Positions 1 through 64,000 of a DNA stretch of 64,000 nt are shown here, piece after piece. Made by a program: the position numbers and the translations under genes. Source of the DNA: Podarcis pityusensis (taxonomy: Eukaryota); assembly GCA_964106645.2 (NCBI GenBank), contig OZ067044.1; one strand, written 5' to 3'. The notes under the pieces are model-generated. The model made no database searches. It saw nothing but the letters and a program-made list of their open reading frames with translations, and was not told the DNA's origin. Within the stretch, counting starts at the first letter, position 1. The number at the start of each line of letters is the position of its first letter.

Positions 1-598
1 CATACACTACAGAACAACACTTGCACCAGTGGAAAGCTCTGCTGGCATTGATGTTCTACCAGCATTGGTGCTCCATCAGCAATGTTTGACCAGGAGAGAG
101 GAGGGAAGCGGATAGTGCCGTGGGTAGGTGTAGGCATGATACAAAGCCCCTTTGTTTCCCTAGCATGGTTGCAGTAAAGTTCATTTAACTATGGGGCTGG
201 CACAGTTCATTCCCTTCTATTTTAGTCAGTGGAGGTAAGATTCCCATAGGGAATTGGATGTGGCAGTCTCTGTGCAAACAGATCTCCAGGATATTTCACC
301 TTATCCCCAAACAGAGTATAAACGCGAGTTAGGATTGCTATGCTCATTGCTTATGTGGTAGCATGCAGTTAACAACTAGAAATACTAAGAAGCAGAAACT
401 GAATGCCACTCTGAATATGAGCAGGCTTTTGGAAGAAAAGGAATATATTATGCTGTGTTATTATCTGTGTTGGAAAAGCGTGCAACCCAACTCTCTGATC
501 CATTGCACTGGAGGGAGCTGGATGGGCCAAGGCCTCCCTCTGCCTAGACCAGAATCAATAGGGTGGCAGCTCATTTGTTTCCCATGCACTCTCTAGCA

Positions 599-732
599 CA
601 GGCATGTCCAAAGTCCATTTCAGGGGCCTAATCCGGCCCCTGGGGTAAAAGCCTAAAAAAAGCTTAACAACTTTGGTCGGCCCTCCCTCACGGCCCTTCA
701 CTTCATCAAATCTGGCCCTCTGGACACCACTG
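599..732. mobile_element. hAT-family MITE
   Basis: 8-bp TSD CTCTAGCA at 591-598 and 733-740, ends CAGGCATGTCCA...TGGACACCACTG. Confidence 0.78.
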
Positions 733-1711
733 CTCTAGCATAAAATTCCAGGTCTCCTAAAGCTACCAGGCAAGTTGTTAATTACAGGGGTGGGGTAGAA
801 TCACACATACATACATTCAAAAACATTGGAGGGAGTACTGAAACGGGTTGGGGAAAAGGCCATCATTTTTGTCCTATCTCATGAATTCAAGGTGAGTTTA
901 TAATATATTCTTAATTTTCTTTTTCACATTCCTGTGTAATATGTTAAGCTTGACAGTAACTTGCCTAAAGCTACGCAGATGAATGTTATGGCTCAGCAGA
1001 GATTTGAACCTGGATCTTCCATGACCAAATCTGGCAACCGTTTGTGGGTGGGGGGGATGTATTTTCCTATTGGGAAAAGTATAAGTTATTTGTGATTTCT
1101 TAACTCTGGCAATGTGTTTGTGGGAGGTATTGCGAACTCAATATTTTTGCTCACTAAGGAACAATGGCCTCAGTAAATAGGAAAGGGTTGACAAAGGACT
1201 GGAGAATGTATCAAGAGCTAAAAGTCTGTAGCCCATTTGTTTAGTTTGTGTGGATGCAATTAATATTATTATTTTGAATTACATGAATATAGTGGATGCC
1301 CGAACACGTCTGATGGGTTTGTTCTATTCCTTCTGCATTCCATTTGTGCAATTTCCAGTGTGACTGGAAGGAGTGGTTCTTAGGCTGATCATCAGATTGG
1401 GATCTCAGTCTACACTTAACTCAGTAACAAAAATGTATATGGTGTAAAAGAGCCGACGATTTTAGGTGGTACTCTGTTAATGTGTGGAAATGTGATGCTT
1501 TCTCACATGCCATGCTCTTGGAGCCCTAGCCATTACTAGCTCCATTCCATTTCTTATTTGTTAGCTTATATTTATTTCTTATTTTTAAATTTTTGAATCT
1601 CCTTCCATATAAGTCTCAGGGTGATTTCCAATCATACAATAAGAACAGGTTTAAAAAGCAATTGAGAAAAACAAATTAAAATTAAAACATTTTTTGAAAA
1701 AAATTCCCTAT

Positions 1712-1934
1712 TTATTATTATATTTATAACCCATCCTTCCTCCAAGGAGTCAAGGTGGCATACAAAAATATGGTTCTTCCACTCCCCATTCTATCTTCAC
1801 AACAACTCTGTGGAGTAGGATAGACTGAGAGACAGTGACTGGCTCAAGGTTGCCCTGTGATCTTCATGGCTGCATGAGGATTTGAACCCTGGCCTCCCAG
1901 GTCACAGTCCAGTGCTTTAGCCACTACACCACAC
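1712..1934 (-). mobile_element. Older tRNA-derived (MIR-like) SINE
   Basis: Minus strand GTGTGGTGTAGTGGCTAAAGCACTGGAC (A box)...GGGTTCAAATCC (B box), A-rich tail. Confidence 0.7.
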
Positions 1935-2360
1935 AGTACAAATATACACCCAAGGCTGAGCCTTCCCCGCATCCAGCTGAAGAAGCTTGCCTCTTACACT
2001 CTTAAAGAGTGTAGACCAGAAAAGTGGCAATCTTTCTATGAAATTGCAAAGTTTCATCAAGGGGAGGCAGGCTCTGCAACCTAACTTGTGCATTCAGTAT
2101 TGCTCACTCCTGATTCTCTGTGACTCTTGGTTCAGCCGTGTAGCTTACCACTTGGCTACTTGCCTTGGGATAAGCTGCAATTCCTCCAGGCCATGATCAG
2201 TCCAAGTAGTACGCTCTACCTGTCACCTTTCCTACAACAATAGAATTTGATTGTTTCCTGGGCTTAGGAAACACTAGCATTTGTAGCCCAACTCTCTGTC
2301 ATCTTCACTGATAGCACTTGTTTTAACCTCCTGCACACACACTTCATGTTTTAACCTCCT

Positions 2361-2382
2361 ACACACACACACACACACACAC
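2361..2382. repeat. (AC)n microsatellite
   Basis: Direct reading. Preceded by a short tandem duplication of TGTTTTAACCTCCT. Confidence 0.9.
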
Positions 2383-2887
2383 GAGTATTCAACCATTGTA
2401 GTACTCCATTATGTCCTTGAAGCACAGATCCACGGCAGAACTATAGAGGCTGCCTTAAGCCAGAAAAGAGAGAATGCAGCTGGCAGCTGCCACACTGCCA
2501 TTCCCTAGTTATGGGAGTGGGGTGAAAAATTCAGCAAAGTCAGAGTGACTCAGTCCTAATTTGCAAGGCTTTGCGGGGGGTGGTCTTACTCTGTTCAAAT
2601 GTTTGGTTTCCCTACATTAATTGCATTGTTTTTATTCTTTGGCTGGGGCATAATTTTTTCCAGGATATGTCAGAATTGCCTGTGTACATATGGATTCATA
2701 GAATTTCATATTCAGTAAAGAAATCAGGTTGGTTGTAGAGGAAATTTAAATAAGACATTTTAAATAAATGTTGATCCGTTATCTGCAGTTTCAATAATTT
2801 TTAATTTGTTGTTTCTGCAGCTGTTGCTTTTATGCTTCATGTTTGAAATGACTTATCTGGGCATCTCTTAAATTTTCTGTGCTACAG

Positions 2888-4066
2888 GTGGCTTCGGGCG
2901 AATGCAACGAAGACACCGAGCTTTACAACATCACCCTCTGCACGGGAGACGAGCTGACGTTAATGGGGCAAGCGGAAATCCTCTATGCAAAATCTTCCAA
3001 GGAGAAGTCACGGCTCAACACCATCTTCAAGAAAATCGGGAAGCTCAATTCCATCAGCAAGCTGGGCAGAGGCAAGATGCCGTGCCTGATCTGCATGAAC
3101 CACAGGACCAACGAGAGCATCAGCCTTCCTTTCCAGTGCAAGGGCCGCTTCAGCACGCGCAGCCCCCTGGAGCTGCAGATGCAGGAGGGCGAACACACCA
3201 TTCGCAACATCGTGGAGAAGACGCGGCTGCCCGTGAATGTGACTGTGCCCAGCTCTCCGCCGCGAAACCCTTACGACCTGCATTTTGTCCGCGAGGGGCA
3301 CCGCTACAAGTTTGTCAACATTCAGACCAAGACTGTGGTGGTTTGCTGTGCGCTGCACAGCAACAAAATCATTCCCATGCACTTCCCTTTGCATTTGGCT
3401 CTTCCAAAGTTCACGCTCCCCGAAAGCCTTGTGAAAGGGGAGGTGGGTCACGAAGCCTTTGTCAAGCACTGGTTCAGTCTCTGCCAAGAGCAGTTTGACA
3501 TAGACGAGTATTCCCGTGGCGTGAGAGATGTGAAAGCCGACTGGAATGAAGAGTGCAAAAGTCCGCAGAAAGCCCGGCCCCACAGCCACAACCACATGCC
3601 AAACTCTCTTAGCTACGCTCGGGACGAGTTGACGCAATCCTTCCACCGCCTCTCGGTTTGTGTTTATGGAAACAACCTCCATGGAAATAGTGAGGTGAAC
3701 CTTCACGGCTGCAGGGACTTGTGCAATGAGTGGGCTTTATTCTCCCATGATGCCCTGCAGTGCCAGGACTCTGGCGATGGCAGCAGCGACTACCTGTTCC
3801 CTGAAGTTTGTGAAGAATCGTTGTGTTTACCTACCAAACCGGAACTTCCTTATGAGGAACTGTGGCTGGACCAGGGGGGTGGGAAAATGAATGATCAGCC
3901 TTTCACTCGCTCACAAAGTGAGAAGAACAAATGTGACAGCTATAGGAGTTCTTTCCGGTCCAAGTGTGGCAATTCTTCTCTTCCAGCACCTGGGCCTATA
4001 ACAGTAACATCAAAATCTCCAGAAGTTTCCCTACCTCCGCCACCTGTGCCTCCTAAATCAGAAGCA
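2888..4066 (+). CDS. GAREM1: GAREM1 (GRB2-associated regulator of MAPK1 / FAM59A), large internal coding exon (human exon 4 equivalent)
   Basis: Acceptor ctacag|GTG, donor GCA|gtaagt, 1179 nt, phase 0/0. Encodes VASGECNEDTELYNITLCTGDELTLMGQAEIL...ELPYEELW...PPPPVPPKSEA, recognisably GAREM1 (part of the CABIT region, tyrosine motif, start of the Pro-rich region). Upstream exons lie outside the window. Confidence 0.96.
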
Positions 4067-5109
4067 GTAAGTCATGGTCTTTCTTTTTTCTAATAAAGTG
4101 GGTGATGGTAGATCCAGATCATAAACTTTAAAGTGTTGATCTGGATAATGGGGTGAACTTGATTTCCTGACCCAGGATTGCAAGTCCTACTGTCATAATT
4201 GTGAATTCAGATGCTTTGGGATCCCCCAGATCTGCTGCAGAAAGAATTATTTCCTCAGTTGGCCCATACCCATTTCATAGTTCTTGAAGGCTTAAGTACA
4301 ATCCTGTATATATCTACTTAAAAGTATACCTCGCTGAGCTCAGTGGGTCTTACTCACAATAAGATGGGTATAGGATAGCAGCCTTGGTGTTCATTTCCCC
4401 CCCTCTAGAGTTTCCACTTTTCTAGATCGGTTTGGAAGTAAACCACATTTGAGAACAGGATTTTATTGCGTCCAATAAAAATGTATCCCTGTAGAGCATG
4501 CATTTTTCTGTGCATTGTGCAACTTCACATGTAAATTTGAATGGAGAAATGTTTTTTTGCTATGCAAAGAATTTTTGCCATTTTTAATGGTGAGATGAAA
4601 CTCGATGCTGAATGAATATGTCCTCCCAAGAACAAAAGGTTACCAACTTGGAACCTGCTTAATGCTCCTGGGGAAGAAGAAAAATGGAGAAACACTTGAG
4701 TGATGGAAATTGACTTAGCAAATTGAACAGGCAGGTTTTTTGGGGGTTTTTTAAAAAGGGGTCTCTATGTTGCAAACGGTAAGTATTCCATGTAATACTT
4801 TGCATCAAGGAACAGTATGATTAAAATTGCATTAGAGCTGAGCATATGTCTGGTGTATGGGTCAAAAAATAATATGCCCTGAATGGAAAAATCAGCAGTA
4901 GAAATCAATAAAATGGTGGAATTAAATAAAATATGGCGTAGAGATAGACAATGGTTTTAAGGAGTTAAGGGTCACTGGAGACTCTTTTTTGGCAGCGTAC
5001 GTGCATGTGTTGTTTTTTTTTGTCCCAACATTGACTCTCATCAGACAGATTTTCGAAAGTATGCATAATGCTACAAAACTGAGGTGAAAGTAAGAACAGA
5101 AAACTAGTC

Positions 5110-5617
5110 CAAAACTAGGTCTGGATCAGACCCTAAGCCCATCTAGGCCTACATCCTGCTTCCCACACTGAATAACCAATGCCTGTAGGAAGGCAGCAGG
5201 CAGGTCATGAGAACAATGGCTTTCTCCCACTGTTGTTCCCCAGTATGCTCCCTCTGATGCTGGAGCTAATATATAACCATCACGACTTGCAGCCATTGAT
5301 ATCCTATCCTGAATCTCCCACCATTTGGTGTCATTGGTTGGCTCCAGTTTTTAATATGAGGAGAGAAACCTTTTTCTCTATCCACTTCCCCCACACTAGT
5401 CTTTCTCCCTCTCTCATGTCCCTTCCAACTTGCCTTTTTTCAAAACTTAAAAGCCACAAATGTTATAGCCTTTCCTCATAGGGCAGTTATTCCAGCCCTG
5501 CACTCATTCGAGTTGCCTTTTCTTCATATTTTTCCAGCTCTACAATATCCTTTTTGAGAAGTGGCAACCAGAACTGTACACAGTATTCGAAGTGTGGCCA
5601 CACAATAAATTTGCCAT
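5110..5617 (-). mobile_element. CR1-type LINE 3' relic
   Basis: Typical reverse-strand CR1 text (CCAGCTCTACAATATCCTTTTTGAG...CCAGAACTGTACACAGTATTC). Interrupted by MITE copy 1. Boundaries approximate. Confidence 0.6.
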
Positions 5618-5619
5618 TA

Positions 5620-5861
5620 CAGTGGTACCTCAGGTTACATACGCTTCAGGTTACATATGCTTCAGGTTACAGACTCCGCTAACCCAGAAATAGTGCTTCA
5701 GGTGAAGAACTTTGCTTCAGGATGAGAACAGAAATCGTGATCGGGCGGCGTGGCAGCAGTGGGAGGCCCCATTAGCTAAAGTTGTGCTTCAGGTTAAGAA
5801 CAGTTTCAGGTTAAGAACAGACCTCCAGAACGAATTAAGTACTTAACCCGAGGTACCACTG
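5620..5861 (+). mobile_element. Tc1/mariner-type (Tigger-like) MITE, copy 1
   Basis: TA|CAGTGGTACCTCAGGTTA...TAACCCGAGGTACCACTG|TA: TIRs plus TA duplication. Inserted into a CR1 relic. Confidence 0.88.
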
Positions 5862-7933
5862 TATACCTGACATGGAATTTGCCTTTTATACAGGACACTG
5901 GGTAGGCATTTTCATTTAGCTATCCTCCACACTCTCAAAATCCATTAGGCATGTAGAAACTCTTAGACACATCAAAAATATTTCCCTGAATTATATAGCC
6001 ATGGTGTTGTAGCATATTGTTAGCCTAACTTTAGAAGTTATTTAAATATGCCTTGGTTTAATGAATACCAGTTGGTAGTCGCACGCTAAAAAAAATACAT
6101 GTTTCTGGAGGTAAAGGCATTTCTCTATATATTTGGTTTAATGCAGTAAGTAAGACTCTTGTTTATTCCTGGCACAATATTTACAGAGCATGTTTGCTTC
6201 ATTTGTTACTGCTGAGGATACATTTTTTACTCTTAAAGCTTCAAAACAGTGCCCTATGGAGCCTTTCTTGGTACAGGACGGTCTTCTGGGTTGAAGTTCT
6301 CTCTAGGACTGAGCTACTTCTTCACAATGAATATGTAGACAACATTTTATCGCACTTTATAAAAGCATTATTATTGCTCTGCATACCATACTGATGCTTG
6401 AGTCGGAATTTAATCAATTTATTGCAATCTAGGGGGCAACACTGAAAGCTCATTGGTGCTATGGCTGAATTCAGTAACAGCCACAAAAGAAAAATCATTT
6501 AGATTTTTTTGCTTGGGAATTGAAGGCCTCTTTAAAGATTAGCTCCTCACATGGAGGTCATCAAAGTGCTATCCTCTGGCCCCTCACTTCTACTCAGTTG
6601 ACACAGCATTGCCTTGACCACTGTACAGCTAGTACCTCTGTACCCACACCGGTCACCCCTATTATTCTGATGCCCTGCCACAGGTGGGATAAATTGGTCT
6701 TTGCCAGGAGTTTCCACTTTGTATTGTTTTAGTTTTACTATCTCTGCTTTTTGTGTTTTAAGCTCTGTTTTGGTGTTTTAATTGTACATCACCTTGATGT
6801 GTAGAAGGTGATTAATAAATTGATGACGATGATGCATAGCTGCTTGCACAATGGCAGGTCTAGTGCTGCATTCTGGATACATAAAACATTGTAATATCTT
6901 GAAATAAGCATTAAAAATCAAAGCCTTGTATTCACTGTTAGTATTCACAGAGGGAGAAATTCTCCCATTGTTGTAGTATGCTATCTTGCACCTTTTAAAA
7001 AAACAAAACAAACAACTTACAGTTACAAAACCTGCAATCACAACATTGAAGGGTAGTTACAACCGAAATGTGCAGACTGTCTTGCCTGGTTTTTAAAACA
7101 CCAGTTTTAAAACGCTTGCAGTTTTCTGTGATAGCAACTCTAAATGATTTCCCATTTCCTACTGGGTAGTTGCATATTTTAATATTTTACCATGGCTTCT
7201 AGTTATGGAAGAAGAGGTTCTCCTTCACTCTAGTCTCCTCTTCAGACGTTTCTTGCTCACATAGGTAGACTGTTTGTATATGGGCACATGACCAAAGTAA
7301 GCTGGGTCCAGTAACATCTGTACCAGCTCATGCAATCCTTCAGTGGCTACCATATGCCCTCTGCTGGCAGCAGATAAGTAGACAGGCTATGCTTTCTATA
7401 TGAATACATATCTGCTACTAAGAAGGCAATAACATTGTATTCCATTACTCAGGGTTTGCTTGTTTTTAACCACCTTTGTGGGCATTGCAGGATGAATACC
7501 ACTCCTATTCCTCTTGTTTTGTGATCCTTAAAAAACTGGGACCTGAGCTGATGCATCTACCTCTGATTCCGATGAGGTTACCCACCTGGACTCTCAAGCC
7601 TTGTCTTAAATTCTTGCACACCAGGTGTGATGCGGGGGTGAAGAAAAAGAGCTGGGAAGTCACCCAGGAAATCCAGATCTTGCTTGATCAGTGCACTCAC
7701 TAGGTGGGCTTAAGCAAGTCATTCTCTCTCAGCTTCTGTTCTGCATCTGTAGTAAGTACTGACCTGCTTTACAGGAGTGCTTTTTTCTGGGGGTACTCAA
7801 GGGTACACAGTACCTTTTTTATAGAAGAAAAGCACTGTTTACAGGGTTTCTGTATGGATTGCTGGTTACTTATGCGGTGTGCTTTGAACATACTAAAGTT
7901 CTGCCGAATGATAAAGTTTTATTTCCCTCCTAG

Positions 7934-8101
<168 letters not shown>

Positions 8102-8296
8102 TAAGTATGGAACACTTCTGGCTCTCGGCCTTCTCTTGTTCATGAATGCTTACAGTAACTGTGGAGAACATCCTTCCAAGTTATTTCTTCAAACAGTTTT
8201 GTGCAAAGTTTCCCTGTAATAACTATACATTTAATAGGTAAGGTAATTTAGCCTCTTGTCTTAATAGATACCTTTGGGTTTTCCTTACAGCTTAAA

Positions 8297-8522
8297 CAGT
8301 GGTACTTCGGGTTAAGTACTTAATTCGTTCCGGAGGTCCATACTTAACCTGAAACTGTTCTTAACCTGAAGCACCACTTTAACTAATGGGGCCTCCTGCT
8401 GCCACCGTGCCGCCAGAGCACAATTTCTGTTCTCATCCTGAAGCATAGTTCTTCACCTGAAGCACTATTTCTGGGTTAGCGGAGTCTGTAACCTGAAACG
8501 TATGTAACCCAAAGTACCACTG
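8297..8522 (-). mobile_element. Same MITE family, copy 2 (inverted relative to copy 1)
   Basis: CAGTGGTACTTCGGGTTAAGTACTTAATTCG...AAAGTACCACTG|TA, reverse complement of copy 1. Confidence 0.87.
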
Positions 8523-9311
8523 TATAAGGGAACAGTCACTGAAGTGGATTACTCCAGCCATTTAAAAAAACAACCCAACTCATTAGGGAATTCCAAATTA
8601 CTGTAACAAGAAATCCCTGCAGTTTTGCACTGTGCTTTGAAAATTGGTCCACATGTAGATGGGCATACTATGGATTGTGAGGCACTGGATATTAATGTCA
8701 AAGGAAGCATTACAGTGCACTGTCATAGAGCACATGTTTTGCAAGTTCAGTCCCTTAGAATGAACATGAGAATTATCTCTCATATCTTTCTAGATCCTTC
8801 TACCTACTAGGTTTAAGGTACAGGGGCCAGACATCTGTTCTTTATTAAATTAGCAGAGTCCAGATTTCATTATTTCAGTTCAGAATACACAGTGTACCAC
8901 CCTATTTCCCCCTATACATTTAGTCTAACATGCAATGTTAGATAACTTCGCAAGCTTTACTGGCATGATGAAAAGTGATTTTAAAAAACTTCCCATTGGT
9001 CTATAGCAGCAAGCTTAATCAATGTGGTGCCCTCCACTTAAGTGAACAAATTTGCTTAGAAATTACAAAATAATTGTCAGTACACTTAACTGCTTTTCAG
9101 GGAATGTGGGTGTTGTTTGGCTTTGCATGTCTCCCCCCAAGTCTAATTCCTGTGTTTGAATTTGTGATGTGCAAACAGTTCTGCAGAAGGGAAATTGTAT
9201 AAAGACACTGACCGTCATCTTGACATAATGTAAGGCAAAGTAATAGCTTTCTCACATGACCACCAAGTACCAAAGTAATTATCTTTTTGCTTATCTTTAA
9301 AAAAAAAAAAG

Positions 9312-10224
9312 CAATGCTGCAGAAGGAGAAGCTGAGTCTGCCTCCGAGAGTGCTCCTGTTGCTTGCTATCCGTGCAGCACAGTGAAGGCTGACCTACACG
9401 ATTTTGGCAACCTACTGCCTTTTGGAAGCCCCTCTGCTGATGCTCTGTCCTCCAGGCTGTCGTGGCCAAATCATTGTTCCGGAGCTGCTGAAGGCCTTAA
9501 CAGGGGTGAATTTCTATTGGACCCAAGCAGGAGTTACAGTTATCCAAGACAGAAGACTCCTGGCACACCAAAGAGAAACTGCCCAGCAACTTTTACATTT
9601 GACTTGGATAGAAGTGAATTTCCTGTAGGGGACACCCTACCAGCTGCAGCAGAACCTGGTTGTGCAGTGCCCACTTGCCCAAAGTCGGCGAGTTACTCTC
9701 TCGAGTGCACCAATGAGAAGAGCCTGGCAGTCAGTAGCACACCGCAGTCTCTCTCGTGTCCTGCCTTACCCCCTCGTGCACCAAAAGCGGCAGATGAGAA
9801 GCCCGGCCTTGACTTGTGTCCACTGCCTTTCAGAATAGATGGTGCGGAGGAAGAGCCGCAGGCAGGCTCGCCAGACCTTTCTGAAGATCAGTACCTTGGC
9901 AAAAAGGGCATGCAAGACATCTTTGCCATCCCTTATCCTTTCTCATCTCCCCTCCACCTTCAGCTAGCACCAAGGTCCTGCGGCGACGGCTCTCCTTGGC
10001 AGCCCCCTGTGGATCTGTCTGGACTTTCAATAGAGGAAGTTTCTAAATCTCTGAGGTTTATAGGTTTATCTGAGGATGTCATATCCTTTTTCGTTACAGA
10101 GAAGATTGACGGCAACTTGCTTGTTCAGCTCAATGAAGAGATCCTTTTGGAGGACTTCAAGCTAAGCAAGTTGCAGGTTAAGAAAATACTGCAGTTCATT
10201 AACGGCTGGCGACCTAAAATGTAG
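9312..10224 (+). CDS. GAREM1: GAREM1 last coding exon including C-terminal SAM domain and stop
   Basis: Acceptor aaag|C completes AT|C (Ile). Reads NAAEGEAESASESAPVACYPC...SRSYSYPRQKTPGTPKRNCP...LSIEEVSKSLRFIGLSEDVISFFVTEKIDGNLLVQL...FINGWRPKM*, TAG at 10222-10224. Confidence 0.93.
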
Positions 10225-10585
10225 TGCTACGAAGCCGGTGCAATAAAACTCAGAGAGAGGTGTGCCAGAAGCACCGGGGCTAACACACAGTCTCTCGTTT
10301 TTGTTTTTGCACTAAAATCCTCTGTTGCTCTTATGTAAATATAGTAGCAGGAAAAAAACATTCTTACTATGCAGATATTCTGAGTGGTGAGCAGACTCTT
10401 TTGTACATAGTAGAAACAGGGAGGTGTGCCTTGTGCATCCCTGAACATTCAGAAGCTGCTAAACAGTGGGCTTTAAAGGGAATTTAATTTGTACTCAGTG
10501 TAGTCTATTAAGACATTATATTTATTATTATTGATTAGGCAAAGCTGAACAGCACACAAATCACCTTGATTTTTGTGTGTTTACC

Positions 10586-10591
10586 AATAAA
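10586..10591 (+). terminator. Candidate proximal polyadenylation signal of GAREM1
   Basis: AATAAA about 360 nt after the stop, followed by a U/GU-rich tract (gttttttgttttgttttttg). Confidence 0.45.
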
Positions 10592-13035
10592 TGTATTTCC
10601 TCTTGGGGGGTTTTTTGTTTTTGTTTTTTGTATTCTGATGGCTGCATACCTTGCCTTCAGTTCTGATTTATCCAGTGGTTAGTGTCCTTCTCCCGCTCGT
10701 TCTAATTGTTGGGATAGCATTCCGTTTATATGTGGGTTGTGATTAGAACCCTTTTCTGAATGAATCCATCTTCCAGAAGGAAATTCAAACCGCAAAAAAA
10801 AACCGACAAAGAATTTAGTAGCTTCGCGTCACCTCCAGATGAGTGCAAATTTCTCATTGAAAAGGCAATACAAGTTCACCACTTATTTCTCTGCCTAGTT
10901 GAAAACAGGGTTGGTTTTTATAGAGTTGTTGGCCTTTAGGAGAGCAATACTTACTGGTAATCCTCTGCTCTTAAATCTCTTGTGAGCTGTCACTGCCCTG
11001 CTCACACATGCATTGTTTTCCTTTCTGCCTTGTTATCCACCTGTGGCCTCTCTTTCTGCTCAGTTATAATTTACAGGGCGAGGAGGGGAAAAGAGAGGTA
11101 GCAAAAAACACATTCAGCTTCTACACACATGTATTTATATAGGCGCAATGATCTACGAACGCAGCATAATTTTCAAATAGCACTTGAGGGAGAAGGAAGG
11201 CCTTGGTCTTTCATATAGCTCTGTGGGAAGGGCAGGATTTGGGGTAGTTCAGCCCAAACAGTTTAGAAGTCATAGCCCTACCAATCTACTTCTCAGAATG
11301 GCCCCAGTTTGATTTACCATCGTACTGTTTCCCTTAGAAACTGTCGCAATCAAGGCAGGTATTCTTTTTTACCCAGTCGAGTTCTCTTGCATAGCAGATA
11401 ACAGATACAGAAAGGGAGAGAATAAGCATAGGTTCCTTTCAGTGTTGGGGAGCAAAGGGGTTCTGAAATGCAGAAATGTGCTGTTCTGAAATGTGCTCTT
11501 TGTTTTACAGAATTTATTTTGGAAAAGGTTTTGTATTAGAGAAACAAAGAAAGATTTGGATTTCAAATGTGATTGAAACTACTTTGCATTCAATCTGAGC
11601 AAATTTTGATGGCTTGCATTAGTACAAATAACTGTTAGAGAACAATGCACCCATTGGCTTGGGTGTAAAATGCACACAAGGTGAGAATGATCTGCCTTGG
11701 AGTGCAAATTTTCAGGAAATAAGACACAGATGCAGCAGTTCAGTGGTTCATCCTAGATGCGTTGTATTGCTGCTGCTTCTCTAAGGTTTCTTAAAAAAAC
11801 CATAATTAGGAAAGAGTGAAACTTAAACACTAACCTAAATTAAACGTGTTCACATTTCCCAAAACTAAATCTAGTCTAATCAAAATTAAGCTGATTAAAT
11901 GATGATTAAAAAATGTTTATAGGAAGTAGAATAGTTGAGGTTACCCTCCTATTCTGGAAATAATATATGAATGTTTTAGGATCCTAATCTATGAAATGCA
12001 TTTGACTATTTAAAAAGTGGGGTGAGGAGAATGCAAACTTGGCCCACATGGTGTGTGATGTATTTACCTAGCCAGCCTGTTTTCATTATGCTAGACAACA
12101 AATACATCAAAGTCTTAGGAAGGGAATCCAGGTCTTAACACAACACTACTAATCCCATTGCTTATTCATAAGAGTTAAACAGCTAGGATAAAGGATTTCA
12201 TGTTTGTATTTAAAGCTTCCCCCCCCCCCCATCCAATCCTTAATGCAGTGTTTCTTAATGTGATATTTTCATTAATTTTTCTTCAGTTATCTTTGTTCAT
12301 TGGGAAAAAAATGACTTAGGAAGCTTACAGAAGACTGCATGCTGTAATTGTGGGAGAAAGCTGAAGAAAGTTCTTGCCATTAGGGGGGAGATTGTAAACT
12401 GCTTGATTTTTTTTTAAAAAACACACACTTTGGGAACTTGATTAAAAGTACTTTCTCCATACATGAGTAGACTAGTGTAGTTAGGTGGATTCTCATGTGA
12501 GGAGATGTCAGTGATGATCCCAGGAATTCTCATGATGTAATGTCCGTCATCCCCCGTATCTCATAGGATTGCAAGCACTTCAGTGGCCAAGTACAGCACT
12601 GGACTGCATTTGTATAGGAAGAAATTCTATGGGGAATAGCCTGTACTTTAACTTCAGTGGCCCAGTTCACATGGAATGCTAAACCATGGGATAACCCTAT
12701 GTGCACAATCTGGAATGAGCCAAAGTCTCTAGAGAACATCACCAGTACTTACTTTTATTTTCCCTTAATGTTGACTTGTTGTGTTATCCATAGTTCCTTT
12801 TTACTTACCGGTGCTTTTTTCTGGGGGTAATCAAGGTACACAGTACCAACACCTCTTTTTCTAAAAGCTTTTCTAGAAGAAAAGCACTGATAAGCACCAT
12901 GGTTTAGTGTTATGTGTGAACATGGCCAATGGTTTCCGTTGTAAGGTCAGTTAACGTAAGGAAATTAATGGAAGGAGAGTTTCCTGACTCTTCCTCCCCT
13001 TGCAGCCTCCTGTGCCCCACGAAAAGACTCTAGAG

Positions 13036-13171
13036 CAGGCATGGCCAAACTTGGGCCTCCAGCTGTTTTGGGGCTACAATTCCCATCATCCCCGACCCTT
13101 GGTCCTGTTAGCTAGGGATGATGGGAGTTGTAGTCGCAAAACAGCTGGAGGGCCAAGTTTTGCCATGCCTG
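13036..13171. mobile_element. Palindromic hAT-family MITE
   Basis: 8-bp TSD CTCTAGAG at 13028-13035 and 13172-13179, about 57-bp near-perfect inverted arms. Degenerate relatives at about 13916-14036, 15488-15626 and 62540-62620. Confidence 0.85.
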
Positions 13172-14634
13172 CTCTAGAGGATCATTGACCCTTCTGAGCA
13201 ATAGGGGGGCTGCTAAGGAAAGAGAAAAACCTAAAATTGTCTTAGGATCCAACTTCTCTTAGATTCAACTTCTCTTAGCATCCAAGCCAAGCCAACATTC
13301 TTTCGGTTCATTCAGACAATCATGTCAAACCATTGTTGAGAAATTTTAACTGTGGTTTGGCATCATATAGCAAACCTTGGCAGTTGAGTACTTATCAGTT
13401 TGGAAGTAAAATTGCAGTTGCCTGACATCTTTGTTTCTGTTTTCAAAAACCTATTTGTACTTCAAGCAAGGGTTCCTGTGATAGCTCCTCACAGTGTATA
13501 ATCCCTTGTGATTTGACAAGCGCTCACCACGTGGTTAAAATCTTTTAATAGTGAAGGGTTTGCAGGATGATGGGGGGGAAGGCAATGTTTCCAATTTCTA
13601 GCAAGTTTTCTCTTAATGGAAAACAATTCTGTGCTTTGGGCAACCTCAATCCTACCATAATCTTATGCATGTTTCCTAGGAGTAAGCCTCATTGAACACA
13701 ATAGGATTTACTTCAATAACAAGTGTTTAGGATTGTGGTTCTGGTCTTGGTGTGGCATCAAAGCAGTTAATAATCCCATACCTTAATTTAATTTACAAAT
13801 AAATCCATTCAGTTCATAAGTGCTATATGGCACACTGAATTTACCGTACTCTGTTTCATGTCTGGTTGTAACTTTATTGCCTTCTGGGTCATCATATTTA
13901 AGAAGTTAGTGAGAGCAGGTGTGGGAAACTGGTGACCTTTCAAATGTTGCTGAACAACTTCCAGCAGCCCTAGCAAGCATGGTCAATGGAGTTGTAGTTC
14001 AGCATCATCTGGGGGGCCAAACATTCCCCACACCTGACTTACGAGTGGTGAGATTAGTAGCGCACACACACTGCATGTCCTTTTATCCCAGACTTCGTAG
14101 TGACTCTCATTTCTGCATTGGAATGTTGTTGGGTTTTTTCCCCATATTCTGTTCTCTGCCTTTGCTTCCACAGATCATTGTTGTTGCCTTGTAGCGTTTT
14201 GAGAATTCGTTTGTCCCACCAGCATCACCCAGTAAAATATTTTTAACAATGTTAGTCTATTGGCGGATTAATGGCTGAGGGAGCATTCCTAAGCATTTGT
14301 GCACCACCCAAGGAGCAATACTAATCCTTTCAACCCTGACCACTTACACAAGGACTCCAGTGTCTCCTCACTCCCGAAGTATGTTCACAGATCTTGTTTC
14401 TTGCAGGATCAGAGATAGAATTTTTCCATGATGCCATGCGAATAGCATTCAGAGCAAGGGGAAGCACCCAGGCGGGCAGGCAGCATTCTTGCCGGGACAG
14501 TGCCTGCTCCTTGGCAGATTGCAACATAGGACTGGGAGGTGTAACAAGGACCTCTCATATGACTCAGTCCTCAACGTTAATCATGCAGCCTCCCATATAT
14601 ATTCTGATTAAAAGGAGTATCCCATCTTGTAGCC

Positions 14635-14975
14635 CGATGATGATGATGATTGAAACTTTATTTGCATCAGCCATAGGCCATAGCAACAAAAAAACCATTG
14701 TGATTTACACAGAACAAAATAAAAAGTCAGTTATATAAAACACAGTTTAGGGTCCTGAATCAGCCGTCAAATAGTGGACCTTATTCTGATTGCCCCAGCT
14801 AGAAACCTTGCAACCTTTGTAATCATCTGCTCCTCTTGATCTGCCAGGAGAAACGACACTGTGGCAGTGGTTGGGTGACCCAGAATGGTCAATAAAAGAG
14901 GCATGATAATATTGTTCCTCAGGTCTTTGTAAAGCGTGAACGCTAGGAGGGCATGTGCCACTGATTCGCCACTGA
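14635..14975 (-). mobile_element. 3' end of a non-LTR retrotransposon with (ATC)n tail
   Basis: Minus-strand ORF remnant ESVAHALLAFTLYKDLR...FLL...KVARFL resembles a decayed ORF2 C-terminal zinc-knuckle region, followed by AATAAA and (ATC)n. Confidence 0.5.
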
Positions 14976-17900
14976 TTATGGCCCCTGTTCTATTCATGTT
15001 TGATAAATAACTAAAGTGCTGGCTGAAAGCAGAATTGATGCTGCTTTTTGTTTCGGAGCAGTGCGATGGACATAGTTTTGTATTTAATCATCTTGCTGCA
15101 AAATCCCTTTATGTGCAGCACATTAATACCTTGTATAATAGTCCTTTATATATGGGTGTTCTTGTTTTCACAACAGGATTTCAGTAGGTTTTCCTTTAAA
15201 TAGGAGGCAGTCTGGGAGTATTGAGGCCATCCATAAGATACCTGTAACTATTGCTCTGGTGTGGCTAATCCTATAGTGCAGTGTAATGTGTTTAGTTTCT
15301 TTAAGATGCTTACAGTGCAGCCCTAAGTCTGTTTACTTGGAAATAAGGCCCATCAAGTTCAGGAAGACTCCTGTGTGCATACTTGGGATGGAGCAGCCGT
15401 GCTTAAGTCTGTGGAACAATCTTCCAAGTAAGAATGGATTGTACATAGGGGCGGCATCAGACTGCTAATGGCAAAAACTAAAGCTTTAGGGCAGATGTGG
15501 AGAACTTTGGCCCTCCAGATGTTGCTGAACTACAGTGCCCACAGCCCCAGCAAACATGGGCAAATGCCAGAGATGATGGGAGTTGTCGTCCAGCAACTTC
15601 TAGAATGCCAAAGGGTTCCCACACTTGTCTTAGTGAATGTTTGCTTAATTGCATAAGGAAAATGCACTTTTGAAAGCCAAGGGGGCAACTAGATTTGGGG
15701 GGGGGGGGTTGTTAAAGCTAAATTTATAACAAAGTCCCATAATATGTCTATGACTATGGTATATATAATGCAGTATAATAAGATTTTATAATGGCAACAG
15801 TTTCATTAGAAGTAGCCACAATGATCGAGTCAGTGGTTTGGGTTGTAAGGTAAGTTAACTTCAGGACGTTCAGGAAAGGAAAGTTTTCCATCCCTTCTTC
15901 CTCCCTGTAGGTTATTAATGCAACCAGTTTGTTTTCAGATACAGTAGGAGGTGGAGAGATGTGTTGGCCAAACAGACTTAGGCACTTTACAGCATTGCTG
16001 AATGGATGTGGCTCTATCTTATCAGTTGATCTGCATTACCAGCATACACAAGTGTAAGTGGGTTCTTAACAGTTGCATCGAGAAACACAGTACTAAGTCA
16101 TACCTGATGCAGTCTGGGCCATGAAAACTTCTTAATCCCGTAAGAGGTTTGGAGAAACAATCCTGCATCTGATTAATTACTTGTACTGCCTCGGGGAAAC
16201 TAAAGGTGGCAAGAAAACCTTTTTAGTATGAGGAACAAGCTGCCTCTTAAGTGGCAGGGTGTGAGAGTGGGATGGATGCAGCTCAAAAAAAAAATGATAC
16301 TCCCTTTCCTACCGCCACTACTAGTATTGTACTGGGGCAGTTGCAATATGAGCATTAACTTCCACAAATTTAAGGTGTGTCAGTTATGAAACTGAAATGT
16401 AACATTAGTATTTCAGCATGCAGTTGCCTTATAGTTGAAACACTACAAGATGAGACTATAAACAATAACAGCAAAGTAGTAAAAGACCCTTTTCATGCAT
16501 ACATCGTGCATAAATGAAACACATAAGGCTCAATAATATCTAGAACAAATGAGCTTTTTTAAAAAAATGGAACTCCTTTAATTCTTAAATAAAGAAGCTG
16601 ATCAGACATTAAAGAATAATGGCAAAATTTTAGCTTCTGGGCTCAACTATTCAATTTCCAAATGGGTTCCATGTATGCCAAAAATAAATAAATTTCAAAA
16701 CAAAACCCAATTTATTGGGTTAGTAAATATATTCTATTGTTAAAACTAAGTATGTGTTTGTGAAAGTATGTGCCGGTTTGATAATCTCTTTACAGGTTTT
16801 GGGGTGAGGAACATTTATTTAAACCAGAAGCAAATAAATAACCCTACTATGTATATGAACAAATGTCAATGGTGTATTGTAAGTATATATATAACTGTAT
16901 ATTAAAGATATTATTTTCATGATATTTTAAATGCGTAGAGTTTATTATTTCATCCAGAAGTTAAATGGACAGATTAGAAACACAGTATTGGCATGCTAAG
17001 GTCTTAATTGCTAGATTCTTTGGGTAAAATAATTGAAGTGAAACACAGGAGTTCTTAAAATGAATTTCTTTCATTAAGTTGGAATACTGCCAAAGTGCAA
17101 AGCTGATCAATTTGTCTGCATACTTATGAGATCTGTTTTTTTTAAAAAAGGACTGCTGGTTTTATTGCACATCTTGATCTCATCTATTTTCAGGACTGTT
17201 TCTTGGAATCTTTTTTTAAAATACTCTTGTGCAATCTTAATATATGCATCTGTGTCTCAGAATCTGTACAGATGTATGGTCTGGTTTCTGTCCTAATTCA
17301 GAAGTAATGGGAAACTGGTATAATCACAACTTGTTATCACTAATGATAGTTTAAACAAACTACAGTTCCATGAATTTGGACATCCTCGGAAGCTGTGATT
17401 ACTTTAAAAAGGAAGCAGACTCTTTGCATTTCCTGTGGCATGTAAAAGAGGGGAAAATGTATGAGCCTGAGGCTCACCACAACTTGTTGGGGACTGTGAT
17501 TTCCTGTTAAACTAGCCCTGTCCATTGCTAAGATCAGACTACTTCTGCTATTTCACTATTACTTGACCGCCAGTCAGAAGTATAGATGCACAGGTGGGTC
17601 TGCAACAAAATGTAATTGGGTGTTATGCCATGTGCTCCTTCAGTAGTTCATTCCATCACTTCCCCAAGTTTTCCATTTTTCTTTTCCGAATGACAGTAAA
17701 AAGTCCATGGCTACTAAGTATGCTCAGGCCTAATTTGGGTTTTGGAGAAAGGGTTTGCCCTCTTGGGCTTTTTGCATTTATTTTTTTTACCTTCTGCAAA
17801 CCTTAAGAGTTTTTCTGAGAATACTCACACATCCCTTTTGTTACAACCATCCTAGTTTGCTATCGAAAGAGTTGCATTTGGGGCTGTGTTAGTGTTTAGA

Positions 17901-19429
17901 AGATTAGAGAAGATTTATGATTAGAAGATGGAGCATTTCCTCAGTCAGATGGATTTCTCCAACTTAGCATTAACTGTGATGCAGCATTTCATCTGAGCTC
18001 ACACTAGCAGCCTGAGAAGCTGTGAAGTTGACCCATACTCCTGCTGCATTTCCAAGTGGCTTTCTCCCATCACTGTGCACACCAGCGCAAAAGTGTGTGT
18101 GCCTTCACTTGATTTCTTTCCCTGCGCCATGTGAAGCCATCATCTGTGCACCTGCAAAAGCCGCCCAAACTGTCCACAGCACAGCGTCGCTTCCATTTTC
18201 AAACTGGATGGGAGCTGGTTTCAAGAAAAACACATCAAAGAGGAGTTTTCCCTAAAAGCTGCAGGACACAGGTGGATTGAGGCTGATGATGTGTGAACCC
18301 AGCTTTAAAAAAAACAGTGGTAGGAGCATGTTGAGAGTCACAGTAAGTAGTAACATGAACATACCCTAATATTGATCAACCAAGATTTGCAAACCTATTT
18401 CTAACCTATAGTAGGTTAGTGCATTAACAACTTTTAAGATTCAATTTTTCAAAGGCTGAGTCACAACTGCCATAATACAGGGTTGCAAATTTCAGTCATG
18501 CCTACCATATGCAGCTTGACATTTTTAATCTGGGTTGTGTGCAGAGAACAGAAGGAATATAACCGCTAGCTGTTAGCACCCAAGAAATTGTGCAAGTGTT
18601 TATGTCATTTTAAAGAAAGCCGGTTTAGAAACTACCTGAATTTTTCCTGTGCATCCTGAACATCTTTAGATTTAGTTTCATTTTTTAATGTATGCTGTCG
18701 CTTAATATGTAGAACAAGCTCTAGGAGGATACCTTTTATTTCCCTCAAACACTTCTTCCAAGGAGCTAAAAGCAACCTAGATGGTAACCCCTTTTTATAA
18801 TTACAGCAACCCTTTTGGGGGGCTGGGGAATCCAAGAAAAGCAGTAAACTTTGAAGCAGAGTGAAGATTTGAACTCTGTGCTCTCTAACCACAGTACTCC
18901 ACTGGCATTCTCATTTCTTTGTGTCTTCCACCCTCAGAGAGGCTAGCTATTGTACTCCAAGGGGAACTCAGGTGCAAATATTTGAAGAACACTGCCAGCA
19001 GCTTTTTACGTCCTGATTATGGTTGTTTGGATCCAGCCAAGGTTTGTCTGCTGCCTGCCCACCTGGCAAGAGAGGAGGAGAGGAAGATGGGGAGATGGTG
19101 GTGGCAGAACCATCTGATGTACCGGCCGCATACTTTCTGAAGATATGTAAATGGTATGCAATTAATCTGTCCTCCAGTTCAGTGTGTTTCTCAGATGGTC
19201 GATAATATTTTACAGCTTAACCACCCCTGCCATAAATAACTTTATGGATGTAAATAGTCTGAAGTTTTACCTAATGTCCGTGTGTCTGATTCCTATTAAA
19301 TCACTAGCATTATCATAATGGTATTACTGCATAAGCTTAGATCTGTTACAGAAATATTTAAGTATTATTCCAGCAGCATAATGATATGGGCAATTTTATT
19401 TTTCAGTCCCTAATTATCCCTATTTTTTT

Positions 19430-19790
19430 AGTTCCTGCTTACTGAGCTGATATCTTTATCAAGATAGACCAGAAATGAAACCTTGCAGTCAGGGTGGCTA
19501 TCACCACCAGTTCAGATCCTATTAATGCATATTTGAAATTAGAATTTTCTGCCTCAGATGTGCATAATTTACAGTGAGTTGCATTGTGCCATTTTACTTC
19601 CCATTCACCTCAGTTTGGAGAGATTCTTTTAGAGCTCCTTGTAATCTTTTTTTGTTTGTTTTGTTTTAAACATCCTGAATGATCTGGTATCATCAGCATA
19701 CTCTGCACGTCTTATAAGTTAAAAGGAATAGATTCTCAGAAGACTCCACTTCCTACACCCTTTCACTGGGAGAACTGTCCATTCTTTTCC
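19430..19790 (-). mobile_element. Degraded CR1-like relic
   Basis: Recognisable but heavily decayed reverse-strand CR1 ORF2 phrases. Approximate. Confidence 0.4.
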
Positions 19791-19853
19791 CAGCTTTCTC
19801 TCATCAGCTGAGAAAGATATCAAAGACAATAATTTTAAAGAAATGATATGGCA

Positions 19854-20204
19854 GCCGAGTTGGCAAAATTAACTGGGAAAATTTGGAACCAGCAAGACCA
19901 GAATTTCCTGAAAGATTGGAATAAATTTATGATATATTATATTTGAAAGACAATTGTAATCGCTTGTAGGGTTGCAAGAAGTTTTGTAAAGAAAACTATA
20001 TGAATTATTGCGAAAAAGGACTAAGAAGGAGTTTGTTTAATATTTGGATTTTATAGCAATAACTATTAAAATAAAATGCAAAATCAGAAAGAAAGTTAGA
20101 AAACCATTAGTCGAGGTTGACAGAAGTCTTAGGCTGTGATAGCCAAAGGTTTGTTATATTGTATAAGATGGGGTGTTGTGTTTGGAAAACATGTGCAAAA
20201 ACTA

Positions 20205-20237
<33 letters not shown>
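19854..20237 (+). mobile_element. 5'-truncated L1-clade LINE 3' end with (TA)n tail
   Basis: 16-bp TSD AAGAAATGATATGGCA at 19838-19853 and 20238-20253. Starts with residual ORF2 C-terminus AELAKLTGK. Confidence 0.75.
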
Positions 20238-20239
<2 letters not shown>

Positions 20240-21695
20240 GAAATGATATGGCAAAGATACGGTTTTCAGAGAATTCACATTAAAGCAACTGATTAAATTT
20301 CATATTTTAGCTAATAAGACTAACAGCCTATAGTTAAGATGATACATACATGTTTTTCTTCACTGGCACCTTTTAATACAATACATTCATGGCTGCAAGT
20401 ATATTAAAGCTATTTTGTGTTTGATCTTTGAAGGTAATGAGAGTTCTTTACAATGGGGACATTCAATAGAGAAGATCCATCTCCTATTAATACATAGGAG
20501 CATACAAAGTTAATAGGGCATTGATGTTTTTATTATCCTTTGCTCATCATACTTGTACAACTCTGTTATGCAGTGTTAGCAAGATAATAAAGGCTAACCT
20601 CAGTAATACAACTCTTCTCCCCATTTTGTCTGATGGTGCCTACAATAAGCTACTTTTATCCTTGGGCACATTTTAACAACCTAATAAATAAAATTGGGAA
20701 GCTCCATCATTCAGTATATTGGAAGAAAGGAGGCAGGTTCTGTTATCCCCAAAGAGGTTTTGCTAATATTTTGCACAACTGATATAGCCATCCCCAGTGG
20801 AAATACCCTAAACACATCTTAGAACTTCGGTTACCTCCCTAGAAGGGAGGTTAACAGCTTTTTATACCTTTGAGTTCACAAAGCAGCCAGGCAGTTGATG
20901 AGTTTTTCAGAAAAGGTCTGCCACTGAAGCATATGTGATTTTCCACCCACTTTCCCCCTTGAAATGCTATCGTGCCAAATCCCCAAACAATTTTTTGAAC
21001 TCAGATGTTTAAAAAGCCATTTAAAGATTCTGGAGGGGAACCACCTGCAAATGACACCCCTCTAGAAAAAAAGTAGGACACATGTCTTCACTCTGGGTCC
21101 ATATTGCTTATACAGAAGGGAAACCTCCCAGTTTCGTTTCATAAATTATGTGGTGGAAATAAAGAAATCTGGCTACTTTGCTTATCCAGGACATGTACCA
21201 TGCTAGAGAAATCCTTAAACTTGCACCATCTCAAAATTTAAAATATCACTTTTAGCCGCCTTTTTTTGCATTGATTTAAACTCACACACAAATAATTTCC
21301 TTTCCCTTTTTTCCTGTAAGTAAAATGTCTGTTGGCAAAGGAGAAACTGTGCTGGACATGAAGTTATGAATAAGGTGTTCAAGTGAGGCCATCCATTTTG
21401 GTTTCCAAACTTTCACTATCTTCAGAGAGGTGTTTTCTGTCAAGAGAGCAAAAGGCATCTTCTAAATCACTTGGATAGAGTACAATTATAGTAATTGCAA
21501 AATAAATGTGGCTATCCTGCATAGAGCATAGTATATTGAACACATAGCATGAATCAAGCTCAGTTTAATATTTGCCGGCCTAAGTTTATCTTGCTTTTTC
21601 ATTCTCTTGGATGGGAAATGGGGGTCTCAAATTGGAGTTCCTGTGCAGAATTTTAGGTCAGAAAAAGTCACAGCTTCTTTTTAAATTTTGAGCAA

Positions 21696-21701
21696 TTTAT
21701 T
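21696..21701 (-). terminator. Candidate MEP1B polyadenylation signal
   Basis: AATAAA on the minus strand about 70 nt past the stop codon. Confidence 0.45.
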
Positions 21702-21769
21702 TCAATTAAATCCTAGAAGTGGCATATAGCTTTTGTCTTGTTTTTAATGCAAAAGAATGGCTGTTTCCC

Positions 21770-21784
21770 CTAAAATCGTTTCAT
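21770..21784 (-). CDS. MEP1B: MEP1B exon 15 coding part (MKRF*)
   Basis: Long pyrimidine tract then ctctcag|ATGAAACGATTTTAG. Four residues ending in F, like the human last exon (QHAF*). Spliced CDS totals 2094 nt = 697 aa + stop. Confidence 0.8.
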   Translation of the reverse strand: MKRF

Positions 21785-22915
21785 CTGAGAGGAGTTGCAA
21801 ACCCAGAATGAAAAATACAAAAGGTGATGCTTTTCAGTAGGCTAACATACTGCTGGCAAACTATCCAAAGTTGTATACTTTGTTTCAAAACAGGTATAGA
21901 AACAGACATTTCTATGGCAAGATGGCTGATTGCTGCAGATGAGAAGAAAGGAGATGCAACTGCCATTTTGAATCTCTTTTGGGGGAGGCGAGGGGTGCAA
22001 TAAAACATATTATGTACTGCTACTTCTAAAATTATTTGATGCTGCTTTGATAAAATATATTTAAGGACTGGTAAGGTAGTTTGAGAGAGCCTCATTCTTT
22101 GAAACTTGTTTAGTTCTTATACAGTTTAATCACATTTTCAAGGTGCAGTCCTTGGGAGGGTAGCCCAGGGCACACAAGATTCTGTGACTCTATCTTCACA
22201 TGCCAACCAGGAGGTCTGCCCACAGAGGCCTCTTCAATGCAGTTGCGGAAATTTCCAATGGCAGAAAGAGGGCAGGAAGTGTTTGGGTACACACTGAGGC
22301 AAGTTTAGATCCCAAACTCTTCGCATTCCCGTGACATGCCACTGGAAGGCGAGGGCGGGGGCAGAGGGGGAGTAGAGAAAGCCAATACTCCAGTTGGGGA
22401 ACAAATTTTCATTTCCATTGCATCAATGGAGAGAAAAGCCCTTTTACAAAAAAAAGGGGGGTGTCAATGAAGTTCAGTGGAACTTACTGACACATAGGTT
22501 TGTATAGGAATGAAGTCCAAAGAAAGGAGAAGATGGGGAGGAAATCTACATTTCCCCTCCCACCTTCTACCCTGTGCAATGACCCTGGGAATCTGGTTGT
22601 TCTTCTGCCTCAGTTTCACCCTCCCTCACTTGGATTGCTGTTTCAAAAATGTAGCCGCCCAAATAAATGCCACACTATGCAGCATAAGCTAACAGAAGTC
22701 AGTGGGGCTCGGTAGATAGTGCATCCAGAGTTGTGTTAGCCTCTGTGTGCGTTGCCAAAGGCCACACAACCGTTCATCACAAGTTCCCATTTGTACAATT
22801 AGAATACGTTTGAGGGCAGGCTAAGTATTGCACCTCACAATCTTACCTAGCAAGAAAACAGTTCAGCATTGCAAATCCACCTAAAAGTTTGCACCACCGG
22901 AAGTGCAATACTTAC

Positions 22916-23117
22916 ATTTTGTAAACCCAGGCTTTCCCTGGCTTCCATTTTTTTCCTATATTTCTTTTTAATACAGCTGGTTGTTACAATGGTGATGATC
23001 AACATAACGGCAAATATAGATAGAGACGAGGCAACTGCTATCACAACTGTATCCTGTGTGGATCCCTTCTGCTCGCATTTTTCTCCCACATACCACCAAT
23101 CTGCACCTACAGGGCAT
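22916..23117 (-). CDS. MEP1B: MEP1B exon 14 (EGF end, transmembrane helix, cytosolic tail)
   Basis: CPVGADWWYVGEKCEQKGSTQDTVVIAVASSLSIFAVMLIITIVTTSCIKKKYRKKMEARESLGLQN, 202 nt, donor AAT|gtaagt. Confidence 0.95.
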
Positions 23118-23958
23118 CTGCAAAGCATGGCAGCGGTTAAAGCAAATCACAAACACAATTCAACACACTGCAGCCCCACCCCCAAATTAAGCTCACAGGC
23201 CAGAAACCCCCCATTCTAAGCTAAATGGCCCACAATCCTTTTCACCCAGAAGTGAGGAACCTGTGGACCCCCATAGCTGAAGTGACAAAACTGCACACAG
23301 TATCATGGAACTACAGAAAGGCATTTTTATATTGGCTGCTGGAATGTTCAGTCCAGCTTTAAATAATACGGAGCATGGAATGTGCTCTCCACCATGACCC
23401 CAGCACATCTTTCCTGGTGAATTAGCACTCATATATTAGTGTATGTATATGAGGTTAGGATCTCCTACCCTACCTGGCATCTCCTTATGTTGGCATGCAC
23501 TGCCTGTTGGTGTATAACCCCGTTAAGCATGCTTAAAGCCTGTCTAATTCTGAGAATTGTAGGGAAAAAATACGTAGGCATTCCTTCCAAGCCCATACTG
23601 GATGGAGGGAGAAACTGGCAAAAACAGATGAGCATGAAGGCCTAAAATAGTTAACTCCCATGCAAAAAACCCACAAACACAAACCTGGACTGGATACCGT
23701 TACTTATTGTCAAAAACAGCTAAAGGAACATAGCAGATTATTACTGTAGTGACAAATGTGGAATGTGCACAAAATGTAGCACAACTGAAGTTCAGTTCAA
23801 AATGTCCTCTGTGGGAGTACCGCAAGATGAAGATCTCAGGTTCTCTCACCCCACCCCACCCCCACTTCACACTGGATTTTGAAAATAAAGGATTGCTACA
23901 CACGATGCCTCCCTAGAAGAAATTCCACAATATGAACACTTAAGAACACATTGCTTAC

Positions 23959-24091
23959 CTGCAAACTGGCTTCCCCTCTTCAAGAATGCAGATTCCACCA
24001 TTTTGACAACCATAGGCCTCACACACACTAGTGGCTGTAGTTGGAGTGATGGCTGTAGAATTTGGCTGAGTTGATATTAAATGTGATATAT
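23959..24091 (-). CDS. MEP1B: MEP1B exon 13 (Ser/Thr-rich stalk, EGF-like domain start)
   Basis: (D)ISHLISTQPNSTAITPTTATSVCEAYGCQNGGICILEEGKPVC(R), 133 nt. No inserted 'I' domain, so beta rather than alpha subunit. Confidence 0.93.
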
Positions 24092-25107
24092 CTGAGGTGA
24101 ATAAATGAGGCAAAACATAAATTCTTGCAGCTTAACCAATACATCTTAAAGTATTTGGTGCTATTACTTTTATTAAATTAGGTTTGGGGCTCAGAAATTT
24201 AGAGATCTTTTGTTTATAAGCTTTATAGCAAAGGAACAAACCTTTTCCCATTATAAAACAATTTGAAATTAACTAACTATGAGTGATGTATAACTGCTTT
24301 TTGGAATAAATGTTAACCTGTGATTTTTGCTTAGATACATAAAGGTGTAATACAGAATAATACTTCAGCATTATGAAAATGGGTTGCAGCAAATGTCACA
24401 TGCTCCATCCTTCTTCTCTGGAGCAGCCATGAGGAAGAGTTGGAAAGCTTCCAATTTTAGACTAGTCACATTATGCCTGAATCCAGATAAACTGCCATTT
24501 GTCTCAACTATGGCTAGTCAGAAAAATACACCTCTAAACCTTTGTTTATGCAGTTGGTTTCTTAAAATAAAGGATAGTAAATATTAACCACAGTTTGGGG
24601 TTGGGAAGTAACACTGTGTTTAATTGAAAAGTGAAAGCTGCTAAACTTCTCACAGCTGCTCAGGGGAAGGAGAGGGGAGACACTGACTGTGTAAGTGCAA
24701 GCCTTGCCCAGGTTCATTGACAAACATGCAAACAAGGCCTCTGAGCAGCTATATCAGTTAAACTAGGGAAATATTACAAAAGTTGCAAGTTCCAATAAGT
24801 GGCAGCTGCCATAAAGGTTGATCCATTTGCCTTTCGGAAAAATTAACGCCTCCAGGTGTTGGAACTCTGCATATTCAAATGACTGCCTGTCTAAGCAGCT
24901 CAGCAGACATTTTGTAAAACATTTCGACCAGTAGCCATCAGCAGATTCATAAGCAATCAGGGCCCACCTTCTAGTCTCAACTCTTAAGTGAGAGAGAAGA
25001 AAATATACAGAACTATTTGTTTTAGGGAGACTCCCATTGCCTATCATGGGATTATTTCCGCTGAATCCTTGATACTAACAATATCACTCATAGCAAAACC
25101 CACATAC

Positions 25108-25272
25108 CTTCCACTGTTGTAAGAATGAAAATACTATCCTCTTTAACAAACTCACGACTTTCAAGCCTTTGTTGTGTTATAAAGGAACTGAATTCAGTTG
25201 CAGGACCTCTCATGAATTCAGTGCCATTAGGAAAAGTAGCGACTATTCCTACGTTGTCTGGTCTATCGTATA
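25108..25272 (-). CDS. MEP1B: MEP1B exon 12 (MATH/TRAF domain end)
   Basis: tcacag|TA...GAAG|gtatgt, (V)YDRPDNVGIVATFPNGTEFMRGPATEFSSFITQQRLESREFVKEDSIFILTTVE, 165 nt. Confidence 0.92.
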
Positions 25273-25862
25273 CTGTGAAAGAAGAAAAAATTAGTAAAGC
25301 TAATATTTTTGGTAGAAAAGGGGTTCAGCAAAATATGAAATGATACTAACTATGTACCTTTTTTCCAGCAAAATAAGAAAAGAAAAAAAGAGTGACTCAA
25401 GATTCTTGTGTAAGCAGGAAGACAATGTGACTCAATTAACTCTTGTAGGCTGTGAACATCAAGACACAGTGACTACCTAAGCTGGGCTGTCACTTCCAAC
25501 TGGGGCAGGAAAACTATGTAGCCTGGGCAATGCTAAAAAGTCCAAAGATAACCTTCTGGATGGGCACTGGCTGTGAGGATTTCCACTGAACCCACAGCGG
25601 CACAAAAAAGTTACCAACCTCTAAAAACATTTCAGTTCCAACCTACTAGGTCTACTGCCTGAAGGCCGCAAAACATTTGGAGAGGGGAGGTTTGGCATCT
25701 CCATTATTCATCTTCCTATTCCAAAGGTTCCCTCCACTGCTACCACTACTCAATTGGCTTTGTCTTGGTTCTCAGAGGAGCAACTCAAACAAGAGACTGT
25801 AAGCGTCCTTATTGACCACTGTTGGTCTCTTACTGCCATTTTTATCTCATCCTAAGGAGCAA

Positions 25863-26078
25863 CCTAGCAGTTCGAAAGCACGTCAAAGTGCAAGTAGCTA
25901 AATAGGTGCTGCTCCGGAGGGGAAGGTAAACGGTGTTTCCATGCGCTGCTCTGGCCACATGACCCAGAAAAACTGTCTGCGGACAAATGCCGGCTCCCTC
26001 GGCCAGTAAAGCGAGATGAGCGCCGCAACCCCAGAGGAGTTCGCAACTGGACTTAACTGCCAGGGGTCCTTTACCTTT
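25863..26078 (+). mobile_element. 5'-truncated Sauria SINE
   Basis: Matches the 3' part of the 56134 copy, ends CCTTTACCTTT. Flanked by direct repeat TAAGGAGCAA (25853-25862, 26078-26087). Confidence 0.85.
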
Positions 26079-26655
26079 AAGGAGCAAGTGGAGGCCCTCC
26101 AGATACTGAGGCCCAAAGGAACCATTGTCCAGCTTTGAACAAAATGGGAAAAAACTGGATATCTCATGTATAGTGTTTTAAAAACAAAACGTTTTGCTAT
26201 CAACTTCCAAAGACTCTTCAGTCCTACAATAACTGCACCCGGCTGCAGATAAATATGTGAAAGGAAATGTAGTGCACAATAGGGATTGGCTTAGAAATGC
26301 TGGCTTTATGTAATCCTGCCTTACCTTGTCCCCACTCGACACCATTAAGGTCTAGACCAGTGAGGTTGTTATTACTGGCATCTGGCAGATATACTTGATT
26401 TATGCCAGAGGTGGCCTCCACATGTAGACTACAACTCCCATGAGTGCACTTATACTGAGGAGTCAACACACATGCCTTTGCTACCTCAGGAGAAATAAAG
26501 GATTCTTACTTCTTTTCAAGGAATGGAGCTGAAAGAGGAATGTGAATCCCAGGGGGGAAGAAAAACAGACCGGAGGGCTAAAAGTTTACCAGAGGAGTAT
26601 GGAACACACATATATATAAAAATAAAGAGTGGAGAATGATGACAGCCACTATATA

Positions 26656-26809
26656 CCATATTTTCCCATGTATAACACGCCCCCTATTTTGGACTCAAAA
26701 TTAAGAAAATGGGGGGAGATTGCCCCATGTATAAGACTACCTCCCCTTTTTAACATTATTTTTTAGTAAAAAAAACCAAACACCTAGTCTTATACAGGAA
26801 AAAGTACTG
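26656..26809. mobile_element. Older, different TA-flanked MITE (mariner/Tigger-like)
   Basis: TA|CCATATTTTCCCATGTATAA...TTATACAGGAAAAAGTACTG|TA, degenerate TIRs. Confidence 0.55.
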
Positions 26810-27031
26810 TATTTCACAGTGTCTACACAAGGAGGTAATCAGCTCAACTTTTTTTTAATATAGATTATTTTGTTTTGCATTATCTGGTCTGGGGGCAGTT
26901 TCTCATGCACCTTGGGAATTTTAATACACTACTGTTGGCGAAAGAAAGAGAAATTTTAAGGCATTATTGAAGCATATATATATATATATAACCATAACCA
27001 TTAGGGTAAACTGATCCAAGTATTAACCTAC

Positions 27032-27469
27032 CTAGTTGGCTTGGGTCTGTAGTTATACTCCTTTGATTTGACATACGTTGGCGGATGTCTGGATGCTGAT
27101 CAAGCAGAAGCACTGTAGCTTGCTGCCATGCACAAGGCCACTGCAACCGGTCATCATTTGCACCAGAGATCAAGTGCAAATGTATGTGTAAATTAAATGA
27201 ACTGGTGGGGAGCAAACCAATCTGAAATGCATACCCTTTGGGAGAGTAAAAGGGTGGACTATATTGTATTGTAGCGCTTGAAACCAGCTGAGTGAAATTT
27301 CTTATATGCCAAACATGGTGAGGGCACTGAGTTTCTGACAGGTTGATATCATCAATGGAAAGGCCTCCATTAGATGCATCGGATCCTTTTATGCCTTCAA
27401 ATATTACTCGGAATTTACTTGCAACATTTAAAGACACATGGTGTAACTCCCAGTAGCCTGCAGGTGAAC
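27032..27469 (-). CDS. MEP1B: MEP1B exon 11 (end of MAM, MATH/TRAF domain)
   Basis: (G)SPAGYWELHHVSL...GGLSIDDINLSETQCPHHVWHIRNF...LQWPCAWQQAT...RSITTDPSQL, 438 nt, donor G|gtaggt. Confidence 0.95.
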
Positions 27470-28285
27470 CTGGAAAAGAATAATGAGGTGCATTATATTG
27501 ACAACATATTTCAATGTTACACAAACAGATTTTCACATTCCCCATGAAATTTAAAAGGGGTTAAATGTTGAACAGTTCATTTAGTCATTCATATTTGTGT
27601 ACTTGAGTTTTATGCAGGACTTATCCTTAAAGACTTTTCAGTGCTTCCCCTGACGCAGATTACAGTAGCCTGCCTCCTGACTGTGGTGGATCACAGGAAA
27701 CATTACTTCACAGATCTCAATCTACTGGTTTTTAAATGTAATATATTTAACAGTTTAGGCTCAAAATACAATTTAAAAGTCCATCACTACAGTGTCCCAT
27801 AATAATTTCAGATCAAGACTTCCATGGATCAATACGGGCCTCCTTTTTGTGGGGTTGGGGCAAGAGAAATCCATTAAAAACACTATGGAGAACCCAGACC
27901 AAAGAATAAAATACTTGTGGTCTCAGAACTTTTCTTGTCAAATGTGAAATGTTAAACTCTAGCCTAGTCCTCACCAGCATAGTAAACTGGTGTCTGAACT
28001 ATACAGCTTCAAACTCTACATTTTTTAATTGATCTCCATTTTTTTAAAAAAAACACACCTCCACATCAAAAACTTGATGTTATGGGGTGAGGAATGTGGC
28101 TTAATCTTCTCTCTGACACGCTAGCATTCTATACAGAGGAACGTTTTGTTATTTTTAAACAGAGGAGCATGCAATAATTTGAGCCCCCACCTGCAGTCTA
28201 AAGTGATACAGAGTAGGCACAGATTTACTACCCCAGTGTTAACTAGAACAAGAGCGTATACATATTAAAAATAATGCTTTCATAC

Positions 28286-28501
28286 CTTGTATCGTTTTTA
28301 CAAGCCTTTGGGTACCATTGGGGCTTGCATCAGTGTATTCCTTGACTAAAACATTCAGCTGATCACTTTCACTTCCGCTGTTGTAATAATAGAATTGTAG
28401 GCACTGGAAACCTCTCTTGGGATATAGAAATCGGCTCTCTAAAACCGCTCGTTCTGACACACTTCCAGCACTGGTATTAAAATGCATAAAGTAGCCAGTC
28501 T
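28286..28501 (-). CDS. MEP1B: MEP1B exon 10 (MAM domain)
   Basis: (E)TGYFMHFNTSAG...LESRFLYPKRGFQCLQFYYYNSGSESDQLN...KTIQ, 216 nt. Confidence 0.95.
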
Positions 28502-30028
28502 CTGTCAAGGAGAAAGAGAGAGAGGAGGGAAACTTTTAGAACTTCTTCACCCTCCAGACACTGGCATGGAACCCCCTGGAACTGTTGGTGCTTAATGTTC
28601 CTCAGTCAAAGCAACATTTTACCATCTAGTGATTGCCTACAGTGAACCCTAAAATTTTGAGTGCGCTTTAGAGAAAGCATGGGTGCACATCACCCCAATC
28701 TCTGAGCAGTGTGAGATTCCAGGGTTCCTGGCGCTTACTCAGGGTTTGTGTTTCCTTCAGAATGTGGCACAATGGAGACTCTGGTGTCTTTATGATATAT
28801 GGCTTGTTTACACCTATATGCAACCTGAGCCTACAATGGAGGGGTTCACAGGATTAATACCACAAGAGGACCTTGCTTCCCCCATAGCTGCAACCTTGGA
28901 TTCAAACAGGAATCAAACATTGATGTCTCTCTCTGTCTTCTCAGCTTGCTGGTTTGCTTCTAGCTCACATCACTCTACTCTCAACTCTGGTTTTGTCTTT
29001 CTAACCAGCTGTGATTTGGGGGATAGGCCCCACCCATTTGCCATCTCGCACAGATCCACTTCCTTTGTTACCTTAGGAACCCAGAACTTAGTGAGTCTCC
29101 TGAGCCCTGTACAGGTGTGTCTGTTTTGCTGGCAGACAAACTGGCTAAGTTTCAGAGTTTCTACTTGGGTGTCTGTTCTTGCACCTTTGAACTGTAGCTG
29201 ATTCTTGTGTGGTAAGTGCAGAAGCACAAATTCCTGCTTTGTGTGCTCTTTTTCTAGACTCCCAGTTCCATCAGACTCTGCCTAGCAAAGCCTTGCTGGA
29301 AAGAGGCAAGTCTTTTTCAGTCTTCTTTGGGGATTTATGCTAAGCATTCCCCACTTCTCCTTCCTGCAGTTAGGACAGGAAGGAAAGGAATAACCCCTTC
29401 TTCACCTTGCTGCCTTCTTCTTATCAATTTTCCAACTTCTACTTTTCCAACTTCTACTTCTACTATTCTCCTCCCATGCAAAATGAAACATCACTGTGCA
29501 GCTTCCTTGGCCTGCCATAGTTTCACACACACCTCTCCTCCAGAACAACTTTCAGAATTAAATTACCATTTTCAAATATTTTTAAAAATAAATCCCCAAT
29601 TCTTGAAAAACTCTAGTCTTGCCTCTGTTGCTCCCCTGTGTATCTTATGAGGGCACTTCACTATCCAGGCTCCAACCCACATTTATGCATGTTGTTCTCC
29701 AGCGTATTTTGGTAAACATTCTAGTTTATGGAGCAGCTCTACGGAAGGGGCAACATCCTGTCTTCCCACAAGAACCAAGGTCACAGTGGGAAATGGCTCC
29801 CCCAGCCATTCAAGTTCTGAAAACAGCTTAATTCCCTTAACATGGAAAAGTAGGTTGCAGACATGTATAGAGATATGACTTGAAATAATACGGTAAACAT
29901 TCTAATTATCTAACAGGCATGGTTAACAACGCAATAGCAATTTATCAGCAAGTTAGTGAGGTTATGAAGATCAGATACATCCACAGAAAATACTTATCTA
30001 AGAGATAATAATAATTGCTGTACATTAC

Positions 30029-30181
30029 CTTGGCAGATTCCAACATAGGTGTGATCCGTTTGTGGTCCACTAGGAACCTGGGTTATGCGCTGCCAGTCAG
30101 CATTATCTTCTGTACTTTGAATCATGCCACACACGTTTTCAAATTCAAAACTGCACGTCTCCATAAAGCTTAAAGACGAAG
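30029..30181 (-). CDS. MEP1B: MEP1B exon 9 (MAM domain, includes dimerisation Cys in GICQ)
   Basis: (T)SSLSFMETCSFEFENVCGMIQSTEDNADWQR...DHTYVGICQ, 153 nt. Confidence 0.95.
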
Positions 30182-31223
30182 CTACCAGCATTAAAAAAAA
30201 CAGAGCAGATACAGTGTTTGTTTACTTTAGTGGGACTATTCAGTCAACTGCATCAGGAAATAGTTTGGACCCAACTAGATATGCCATCAGGAGATCTGTG
30301 ACTCATTTGTACTTCTAAAATACAAAAGCTGCTGTAAACAGTGGAGAAGTAAACAGAGTCAAGGAGCCTGCAGGTGAGATGGCTAAACCCTTTTCCATCT
30401 CACTTTTTCCCTAATCTATATCCCCACCAGCTGCCAGCTGCCTTGTGGGAGGAAACCTGTCTGTCTGGTATTGTTTTACCTCTAGTAGACAAAACAGTTT
30501 TGGCATGAATGGCATGAGAGAAAGGTTAATCTCCCCTAGGACCATTGTTCCATATAATTCTCAACCTTCACCCGGCAACTGCTGTTAAACTTTTTTTTTT
30601 AAAATGGGAAATCCAATTACAGATCTTCTCATATCTCAATTAGTTAGAAAAACCACAATGTCAAAAGAACCAAACTCTGTTCTAACGCAAGGTGGGTTCA
30701 CATCACAGAGAAGTTTCTGTTTTTTTGTGCATTTTAGTGCCCCCCCCCCAGCTGTTCACAACAGCATGGCTTCTTTAGTATCGGATTCACACAGGCAGGG
30801 ATGTCTTTATAGTATGCAAAGGTTTTCACACCTTGGCTAGAGATAAATTAGGAATGGCCTGAGGACTCTGATTGCTGGTTTGGGAAATAACGCATCAAAC
30901 AGTAGTATTTTATAACAAAGAACAGGATATATATGCATTTTGCATGTTGCATGTTGTCATGTGAACATGGATTTAAAACCCAGTACTACACATGCAATGA
31001 ATGCATGGTAACTGAAAGTGTGAACACAGCCTCAATCACTCTATGATCAATCAGTGCTATTAGCTGAATCCATAAACCACTTCAAGTAGAAGTAAATGAG
31101 TTTCATTTTAGAAGAAAATAAATAAGTTGGCTTGTTTTATAGAATGAGCAGTATCCTTCATTCACTGCTAGGAAAATCAAAAGGACCTTTAAAGGGAAGA
31201 TTTTGCACGCTCAGCAATTTAGT

Positions 31224-31236
31224 GTGGGTGTGTGTA

Positions 31237-31291
<55 letters not shown>
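31224..31291. repeat. Compound (TG)n(TA)n microsatellite
   Basis: Direct reading. Confidence 0.9.
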
Positions 31292-31296
<5 letters not shown>

Positions 31297-32593
31297 GGTA
31301 TATGAAAGAGTTGGGTGGCACCTTAAAGACTTACACCTGTATTATGGCATTATGGCATGTGTTTTAGTGGACCACATTCCTAACTGAATTGGATGTAAGT
31401 AAAATCAACTGACCGTATAATGACCACCAGGCCACTTATACTGCTTTTCAGCCTTAATTTTTTCTTCTTCCTTTGTTTAGCATCCTACCTGAGGAAGCAG
31501 CTGCTTCATTCAGAATCAGACCATTGGTCCATCTGGGTCAGGTGTAGTCAGTGCAGCACCTTTCAGTTATTGTTGCACTAGAATTCCTATCAGCTACGGT
31601 TGCCATATTTCAAACAGTGAAAAGTTGTTGAACTTTTTTTTTTTAGTTTTGCCCAAAGTTGTTGAGGTTTTTTGGGCAAAATCACTTTAATAAATGCAAA
31701 AAATGGCACTGCCAACATGAGCACCACCCGGACACTGCTGCTGACAGTGTCCAGGGAAATCCAGAAGCATGAGAACATTATATCAGCCTCAGTCACATCA
31801 GGCAATCCCAAACAATCCTGTGATCCTTTGCAGCGCTGGTTTCAGTTCAAACCACCAAAGCACAGGGAAACTTATGCTTACAGCACATCCCACTCTGGGG
31901 TCTGCTGTAAGTGCAGATCCCAGCCAGCTTGCTGTAAGCACCAATCAGCCGAGTGGCATATACAGGCAGTCTGCTAGGGGTAGGCATTGCTTGCGCTAGA
32001 GAGTTCCTGACTAAGAGTACAGTCAATCCCAGCCACCTTGCCATAACCGCCAATCTACAGCCCTTACAGGAAGCCAGCTGGAATCAGTTTGTGCTCCTGA
32101 GCTGGTAAGTGCTAACAGGAAGTTAACTAAGGCACCCATTTGTTTTTTGGCAGCTAATTCTCCACCTCCTCAAACCTGACATCACAAATTATGTCAGGTA
32201 TGGGACAGGTGGGTGTGCTTTGGGGAGAAATGGCACTGGAAACCCAATGGGGACATGTGCTGGGCCTAATTGGGTCCTTGGGCTGGATGTTCCTCACCCC
32301 TGTCTCAGATGCTAGTGGGGAATTTATTTGCAACTATAAAGCTACTGTATTCCCAGGCAAAAGACCAGATTTAACTAACAGGCACTGCTAGTGGAAGCCT
32401 GTGCAAGCACTTCTGCTAGCACCAGAGGACTCTTCCCCTCTCCTCCCCTTGTGTGCCCCCAAAATTGGCTCAGGGGGAGGGTTGGGAGGAGAGGAGAGAT
32501 TGCTCCACCAGCGCAAGCATCTCTGGCTGCCAGATGGAACAATCAGAAGAGGGCAACACTGAATTCGTCCCAAAGTAAAGTTCAGCAAACAAA

Positions 32594-32690
32594 TCATAGA
32601 ATTGTAGAGTTGGAAGGTACCCTGAGGGTCATCTAGTCCAACCCGCTGCAATGCAGGAATCTCAGCTAAAGCATCCATGACAGATGACCA
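32594..32690 (-). mobile_element. CR1 3' terminus
   Basis: CATAGAATTGTAGAGTTGGAAGGTACCCTGAGGGTCATCTAGTCCAACCC, the reverse complement of an ATTCTATG-type CR1 end. Lies 40 nt from the exon 8 donor. Confidence 0.7.
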
Positions 32691-32730
32691 AAGGAGGCTG
32701 AAAAGATATGATGGGGTTTCAAACACTTAC

Positions 32731-32949
32731 TGCAGTTGTAGAGTCGACTCAGCTTCCGGATATCATATTCACTGAAATCCATGCGCTGTCCAATCACATC
32801 AATGAAGGCTGGTATATTTGTTACTATTGTTGGTTCTGTTCCATTCCTGAAGGCATTTTTACTGTAGTGCATTACAGAGTTATAGTCATATGGGACATTA
32901 AGGAAGTCAGATCTTTTATCATCATATTTGTTGAAGTTTCCTTCCTTAC
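32731..32949 (-). CDS. MEP1B: MEP1B exon 8 (Met-turn SVMHY)
   Basis: (G)KEGNFNKYDDKRSDFLNVPYDYNSVMHYSKNAF...GQRMDFSEYDIRKLSRLYNC, 219 nt. Confidence 0.96.
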
Positions 32950-33625
32950 CTGAAAGAAGCAGAAGAACTTACCACGGTGACTTATACAGATCACAATCCA
33001 GCCAAAGCTAAGCCCTTTTCAGTCCCACTGGTTTAGGTTACAGATAAGCACACTCTTTAATATCTCTTCCATTGCAATATTACAAATTTATAATTTATGT
33101 CCTTAGCCTGCTGTCCCATCGCTTCTTCTTTGAATTCCAAGTATATCATACAGAACCACAGAGTATTTATTTATTATAGTAGTTCCCAATTTACAATGCT
33201 TTGCAAGCAGAAAGAAATGAGAGAGACTCGATGCAGCAGGCATATACAGAATTCCAGATAAGTCAAGCTTCTTGGTAAAAGGAGAGGGGTCAGATGTAAG
33301 GTACATGTACAAAGAAACAGAAGTTTCCTGTTTTAAAGAGAAAGGGGAGTTTCTAGCTGGAGCCTAGAAGTAGATCAAGATGCAATTGGGGGGACATCAC
33401 TGTAGAAGAGCCCCGTTTACCTTCACTCATGCTCTGCTCACATATTGAGAGGTAAAGCAAATATTCTAAAGGTGCCGCAAGTGTGTGTGCCATCACCCAG
33501 AGGGAAACCTAAACCTGGCAGCACTGCCCCTTGAACTTTTCCCTGCTTGGAAGAGCAGGGAGTATATAACAATGCATCACATTTTGGACATTGCCATCCA
33601 AGTCAGAAAGCTTTAATGAGATTCA

Positions 33626-33931
<306 letters not shown>

Positions 33932-35144
33932 CTAATTATCCATCAAAGGGTTCACTCAGAGGAAACCCTTTTCACTTGCTCAAACTAATTCTGCAAGGCA
34001 GAACTTGCAGAGACATTGCTTCTGCCCAGATTCCCATGCTGGATTGGGTACTGTGCATACAAACCAAATGAGATGCACACCTGTACTTAGAGAGTTTAGA
34101 GAGAGATCTGAAACACCTTCCATTTGCTCTACAAGGCGTGAATGGTGATGGCATAAATTCCCATCTGCATTGTAAGGCCTTAAGCTGTGTACATGTCTTT
34201 GTTTATGACTATGTATCTAGTAAAGCTTTGGTGTGAAAAGCCTCTTACGAATTTTATATGGTTATAGAATTGGGGGTTTGGTCTAGATGTCATATTTAGG
34301 ACCCCTCAAGGCCTGTGGTTTTACATCTGTAAGATGTGATTCTATAGCAGAAGGACTGACTGAAATGGTCAAACCAGTTCCTTTATTAAGTGAATGGGGC
34401 TAGCCAAGTCTGTCAAGTTAACTCTTAGCACAACTAAAGAGTTGGTCAAGTATAAGTGTCTTGCTGTAGAAATGACTGGCTAGTGATGTTCCTAGAGGGG
34501 AACAGCCCCCCACCCCCAATGCCTGGAGATGCAGTGATGATTGCACTATGGTGTCTCATAGTGAGGTAGACTTGGGAAGAGGCTTGACTTGCTCTCTGTG
34601 CTGAAAGCATCTAGAAACGGATGCAAAAGCAAAATATGCTGAGGTGCTAATGTTGTGAGCCCTTTCATTTTATGCTTAGCTAGTGTATGTGTGTGAATAA
34701 CACCACCACAAAGATATTCCAGTGACCTTCATTCAAAGGAAACCAAACCTGAAGTGTGTGCTGGCACCCCTTACATCTTTCATAACTTGGAAATTGGAGT
34801 GTGTTTAACAATATTGTATGCCTTGAAACTTTATTCATTCAGTGATTTGCCAGCTCCAGGTTTTGGGAAGGCCTTAAACAAGACGTCTTCAGTGCCTCCT
34901 CCTGAAACGAGCCCTTCTCTCTTTGCCACAGTCACTGCTGCCCATTCACTTTCCTTCTTCCTCTGGGCTTAATCTGCATGGCCATCTCTAGAGGGAGAAG
35001 GCAAAGTGGGGTCCTCTTGCTCCTATCTCTGGGCAGAAGAACAGGCCATGGCAGTTACAGATAGGTAGCCGTGTTGGTCTGCCATAGTCAAAATAAAAAA
35101 AATCCTTCCAGTAGCACCTTTAAGACCAACTAAGTTAGTTCTTG

Positions 35145-35182
35145 GTATGAGCTTTCGTGTGCAAGCACACTTCTTCAGATAC
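35145..35182 (-). ncRNA. Second, identical minimal hammerhead motif (sense in MEP1B pre-mRNA)
   Basis: Exact reverse complement of 35230-35267. Confidence 0.7.
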
Positions 35183-35229
35183 ACTGAAACAGAAGTTGCC
35201 AGACAACTTCTGGCAACTTCTGTTTCAGT

Positions 35230-35267
35230 GTATCTGAAGAAGTGTGCTTGCACACGAAAGCTCATAC
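35230..35267 (+). ncRNA. Minimal type I hammerhead ribozyme motif (Penelope-type)
   Basis: GTAT-CTGAAGA-A-GTGTGC-TT-GCACAC-GAAA-GC-TC-ATAC: helix I GTAT/ATAC, CUGANGA core, 6-bp helix II, GAAA, palindromic AGCT in place of helix III, UC cleavage site. Confidence 0.7.
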
Positions 35268-37708
35268 CAAGAACTAACTTAGTTGGTCTTAAAGGTGCTA
35301 CTGGAAGGATTTTTTTTATTTAGGCCATGGCAGCAAAGAGAAGCAGACTTCAGGAGTTGAGAGTGGTGAAGCAACTAAAGATATGGCCCAAGCAGGTACC
35401 AGGGAATACTGACTTCTGACATATAAGCCAGATTCACTGGGTTGTGCCCAACCCATTAATTTCAGTGGGTCTAGTCTGCATAAGAGTAGCATTAAAATCA
35501 ACTCAGCATCTGCAGAATGCCTACAATACAGCCAGAATGCCCTTTGAATTATGTGCAGAAAGGCTCTGGGATGGAACAGGATGTTGAAAGTAAACACATG
35601 GTCACTTTTAGGAGTGTTCCATATGACCAAGCAGTCATACAGTAAGCACACATGGCAACCAACTATGCATGTCTGCTGTACAGCATCTTCAGTTTTACTA
35701 TGCAATTCAGAAATGTGAGTGGATCCAAAACCCAGAATACACACAAATGAATTGCCATGAGGATCAACCACCATATAGATCAGTGAGCAAATAGGAATGC
35801 TGTTCTCCAGCCTTTGTTTCTCTCACAGAGAGCCAAGGCAGATGGTTTAAATAGATCAGTATGGATCCAGCAATGTTCTCCAGCAAAAACCATGGTTTTT
35901 AGAGACACAGGGAGCATTACTCAATCCACCAGGCAAGCTGCTTCTCATAACTTGCTGGCTGTGTGGGCCATCCATTGTAGGAGGAATTTTAAGTAGCCTC
36001 CACCCAGCCACTAATTCTGTTTAGCCCTGACTATGCAAAACAACGCAGACATGGATGAAAGGAGAACAGTGACAGCCTTTTGGGGTTAAGGGACTGAATA
36101 CACCTATTGACATTCTCTCAGCGACTTACAAATTTTAAAATAGAAAAATACAATTAAAATAACAAAACAATAGAAACAAAAAAGATATTCGAAGTATTCA
36201 TCCACCACTGATATAAACAAGGAAAACTTACCCACCCACCCCCACATATAAATCCTTCCTCACTCAACTAAAAGATGAACACTGAGATGAGCTAAACGTC
36301 ACATCACATCAATTAATATTAACTCCTTGCTTATGAATTTTGTAAAATTAGCTCCTGACTTTATTTGAACTTCAAAACAATAGCCAAAAGACCAGCCTCC
36401 ATATCCTGCAATAACCTTTCAGAAAAACTTACAGGAAGTTCGTGATCTTTTATCTCAGCTGATTCAGTTCTCAGAATCTGACAAACTCTGTTCTTTGAAC
36501 TCAAGGCCCAAACTGAAATACATGTTTTATTGCTTTTCACAGTTGAAAAAAAGAATAATGTTTGAAGTTCAGCCAAATCTTAAGCAGTTTATCACCTTTG
36601 ATTGGTCAAACAGTCCTTTAACAAATGAGCATTGAAAACTGTGATTTTGCAAGGCAATGAGAGTAGAATCGGGGGTTTTTAAAAAAGTATTTCATGCAGC
36701 CATTCCTGCAGACTATAAATTCATATTGGTTGGGTAAATAACTTTTATCACCAGTTTATCACTGTTGCTAACAAGCCACCATAAAAAGCAAGAACATACA
36801 GCACTTCGTAGAAAACAGAATTCTGGATAAATGTTATTTATAAATCTATAAACAGTCTACTCTTGTTCAGTATTCTGAGCAATGACAAGGAACTTTTGGT
36901 TGAAAGGAAGACAAATTCCAAGAGCAGACAAGATGAATAAGCAGCCTCTCAAATGTTAAAGTAAGTATGATCCCAGCAGAAGAAAGAAACATACTGAGAC
37001 TTAAGAGCTGCCTTGACTCAACACAGATTTCTTCATTGGTTCCCTACTTTTATCCTTTAATGTAATCCAAGCCTAAGGTTTGCAGTATAAATCACAGACG
37101 ACTCCAGGTGACCTGTTTATTGAGCATTCAACCTAATTTGCTTGCTTACGCAGAGGTTACACTGTGACTGTCCTTAACTGGGTATTCCTTCTGCTTTGCT
37201 TGCAGGGAGGTTATACAACAATGAGCATCGAAGCTGATTTGCTGTGCACTGCTTATACATCTTCCAGTTATTCATTTGTTCATCTCACTTTTCAGTGCAT
37301 TTTCCCATCACACAAACTAACTGTTGTTTTTTCTAACTAGGCTTGCTGCATAAATCCCCTTTAACTGAGCAAACCTAAATTTCCATTATGCACTTGAATC
37401 CCTACCACAAAATATTGACAGTCTGGAGGCAACCATATAACTACTTTGAATAGGATGTACAAAATACTCTTATCAGCACAATGCCACAAAGAATGAATGT
37501 TGCACCAACGTTCAGGCTCATAAACCCAGAGTTGTGACTCAACCTGACAAACATCTCTACAGATAAGCAAAGTTTTAAAAACTTGGAGATTGGAGTTGGT
37601 GGGGCAGTGCCCCATTTGCCCTAATGAGCCAGCCTCCACTCGTATGTGAGACTGTACAGAGACTATGAAAAAGAAAGATACATTACTTAAAAGGATGATT
37701 TCTCTTAC

Positions 37709-37826
37709 CCACTCCCTTTGAAGACAGATATGTAATTTGCTTCGCCTTCCCAGGGTTTGAAATCAATACAGGATTTTAGGCGATACTGTTCAAATGCATT
37801 GAGGATCAGCCCCTTTGCATTCATAT
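37709..37826 (-). CDS. MEP1B: MEP1B exon 6 (astacin domain)
   Basis: ccag|AT...GG|gtaaga, (D)[39 protein letters not shown], 118 nt. Confidence 0.95.
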
Positions 37827-38712
37827 CTGGAAGAAAAAACAACGAATTGGTTATCGCTCACCTAAAGGAATGCCCTTTCAGCTAACCCTCCACATAGCAA
37901 CTGGAAACTCTGCTATTAGTACTAATGAGTATAAATTTGGTAGACTAATATAATTTAAATTGTTGGGAGAATTATTAAAGCCTTTTCAAATATGCCTTTA
38001 GCATAGGAAAGTGGACTGTAAATACCTTTTAGAAGTAACCCAATTTGCTCTACAAAGCTCTCTTTTGCTTCCTTGGACTGTTGATTTGCTACAAGCCTTC
38101 AAGCTAAGCAACTAGTTCTATTTTCCAAGCCATTATACTCTGATATGTACTGGGATCCAGTAGAGCTGTTTTAACACTGAGTTTCTGTCCTTCCAGTAAC
38201 TGGCTCTGGTCACCAATCTGGCTGCAGCATCTTATAAAGTGATAAGCAACCAGATCTTCACTGTTAATCCCAAATTGGCACTTTTGAGTTTGAGAGAAGG
38301 TGCAAGATAATGACATAATTACTTTATTACTACAAGCAGCATACGGTAAGTGGAGTTTGTTGTAAATTTGGAAGTTGGGCAATCTTTTGCCTCTATTTCT
38401 TTGCATTGCTATTCTCACCCCAAATCTCTGAGCAGCTAAGACACGGCAACTTTCATCAAGGCTTGGTTTCTTTTAGAAGGAGGTCACTAGAAGCTTACTG
38501 GTGAGTCATAATATTGGAGTGTAATATTTATACCCCTGTTTGTATACAGGCTGAGCTTAATGAGGCATAGCTTAAACATTCAAGCAGTCAACCCAAACCC
38601 ACGGCTTGCACATCAGACCTTCTAGGGTCCTGGCCAGAACTCCAAGATGTTTACAGACCCCAATTTCAACTCTTTGTGTTTCTATGCCTTTGCAAGTCTC
38701 TGTTTCAAAGTA

Positions 38713-38937
38713 CAGTGGTACCTTGGGTTAAGAACTTAATTTGTTCTGGAGGTCCGTTCTGAAACTGTTCTTAACCTGAAGTACCACTTTAGCTAATGGG
38801 GCCTCCAGCTGCCGCCACATGATTTCTGTTCTCATCCTGAATCAAAGTTCTTAACCTGAGATAATATTTCTGGGTTAGTGGAGTCTGTAACCTGAAGCAT
38901 CTGTAACCTGAAGCGTATGTAACCCGAGGTACCACTG
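38713..38937 (-). mobile_element. Same MITE family, copy 3
   Basis: TA|CAGTGGTACCTTGGGTTAAG...GAGGTACCACTG|TA. Confidence 0.87.
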
Positions 38938-39086
38938 TATGTATTGTCCTGTTGTTCATGGTCCTCCTCCAGGCTATAAGAAAAGAGAATCTGGAGGAGT
39001 CATCTCTTCTGACAGCCCATAAAAATCTGATAGAAAACTCATAACTGCTTTGCTGACTCATGGCACATTGCTTATAATGAAAGATA

Positions 39087-39298
39087 CAGTGGTACCTCGG
39101 GTTACAAACACTTCAGGTTACAGCTAACCTGTAAGCAGTACCTCAGGTTAAGAACTTTACCTCAAGATGAAAACAGAAATTGTGCAGCGGCGGCAGTGGG
39201 AGGCCCCATTAGCTACAGTGGTACCTCAGGTTAAGAACAGTTTCAGGTTAAGAACGGACCTCCGGAACGAATTAAGTTCATAACCAGAGGTACCACTG
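39087..39298 (+). mobile_element. Same MITE family, copy 4 (variant internal sequence)
   Basis: TA|CAGTGGTACCTCGGGTTACA...GAGGTACCACTG|TA, with an extra internal TIR-like TACAGTGGTACCTCAGG. Confidence 0.85.
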
Positions 39299-39675
39299 TA
39301 TATCATATCTGTCCAAGGTTTGACTAAACCAGATGTATCCTTTATAACTTTTTGGAATTCCTGGATAGCGCTGTTACCTTCCACATGCAGGCCTAGCTGG
39401 TTTTATTTACAAGTTGAGCTTGCATTTTTATCAAATGCTGAAGTTTCTTTTTCTCCATATTACTGTATTGAAAGGTGGGTTTTGTAATATACTTTTTAAA
39501 ATTGTTGGTAAAAATCAAAGTTTAAGAAATTATATCCCATTTGTTCTTATGAAGTAAGCCTTTTACCCCAAATCTTGGCAAATATACCACCAAAATTAAT
39601 ACTGAAGAAAAGAACAAATGTTCATACTGAAGGTTGCTTCTGCAACAAGTGATCTTAAGAAATTAACTGCCGTAC

Positions 39676-39754
39676 CTAGGCTGTCCTCAAGGACATATGG
39701 AATGGTGTGAGGCCATCGATATTCGTTGCCAATAATGGAGTTACGTTCTAGTCT
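39676..39754 (-). CDS. MEP1B: MEP1B exon 5 (activation site R/NSIIG, start of astacin domain)
   Basis: ttcag|AGA...CTAG|gtacgg, RLERNSIIGNEYRWPHTIPYVLEDSL, 79 nt. Confidence 0.95.
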
Positions 39755-41115
39755 CTGAAAAGGAAGGCAAATCCAAGAAATTCAGAGAAAGAAAGCACAA
39801 GAGTTGGCACTGTGACTCCTCTGAGTTCAGACTTTTGCTCTTTAGGCACCTGCAGTGTGGTGCATCCAGTTCCTCATTGTTCTTGCACACTGGGATTGGA
39901 TAATTGGGGCTGGTCTGTTGGAAGTGCCTCAGTGTCGCAGAGTTGCAGCTATATGCAAGACTGAATATTCTGTGCACCCCTGGGATTTATTTACAAATGT
40001 AGACTCAAGCACTGGATGCAACATTTCAGAAAGTTGTGCACTCAAGTGAAAACACACACACTACCTTCATGTTCCTTATAGCTATTACGAAAAGGTATTC
40101 AAATGTGTGCCTTCCGCATGGTGCAATTTCTGTTGCAGTAAAAAACACCTGATCTTACTCAAGTAGTCAAGGGCAAAGCTCACATGGTTTCCCACTGGCA
40201 ATCCTTGAAATAGTGTATTAGTCATAGGCATGAAATCAGTTTCTTTAGATGCTTGATTGTGACATCCCAGAGGTCTTTTGGAAGGCCCTTAACCTCACAT
40301 CCCACATGTCATCGCTTGATATGCCAAATTAAATGGGGGTTTCATTGCTCCAGTTTTTCTCTGGGACTAGATTCACCCTACAAAGAGTCAACAGCTGCTG
40401 CCACATGCTAAGTTGTCAGAGCAGTAGGGCTATTAAGTATTACAAGGTGTAAGATTTAACTGGGGCACCAAGTCACTGCCATCTTCTAGTATCCCTGCAT
40501 CAAATTCCCCTGGAGGGTCGTCAGTACTTGCTGTTAACTTGGAAGAGTACCAAAGTAATCACAAGGAGTAAGAAACATTCTAAATTCTCTTGGACCGGAT
40601 CATACCAGTTAGCTAATAAAAAACTTAGATTTATTAACACAAAGAACACAGAATTCCAAACAATGAAAGAAAAAGATAGTATGTTTAAATCATTGCTCTT
40701 GCCCAAGTTGGTGGAATAGGCAGGCAGGTCTTATCTCACATGCTGCACAGGATTCATTTTTAGAAGTAATAGTTGGAATGGGGGCGGGGGGGGGGACTGT
40801 ATCCACTTGTAGTTGCAACATAGACTCCAGGGAGCATTGCTAACTAACTCCAGCCAGACATTAAGAAACGGCATGGGTGTTTGTTTATACGGCCTTCCCT
40901 GAAACACTGAGGCAGTGGTATGTCTGCCTGGGCAAAAATCAACAATGGAACCACAATTTAATCTGCTGCATCCCAACTTTGCATGACACTTAAGTACAGG
41001 GGTATAACTTTCTTTGGAATCTTCTGACCATACAAGCCTGTTAAATACAGTGGTCTAATCATTGAACGGAATTGAACTATCAGCATAAGATTGGATGAGA
41101 TGTACAGGCTGTAAA

Positions 41116-41116
<1 letters not shown>

Positions 41117-41171
<55 letters not shown>
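41117..41171. repeat. Compound (TC)n(AC)n microsatellite
   Basis: Direct reading. Confidence 0.92.
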
Positions 41172-41174
<3 letters not shown>

Positions 41175-41865
41175 AAGATATACTGTAAACCTCTCCCATC
41201 CACTGTGGTCTGCACAGGGTTAGCATTTTTGCTTTCAGCGTTGTACTGGCATCTATCTCAATGCAAGGGAAATTAAAATGCTAATAATGGTAACCTAATG
41301 GCTGAATTGATTATATTCTGTGTCATGCTTCCACATTTTTACAGTACTCTTTCCTCTTTTATTATCTCAGACATTCTATATTAATTCCTCTCCAGACACT
41401 TCCAGTTATAGCTTCATAAAGAAAACATTTATAGCTAATAAACAGGGTTAATAGCTCCTCACTCTGATGGAGCTCCTGTAGCCTTAGGCATCACATGGAG
41501 GAGGAAGCTCCTGGCTCAACCTCAAGGTCTAACTTTCCCAGCCACTGGACTGATGTGACCTTTATGCCCATCTCATTCTTCCTTTCAACTGCCTGGTGTA
41601 GTGCAATGCTAAAGATGTAGCAGTCTCCATCGGCAAGGCACCAAAAATAATAAAGTGTGAGGAGTAGAAGGATGGGAAGCTTCAAAGGGGCTGCAGTGAA
41701 AGGCGGGCATTACAAAAACAGCCAGGAGCTTCATCAGGAAGCTATGAAGCAAGGGAAGATCTCAGACTAGGGCAAAATCCTATCACCTTTTTACAATAGG
41801 GAAGCATGGGCTCATCATCCCCAAGTTAGCAGTCATTTATACTGCTGCTTGTCATTTCAACTCAC

Positions 41866-41909
41866 CTCATCAAGTTTGATATCACCCTCGAACAAGTTCA
41901 GTCCCAATG
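41866..41909 (-). CDS. MEP1B: MEP1B exon 4 (propeptide, FEGDI Asp-switch motif)
   Basis: ttag|CA...GAG|gtgag, (A)LGLNLFEGDIKLDE, 44 nt. Confidence 0.94.
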
Positions 41910-42015
41910 CTAAAAAAGAAACCCACAGAAGGTTAGTGCATTTTAATCCATGATCACACACACACACACAGTATTATAAAATACAATAATAATTAAAACA
42001 TTAGGCTGAAAAAAC

Positions 42016-42066
42016 CTTCATTGATATCAAAGATATCTTGATCTATTCCACTGTCTTCATTTCTTT
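42016..42066 (-). CDS. MEP1B: MEP1B exon 3 (propeptide)
   Basis: ttcag|AA...GAAG|gttttt, (E)RNEDSGIDQDIFDINE, 51 nt. Confidence 0.9.
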
Positions 42067-43295
42067 CTGAAAAACAAAAAGAAACCAGAGATAGTTGCAA
42101 TTATAGCCATTATATTTTATCCATTACAACAAGCAGGCTGCAGTCCCTGGCAGGACATCCTAGCAGTGGCATACCAGGGTGCAGAGGTCAACGGAGCCCA
42201 CCACGCCATCCCAGTCCTTGCCACCACCACCAGAACAAACCCCCCACCGGAGCCAAGCGGGCTGCGCTGCACCACCTGCCCGCCTACGCAGAGGGGAGCC
42301 CAGCTGGCCAACATAGCCCTTGGGTCATCCCAGCCTCATAAAGCAGCTTGAGGCTAGCAGGGTGATGTGGGAAGGATGCAGCAGCCATGCGCCCTTTGAT
42401 CCCAGCCTCGCAAAGCAAGGGCAAGTCTGGGATTGAAGGCCACATGGCTGTGGCATCCTGCTCACGCCGCCCAGCCAGCCCTGCGCTGCCTTACGAGGCT
42501 GAGATCCAATCTGCATGATTTGCCCTGTGAATCATTCAGATCTGATCCTAGCCTCACAAAAAGCAGCACAGGGCTGACAGGGCAGTGTGAGGAGCCACCT
42601 CCTAAAACAATGTGCCTGGGGCTATTGCCCTGGTAGCCTCCCCCCACACTATGTCCCTGCATCCTAGAGGCCATACTTTTCTGTGACTGTTCCTCTCCAC
42701 AGGGGGAGAGAGAGGTCCTTCCACAGAGAGGGAGATCAGACCTTGTAAGCCTCCTCCATGAGGCTGCAGGAAGATGCATAGCCAATGTTTTTTTCCAGTA
42801 GAGCCCCAATGTAAAGAGTTTCAAAAAGGAAGCATGCAGAAGTCATGCTAGGAGAGGTTTTGGATTTGCCAGATCCTAATTCTTTCTGTTCCCCCAACAC
42901 AACTCTGGAACCAGGGACAAACCACACCAGACCTGGAACTGATGTAGCCCCTCCATGGTGATAAATGGAAGGGCAAAAGTTGTTCAGAAGGAAAGCTCCT
43001 GGAACTGGGGTGCGGGGAGGGCAGAGGAGGGAAAACAGACCCCACCTTCCATCTGGTCAGTGCACACCTTTGGCTCTCCCCACCTCTGTATTGTTCTAGA
43101 AGCATACCTGTTCAGAGGCAAGTTCCACTCAACTCAATGGTACTTAATTTCCAAGTACAGTAAAAACGCTTAGGATCAGAATGTCAATGTGCTAACCATA
43201 ATTATAAATCAGCTTTTGCGTCTGCTGTGTTCATGAGCAGCTGCTTTTGTTGCCCCTATTTTGTCACAATTAGTAAGATAAAAAATAGAACTCAC

Positions 43296-43314
43296 CCTGT
43301 AATTCTTGAACAGG
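43296..43314 (-). CDS. MEP1B: MEP1B exon 2 (19-nt microexon)
   Basis: ttctag|CCTGTTCAAGAATTACAGG|gtgagt, PVQELQ+G. Phase 0 to 1 exactly bridges exons 1 and 3. Confidence 0.85.
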
Positions 43315-44711
43315 CTAGAATAAAAGAAAGGAGGAAACAGTCAGATGTGCAATCTGTTCTTTGTAGATTACAGGTGATACCTAATGGCAAGTGCAGCCAT
43401 CAGCCAAATTCATTTGGCAAGTTTTGCATCAAAAGTTTAAAGTCAGATTCACTGCAATATTATACACCTATGATTTTCTGTGCATATATGAAAACATGTT
43501 CTACCTGGGACATGGGACTAAACTCTATTTCTTGCTATATTTTAAAAATCTTGGTTAACCGTTGCTTTCTCTTGTTGATATATTTATATACTAGAAACTG
43601 TGGTGATAATATTCCTGGTGGTGTGCTTAGCAATTGCGTGGAGCTGGGATTAAAATCCCTAATACTCATTCTATCACAAAACAGTTTAAGAGAATTTCTT
43701 TTTCCATAATCCTACAATAGCACAACTGGAAAGGAAGAGGAACTGGTGTTGTACAAAACAAGAGAATGGTGTGCATATGGAGGTGCAAAAAAGACACAGC
43801 ATCATTTCCCAGGCCTCAGCTCAAGAAAAGTACTAGAGCCTGGATTAGGTGTTTAAACAAAATTAAATACTGGTCACTAGGATACTGGGATATGATACAT
43901 AACCTGGCATATATGAAAATACTGGATCATTAAAATGTATTCATTACCCACATTTCATAATAAGGATATTTAAATACCTGGTGTGCCGTTTGTCTATCAT
44001 GTTGTTCTATGGATACAACACTGTGGTTTATACTAGCCTCTTGGACCATACAGTTTAGCCAGTTTGTTATATTAGAACACATACCATTATAATAAGTGGG
44101 AGGATACAAGTAGAAATAACACTATGGTACAAATGTTATTTCAAATATTTATTCATTAACAACTTATAACAATGCAAGCTTGTTGTTCTTTTTTTGTATT
44201 TGTATAATTACACTTTGAAAACTTTAAAAATTGTTTTAGCTTTTGATATATAAAACAGCTACTCTAAAATAGGGGACAGAACACACAGAGACAGAGGCTG
44301 CATCTACTGTGATGGGAACCAACATAACCTGCCCCTAGGCTCATGCATGTCCCCCTTCTTTTCTGGCATAGATAAAATTAACCACAGTTTAGGTTAAGAC
44401 ACAATGCCAAACTGTGGTGTAAGTTGGAAGTAAAAGCTTCTGATCTCATCCTTGTGGCTGCACCAGAAGTGAAGGGAGGGAGAAGCATGCAATCTTGGGC
44501 AGAAGTTAACTCCAAAAGAGGGATTTTTGTCAGAACCACAGCCAAGGAGGAAATGATTAAACTCTCCCTCCCCACTGCAACCCCAATAATTATGACCCCT
44601 GGCCCCGATTTAGATAAACTATTGGCATTTTTTAAAAATATGCACATTAAATACAAATGTGCTAATTCACTCTAATCCTTAAGAATTAAAGTATGCTTTT
44701 TATTGTCTTAC

Positions 44712-44774
44712 CAAGCAGCAAACTATCTGTAGAATAACCCCGCTCAGCAGCACATAAAATAGCCACAAATCCAT
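44712..44774 (-). CDS. MEP1B: MEP1B exon 1 (signal peptide)
   Basis: ATG at 44774, MDLWLFYVLLSGVILQIVCCL (63 nt, hydrophobic, begins MDLW like human meprin beta), donor TTG|gtaaga. Confidence 0.92.
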
Positions 44775-44819
44775 GATGTACAACTTCAGTAAGAGCTGTA
44801 ATCTTTTAATTTTTGTGCA

Positions 44820-44862
44820 TTTATATCTAGAGTGCCATCATAAATGAAAACTTTGACCTTTG
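44820..44862 (-). promoter_or_regulatory. MEP1B core promoter: TATA box plus CDX-like and HNF4-like sites
   Basis: Minus strand TATAAA at 44825-44820 (about 46 nt above the ATG), TTTATGA at 44844-44838, CAAAGGTCAAAGTTTT at 44862-44847. Confidence 0.6.
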
Positions 44863-46812
44863 TATTGCAGGTGTTTGATATATACCTTTTGACAGAATGA
44901 AGCAAGAGGGCATTTCAACTTTTTCATCGAACATCAGTGCCAGAATAAAACGATTGTTGATTGGTCTTCGTCTACCTTTATATACTTCTCGTTGGATAAA
45001 GATGGTGGAAGTAACCAAATGCGATGCCTCAAACGAGGTGTCTTCATGATGAACCTAGACAAAGACTCAGTTATTTGAACAGCCACATTCAGCTTACGTT
45101 TGGGGGGAAACCCAGAACATTTAAGAGAAGGAAAGCAGGGATCATTCCATTTGGGCAGCTAAATTGCTTATGCTGACAGAATTTTGGACACAGTACATTT
45201 AATTCCTCCCCTCCTCAAAATCTCTTTGGTTACCTTGATCAGCCTAGTTCTAGGATCCTATATATCAGATCCATGACCTCCATAGGTCCAAACCAGTGGC
45301 ATTGATCTGTACTGCTGATCTTTGTAGAAGTGAAGATCTTTATTTAGAAGCCAATCTTAAAATTCTTCATCAGATTTTGTTTGTGTTGCCTACATTTCCC
45401 TTCAATTACTGTTATGGGAACGCCTTGGTCAGGATCGCACTGCAATCGACTCCACCCCTATCAGTACTATTACGTGATGGCTTATCCAGATAGAGTTATG
45501 GGGTATTCATCAACCTTGAAGATTTTTCAGTGGTGACCCTCTTTTTCATTAACTCCACTGAAATAAATCTGTTTCCTGCCGATGACTAGAAGAGGAGCTC
45601 ACCTTGGCCCTAGCCTGGAACATCTCCCAGGAAGGGAAGAGAACCCTTGCAGTTATGGCTATCTGACACTTGCAAAATGGAAACTGCCAATCCTACCTTG
45701 TCTCTTAAGTAAACAAAGTGGGCACAGCATCCAAAGTATGAGAAATACAGATTATGTCTAGCATAAGAGGATCCATCTCATTACAAAGGCGTACATCTTC
45801 AATGCCAGCCTTTGGACCTTTCGAAGTGTGACTTTCAAAGGATGTTTGTGTTTCGGTTGTCATATTGTTTCAGAAAGCATGAATTAGGGTAGGTTGGCTT
45901 TGAAATGGAAACTGAATGAAATTACTCCCCCATCCCTACTCTCAGGTAAGTGTATATATAGGATTGCAACCTTAATGAAGTAGAAGGCTGCTATGTTAGA
46001 GAGAAAAGTAAATGCTAAAAAATAGATATCCATAGATCAAAGAGCCCACAAAGAACAGAATAAATTCCAGTTGCCAAGCAGATAACATGAATGAAATTAT
46101 TGCTTATACTGTAATAATTTACTACCTACGGTATGTTGTACTTCTCCCTTACTCAAAAGCCAATTGTTCATTCTTTACTTCTCTCTCCCAGCAGTTATGA
46201 AGTGAGTTCAGCATGGTTATTTTGAAAGAAAAACACTCAGCTCTCAACTTGTACTTTTCCCGTATTGTTTTTTTAAACAGTAGAAGCCACATAATTCGGT
46301 AGAAAAACTTACAAGGGCAATCAATAACCTTCTCCAATCAACTTCTCCTACATTAACAAGAGAAAGCCACCAGATTGAGAGAACTAGTAAATGGGATCAT
46401 AAAACTGAAAATGGAATTATAGGCACATGTAATCCATGCAATCAGTCTAATGCACATAGCTAGACTTCTGCTCATAAAACCAGTCGAATGAAATGGAATT
46501 AAATACAAAAACTGCAAACTGCATCAGTGCATTTTTTTTATATTAGTCATTGCCATATACTGCAGATTGCCTGCTTTCTTGGATATAAGCTGCTTTGTAG
46601 TATGCACAAAAGGTTAAAGTGAAGTTTTAGCATTACTTTCTTTTCCCGCAGGCAATTTTGCACTGCTCCTTGGAACGTGGGGGGGGGGGGGTCTGGACTC
46701 AATGAAGCACACCTTCCCAACCCTTCACAAAGCTGTGCTGTGGCAGAGCTATCAGGGGCAGACTTTGGTCTTTCACATTTCAGCAATGCCGTGCGAGGAC
46801 AAAATTCAGCCC

Positions 46813-46813
<1 letters not shown>

Positions 46814-46853
<40 letters not shown>
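46814..46853. repeat. (AC)n microsatellite
   Basis: Direct reading. Confidence 0.92.
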
Positions 46854-46854
<1 letters not shown>

Positions 46855-48299
46855 ACCTCTCACCTTCCATTCTGCTCAATTCACGATGTCATAGTTGCAA
46901 CCCCCTGCAGCGTCCCATAGGCTTGGTACCCAGTGTGGCAGAACCAGCCATGCTGCCCTAAATTCGCCTCTGGAGCAGTTTCTAGGAGTATCTCAGTGCT
47001 TAGCATTAGACTGACAAGGGAAAGGGCTAGTACTCACTATAACAGGCTGATTCTTGCCCTCATCATCTAGTAAACTTTTGTTACAACAATTGTGATGGGA
47101 GGATTCCCCAAATGACTCAGGTTACTGGCCATTTCATTCCCATAAAAAGTTCCAAGTCAATGTTGAAAAACTGGAAAGGCTGGGGGAGGGGTAATAGCCA
47201 GGGGGCAATCTGGTTATGTATCCACAGTGGTATACCCACATATGTGCAAGAGGGAAAGAAAATTTAAGTCTAAACACAATATATAGCTTTACACTATTGA
47301 TATTGTTGTGTTGCAACAGATATAGCAGCATGCCTTACCAAGATGAACAAGACGGGCGTCTTGCTAAGTTGCCTGTAAGTTGCAATGTGCCAACATGGAG
47401 TGATTGTGGGTTGTATTTCTAGAACATTGGGTTGGAGAGCTTGCCTATGGGCATGCCTTGAATCTTCCCGGTTCTGTCACATACAATGATTTTGTTTCTG
47501 GTTATGGTGGCTGTTTCCTGCAGAACATTTGTGCATCTTCTATGATCATGCCAAAGGTTATTAAGAAAATCTAAAAACACTAAAAGGGAAATTCCGTTTA
47601 TCAGAGATGCGTTAAAATCCAGTTTACTGCAGTCTTATCCTGCATAGAAAAAACTAGCAATGTTTGTTGCCTCAACGTCTACCACTAGGAGTGGGAGTGT
47701 TCCCTGTTTGAAAATCCTGCAGTTGCTCCCAGTCAGTGTACACAATATTGAGCTAGATGGATCAGTGGTATTGTGCATGGGGCTTCAAACGTTCCTTCTT
47801 TTCTATATACTGTGAACACTCTTGGAAAACACATTTCATTTGCAGTACTGTCATGCAGATATATTCACAAGCTGTACAAGACACACATTTGACTGAAAAA
47901 TGTGCAAATTAAAAAACACCACAAAACCAGAACAAACACTTGTGGAATGAATGTAGAGGACAAAAACATTTTCAGGATGGTTTTTTTTTTTTTAATTGTA
48001 TCTTATAGCAATGTCTTTCAAAAGTGCTTGGTGCCCCCTAGTGATTGAATCATATTATTTTTAGGGAAGTTAGAAAAGGAAAAGTCAATACTGTACCATT
48101 CAACTGCTGAGAATCAAACTTCTACATGTGATGTTCAGAAGAAAACCAAGGATGGTACTCAACAAGTTTGACTCAGAATAAACCCACTGAAATTAATGAC
48201 TAAGTTAGGGCCATTAATTTCAATGGACCTACTCTGAGTAAAACTTGGTGGAGTACCACATGTCAAATTACCAAACCTCTCAATCCCTTGGCAGCATTG

Positions 48300-49800
48300 C
48301 CTTTATAAAGTAACCAAAGTATCCAAAGATGTGGTGATCATTTCCAGAAAAAAATATGCAGCCAAAAAGCCATGGAGAAAAAGTATGACCTTTGTGGAGA
48401 AAAGTTTTTGACCACTACTTCTGTTCCACAAGTGTCTGTTCTGGTGAGTGAAACCACACATTGCCTTCCACAACCCCCCCCAAAGGAAGCAAAAGCCTGA
48501 GCTAACCCAGCTCCAGTCAACAATGGGTGGCACCTGGCTCAGGAAAGGCCCGTGGAGAGGCCTAAATTTTAAAGCCACAACAGTGCTAAAACACAAAAAG
48601 TTAGATTCATTTTTGCTAATGGCAAAACTAAACTGACAATTGGCTCCATATATGCCCCAAACACAAAACAACTACAGTTCATCCAGGAAACACTAAACAA
48701 ATTCCTTCTCCAAAGGGTAAACAATCCTAGGAGGTGACCTCAACCTCAATATGAGAGGCATCCCTAAAAGACATCCATCCTACAACCCCCTGGGCAACCT
48801 TCCTCAGAGGGAAACCCCAAACAATTAGAGACACTGACCAACTACTGAAAATGCTAAAAACTGAGGCCTTTGTGACATCTTGGGAGAAAAGAACCTGGGA
48901 GACACCAGCCACGTTCCAGTCTGGATGTCCCGACACCATGTCCAGACTGGACAGCATTCTGCTCACACAGAAACAACAAACATTGGTAACATTAAAACCA
49001 CAGATCATGCCCCAGTAGAAGCTACCCTCAAGAGAGGAAGCACAAACTACCCCAGCATGGTCCTTCAGCCCCATCCTAACCACAAACCAACTAGCTAGAG
49101 AGAGTCTCTGGAAAACTACCTTTAAGGACAATGAAAGTGGTCACCAGAAGAGCCTGCATAAAGGAGAGGGCATCTCTTAAAAAGCAAACCTCCTCAAAAA
49201 TTGGTAAATTAGAACAAGACATTACGACCCTGTCATCACACTACAAACAAGCAGGAGCAAAAAAAAACCAAAAACCAACTCCTTAAACTCATAGAACAAA
49301 AAAGAACAAAAATTGACTCTCTAGAAATCAGTAAAACAATGATTAATATCTTATGCTCTAAACAATGCTTTTTTGAATATGGAGGAAAGAACTCCAAACT
49401 ATTAGCAAATAGATGCAGGGGGGAAATCACTCAAAACAATAATAGACTGTCACTAAAAAAAGATGGTAACATAACATCCTCCACCAAAGAAATAATATTG
49501 CCCCCCAATACCTCTCACTAGTAAGGAAATGTAATAAACAAACAGAAAGAGAACCTACCCAGTTGACACTGAAACAAAACCTCACACGTACACTATATAT
49601 AAGAATATAAGCCTCACCACCCCACCCTCTCCCACTTTCTTTCCCAACCTTATACAGTATACAGTATCAACACTAATGTATCACAACAAATGTAAGTGAT
49701 TTGCAAGAAAGACTGTATAACCTGAAAAAAAGACACAAGGCATGTACTAAACCAAGAAAATCTTTAATAAAAACAAAAACAAACAAACCAACAAAGAAAA
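48300..49800 (+). mobile_element. Decayed L1-clade LINE: endonuclease region joined to a 3'-tail-like segment
   Basis: Frameshifted APE motifs ILGGDLN, SRLD, TDHAPV, then FFEYGGKNSKLLA. Ends with AATAAA and an (A/C)-rich tail near 49765-49800. Boundaries approximate. Confidence 0.7.
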
Positions 49801-49849
49801 GGTTGCCTATAGAAGAGTGCTAAACATAAAAAATGTTTTTGGCATTTTT

Positions 49850-51170
49850 CAGTACAAAGAAAAAGACAAAAGTGGATTATTTAATAAATTTTATTCAGAA
49901 TTACACAGCTCACCATCAACGTCTGTGTTTGCTATCAATGACTATTTAGATAAACTTCATTAACACAGGTAGAAATGGATCATATGCAGTCTTCGAATAA
50001 ATCTATTAAAGGAAGTGCAAATGGCTATTAAAAAACTACGAGGATACAAAGCACCAGAGGCTGGCAGTTTTACAGGAACATTCTATAAACATTTTAGAAA
50101 TGAACTGTCTCCCCATCTAGCCAAGTTGTTTAATGAAGTTCTTTTGGCGGAACTTCCACTGTATTACTGGCATCAATCTAAAATAACAGTACTACCAAAA
50201 GCTAGAAGAAACCTTGACCTAGAGGAATTGTGGCATCCAATTAGTCCTGTTATACCAAGAAGCTAAGATGTATACATCCATTTTAGCAAACAGATTAAAT
50301 GTGTTCATTACAAATTTTATCTCCCCAGACCAGGTAGGCTTTCTGTATCGCTGGCGTAGTGGATCCAGTAAGACACCTATTGAATGTCATTTATTATAGT
50401 AAAAAGAAAGGTAAGCCACTTGCAATAATCTCATGGGATTTTTACAAGGTCTTTGACAGGCTGAGTTGGTCGTTTTTTAAATCATTGATATATAGACTTA
50501 ACATGAGAGTGGTTTATTAACTCAACTTTTGAAGTATACAAACGTTCCTTTGCTACAGTCTGTGTAATGGTCTCAACTCAGAAACCTCTATAAAGAGTAA
50601 AACAAGATTGTCCTTTGTCTCTGCTTTTATTTGCCTTGTCTGTTGAACCATTGGCAACTGTCATTAGAAACAATGTGAATATAGAAAGTGAAAAAATTTA
50701 AAATAAAATGCATACTAACCTTTTTGCAGATGGCATAGATTTCATGTTATCAAAACCAGAATTGGCAAAACCTGAAGTTATTACAGAACTGAATAATTCT
50801 GAAACCAAATCTGAAATTATGTTTATTGTGGTCTTACCAGTCTCAAACTTTCATACAAAGCATTGAGGGTTTTACAATCTGTCCTCAAAAGCTGAAATAT
50901 CTGGGAATATTTATATCAAAATTCTTGCACTCTTTAAGGAAAGCAAATTTTGAGTCCTGGTTATCTCAAGTTAGACAGGAACTGAAATCCTGGGAAAGTC
51001 TAAACCTTTCTTGCTTGAGCCACGTTGTGGCTATGAGTAAGTTGATCCTTCTGAAGTTTCTCTGCCTATTTCAGGTCCTGCCAATAACTATAATGCCTAA
51101 CAATTTAAAATCTGGCAAAGATAAATTTAAAATCTGGTCTGGGAGTGTGCCACTTGCTTATATACTATAA
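49850..51170 (+). mobile_element. Decayed L1-clade LINE reverse-transcriptase region
   Basis: Broken RT motifs KAPEAGSFTGTFYK, PDQVGF, DFYKVFDRLSW, KQDCPLSLLLFALSVEPLA, LFADG, LKYLGI with many stops and frameshifts. Confidence 0.85.
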
Positions 51171-51719
51171 GGCATTCCAAGACTTGGTGTCTTTGATTCA
51201 AGATCCAGGAGGAAAGCAGTGGCTATAGAATTGGAAGATCCTAAGTTTGGGACATGTTTATCAGTTTTGGGTTTTGGTATTTAAAGAATTGATTTTAATA
51301 TACAAAATGGACCTACAACCTTCCCCTCAACTTGCTTTACTTGGAATAAAGACCATGTCTGTTCCACCAGTTGCTCATAAATAACTCTTAATGTTCTTCC
51401 TCTCAGCGGAAATAGGTGCTCCGAGCATGGAGAATAGCCCTGAATGAAAAGCTGATGTGCCAGATTCATGCAACCAAAGGGAATTCTAACCCCTTTCTTT
51501 TCTGTGTGTGACAACTTTTTGGAGTATATGCATCAAGATTATATTTATACCCACACATACACACCGAGATTGCATGGTAATATGTGGAAAGATTTTTTTG
51601 GAGTGTACTGTAAGAATCTGAGTTGATATTTTTAAGCAATATGGTTTGTGTGCTGTGAATATGTTGTTTTATGTGTGATGTGAAAAATGAAATTAATTTA
51701 AAAGGGGGGGGGGGACTAA

Positions 51720-52720
51720 CCTGATCACACTGTGCTAGACACTCAGAACTGACCTCAGTTCTCCAGAGGCAGCCTGGCCAGCACAGAATAGAGTAGAACT
51801 ATTACCACACATGACTTGCATACTAAGCATTTGTTAAAGCAACCTAATTAGGCTACAGAGACAAGAGGCAACAATGACATGGTACTGAGGGAATCTGCTC
51901 ATTCCTAATTATACCAATAGCGCAACTACTACCCAGTGTCTAATACCCTTTATGGGCAAGGTGCTTCAGGACTGTGGCAATGCAGCTGTAGACACTCTTG
52001 GAAGAAAACTATTAACTGACCCCACTCCAATAAGGGTTCAGGATGTTTTTAACACAAAATCAGCCTTGGTTGCTCTTATGAGTAATATTCCCCAGAGGAG
52101 AGATGGGGAGTGCAACTTTGTTGCTCTTGCTTATCTCTCTGCAGCTTTGATACCACTGACCATGGTACCTTCTGTGAATTGGATGTTGAAGAACTTCTCT
52201 ATGGTGGTTCCACTCCTATTTGTAGGGCCAGTCTCAGATAACAGTACTGAGGGACTATGTATCAGTACCCTTGTGATTTAGTTGTGGGGTACTGCACAAC
52301 ACTATTTTATTCCCTATGTTATTAAACAGCTATATGAAGCCAACAGAAGCAGTCATCAGGAGACTTGGGGCAGTGTCATCAGTGTGCTGATAACACCCAG
52401 CTCTTTGTTAGTTCTCAGTCAAGAGGGCATGCACAAGATGAAGCAGTGTCTGGAATCAGGGTGGGTAGGATGTGGACCAAAAAAGTGAAGCTGAATTTTG
52501 CTAAGACAAGGATGCTCTGGATGACCAATTCCCATGCCTGAGAATTTGGGACTTGCCTGTTCTGGATTGGATTGCACTCTAAAGGAACATGCAGAGAGTT
52601 TAGGAGTATTTATGGAACAATCTTTGTCCAGTGTGGCCTCCATGGCAGAGAGCCTACCATCAGCTTTGGGTGGAATGTCAACTGCACCCTTTCCTAGACA
52701 AGAATTGTTTGGGCACTGAG
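51720..52720. mobile_element. Mixed CR1 (minus) and L2-like RT (plus) relics
   Basis: CR1-like text at about 51720-52200. Decayed HQCADNTQL (YADDTQL-like) around 52377-52403. Confidence 0.45.
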
Positions 52721-53770
52721 ACTCATGAAGTGGTAACCCCATGTTTAGAGTGTTCAAATGTACAATGGCTTTTGAAGATGCACAGGTATTCCCATGGTTT
52801 CCAGGACTAGGCTTTGAAACAAGTGTTCAGTAGATAATTTAACAGAAAGCTCATATCTAAAATCAGATTAAGCTGGTATTGGCCCAAGACCAAAACAGCA
52901 CTTCCAATAAAAGACTTCTTTATTTCTTACCATAAAACTTCCTTAGTCAGTTAGTATTTTCAACATACTTGCAGCTCATTATTCTGACTTTTTTATCCCA
53001 AATTTTGTTAAAGAACTGGAAAAAGTTTTTATAAACTTTCTCAAGTGAATAATGATACAATCCAAAAAGCAGTAAGTAACCAATCTCTGAATAAAATAAA
53101 ATAAATTAAACCTATCAATTTAAGATAGGCTACTTTACAAGTAAGTGGCTGGTGTCTAGAAAATGGCCAAGTAGTAAGTATGCCATAGCTAGGAAGCCTC
53201 CAGATTGTGGCTACTTAAGAGATTCTTGACAGCATTGAGAAAACCCCTGTGTGCATGTTCTTTTATGTAAACACTGGCTGGGGCTAGAATAGTATTGGGC
53301 TAGAAATTATTGGGTTTTTTTAGCTTTTAACATAGATTTAGTAAGCATAGAAGAAAAGTTTTTTAACTCATCCAAAAAAGAATAAAAAACACCACCCTGT
53401 CCTTACTATCTGTATGTCAATACTTTGTCCCAGTGCAATTTTATCTCTATAGTGTAACACTTCTTTAAAAATAACAAAACAAATGATGCAAAATGGCTCT
53501 TAATAGCTTTATCTCAAAGACAGTAACGTTTTTGCCAGATATCTGAAATATTTCTAATATTATGTGGAGGAAAAACACCCCATATTAAAGTATTATAATA
53601 TAACATGCTTTTTTGTTAGTTTAAATAAAAAGCATTTTAAAATAAATTCAAGGGAAAGTAATACTGCTATACAGTTAAACTGGATACAAGGGTTCCCTTT
53701 TATTAACACTGAGACCACTGATGCAGCTTCTCCCCTCGCAGAAAGCAATGATGTGAACAAATTAGAGATT

Positions 53771-53839
53771 TCAAAGGTTCTCTTGACAAGATTCCTCAAC
53801 AGCATTTTGGAACAGAGTTTCCTCATCCAGCTGAGGATT
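53771..53839 (-). CDS. RNF138: RNF138 last coding exon (UIM, stop)
   Basis: NPQLDEETLFQNAVEESCQENL*. Spliced CDS 738 nt = 245 aa. Confidence 0.94.
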   Translation of the reverse strand, partial: NPQLDEETLFQNAVEESCQENL

Positions 53840-55484
53840 CTAAATACAAACAACAACAAAAATGGTTTAGAATTTCCCCCCAGACCAAGTTATTACACTC
53901 TACAGTTCAGCATGTACTCTGCATTAATTACTACAACAAAGAGCACACAATGGGAAAATGTATATGAATAGTCTGCTAAATGATATAAGTGATCCTTTAG
54001 AAAAGAAGGCTGTCATTCCGGCAATTAACATGCTAGTAACAGCAAAATGAATTACTAAAAACTGGAACCTCCCCCAAAACATTTCCAGAAATGAATGGTT
54101 GCAAAATGTTGATTATGAGTGATGTTATGGCAGTGATTCACATCTAACCAGGACATTTAAAGGAAAAGCAAGCAATGTTGTTTTGGAACAGTATTTTTAC
54201 TTGAGATAATGTTAAGGAGCAATTATTAGTTATGTTATTTGGTATTAATTCAGCGGAAATTTAGGGGGTATAAAACAGAATTGGTTTTGATATGTTTTAC
54301 TCAGAAATAACTCCGGTGAAATAAATTAATTTCTTACTGAATTTCTTACTTACTACTTACTGAGAAAAAAATAGATTTCCCTCCCCCCCCCCTTTCCTAT
54401 TTTCCAGGACATTTCACCCATTTCCACCCAGACACTGCTTGCAGCTGCAGTATTCTGGATATGTCCAGGAAATTCTGGACATATGGCAACCCTAGATTAT
54501 GGAACATTGCAGTTAAAGCAAGATGGGAACGGCTTTTCTGGATTTGAGCATGTTTCTTTTTGTTTACATGATCTGTGATATATATTTATATCTTGCTCTT
54601 CCAGTGAGGAGCTCAAGGTTGTGTATATTATTCTCCCTTTCATCTTTGTAATGGCCCTGTAAGATATAAGTTAAGGTAATATATGCACTTAAGCCTAAAT
54701 TCTTCCAACAGACTGCTGGGGGGATTGCAGAGGACCCAATCTAAGTAAAGTGTAACAGGTCCAGGAAATCCTGTTGGCATCCCAGCACCACAGACTGTTC
54801 CCCAGCCAGGCAGCAGAAGTAAACAGTTGACATTTGACAGGGGGAGAAACTAGACCTGCTGAGACACCATCTGTCTTTCACTATCACCACAGCCATGCTG
54901 TCAGCCTACAGACCAGAGGAGAGGAGAGAAGAGAAGCAGGGCTATCTATTCTCATCAGGTTTGTTGAGACTGGCTCGTTCTCTCTCAACAGCAGTCATTC
55001 CATGAAGCTGCCTGAACAACTTCCAATTTAGCTGGTTGTTATATGAACTGTAACTTTTGAGAAGAGTGACCAAGTCTGCTTTTCCTGTCCTTTCCCATCT
55101 TTTTCCTTGTGTGTCCTGTCTTTTAAATGGTAAGCTTGAGGGTAGAGACTAGTGTATGCATGGTTTATTGAGGTATAAACTGACTTTGGAACCTTTATGC
55201 CTAAAGCAGGGTAGAAGTGTTTTAAATGCACAAAATCCCCTAAGTGCTTTTCTAGCCTTTTCCGAAAATCTACCTAGGAAAGAGATTTCACAATTTACCA
55301 GGGCAGCTGTAGAACTTGGGTAAAGCAAGGCTTCTAGGTAATTTAAATCTGGCAATCTAATATAGAAGGTGCTTTTACCCAAATTAATCCAAGATGAATA
55401 GGGCTCTAATTTAGTCTTCCAGCATAGAGATTAAAAAATGTCAACATTTTAAATAGGGAGCAAGAACAAAAGAAAAGCTCTTAC

Positions 55485-55592
55485 CATAAAATCTCCATAC
55501 TCAAACTGATGCCTTAGATTTAAATGGCCAACAAAATCTCTAGTAACCCGGTTAGGATCTCCCCATGGAAAAGAGACACAAATAGGACAGAT
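55485..55592 (-). CDS. RNF138: RNF138 coding exon 6 (second C2H2 finger)
   Basis: ICPICVSFPWGDPNRVTRDFVGHLNLRHQFEYGDFM, 108 nt. Confidence 0.95.
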
Positions 55593-56133
55593 CTTTAAAA
55601 GAGAGAGAGAGAATAAAGAGGCAGACAATTGCTCGCATAAATTGCATAACTAGATAGTAGATCAACATTAGTTTCTATGAAAATCATACTACAAAGAAAT
55701 CCTTTAAAATGGACACATTCTTAAAACAAAAGGATACTCCTGGAAGGAATGTGAATAGAAGAGATTAAACTTAAAAAGTTAACTACACATACTTTAAATT
55801 CTTTAAAGGAAATGACACTGAACATTTATGTTTCTAAAGAAGATACTACTTGTCTATTTCTGCCCTCAATCTTAAGAAATCTTTTTACAAAAAAACTTGA
55901 AAAATGGGACTTAAGACAAAAAGTTTTTAAAAGAGTGTATGTCTCTAATATCTCCCATTTAAACAATACTGGGCACTACTTGTAAAACAGGGCACCATCC
56001 TGCCCAAGCTGGGCACTCCTTAAGTGCTTAGTACTTCCACTGAACTCAAATGGACTTAAATGTGTCTAATAGCAATGTATTGTGCAACAGCTTGAGAAAA
56101 AATAGAATGAAGGGCAGTCCTTTAAGAAAACAT

Positions 56134-56475
56134 AAAGGTAAAGGGACCCCTGACCATTAGGTCCAGTCATGACCGACTCTGGGGTTGTGGCACTCATCTT
56201 ACTTTATTGGCTGAGGGAGCCGGCGTACAGCTTCCGGGTCATGTGGCCAGTGTGACTAAGCCACTTCTGGCAAATCAGAGCAGCGCACGGAAACGCCGTT
56301 TACCTTCCCGCCTATTTATCTACTTGGACTTTGACGTGCTTTCGAACTGCTAGGTTGGCAGGAGCAGGGACCAAGCAATGGGAGCTCACCCCGTTGTGGG
56401 GATTCGAACCGCCGACCTTCTGATCGGCAAGTCCTAGGCTCTGTGGTTTTACCCACAGTGCTACCCGCGTCCCTG
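56134..56475 (-). mobile_element. Full-length Sauria SINE (tRNA-derived)
   Basis: Minus strand begins GGGACGCGGGTAGCACTGTGGGT, B-box GGTTCGAATCC (56410-56400), ends CCCTTTACCTTT. TSD GAAAACAT at 56126-56133 and 56476-56483. Confidence 0.9.
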
Positions 56476-56737
56476 GAAAACATGTCTTGTAATTACAGAT
56501 CTAAGTACTTTAAAAAAAAAAAAAAGATTGGAAAAGGGAAAATGTCATTCAGTATAAAACTGAGGGAAATGCTGTAACTGCTAGATCCATTACTGAAGGG
56601 AGTAGAGGGTGGCTCATTCTTTCTGAAGATATTGCTATTGTCATAGAATTAAGATAATTTCAAAAAAAAGAGCTCTTAATTCACACATACTAGGATAAAA
56701 TCTTCACAAACTTTCTTTTTTATATACACATACTCAC

Positions 56738-56843
56738 TACTGGAACTAGTTGATAAAGGTGCCTATCATTACAGTGATCCAATAAGTTCTGCCTTGTAAA
56801 GTTACTTTCTTGACACAAAGGGCATTTGAATGTAGGCTGTCCA
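56738..56843 (-). CDS. RNF138: RNF138 coding exon 5 (C2H2 zinc finger)
   Basis: GQPTFKCPLCQESNFTRQNLLDHCNDRHLYQLVPV, 106 nt. Confidence 0.95.
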
Positions 56844-57712
56844 CTGAAAACAAATATGAGAAAGAGGCACACATGGATGAAAATCCCTGCAACAGCATGT
56901 TACATTTTCAAGGAACTCTGTCACACACAATCATTTCCTCATTAATTTCAGCAAAAGGAGGAAATGCATAAAATGAGACCAAAACACATATTGAGGAACA
57001 GTGGCCACATTTGTGCATAACACTAGACCATGGCTAAATCCTATGTGTATGAGACACAATGAGTCTTGCACATGAATGATTCCCCTCCTCCCCCTGGGCA
57101 TTCAGGAGGAGGGAGGAAGCACACAGGCTTGAGGCTTGCTGTAGTGGATTCATGTAGCACTAAGTCAAAATTTAACATATTTGAATGCAGCTGGTATGTA
57201 TACAGTAAAGAGGGTGTGGGATGTAGAAGGAACAGCTGGATTAGCCAGTGTACATTTGGAGAATTTGCTAGAGGACCTGACCTGAACATGACAAAAGCAT
57301 GTTTTTTTATTATCATGTTCTGAGTATCCCTTTTAAAAATCAATACACAAGTGTTGTGGAATCGTCTCGTTCATGTTTACACTGCACAGAAATAACACCC
57401 ACTTAATAATGAGACTCAAATGACCTTTAAATCTGTTCATTTGAAGAAGTCTGGATCCTCCCTTTTCTGAGGATCTTAGAAGTTCTGACTTAAAATCACT
57501 GAAATACCTCCTAATCTATTACATTGTTCCTTCCAATATGAACACGTGTTGTCCAATACAATAAATGTCTACTTGGAAGCAAACATGACTGAAGCAAATT
57601 CTATCAGAATCAAAGTAAGTGCGACCATGGTTGAGGCATAAATGCCAGCCTAATCCCTGGCATCTCTTCCTTTCTGTTGCCCAAGCGCTTGCTGATTTAT
57701 TTAAGGTATTTA

Positions 57713-57954
57713 CAGTGGTACCTCAGGTTACATATGCTTCAGGTTACATACGCTTCAGGTTACAGACTCCGCTAACCCAGAAATAGTACCTTGGGTTAAG
57801 AACTTTGCTTCAGGATGTGAACAGAAATTGTGCTCCGGCGGTGCGGTGGCAGCTGGAGGCCCCATTAGCTAAAGTGGTGCTTCAGGATAAGTACAGTTTC
57901 TGCTTAAGAATGGACCTCCGGAACGAATTAAGTACTTAACCCAAGGTACCACTG
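57713..57954 (+). mobile_element. Same MITE family, copy 5 (RNF138 intron)
   Basis: TA|CAGTGGTACCTCAGGTTACA...AAGGTACCACTG|TA. Confidence 0.88.
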
Positions 57955-58846
57955 TATATAGTCTGTTCCTAATATCTCAGGGCAGTTTACAGTGCTATTT
58001 AAAACAAAAGAATAACAGAATATATACTAAGCCAATGGAAGAGATGTCATGCTTTGTATTTTTCAGTTTAAGGCTTTTTTGGGGTGTTTTCTTAAGATTA
58101 CGTAGTCTTTCAACAGGATCTCTTTCATCTATCACCAGCAGCTTTTGCAGTAAATCATAGGATTACTTTGTACTGCTTCAAATATAAAAAGTTGTTTTCT
58201 CTGGAATATCTTTTTCTAAGAAACAAATCAAATTCCATTTTCCTGATTTTACCTGACCTAAATATATTATAAGGCATCATATACTTCATTTATACTTCAC
58301 CTTGACACAAATCTGTTTTAATACTTTAAACCCAAAATTTGAATTTTGATAAAATCCAAAAGAGTATTTTGAATTCTGACTTGTTTTGGAGTATAACTAT
58401 AGCATGATGTGCTTTGTGCTACCTTCACATTAGGGGTTTCCAATGCTCAAAAAGGCTGAAAACCACTTTTATACAAAATATTCAGGTTACTGATACAGGA
58501 ATATAATTCTCCATGCCTGACACATATGTGAAAAGACCTGAAGGTAGATAAAGCAAGCCAAATGGGCCCCAGTCCAAACCCCAGGAGGCAGTCAATGCAT
58601 GCATAATGTTCTGATGAGAAATAGCTTTTTTATTTACTTTGTCACCTGGAAATCAGTAAGGAAGCATCTCCTTATTCAAAGCTTGGGATTCACATATTAA
58701 AGTCCCTGCATGAGTATACATCAGAGCCACTGCTCTATGATATTTGTTTTGAAATTTGTCTTCTACTGAAGATTTCCTTCATTTGTTGGCACTCCTTCCC
58801 ACCAATACCTAAAACCACATAGTTATTATTTCAAAGGTAGTCCTAC

Positions 58847-58912
58847 CTTGTAGCTTCTTCAGGAACATGTAGATTAGAATTTTCTCCAACTTCTGAAGTA
58901 GAAGAGTCACTT
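58847..58912 (-). CDS. RNF138: RNF138 coding exon 4 (linker)
   Basis: tttag|A...AG|gtagga, SDSSTSEVGENSNLHVPEEAT(S), 66 nt, phase 2/2 fits both neighbours. Confidence 0.85.
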
Positions 58913-59673
58913 CTAAAACTTCATACAAAGCATGAGAATTTATTTTCAAATTAAATACAGAAGGGGTTGCAATTCAAAGCAGTATGATGACTAAATTAAT
59001 CCCATTGATACTAGTGGGATTTACTTTCAAAAAATGCATGTTTAGAATTGGACTATAGATGTTCTTATCTAAATAAACATTTTTTTTTTTTTTAAAGTTA
59101 CTTCAGAAACATTGCATAAGGTGTTGGGTGGCCACCATGGATGAAGCTGAGCTTAGCTCCCATTCAAAAGTGCTGCTGCATGCCCATGGAAGTGCATCTG
59201 AGTGGAGGACAGTGAGTGGCACTGGGACCACCAAAGCAGCAGCGAAGGATGTAGCTGCCACCTAAAGCAGGAATGAGGAATGAGCCCTGCCTTTGTTTAA
59301 GGAGGGGCACTATCACCATTATGCCAAGGGCCGCTGAAGCCTGGTGCCCATACTGCAAACAAAACAAAGGTTTGCAATACACAAAGTAATTTTTGTTGAT
59401 TTAAATAGTGATTTTTGGCATTTCATAATCAGAACTAAGTTCCAAAGCCTAAAAGATAATTATAACATTGTGTCGGAAGTTCTCATTTGGATATAACATA
59501 ATAAAATGTACTTTACTGTCACACTTCAACCACCCTGTGAATAAATTCTAAGCTACATTGTTTAACAACTTCCCCCATGCCAAATCTAAAGAACGCAATA
59601 TACAATAGTTTGGGACATTTTTTTAAAAAGCAAGCATTAAAATGTATAAAGCTGCTTGCAAATAGGTATTTAC

Positions 59674-59789
59674 CTGTTTCCTGTTGAATCCTGAGATATG
59701 TCTAAGCTTGGAATTACAGAAGAAACACCATACTCATCTTGATACTTTTTACACGATTTATAGTGCTGTCTCATACGCGAGAATCTTAT
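59674..59789 (-). CDS. RNF138: RNF138 coding exon 3
   Basis: IRFSRMRQHYKSCKKYQDEYGVSSVIPSLDISQDSTGN(R), 116 nt. Confidence 0.94.
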
Positions 59790-60535
59790 CTGTAAATAAA
59801 GTTGTGTCTCATTTAGAGTTGAATCTCATTTATGGGCAATCCTATAGTTACCTAAAAAAATTACTCCTGTGACTAGTTGGGGAAAATCATGTCAACTAGT
59901 TTACAAAACTTTCTTCTAAATTCCCTTGATTTGCAATACTGAAAGCTCATTCAACTAAGCATTAACACATATTTTCTTACATGCCTTATAAATATTTTTG
60001 TTTTACTGAGCTCAACACAAGAGTTAAACAACCAGATCAGGTGACAGATCATAAAACTCTACAGTATTCTATGGTTTGAGCTTCCCAAGACCTTAAGATA
60101 GATAAAAAGTTAATGCACATATGGTTAGCTGCTTCTTTGTATATTTGGGGATTGCTTTCGCTTCAATCAGGTAATTCAAAGTGTATACTGGTTAAGATAG
60201 TCTTACAGTCACTGCTCAAGCCATTCTTGTACCTCCACGTCTTCTTCAGTATTATTAACAGTTTTAATTTACTAGAGTGCTCCCAAATCACAACAAAAAA
60301 AGTGAAGGAATACATTCTATCAGTGCCTAGTTGCAACACTTGTTTGTTATTCAAAGTCAGTCTGCTTTTTCTCAGAATCTTCATAATGTAAAATGTGGTA
60401 ACAGATGATGGTGCACTACCCACCTGTCTGCAATAAATATTATTTCAATGTAATCCTATGCATGTTTTCAAAAGGGCTTACTTCTAGATAAGCATACAGA
60501 GTTTCACTTTTAACACTATTTTACATCTACTATAC

Positions 60536-60701
60536 CTGTTTGTCGCAGCATCTACAGCTCCCCACCAATTTCTTCATGTTGTTTTCAACATCTAAGGCTC
60601 TGTTAGGACGTGCTTTTTCTTTTCGGGTGACAATGCCTCTGCATAGTGGGCAATGTGTTCCACCTTCTTTCATAGCCATTAAGAAACATTTCCTGCAAAA
60701 C
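60536..60701 (-). CDS. RNF138: RNF138 coding exon 2 (RING C3HC4 end, C2HC finger start)
   Basis: FCRKCFLMAMKEGGTHCPLCRGIVTRKEKARPNRALDVENNMKKLVGSCRCCDKQ, 166 nt. Confidence 0.95.
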
Positions 60702-61319
60702 CTGAACCCAAATATAAAGTTGAGTACAAAAATAATGTTCTGCTTTACCAATTAATAGTCATTCTAATCCCATTATTATTACTACAGCATGCCACTTTCA
60801 CCAGTCTGTGATAACTCATATACTCATGATTTAAAGTTGGGGAGAGCAGTGAAGCAGTGAAATTTGCAGATTACGGTATATATTGAGGATGGTAAAAATC
60901 CAAGCAGACTTCCCAAACATATCAAAACTATGTGAATGGGAGGTGGGGGTGACAAAGGAGATTCAAAGTGATGTACACTGAGACAAAAAAAACCTAACTT
61001 CAGGGAATCAAAACTGCCAGTTACTCACCAAGAAAGATATTGAGGGGTTATGACAGAGTACAAAATGAAAAATGAACCCAGTGCACACCAGCTGTGAAAA
61101 GGGCAAACTGTACACCAAGGATAATTACAAAATACATTCAAAATTAAACCGCCTTTCAAAAAAAACCACTTTTATATAGATCTGCACTTGAGCCAGATCT
61201 GAAATAGTAAGATACAGATAACTACCAGAGTGATTAGAGCACTTTTCTGATGAGAAAAGTCATCACATTTGGGGCTTTTAATAGTGAAGAAAACGGCAAA
61301 TGAGGGAGGATGGGTAGGA

Positions 61320-61500
61320 ATCACTGTGTAGGTTTATAAAATTATGCTTATGTTGAAAAAGTGAAAGGAAGTTTTCTCCATCTCTCATAATATTAGAACT
61401 CAAGGTCATCCAATGAAACTGAATGACAGAAGATTCAATACATTCTTTAAAAAAAACCTATCACATAGCATGTAATGAACTTATGGAATTTGCTTTTATG
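61320..61500 (+). mobile_element. CR1 3' relic
   Basis: TTTTCTCCATCTCTCATAATATTAGAACTCAAGGTCATCCAATGAAACTGAATG, a CR1 ORF2 C-terminal pattern (TRGHPMKL-like). Confidence 0.6.
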
Positions 61501-61978
61501 AGATATTGTGCAGTAAGGCTATTCTTATCTACATCCAAAAACTGGAATTATTTCCATTCTGAGTAGCTTTAAGATTATCTGCGTTACAACACTGAAGATG
61601 CTTAGTAAAGCTTAGCAAATGTTCGAATTTGTGCTGTGCATGGGAACAAACAGAACTCAAAAGGACGCAGTAGATGTATTTTAACAAGCAAGCAGAAACT
61701 TCATGGAGGGCTTCTGTGGTGATTTTTCAAGAAAAAGTATCTTATGCAGCATATACAAGAGTAGAAGCACTTACAAAAATTTATGAATTGGCACTTGTTT
61801 AGCATACGTAAAAGTAGTTGCATCCTCCTCAAAAGTGGGGTTAACAAGAGAACATCCTCCTTAAAAATACAAATGTTTACTGAGATCAGTTAGATAGGAA
61901 GAGTATGAGGGAAGGGAGAAAATATATAATTAACAATGGAGGGGCAAATAAAAATGGGCCAGAGACATAGATACATAC

Positions 61979-62085
61979 ACATGCTGACAAGCAGAAATCC
62001 TCACAGGTGTTTTAAACACATCTTGGCAAACAGGACAGTAATAATCATCTTCATTGAAACAAATAGTGGCAGGTTCCTCATTCAT
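61979..62085 (-). CDS. RNF138: RNF138 first coding exon (RING start; exon begins at 62105)
   Basis: gctgccATG at 62085, MNEEPATICFNEDDYYCPVCQDVFKTPVRISACQH(V), donor GT|gtatgt, acceptor ttcag| at 62106. Confidence 0.93.
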
Positions 62086-63059
62086 GGCAGCAAACTGTTG
62101 TACTTCTGAAAGAGCAATGGAACAACATATAGAGAACAATTATCACCCTAAGTACTGGGAAAAAGAGCATAAGACAGTGTTTATCCTGTCTTTTGTCTTC
62201 ACTTAATTATTCACTTCCTTGAGTACAGTATTTGAGAAGGCCATGAAAGCTTGCCCCTTAAGAGGACAGAAGAATGAGTGCTGTGACCCCTTGACATATA
62301 TGACTTTGCAAGTGTGACTAAAACTTTGGGGAGACACACGTCTCAGCTTGGTTTCACTATGTGCAAAACTATAGCTGCCTACACTATGGATGAGGATGAT
62401 TCAAAGGCCTGAAGTGAAGAATGAATGGACTTCTGGTGGTGGAAAACGTACATTTAATTTTTGCAGTACCGCATGGGAGCTACCTACCAGTACCTAGTGT
62501 TTTGCCCCTACTGCTATTGGTGCAGTAAAATGCCCTAAAAATGGGATGGAGAACTTGTGGCCCTCCTGGTTTTGTTGGCCTCAAACTCCCACCCGTTCCA
62601 GCCATAATGGCAGATGGTCAAGGTTTGTCTGAGGTTTGATTATAGGAGCGTTTCCTTCTGTATCCTCCATTCTGTTCAGGTTATTTTCCATCAAAGGCCT
62701 TTTTTCACATGGCCCCATAACTCTGCTACACCCTCCTGCAAGATGGCCCCTCTTGCCACGAATAAATAAAAAAATACTTATCTATTGGCGGCCTAATTCA
62801 CCTGCCCTTTGGCATTTTAGGCTGCGACCCAACACAAGTCTTACTTGCCCCATATAACGCAGGAGGGCTTACTTTGGAGTAAAAGAGTATTTATTCACGG
62901 CGAGCCTCACGCAAAATATAAATTGTAGGCCATTATTTTGTGGTTTTCTGAATGCACTGAAAGCAACGTTCCGGTGCTGGTTTTTGTTACCACTTCGGAA
63001 ACTTTAACGAAGTCAGCATGCAAATAATAACGTGTTTTCATATTTATATTACGTACAAT

Positions 63060-63720
63060 TAAAGGAAATCCCACCGTCGCGATACTGAGGGCGCCAGAGG
63101 GAGGCGAGGCCTTAAGGGCCCCGAGGAGGAAGAGGAGCAGAGCTAGGCGGCTCTTCAAGCCTCAGCCCCGCGCCGGCTTCTCGGCGTTTATGTCCCCGAC
63201 AATCGGAATCCCGGCCCCCACCTCGCAAAAATAAAACCACGCCCGCCCTTCGCCTCGAGGTGCGGCCTAGAGCCCCAGCCACTACCTTTCGGGAGAACGG
63301 GAAGGTCGGTCGCAAGCTTCGGGGCCGGGCCGGGATCTTCAGGGCTCCCGGAGGCCAAGCCGGTCAAACCGCCGCCGCTCTCCATGTAGGTCTTAGGCCG
63401 CCGCCGCGGCGGCCTCTTCCCAACAGGCAGGCGGGGGTTGCCATGGCAATAGTCCCCCCCTCCCCTCCGGCGTGAATTGTTATTGAACAAGAGTCGTCGC
63501 CGCCGCCTCCTCCTCCTCCTCTTCCCTCCGCCTGCCTGGCTGCCTGGAGGCGACGCGGAAGCCGCTTTTTCGACCGCCAGTTTCTTTTAAGCGCTGGCGG
63601 GCCTCCTCGCGAAAGGCTTAAAGTGGCACGTTTGTGAGGGGCTCGCCAAGACCTAATATTTCACCACCGCCCTCCTGTCGCGTGAAGGCGCAAGAACTGG
63701 GCTCCCCAAAGACGGCTTGT
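63060..63720 (-). promoter_or_regulatory. RNF138: CpG island: RNF138 promoter and non-coding exon 1
   Basis: Abrupt GC/CpG-rich tract 1 kb upstream of the first coding exon. ETS-type CGGAAG at 63556-63561, X-box at 63437-63450, candidate donor GAG|gtgggg at 63222/63221. Confidence 0.8.
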
Positions 63721-64000
63721 GGGGAATGGATATATGCACAGCACAACCCCCTTCAGTTCCGAAGCTCCCTTGTGGAATGGCATATACGTCCCCTGCTCGC
63801 TGAACTGACCATAATAAACCCCACTGAACACAGATTTGCTGCCTAGTTTGAACTGCACTGTGAAGTCTCTAGTCCTCTCGGTTTGGGGAGAGGAAAAATA
63901 TCAGGGGAAAACAGGATTCCGGACTGTGTTCTGAACGCAGACGGAAACGTTTAATTCATTAAATGCCTGCACATCTTTTACCCTTCTTTCTGCAAACACT

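Follow-up and report, generated by a model that had tools for sequence, protein, structure and literature searches.

The 64,000-nucleotide stretch of DNA analysed here (the window, which is without any N) includes MEP1B (meprin-beta) on its minus strand, and an insert of 267 bp (35055-35321), bounded by two 12-bp direct repeats, lies in an intron of this gene. An earlier note on this DNA had placed the insert there, and flanking exons were indeed found on both sides, on the minus strand. The features of the locus are as follows.

33623..33919 (limits of the open reading frame, not splice sites), minus strand: MEP1B exon downstream of the insert-bearing intron, with the astacin zinc site, recognized as an open frame
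35043..35054, no strand: target-site duplication, left copy, AGGCCATGGCAG, from the direct repeat and its single copy in empty-site contigs of organisms B, C and D
35055..35090, minus strand: 36-nt extension of the left arm only, from the asymmetry of the arms and published tail descriptions (PMC8557442, PMC11167929)
35091..35203, minus strand (element sense): left arm, a 5'-truncated element copy, from its exact reverse complementarity to the right arm and from contig matches
35145..35182, minus strand: minimal type I hammerhead motif from a descriptor scan, predicted cut after C35149
35204..35208, no strand: spacer CAACT, 5 nt, read from the sequence
35209..35321, plus strand (element sense): right arm, a 5'-truncated element copy with the tail-less end, from reverse complementarity and the junction in X1 record 8
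35230..35267, plus strand: minimal type I hammerhead motif from a descriptor scan, predicted cut after 35263
35322..35333, no strand: target-site duplication, right copy, equal to the start of the element's tail at 9/12 positions
approx. 37720..37830, minus strand: MEP1B exon upstream of the intron (MNAKG...CIDFKPW...YISVFKGSG), from a motif search of the minus-strand translation

Direct sequence comparison reproduces the palindrome that the earlier note had described: the arms 35091-35203 and 35209-35321, 113 nt each, are exact reverse complements with zero mismatches, set apart by the 5-nt loop CAACT. The flanking duplication claimed for the 267-bp insert was likewise recovered by a direct-repeat search, in which the 12-mer AGGCCATGGCAG is present twice (35043-35054 and 35322-35333), and since empty sites in related organisms carry one copy, this is a true target-site duplication. 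The position of the left junction is nevertheless ambiguous by 2-3 nt, because the last 2-3 bases of the left duplication (CAG) match other family copies, whose loose ends begin at 35052/35053. Moreover, the insert is asymmetric, as 35055-35090 is element sequence past the point at which the right arm stops and starts, in the sense orientation, with TGACTATGGCAG. At the opposite end, the inverted repeat extends into the right duplication at 9/12 positions (chance P about 4e-4), so that the target 12-mer is similar to the 12 nt that would come next in the element; this continuation is a detail absent from the first reading. The target 12-mer is GC-rich. The spacer and the next four bases form a 9-mer, CAACTTCTG, that is repeated 10 nt further on, and CAACT may have been templated by slippage.

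The hammerhead motif that had been written out for each strand is located at 35230-35267 (+) and 35145-35182 (-). These are the only two matches to the minimal-hammerhead descriptor in the window, one per arm, and the same descriptor returned none on either strand of 200 random first-order Markov windows. Both contain helices I and II and the CUGANGA and GAA boxes, with A15.1 paired to U16.1 and a base other than G at position 17, and the cut sites predicted earlier, after 35263 (+) and 35149 (-), follow from the motif. Specifically, the plus-strand motif runs through helix I (GUAU/AUAC), CUGAAGA, an unpaired A (A35241), helix II (GUGUGC/GCACAC, with G35242-C35255 as the G10.1-C11.1 pair), GAA, the palindrome AGCU that forms the helix III core (35259-35262) and C17. 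The minimum-energy fold of a single motif consists of helix I and helix II, and RNA folding assigns about -3.9 kcal/mol to a helix III formed in trans. Of two forms of hammerhead scan, the descriptor script was positive (the two matches), and the Rfam hammerhead covariance models gave no match, either at gathering score across the whole window or at E up to 10 in the region and in a 71-nt arm piece. These models include a helix III in cis, which cannot form within one copy. Sub-threshold matches to Rfam miRNA/sRNA models, up to 68.7 bits (MIR1222), are due to the long hairpin only.

Minimal hammerheads of Penelope-like elements (PLEs) are described by four emergent features (PMC4209133): a base left unpaired between positions 9 and 10.1, pairing of G10.1 with C11.1, a long helix II combined with a short helix I, and a helix III whose core is palindromic. 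Read at the level of sequence, the motif in each arm has every feature so reported, and its ribozyme activity is a prediction. In common with the metazoan PLE motifs it has the core boxes, the unpaired base before helix II, G10.1-C11.1, a 6-bp helix II and a 4-bp helix I; in both, all that is left of helix III is a palindrome (here AGCU) that pairs only between two copies, and the metazoan set likewise includes opposite-strand motif pairs a short distance apart (PMC4209133). In contrast to that set, position 7 of the motif here is an A and the loop of helix II has two bases, one of which (35164) differs in most family copies. Monomeric minimal PLE hammerheads showed no detectable cleavage, a partner copy reportedly being required (PMC4209133), and where cleavage of PLE minimal motifs has been reported it is weak and confined to dimers or to reactions with protein (PMC4209133, PMC11167929).

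Whether the insert recurs elsewhere, a question raised by the earlier note, was addressed by comparing the window with assembled DNA contigs from public sequencing runs of four organisms (A, B, C and D). Between 1,905 and 15,841 contigs per run match the arms in all four organisms, and run X1 includes 1,684 contigs at least 99% alike. Among those listed, about 350 joints of left arm to right arm represent other copies of the family joined head to head, with 0-6 letters of filler in between. The family is abundant and currently active, and BLAST of the element against the 64-kb window found no further copies there. Other copies extend past 35203/35209 with a common TATA-like sequence (seen as loose ends, agreement 0.64-0.9), and this shared sequence upstream of 35209 implies that both arms are 5'-truncated here. 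The apparent start of many copies lies near 35228-35230, about 30 nt past the TATA-like motif. The two arms are identical to each other at all five family-polymorphic sites. A scan of metagenome contigs with the 3'-module pattern gave two matches (L001 and L002), both situated in GC-rich bacterial coding sequence and rejected as due to chance.

In PLE insertions (PMC8557442) the element is typically truncated at its 5' end and lies next to an inverted copy that is 5'-truncated as well, a tail of 30-40 bp is often confined to one end, and the pseudo-LTR contains a hammerhead. At this locus both arms are 5'-truncated, the second copy is directly adjacent and inverted, and a 12-bp target-site duplication faces single-copy empty sites in X4, X8 and X10. 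The 36-nt extension, found on the left only, fits such a tail in length and in its single-ended placement; microhomology joining, instead of a second start site, could mimic it and be the source of the asymmetry. The structural hallmarks accordingly support the earlier description of a Penelope-type, hammerhead-bearing insertion with a target-site duplication, and the assignment, to a class whose autonomous members encode a telomerase-like RT plus a GIY-YIG endonuclease, rests on those hallmarks and is part of an overall explanation that we hold with high confidence. The canonical endonuclease-bearing PLEs (Penelope/Poseidon, Neptune) have the same truncation, head-to-head inverted copy, one-end tail and target duplication, and in both the hammerhead lies about 60-95 nt upstream of the element 3' ends (PMC8557442, PMC11167929); unlike them, the insert here consists of two short 3' fragments only. 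The geometry of the Anolis element Poseidon_Ac (PAc) is comparable, with its cut site at +26 and its reverse-transcription start at +111-118, but PAc initiates reverse transcription at AT-rich sites and without homology (PMC11167929), whereas the GC-rich target here agrees with the element at 9/12 positions. Membership of PAc itself was considered and rejected: by eye, the element has no similarity to the consensus (File S1, PMC11167929), and both the hammerhead and the sequence downstream of it differ.

A different source of mobility would be a non-autonomous hammerhead element, retrozyme- or SINE-like, moved by machinery other than that of PLEs, such as a LINE reverse transcriptase. In its favour, no protein-coding partner was found, a protein search with the 49-aa open sense frame returning no candidates, and the copy starts near 35228-35230 suggest that the transcription unit is short, at roughly 130 nt. 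Animal non-LTR retrozymes resemble the insert in being short and non-coding, with a type I hammerhead and a relationship to PLE pseudo-LTRs (PMC7229834; Li et al. 2026 preprint). They are, however, direct tandem repeats able to release circular RNA, with two same-strand cut sites flanking the unit, whereas the units here are inverted and the motifs lie on opposite strands. Moreover, the ends carry neither a poly(A) nor a microsatellite tail; the internal end positions, the optional 36-nt extension and the frequent inverted head-to-head copies are PLE signatures (PMC8557442), and animal retrozymes have themselves been argued to be PLE derivatives (10.64898/2026.07.22.740005). We therefore regard a non-PLE origin as unlikely.

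The locus is empty in three of the four organisms, which supplies the empty allele that the earlier note had suggested looking for. Contigs that run straight from 35042 to 35322 with a single 12-mer were found in B (X4 record 16), C (X8 record 23) and D (X10 record 12), and their flanks differ from the window at 3/1222, 6/1218 and 10/818 positions, respectively (0.25-1.2%). In organism A both junctions are present (X1 records 1 and 8), each flank being joined to an element end, in opposite orientations, with 35296-35321 joined to the right flank in record 8. X1 may derive from the assembled individual itself. The insertion is young and lineage-specific, a single integration event of an active family, and it provides a useful marker separating organism A from its closest relatives. 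Zero mismatches between the arms had been taken earlier as the sign of a very recent event. The empty site in B, C and D bears out the recency; the zero mismatches weigh little alone, because only about 0.3 differences between the arms would be expected even if the insertion were as old as the split of A and B.

These junctions also bear on the suspicion that the second arm is a fold-back artefact of assembly, absent from the animal. Palindromes are error-prone in assembly, and the centre of this one (35204-35208) is supported by the assembly alone, since none of the contigs listed bridges it and all end 25-26 nt inside each insert end. However, in X1 contigs the left flank runs into the antisense tail and the right flank into the end of a sense arm, and from these opposed junctions it follows that the insert must contain two opposed copies. 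The exact 12-bp duplication agrees with the single copy at the empty sites, and head-to-head junctions of the family are numerous in all four organisms, making an artefact very improbable.

In RNA, the palindrome folds to -234 kcal/mol on the plus strand (z = -33.6) and to -239 kcal/mol in the sense of the pre-mRNA (z = -28). Because the arms are without the family's upstream TATA-like region, transcription is to be expected only within the MEP1B pre-mRNA, which, MEP1B being a minus-strand gene, carries only the motif at 35145-35182. The fold predicts that this single minimal copy, which needs a second copy in trans for helix III, is locked in the 113-bp perfect duplex, and the hammerhead motif is most likely without effect on MEP1B. 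As a side effect, the hairpin may supply substrate to RNA editing or to small-RNA pathways; targeting by ADAR/Dicer and formation of a DNA cruciform are plausible predictions.

An extremely stable fold inside a transcribed intron, together with the siRNAs that inverted Penelope copies give in transformed flies (PMC3681739), might suggest that a regulatory hairpin or a self-masking ribozyme switch has been selected to act on the RNA of MEP1B; the earlier note had termed the structure a self-masking ribozyme cassette. The predicted burial of the motif in a 113-bp duplex stands. The device does not: the pre-mRNA holds one monomeric minimal motif, of a kind without detectable cleavage (PMC4209133), and three closely related organisms are without the insert, so that nothing is conserved and no conserved function is possible. 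The hairpin is, moreover, generic to the family, being the usual form of its head-to-head insertions, with hundreds of such junctions in the same genomes. Masking of the hammerhead motif is a by-product, part of a normal transposon footprint and not a regulatory device, and selection for a switch is as improbable as an assembly artefact. Least credible of all is a palindromic MITE, a DNA transposon whose terminal inverted repeats would be flanked by the 12-bp duplication. Nearly the whole insert is indeed one duplication-flanked inverted repeat, but one end has 36 extra nt and other copies are single-armed, with variable 5' ends and variable head-to-head breakpoints, as fits truncated cDNAs and not a unit of fixed extent moved by cut-and-paste.

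The explanation that we consider highly probable is one integration of an abundant, active, hammerhead-bearing retroelement of the PLE class, which left two 5'-truncated 3'-end copies head to head in the MEP1B intron, flanked by a 12-bp duplication. Both outer ends of the insert would then be element 3' ends, that is, start points of reverse transcription, one with the 36-nt tail and the other without. Two routes to a pair of opposed copies fit this arrangement. In one, cDNA synthesis would be primed by both nicked target strands, as by the anole PLE protein in vitro, for which two reverse-transcription start sites bracketing the tail, and nicking and extension of both strands, have been described (PMC11167929). 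In the other, a single cDNA would fold back and copy itself, and its end would then be joined to the other target end via the 9/12 match. Junction breakpoints of other copies, symmetric as well as asymmetric, are compatible with both fold-back and two-strand priming. Twin priming of L1 likewise has both target strands prime cDNA and gives a part-inverted insertion with a normal target duplication. It inverts one part without duplicating it, whereas here the same 113 nt are present in both orientations. With two-strand priming, one cDNA would start from the distal site and yield the 36-nt tail, and the other from the proximal site, aided by pairing of the target overhang with the element RNA at 9-10 of 12 bases. 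That the locus is an in-vivo record of PLE integration primed on both nicked target strands is a tentative reading, somewhat more doubtful than not.

As a single locus the insert is of little weight: the transposon is abundant, and this further copy shows no sign of function. The insert is ordinary for its class, and its limited value is that of an integration footprint with empty-site controls. That value is modest: a clean, dated, complex inverted PLE insertion with exact arms, an empty site, a one-end tail and microhomology opposite. For annotation, it carries the warning that such palindromes mimic microRNA precursors, as in the Rfam miRNA matches noted above. If two-strand priming is true, the hundreds of young palindromes, together with empty sites in sister taxa, could resolve the second half of the PLE transposition cycle, and the same lizard group could then test whether PLEs pick targets resembling their own tail junction.

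The insert in MEP1B (meprin beta) is very probably the product of a single integration of Penelope-like element (PLE) type, a class assignment drawn from its structural hallmarks. Its limits, 35055-35321 (267 bp), are set by two copies of the 12-mer AGGCCATGGCAG. The exact 113-nt inverted arms, CAACT loop, 12-bp duplication and 267-bp length described in the earlier note are all borne out by the sequence, in a window containing no N:

35043-35054 and 35322-35333, target-site 12-mer AGGCCATGGCAG, direct repeat
35055-35090, left-arm-only extension (tail), 36 nt, no counterpart on the right arm
35091-35203, left arm, 113 nt, exact reverse complement of the right arm
Between the arms, spacer CAACT
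35209-35321, right arm, 113 nt, exact reverse complement of the left arm
35145-35182, minus strand, hammerhead motif, mirror image, descriptor match
35230-35267, plus strand, hammerhead motif, descriptor match

The tail had not been mentioned before, nor had the way in which the inverted repeat goes on, imperfectly, within the right-hand 12-mer. Read in the sense direction, the 12 nt of element that follow (TGACTATGGCAG) are identical to the target AGGCCATGGCAG at 9/12 positions, seven of them in a row (chance P ~4e-4). The spacer and the four bases after it form a 9-mer that occurs again 10 nt further along. The RNA fold of the stretch reaches -234 kcal/mol (z = -33.6), and -239 kcal/mol (z = -28) in the gene-transcript sense. 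Against Rfam miRNA models, the palindrome (35124-35288) scored 68.7 bits with plant MIR1222 and 49 bits with mir-85, both under the gathering scores, which shows the risk of mistaking transposon hairpins for microRNA precursors.

Four public runs, from organisms A to D and all stored as assembled contigs, bear on the presence of the insert elsewhere. In A (run X1), record 1 follows the left flank through to 35079 and record 8 continues from 35296 into the right flank, each with zero differences. Both flanks thus lead into a 3' end of the element, which is oppositely oriented at the two junctions. None of the contigs listed spans the palindrome center; X1 may be the assembled individual, and its junction support is not certainly independent. 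One contig each from B, C and D instead carries an empty site, with adjacent record coordinates and a single 12-mer copy:

B, X4 record 16, 35042 directly to 35322, 3/1222 flank differences from the window
C, X8 record 23, 35042 directly to 35322, 6/1218 flank differences
D, X10 record 12, 35042 directly to 35322, 10/818 flank differences

Given this exact empty site in three organisms, the insertion is younger than the A/B split (0.25% divergence) or still unsorted between A and B. The recent origin proposed in the earlier note thus holds, but its argument from zero arm mismatches adds little alone, since only ~0.3 differences over 113 nt would be expected at the age of that split.

Insertions of PLEs are frequently 5'-truncated and directly adjoined by an inverted 5'-truncated copy, with a tail of 30-40 bp that often occurs at one end only; their pseudo-LTR carries a hammerhead (PMC8557442). 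In an anole PLE, two neighboring reverse-transcription start sites bracket the tail, and in vitro its protein both nicks the two strands of the target and extends them (PMC11167929). The insert bears each hallmark of PLE insertions, and is read as a PLE-type integration on these grounds. Its outer ends lie 58 and 94 nt from the predicted cut site, the latter distance being near the ~85-92 nt that separate the cut site (+26) from the start site (+111-118) in the anole family Poseidon_Ac (PMC11167929). Membership in Poseidon_Ac was rejected, the insert being unlike its consensus. Poseidon_Ac targets are AT-rich and without homology (PMC11167929), whereas the target here is GC-rich with a strong element match. 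Searches for a coding relative, among them a protein search with the 49-aa open sense frame, yielded none. Two metagenome contigs matched by a pattern from the element's 3' module (L001, 637-699; L002, 10242-10304) were also rejected as relatives, the match lying in a GC-rich bacterial gene common to both. What is new at this locus is the empty site in three related organisms, the one-end tail and the 9/12 target match.

The hammerhead motif runs in the order helix I (GUAU/AUAC), CUGAAGA, one unpaired A, helix II (GUGUGC/GCACAC), GAA, AGCU and C17. A descriptor built from the account given by Cervera and de la Pena (2014; PMC4209133) confirmed the motif on each strand, matching at 35230-35267 (+) and 35145-35182 (-) only in the window and nowhere in 200 random first-order Markov windows, both strands. 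The same paper lists PLE features that emerged outside its search descriptor, namely a base lying between positions 9 and 10.1, pairing of G10.1 with C11.1, a helix II that is long where helix I is short, and a palindromic helix III core able to pair only between two copies (PMC4209133); the motif here has them all. Alone, a 46-nt piece folds as helix I plus helix II at -7.8 kcal/mol, and a four-pair trans helix III is computed to contribute ~-3.9 kcal/mol. The type I assignment found no match in a covariance-model scan: Rfam hammerhead models gave no score at any threshold tried, placing the motif outside the curated families, as expected of a motif without helix III in cis. Published minimal PLE motifs show undetectable cleavage as monomers and weak cleavage as dimers (PMC4209133), and the anole PLE motif cleaved solely in the presence of its protein (PMC11167929).

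The family is abundant, with 1,905 to 15,841 contigs per run on the arms (four runs), 1,684 of the arm-matching contigs in X1 being at least 99% alike, and a summed word depth, not a copy number, that exceeds the flanks by 4-5 orders of magnitude. Other copies extend past the inner ends of the insert's arms into a common sequence with a TATA-like motif, so the insert copy is 5'-truncated and without that region. Some 350 joints, with varied breakpoints and 0-6 filler letters, connect positions in the left arm with positions in the right arm on a single strand and are head-to-head junctions of other family copies. Many of these breakpoints are concentrated at 35182-35184 and 35228-35230, ~30 nt past the TATA-like motif; this is presumably the 5' end of the usual family transcript. 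Both arms carry the same letters at all five family-polymorphic sites (35094, 35102, 35137, 35141, 35164), which fits one source for both. The share of contig depth with the insert's letters at these sites varies by organism (35137: A ~58%, D ~64%, B and C just 7-10%), only a hint of lineage-specific subfamily bursts, depth sums being unreliable. Beside the insert, 34705-34755 and 35419-35520 have a contig word depth 20- to 75-fold over unique flanks in all four runs; they belong to further interspersed repeats, present in moderate numbers.

We infer two routes by which the palindrome could have formed. In one, both strands would prime: staggered nicks 12 bp apart would leave two 3' overhangs, of which the top-strand one, matched over 2-3 nt (CAG), would prime at the distal site and the bottom-strand one 36 nt further in, pairing with element RNA at 10/12 positions (one G-U pair counted), before the 3' ends of the two cDNAs were joined. 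This would account for both outer ends resembling start sites. In the other, only the top strand would prime, and the cDNA would halt 20 nt upstream of where transcripts usually start, fold back and copy itself, the new strand being linked to the other target end via the 9/12 match; this would account for the two arms stopping at one and the same base. The 9-mer repeat at the spacer suggests that a template switch slipped at the turn. The breakpoints of other copies do not discriminate between the two routes.

The PLE-type insertion lies within a ~3.9-kb intron in the protease-domain part of MEP1B, as the positions of the flanking exons indicate. A minus-strand open frame at 26964-27545 matches solved meprin beta structures (E = 2e-66; meprin alpha, 9e-32), and with the zinc-site frame and upstream exons it upholds the intronic position noted earlier:

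26964-27545, minus strand, MAM/TRAF part
Near 28.2-28.5 kb and 30.0-30.2 kb, minus strand, MAM pieces
32.67-32.87 kb, minus strand, astacin C-terminal part
33623-33919 (open frame), minus strand, astacin zinc-site exon
Near 37.72-37.83 kb and 39.7 kb, minus strand, upstream exons

Recognizable exons span 26964-39720 on the minus strand. Dinucleotide microsatellites occur at 31250-31300, 41080-41140 and 46600-46800 (CV/YI/HT runs in ORF translations). The pre-mRNA runs from antisense arm through spacer to sense arm with tail and, transcription being from the minus strand, contains as RNA only the motif at 35145-35182.

Nothing points to a function for the insert. It is absent from the closest relatives (B, C and D), its structure is generic for the family, this copy is without the family's presumed promoter, and the one minimal motif in the pre-mRNA lacks a partner copy and lies within a 113-bp duplex; these points speak against the proposed self-masking ribozyme cassette. 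Inverted Penelope copies give siRNAs in transformed flies (PMC3681739), and the long perfect intronic hairpin may plausibly serve, as a side effect, as an editing or dicing substrate, while the DNA palindrome itself may plausibly be unstable.
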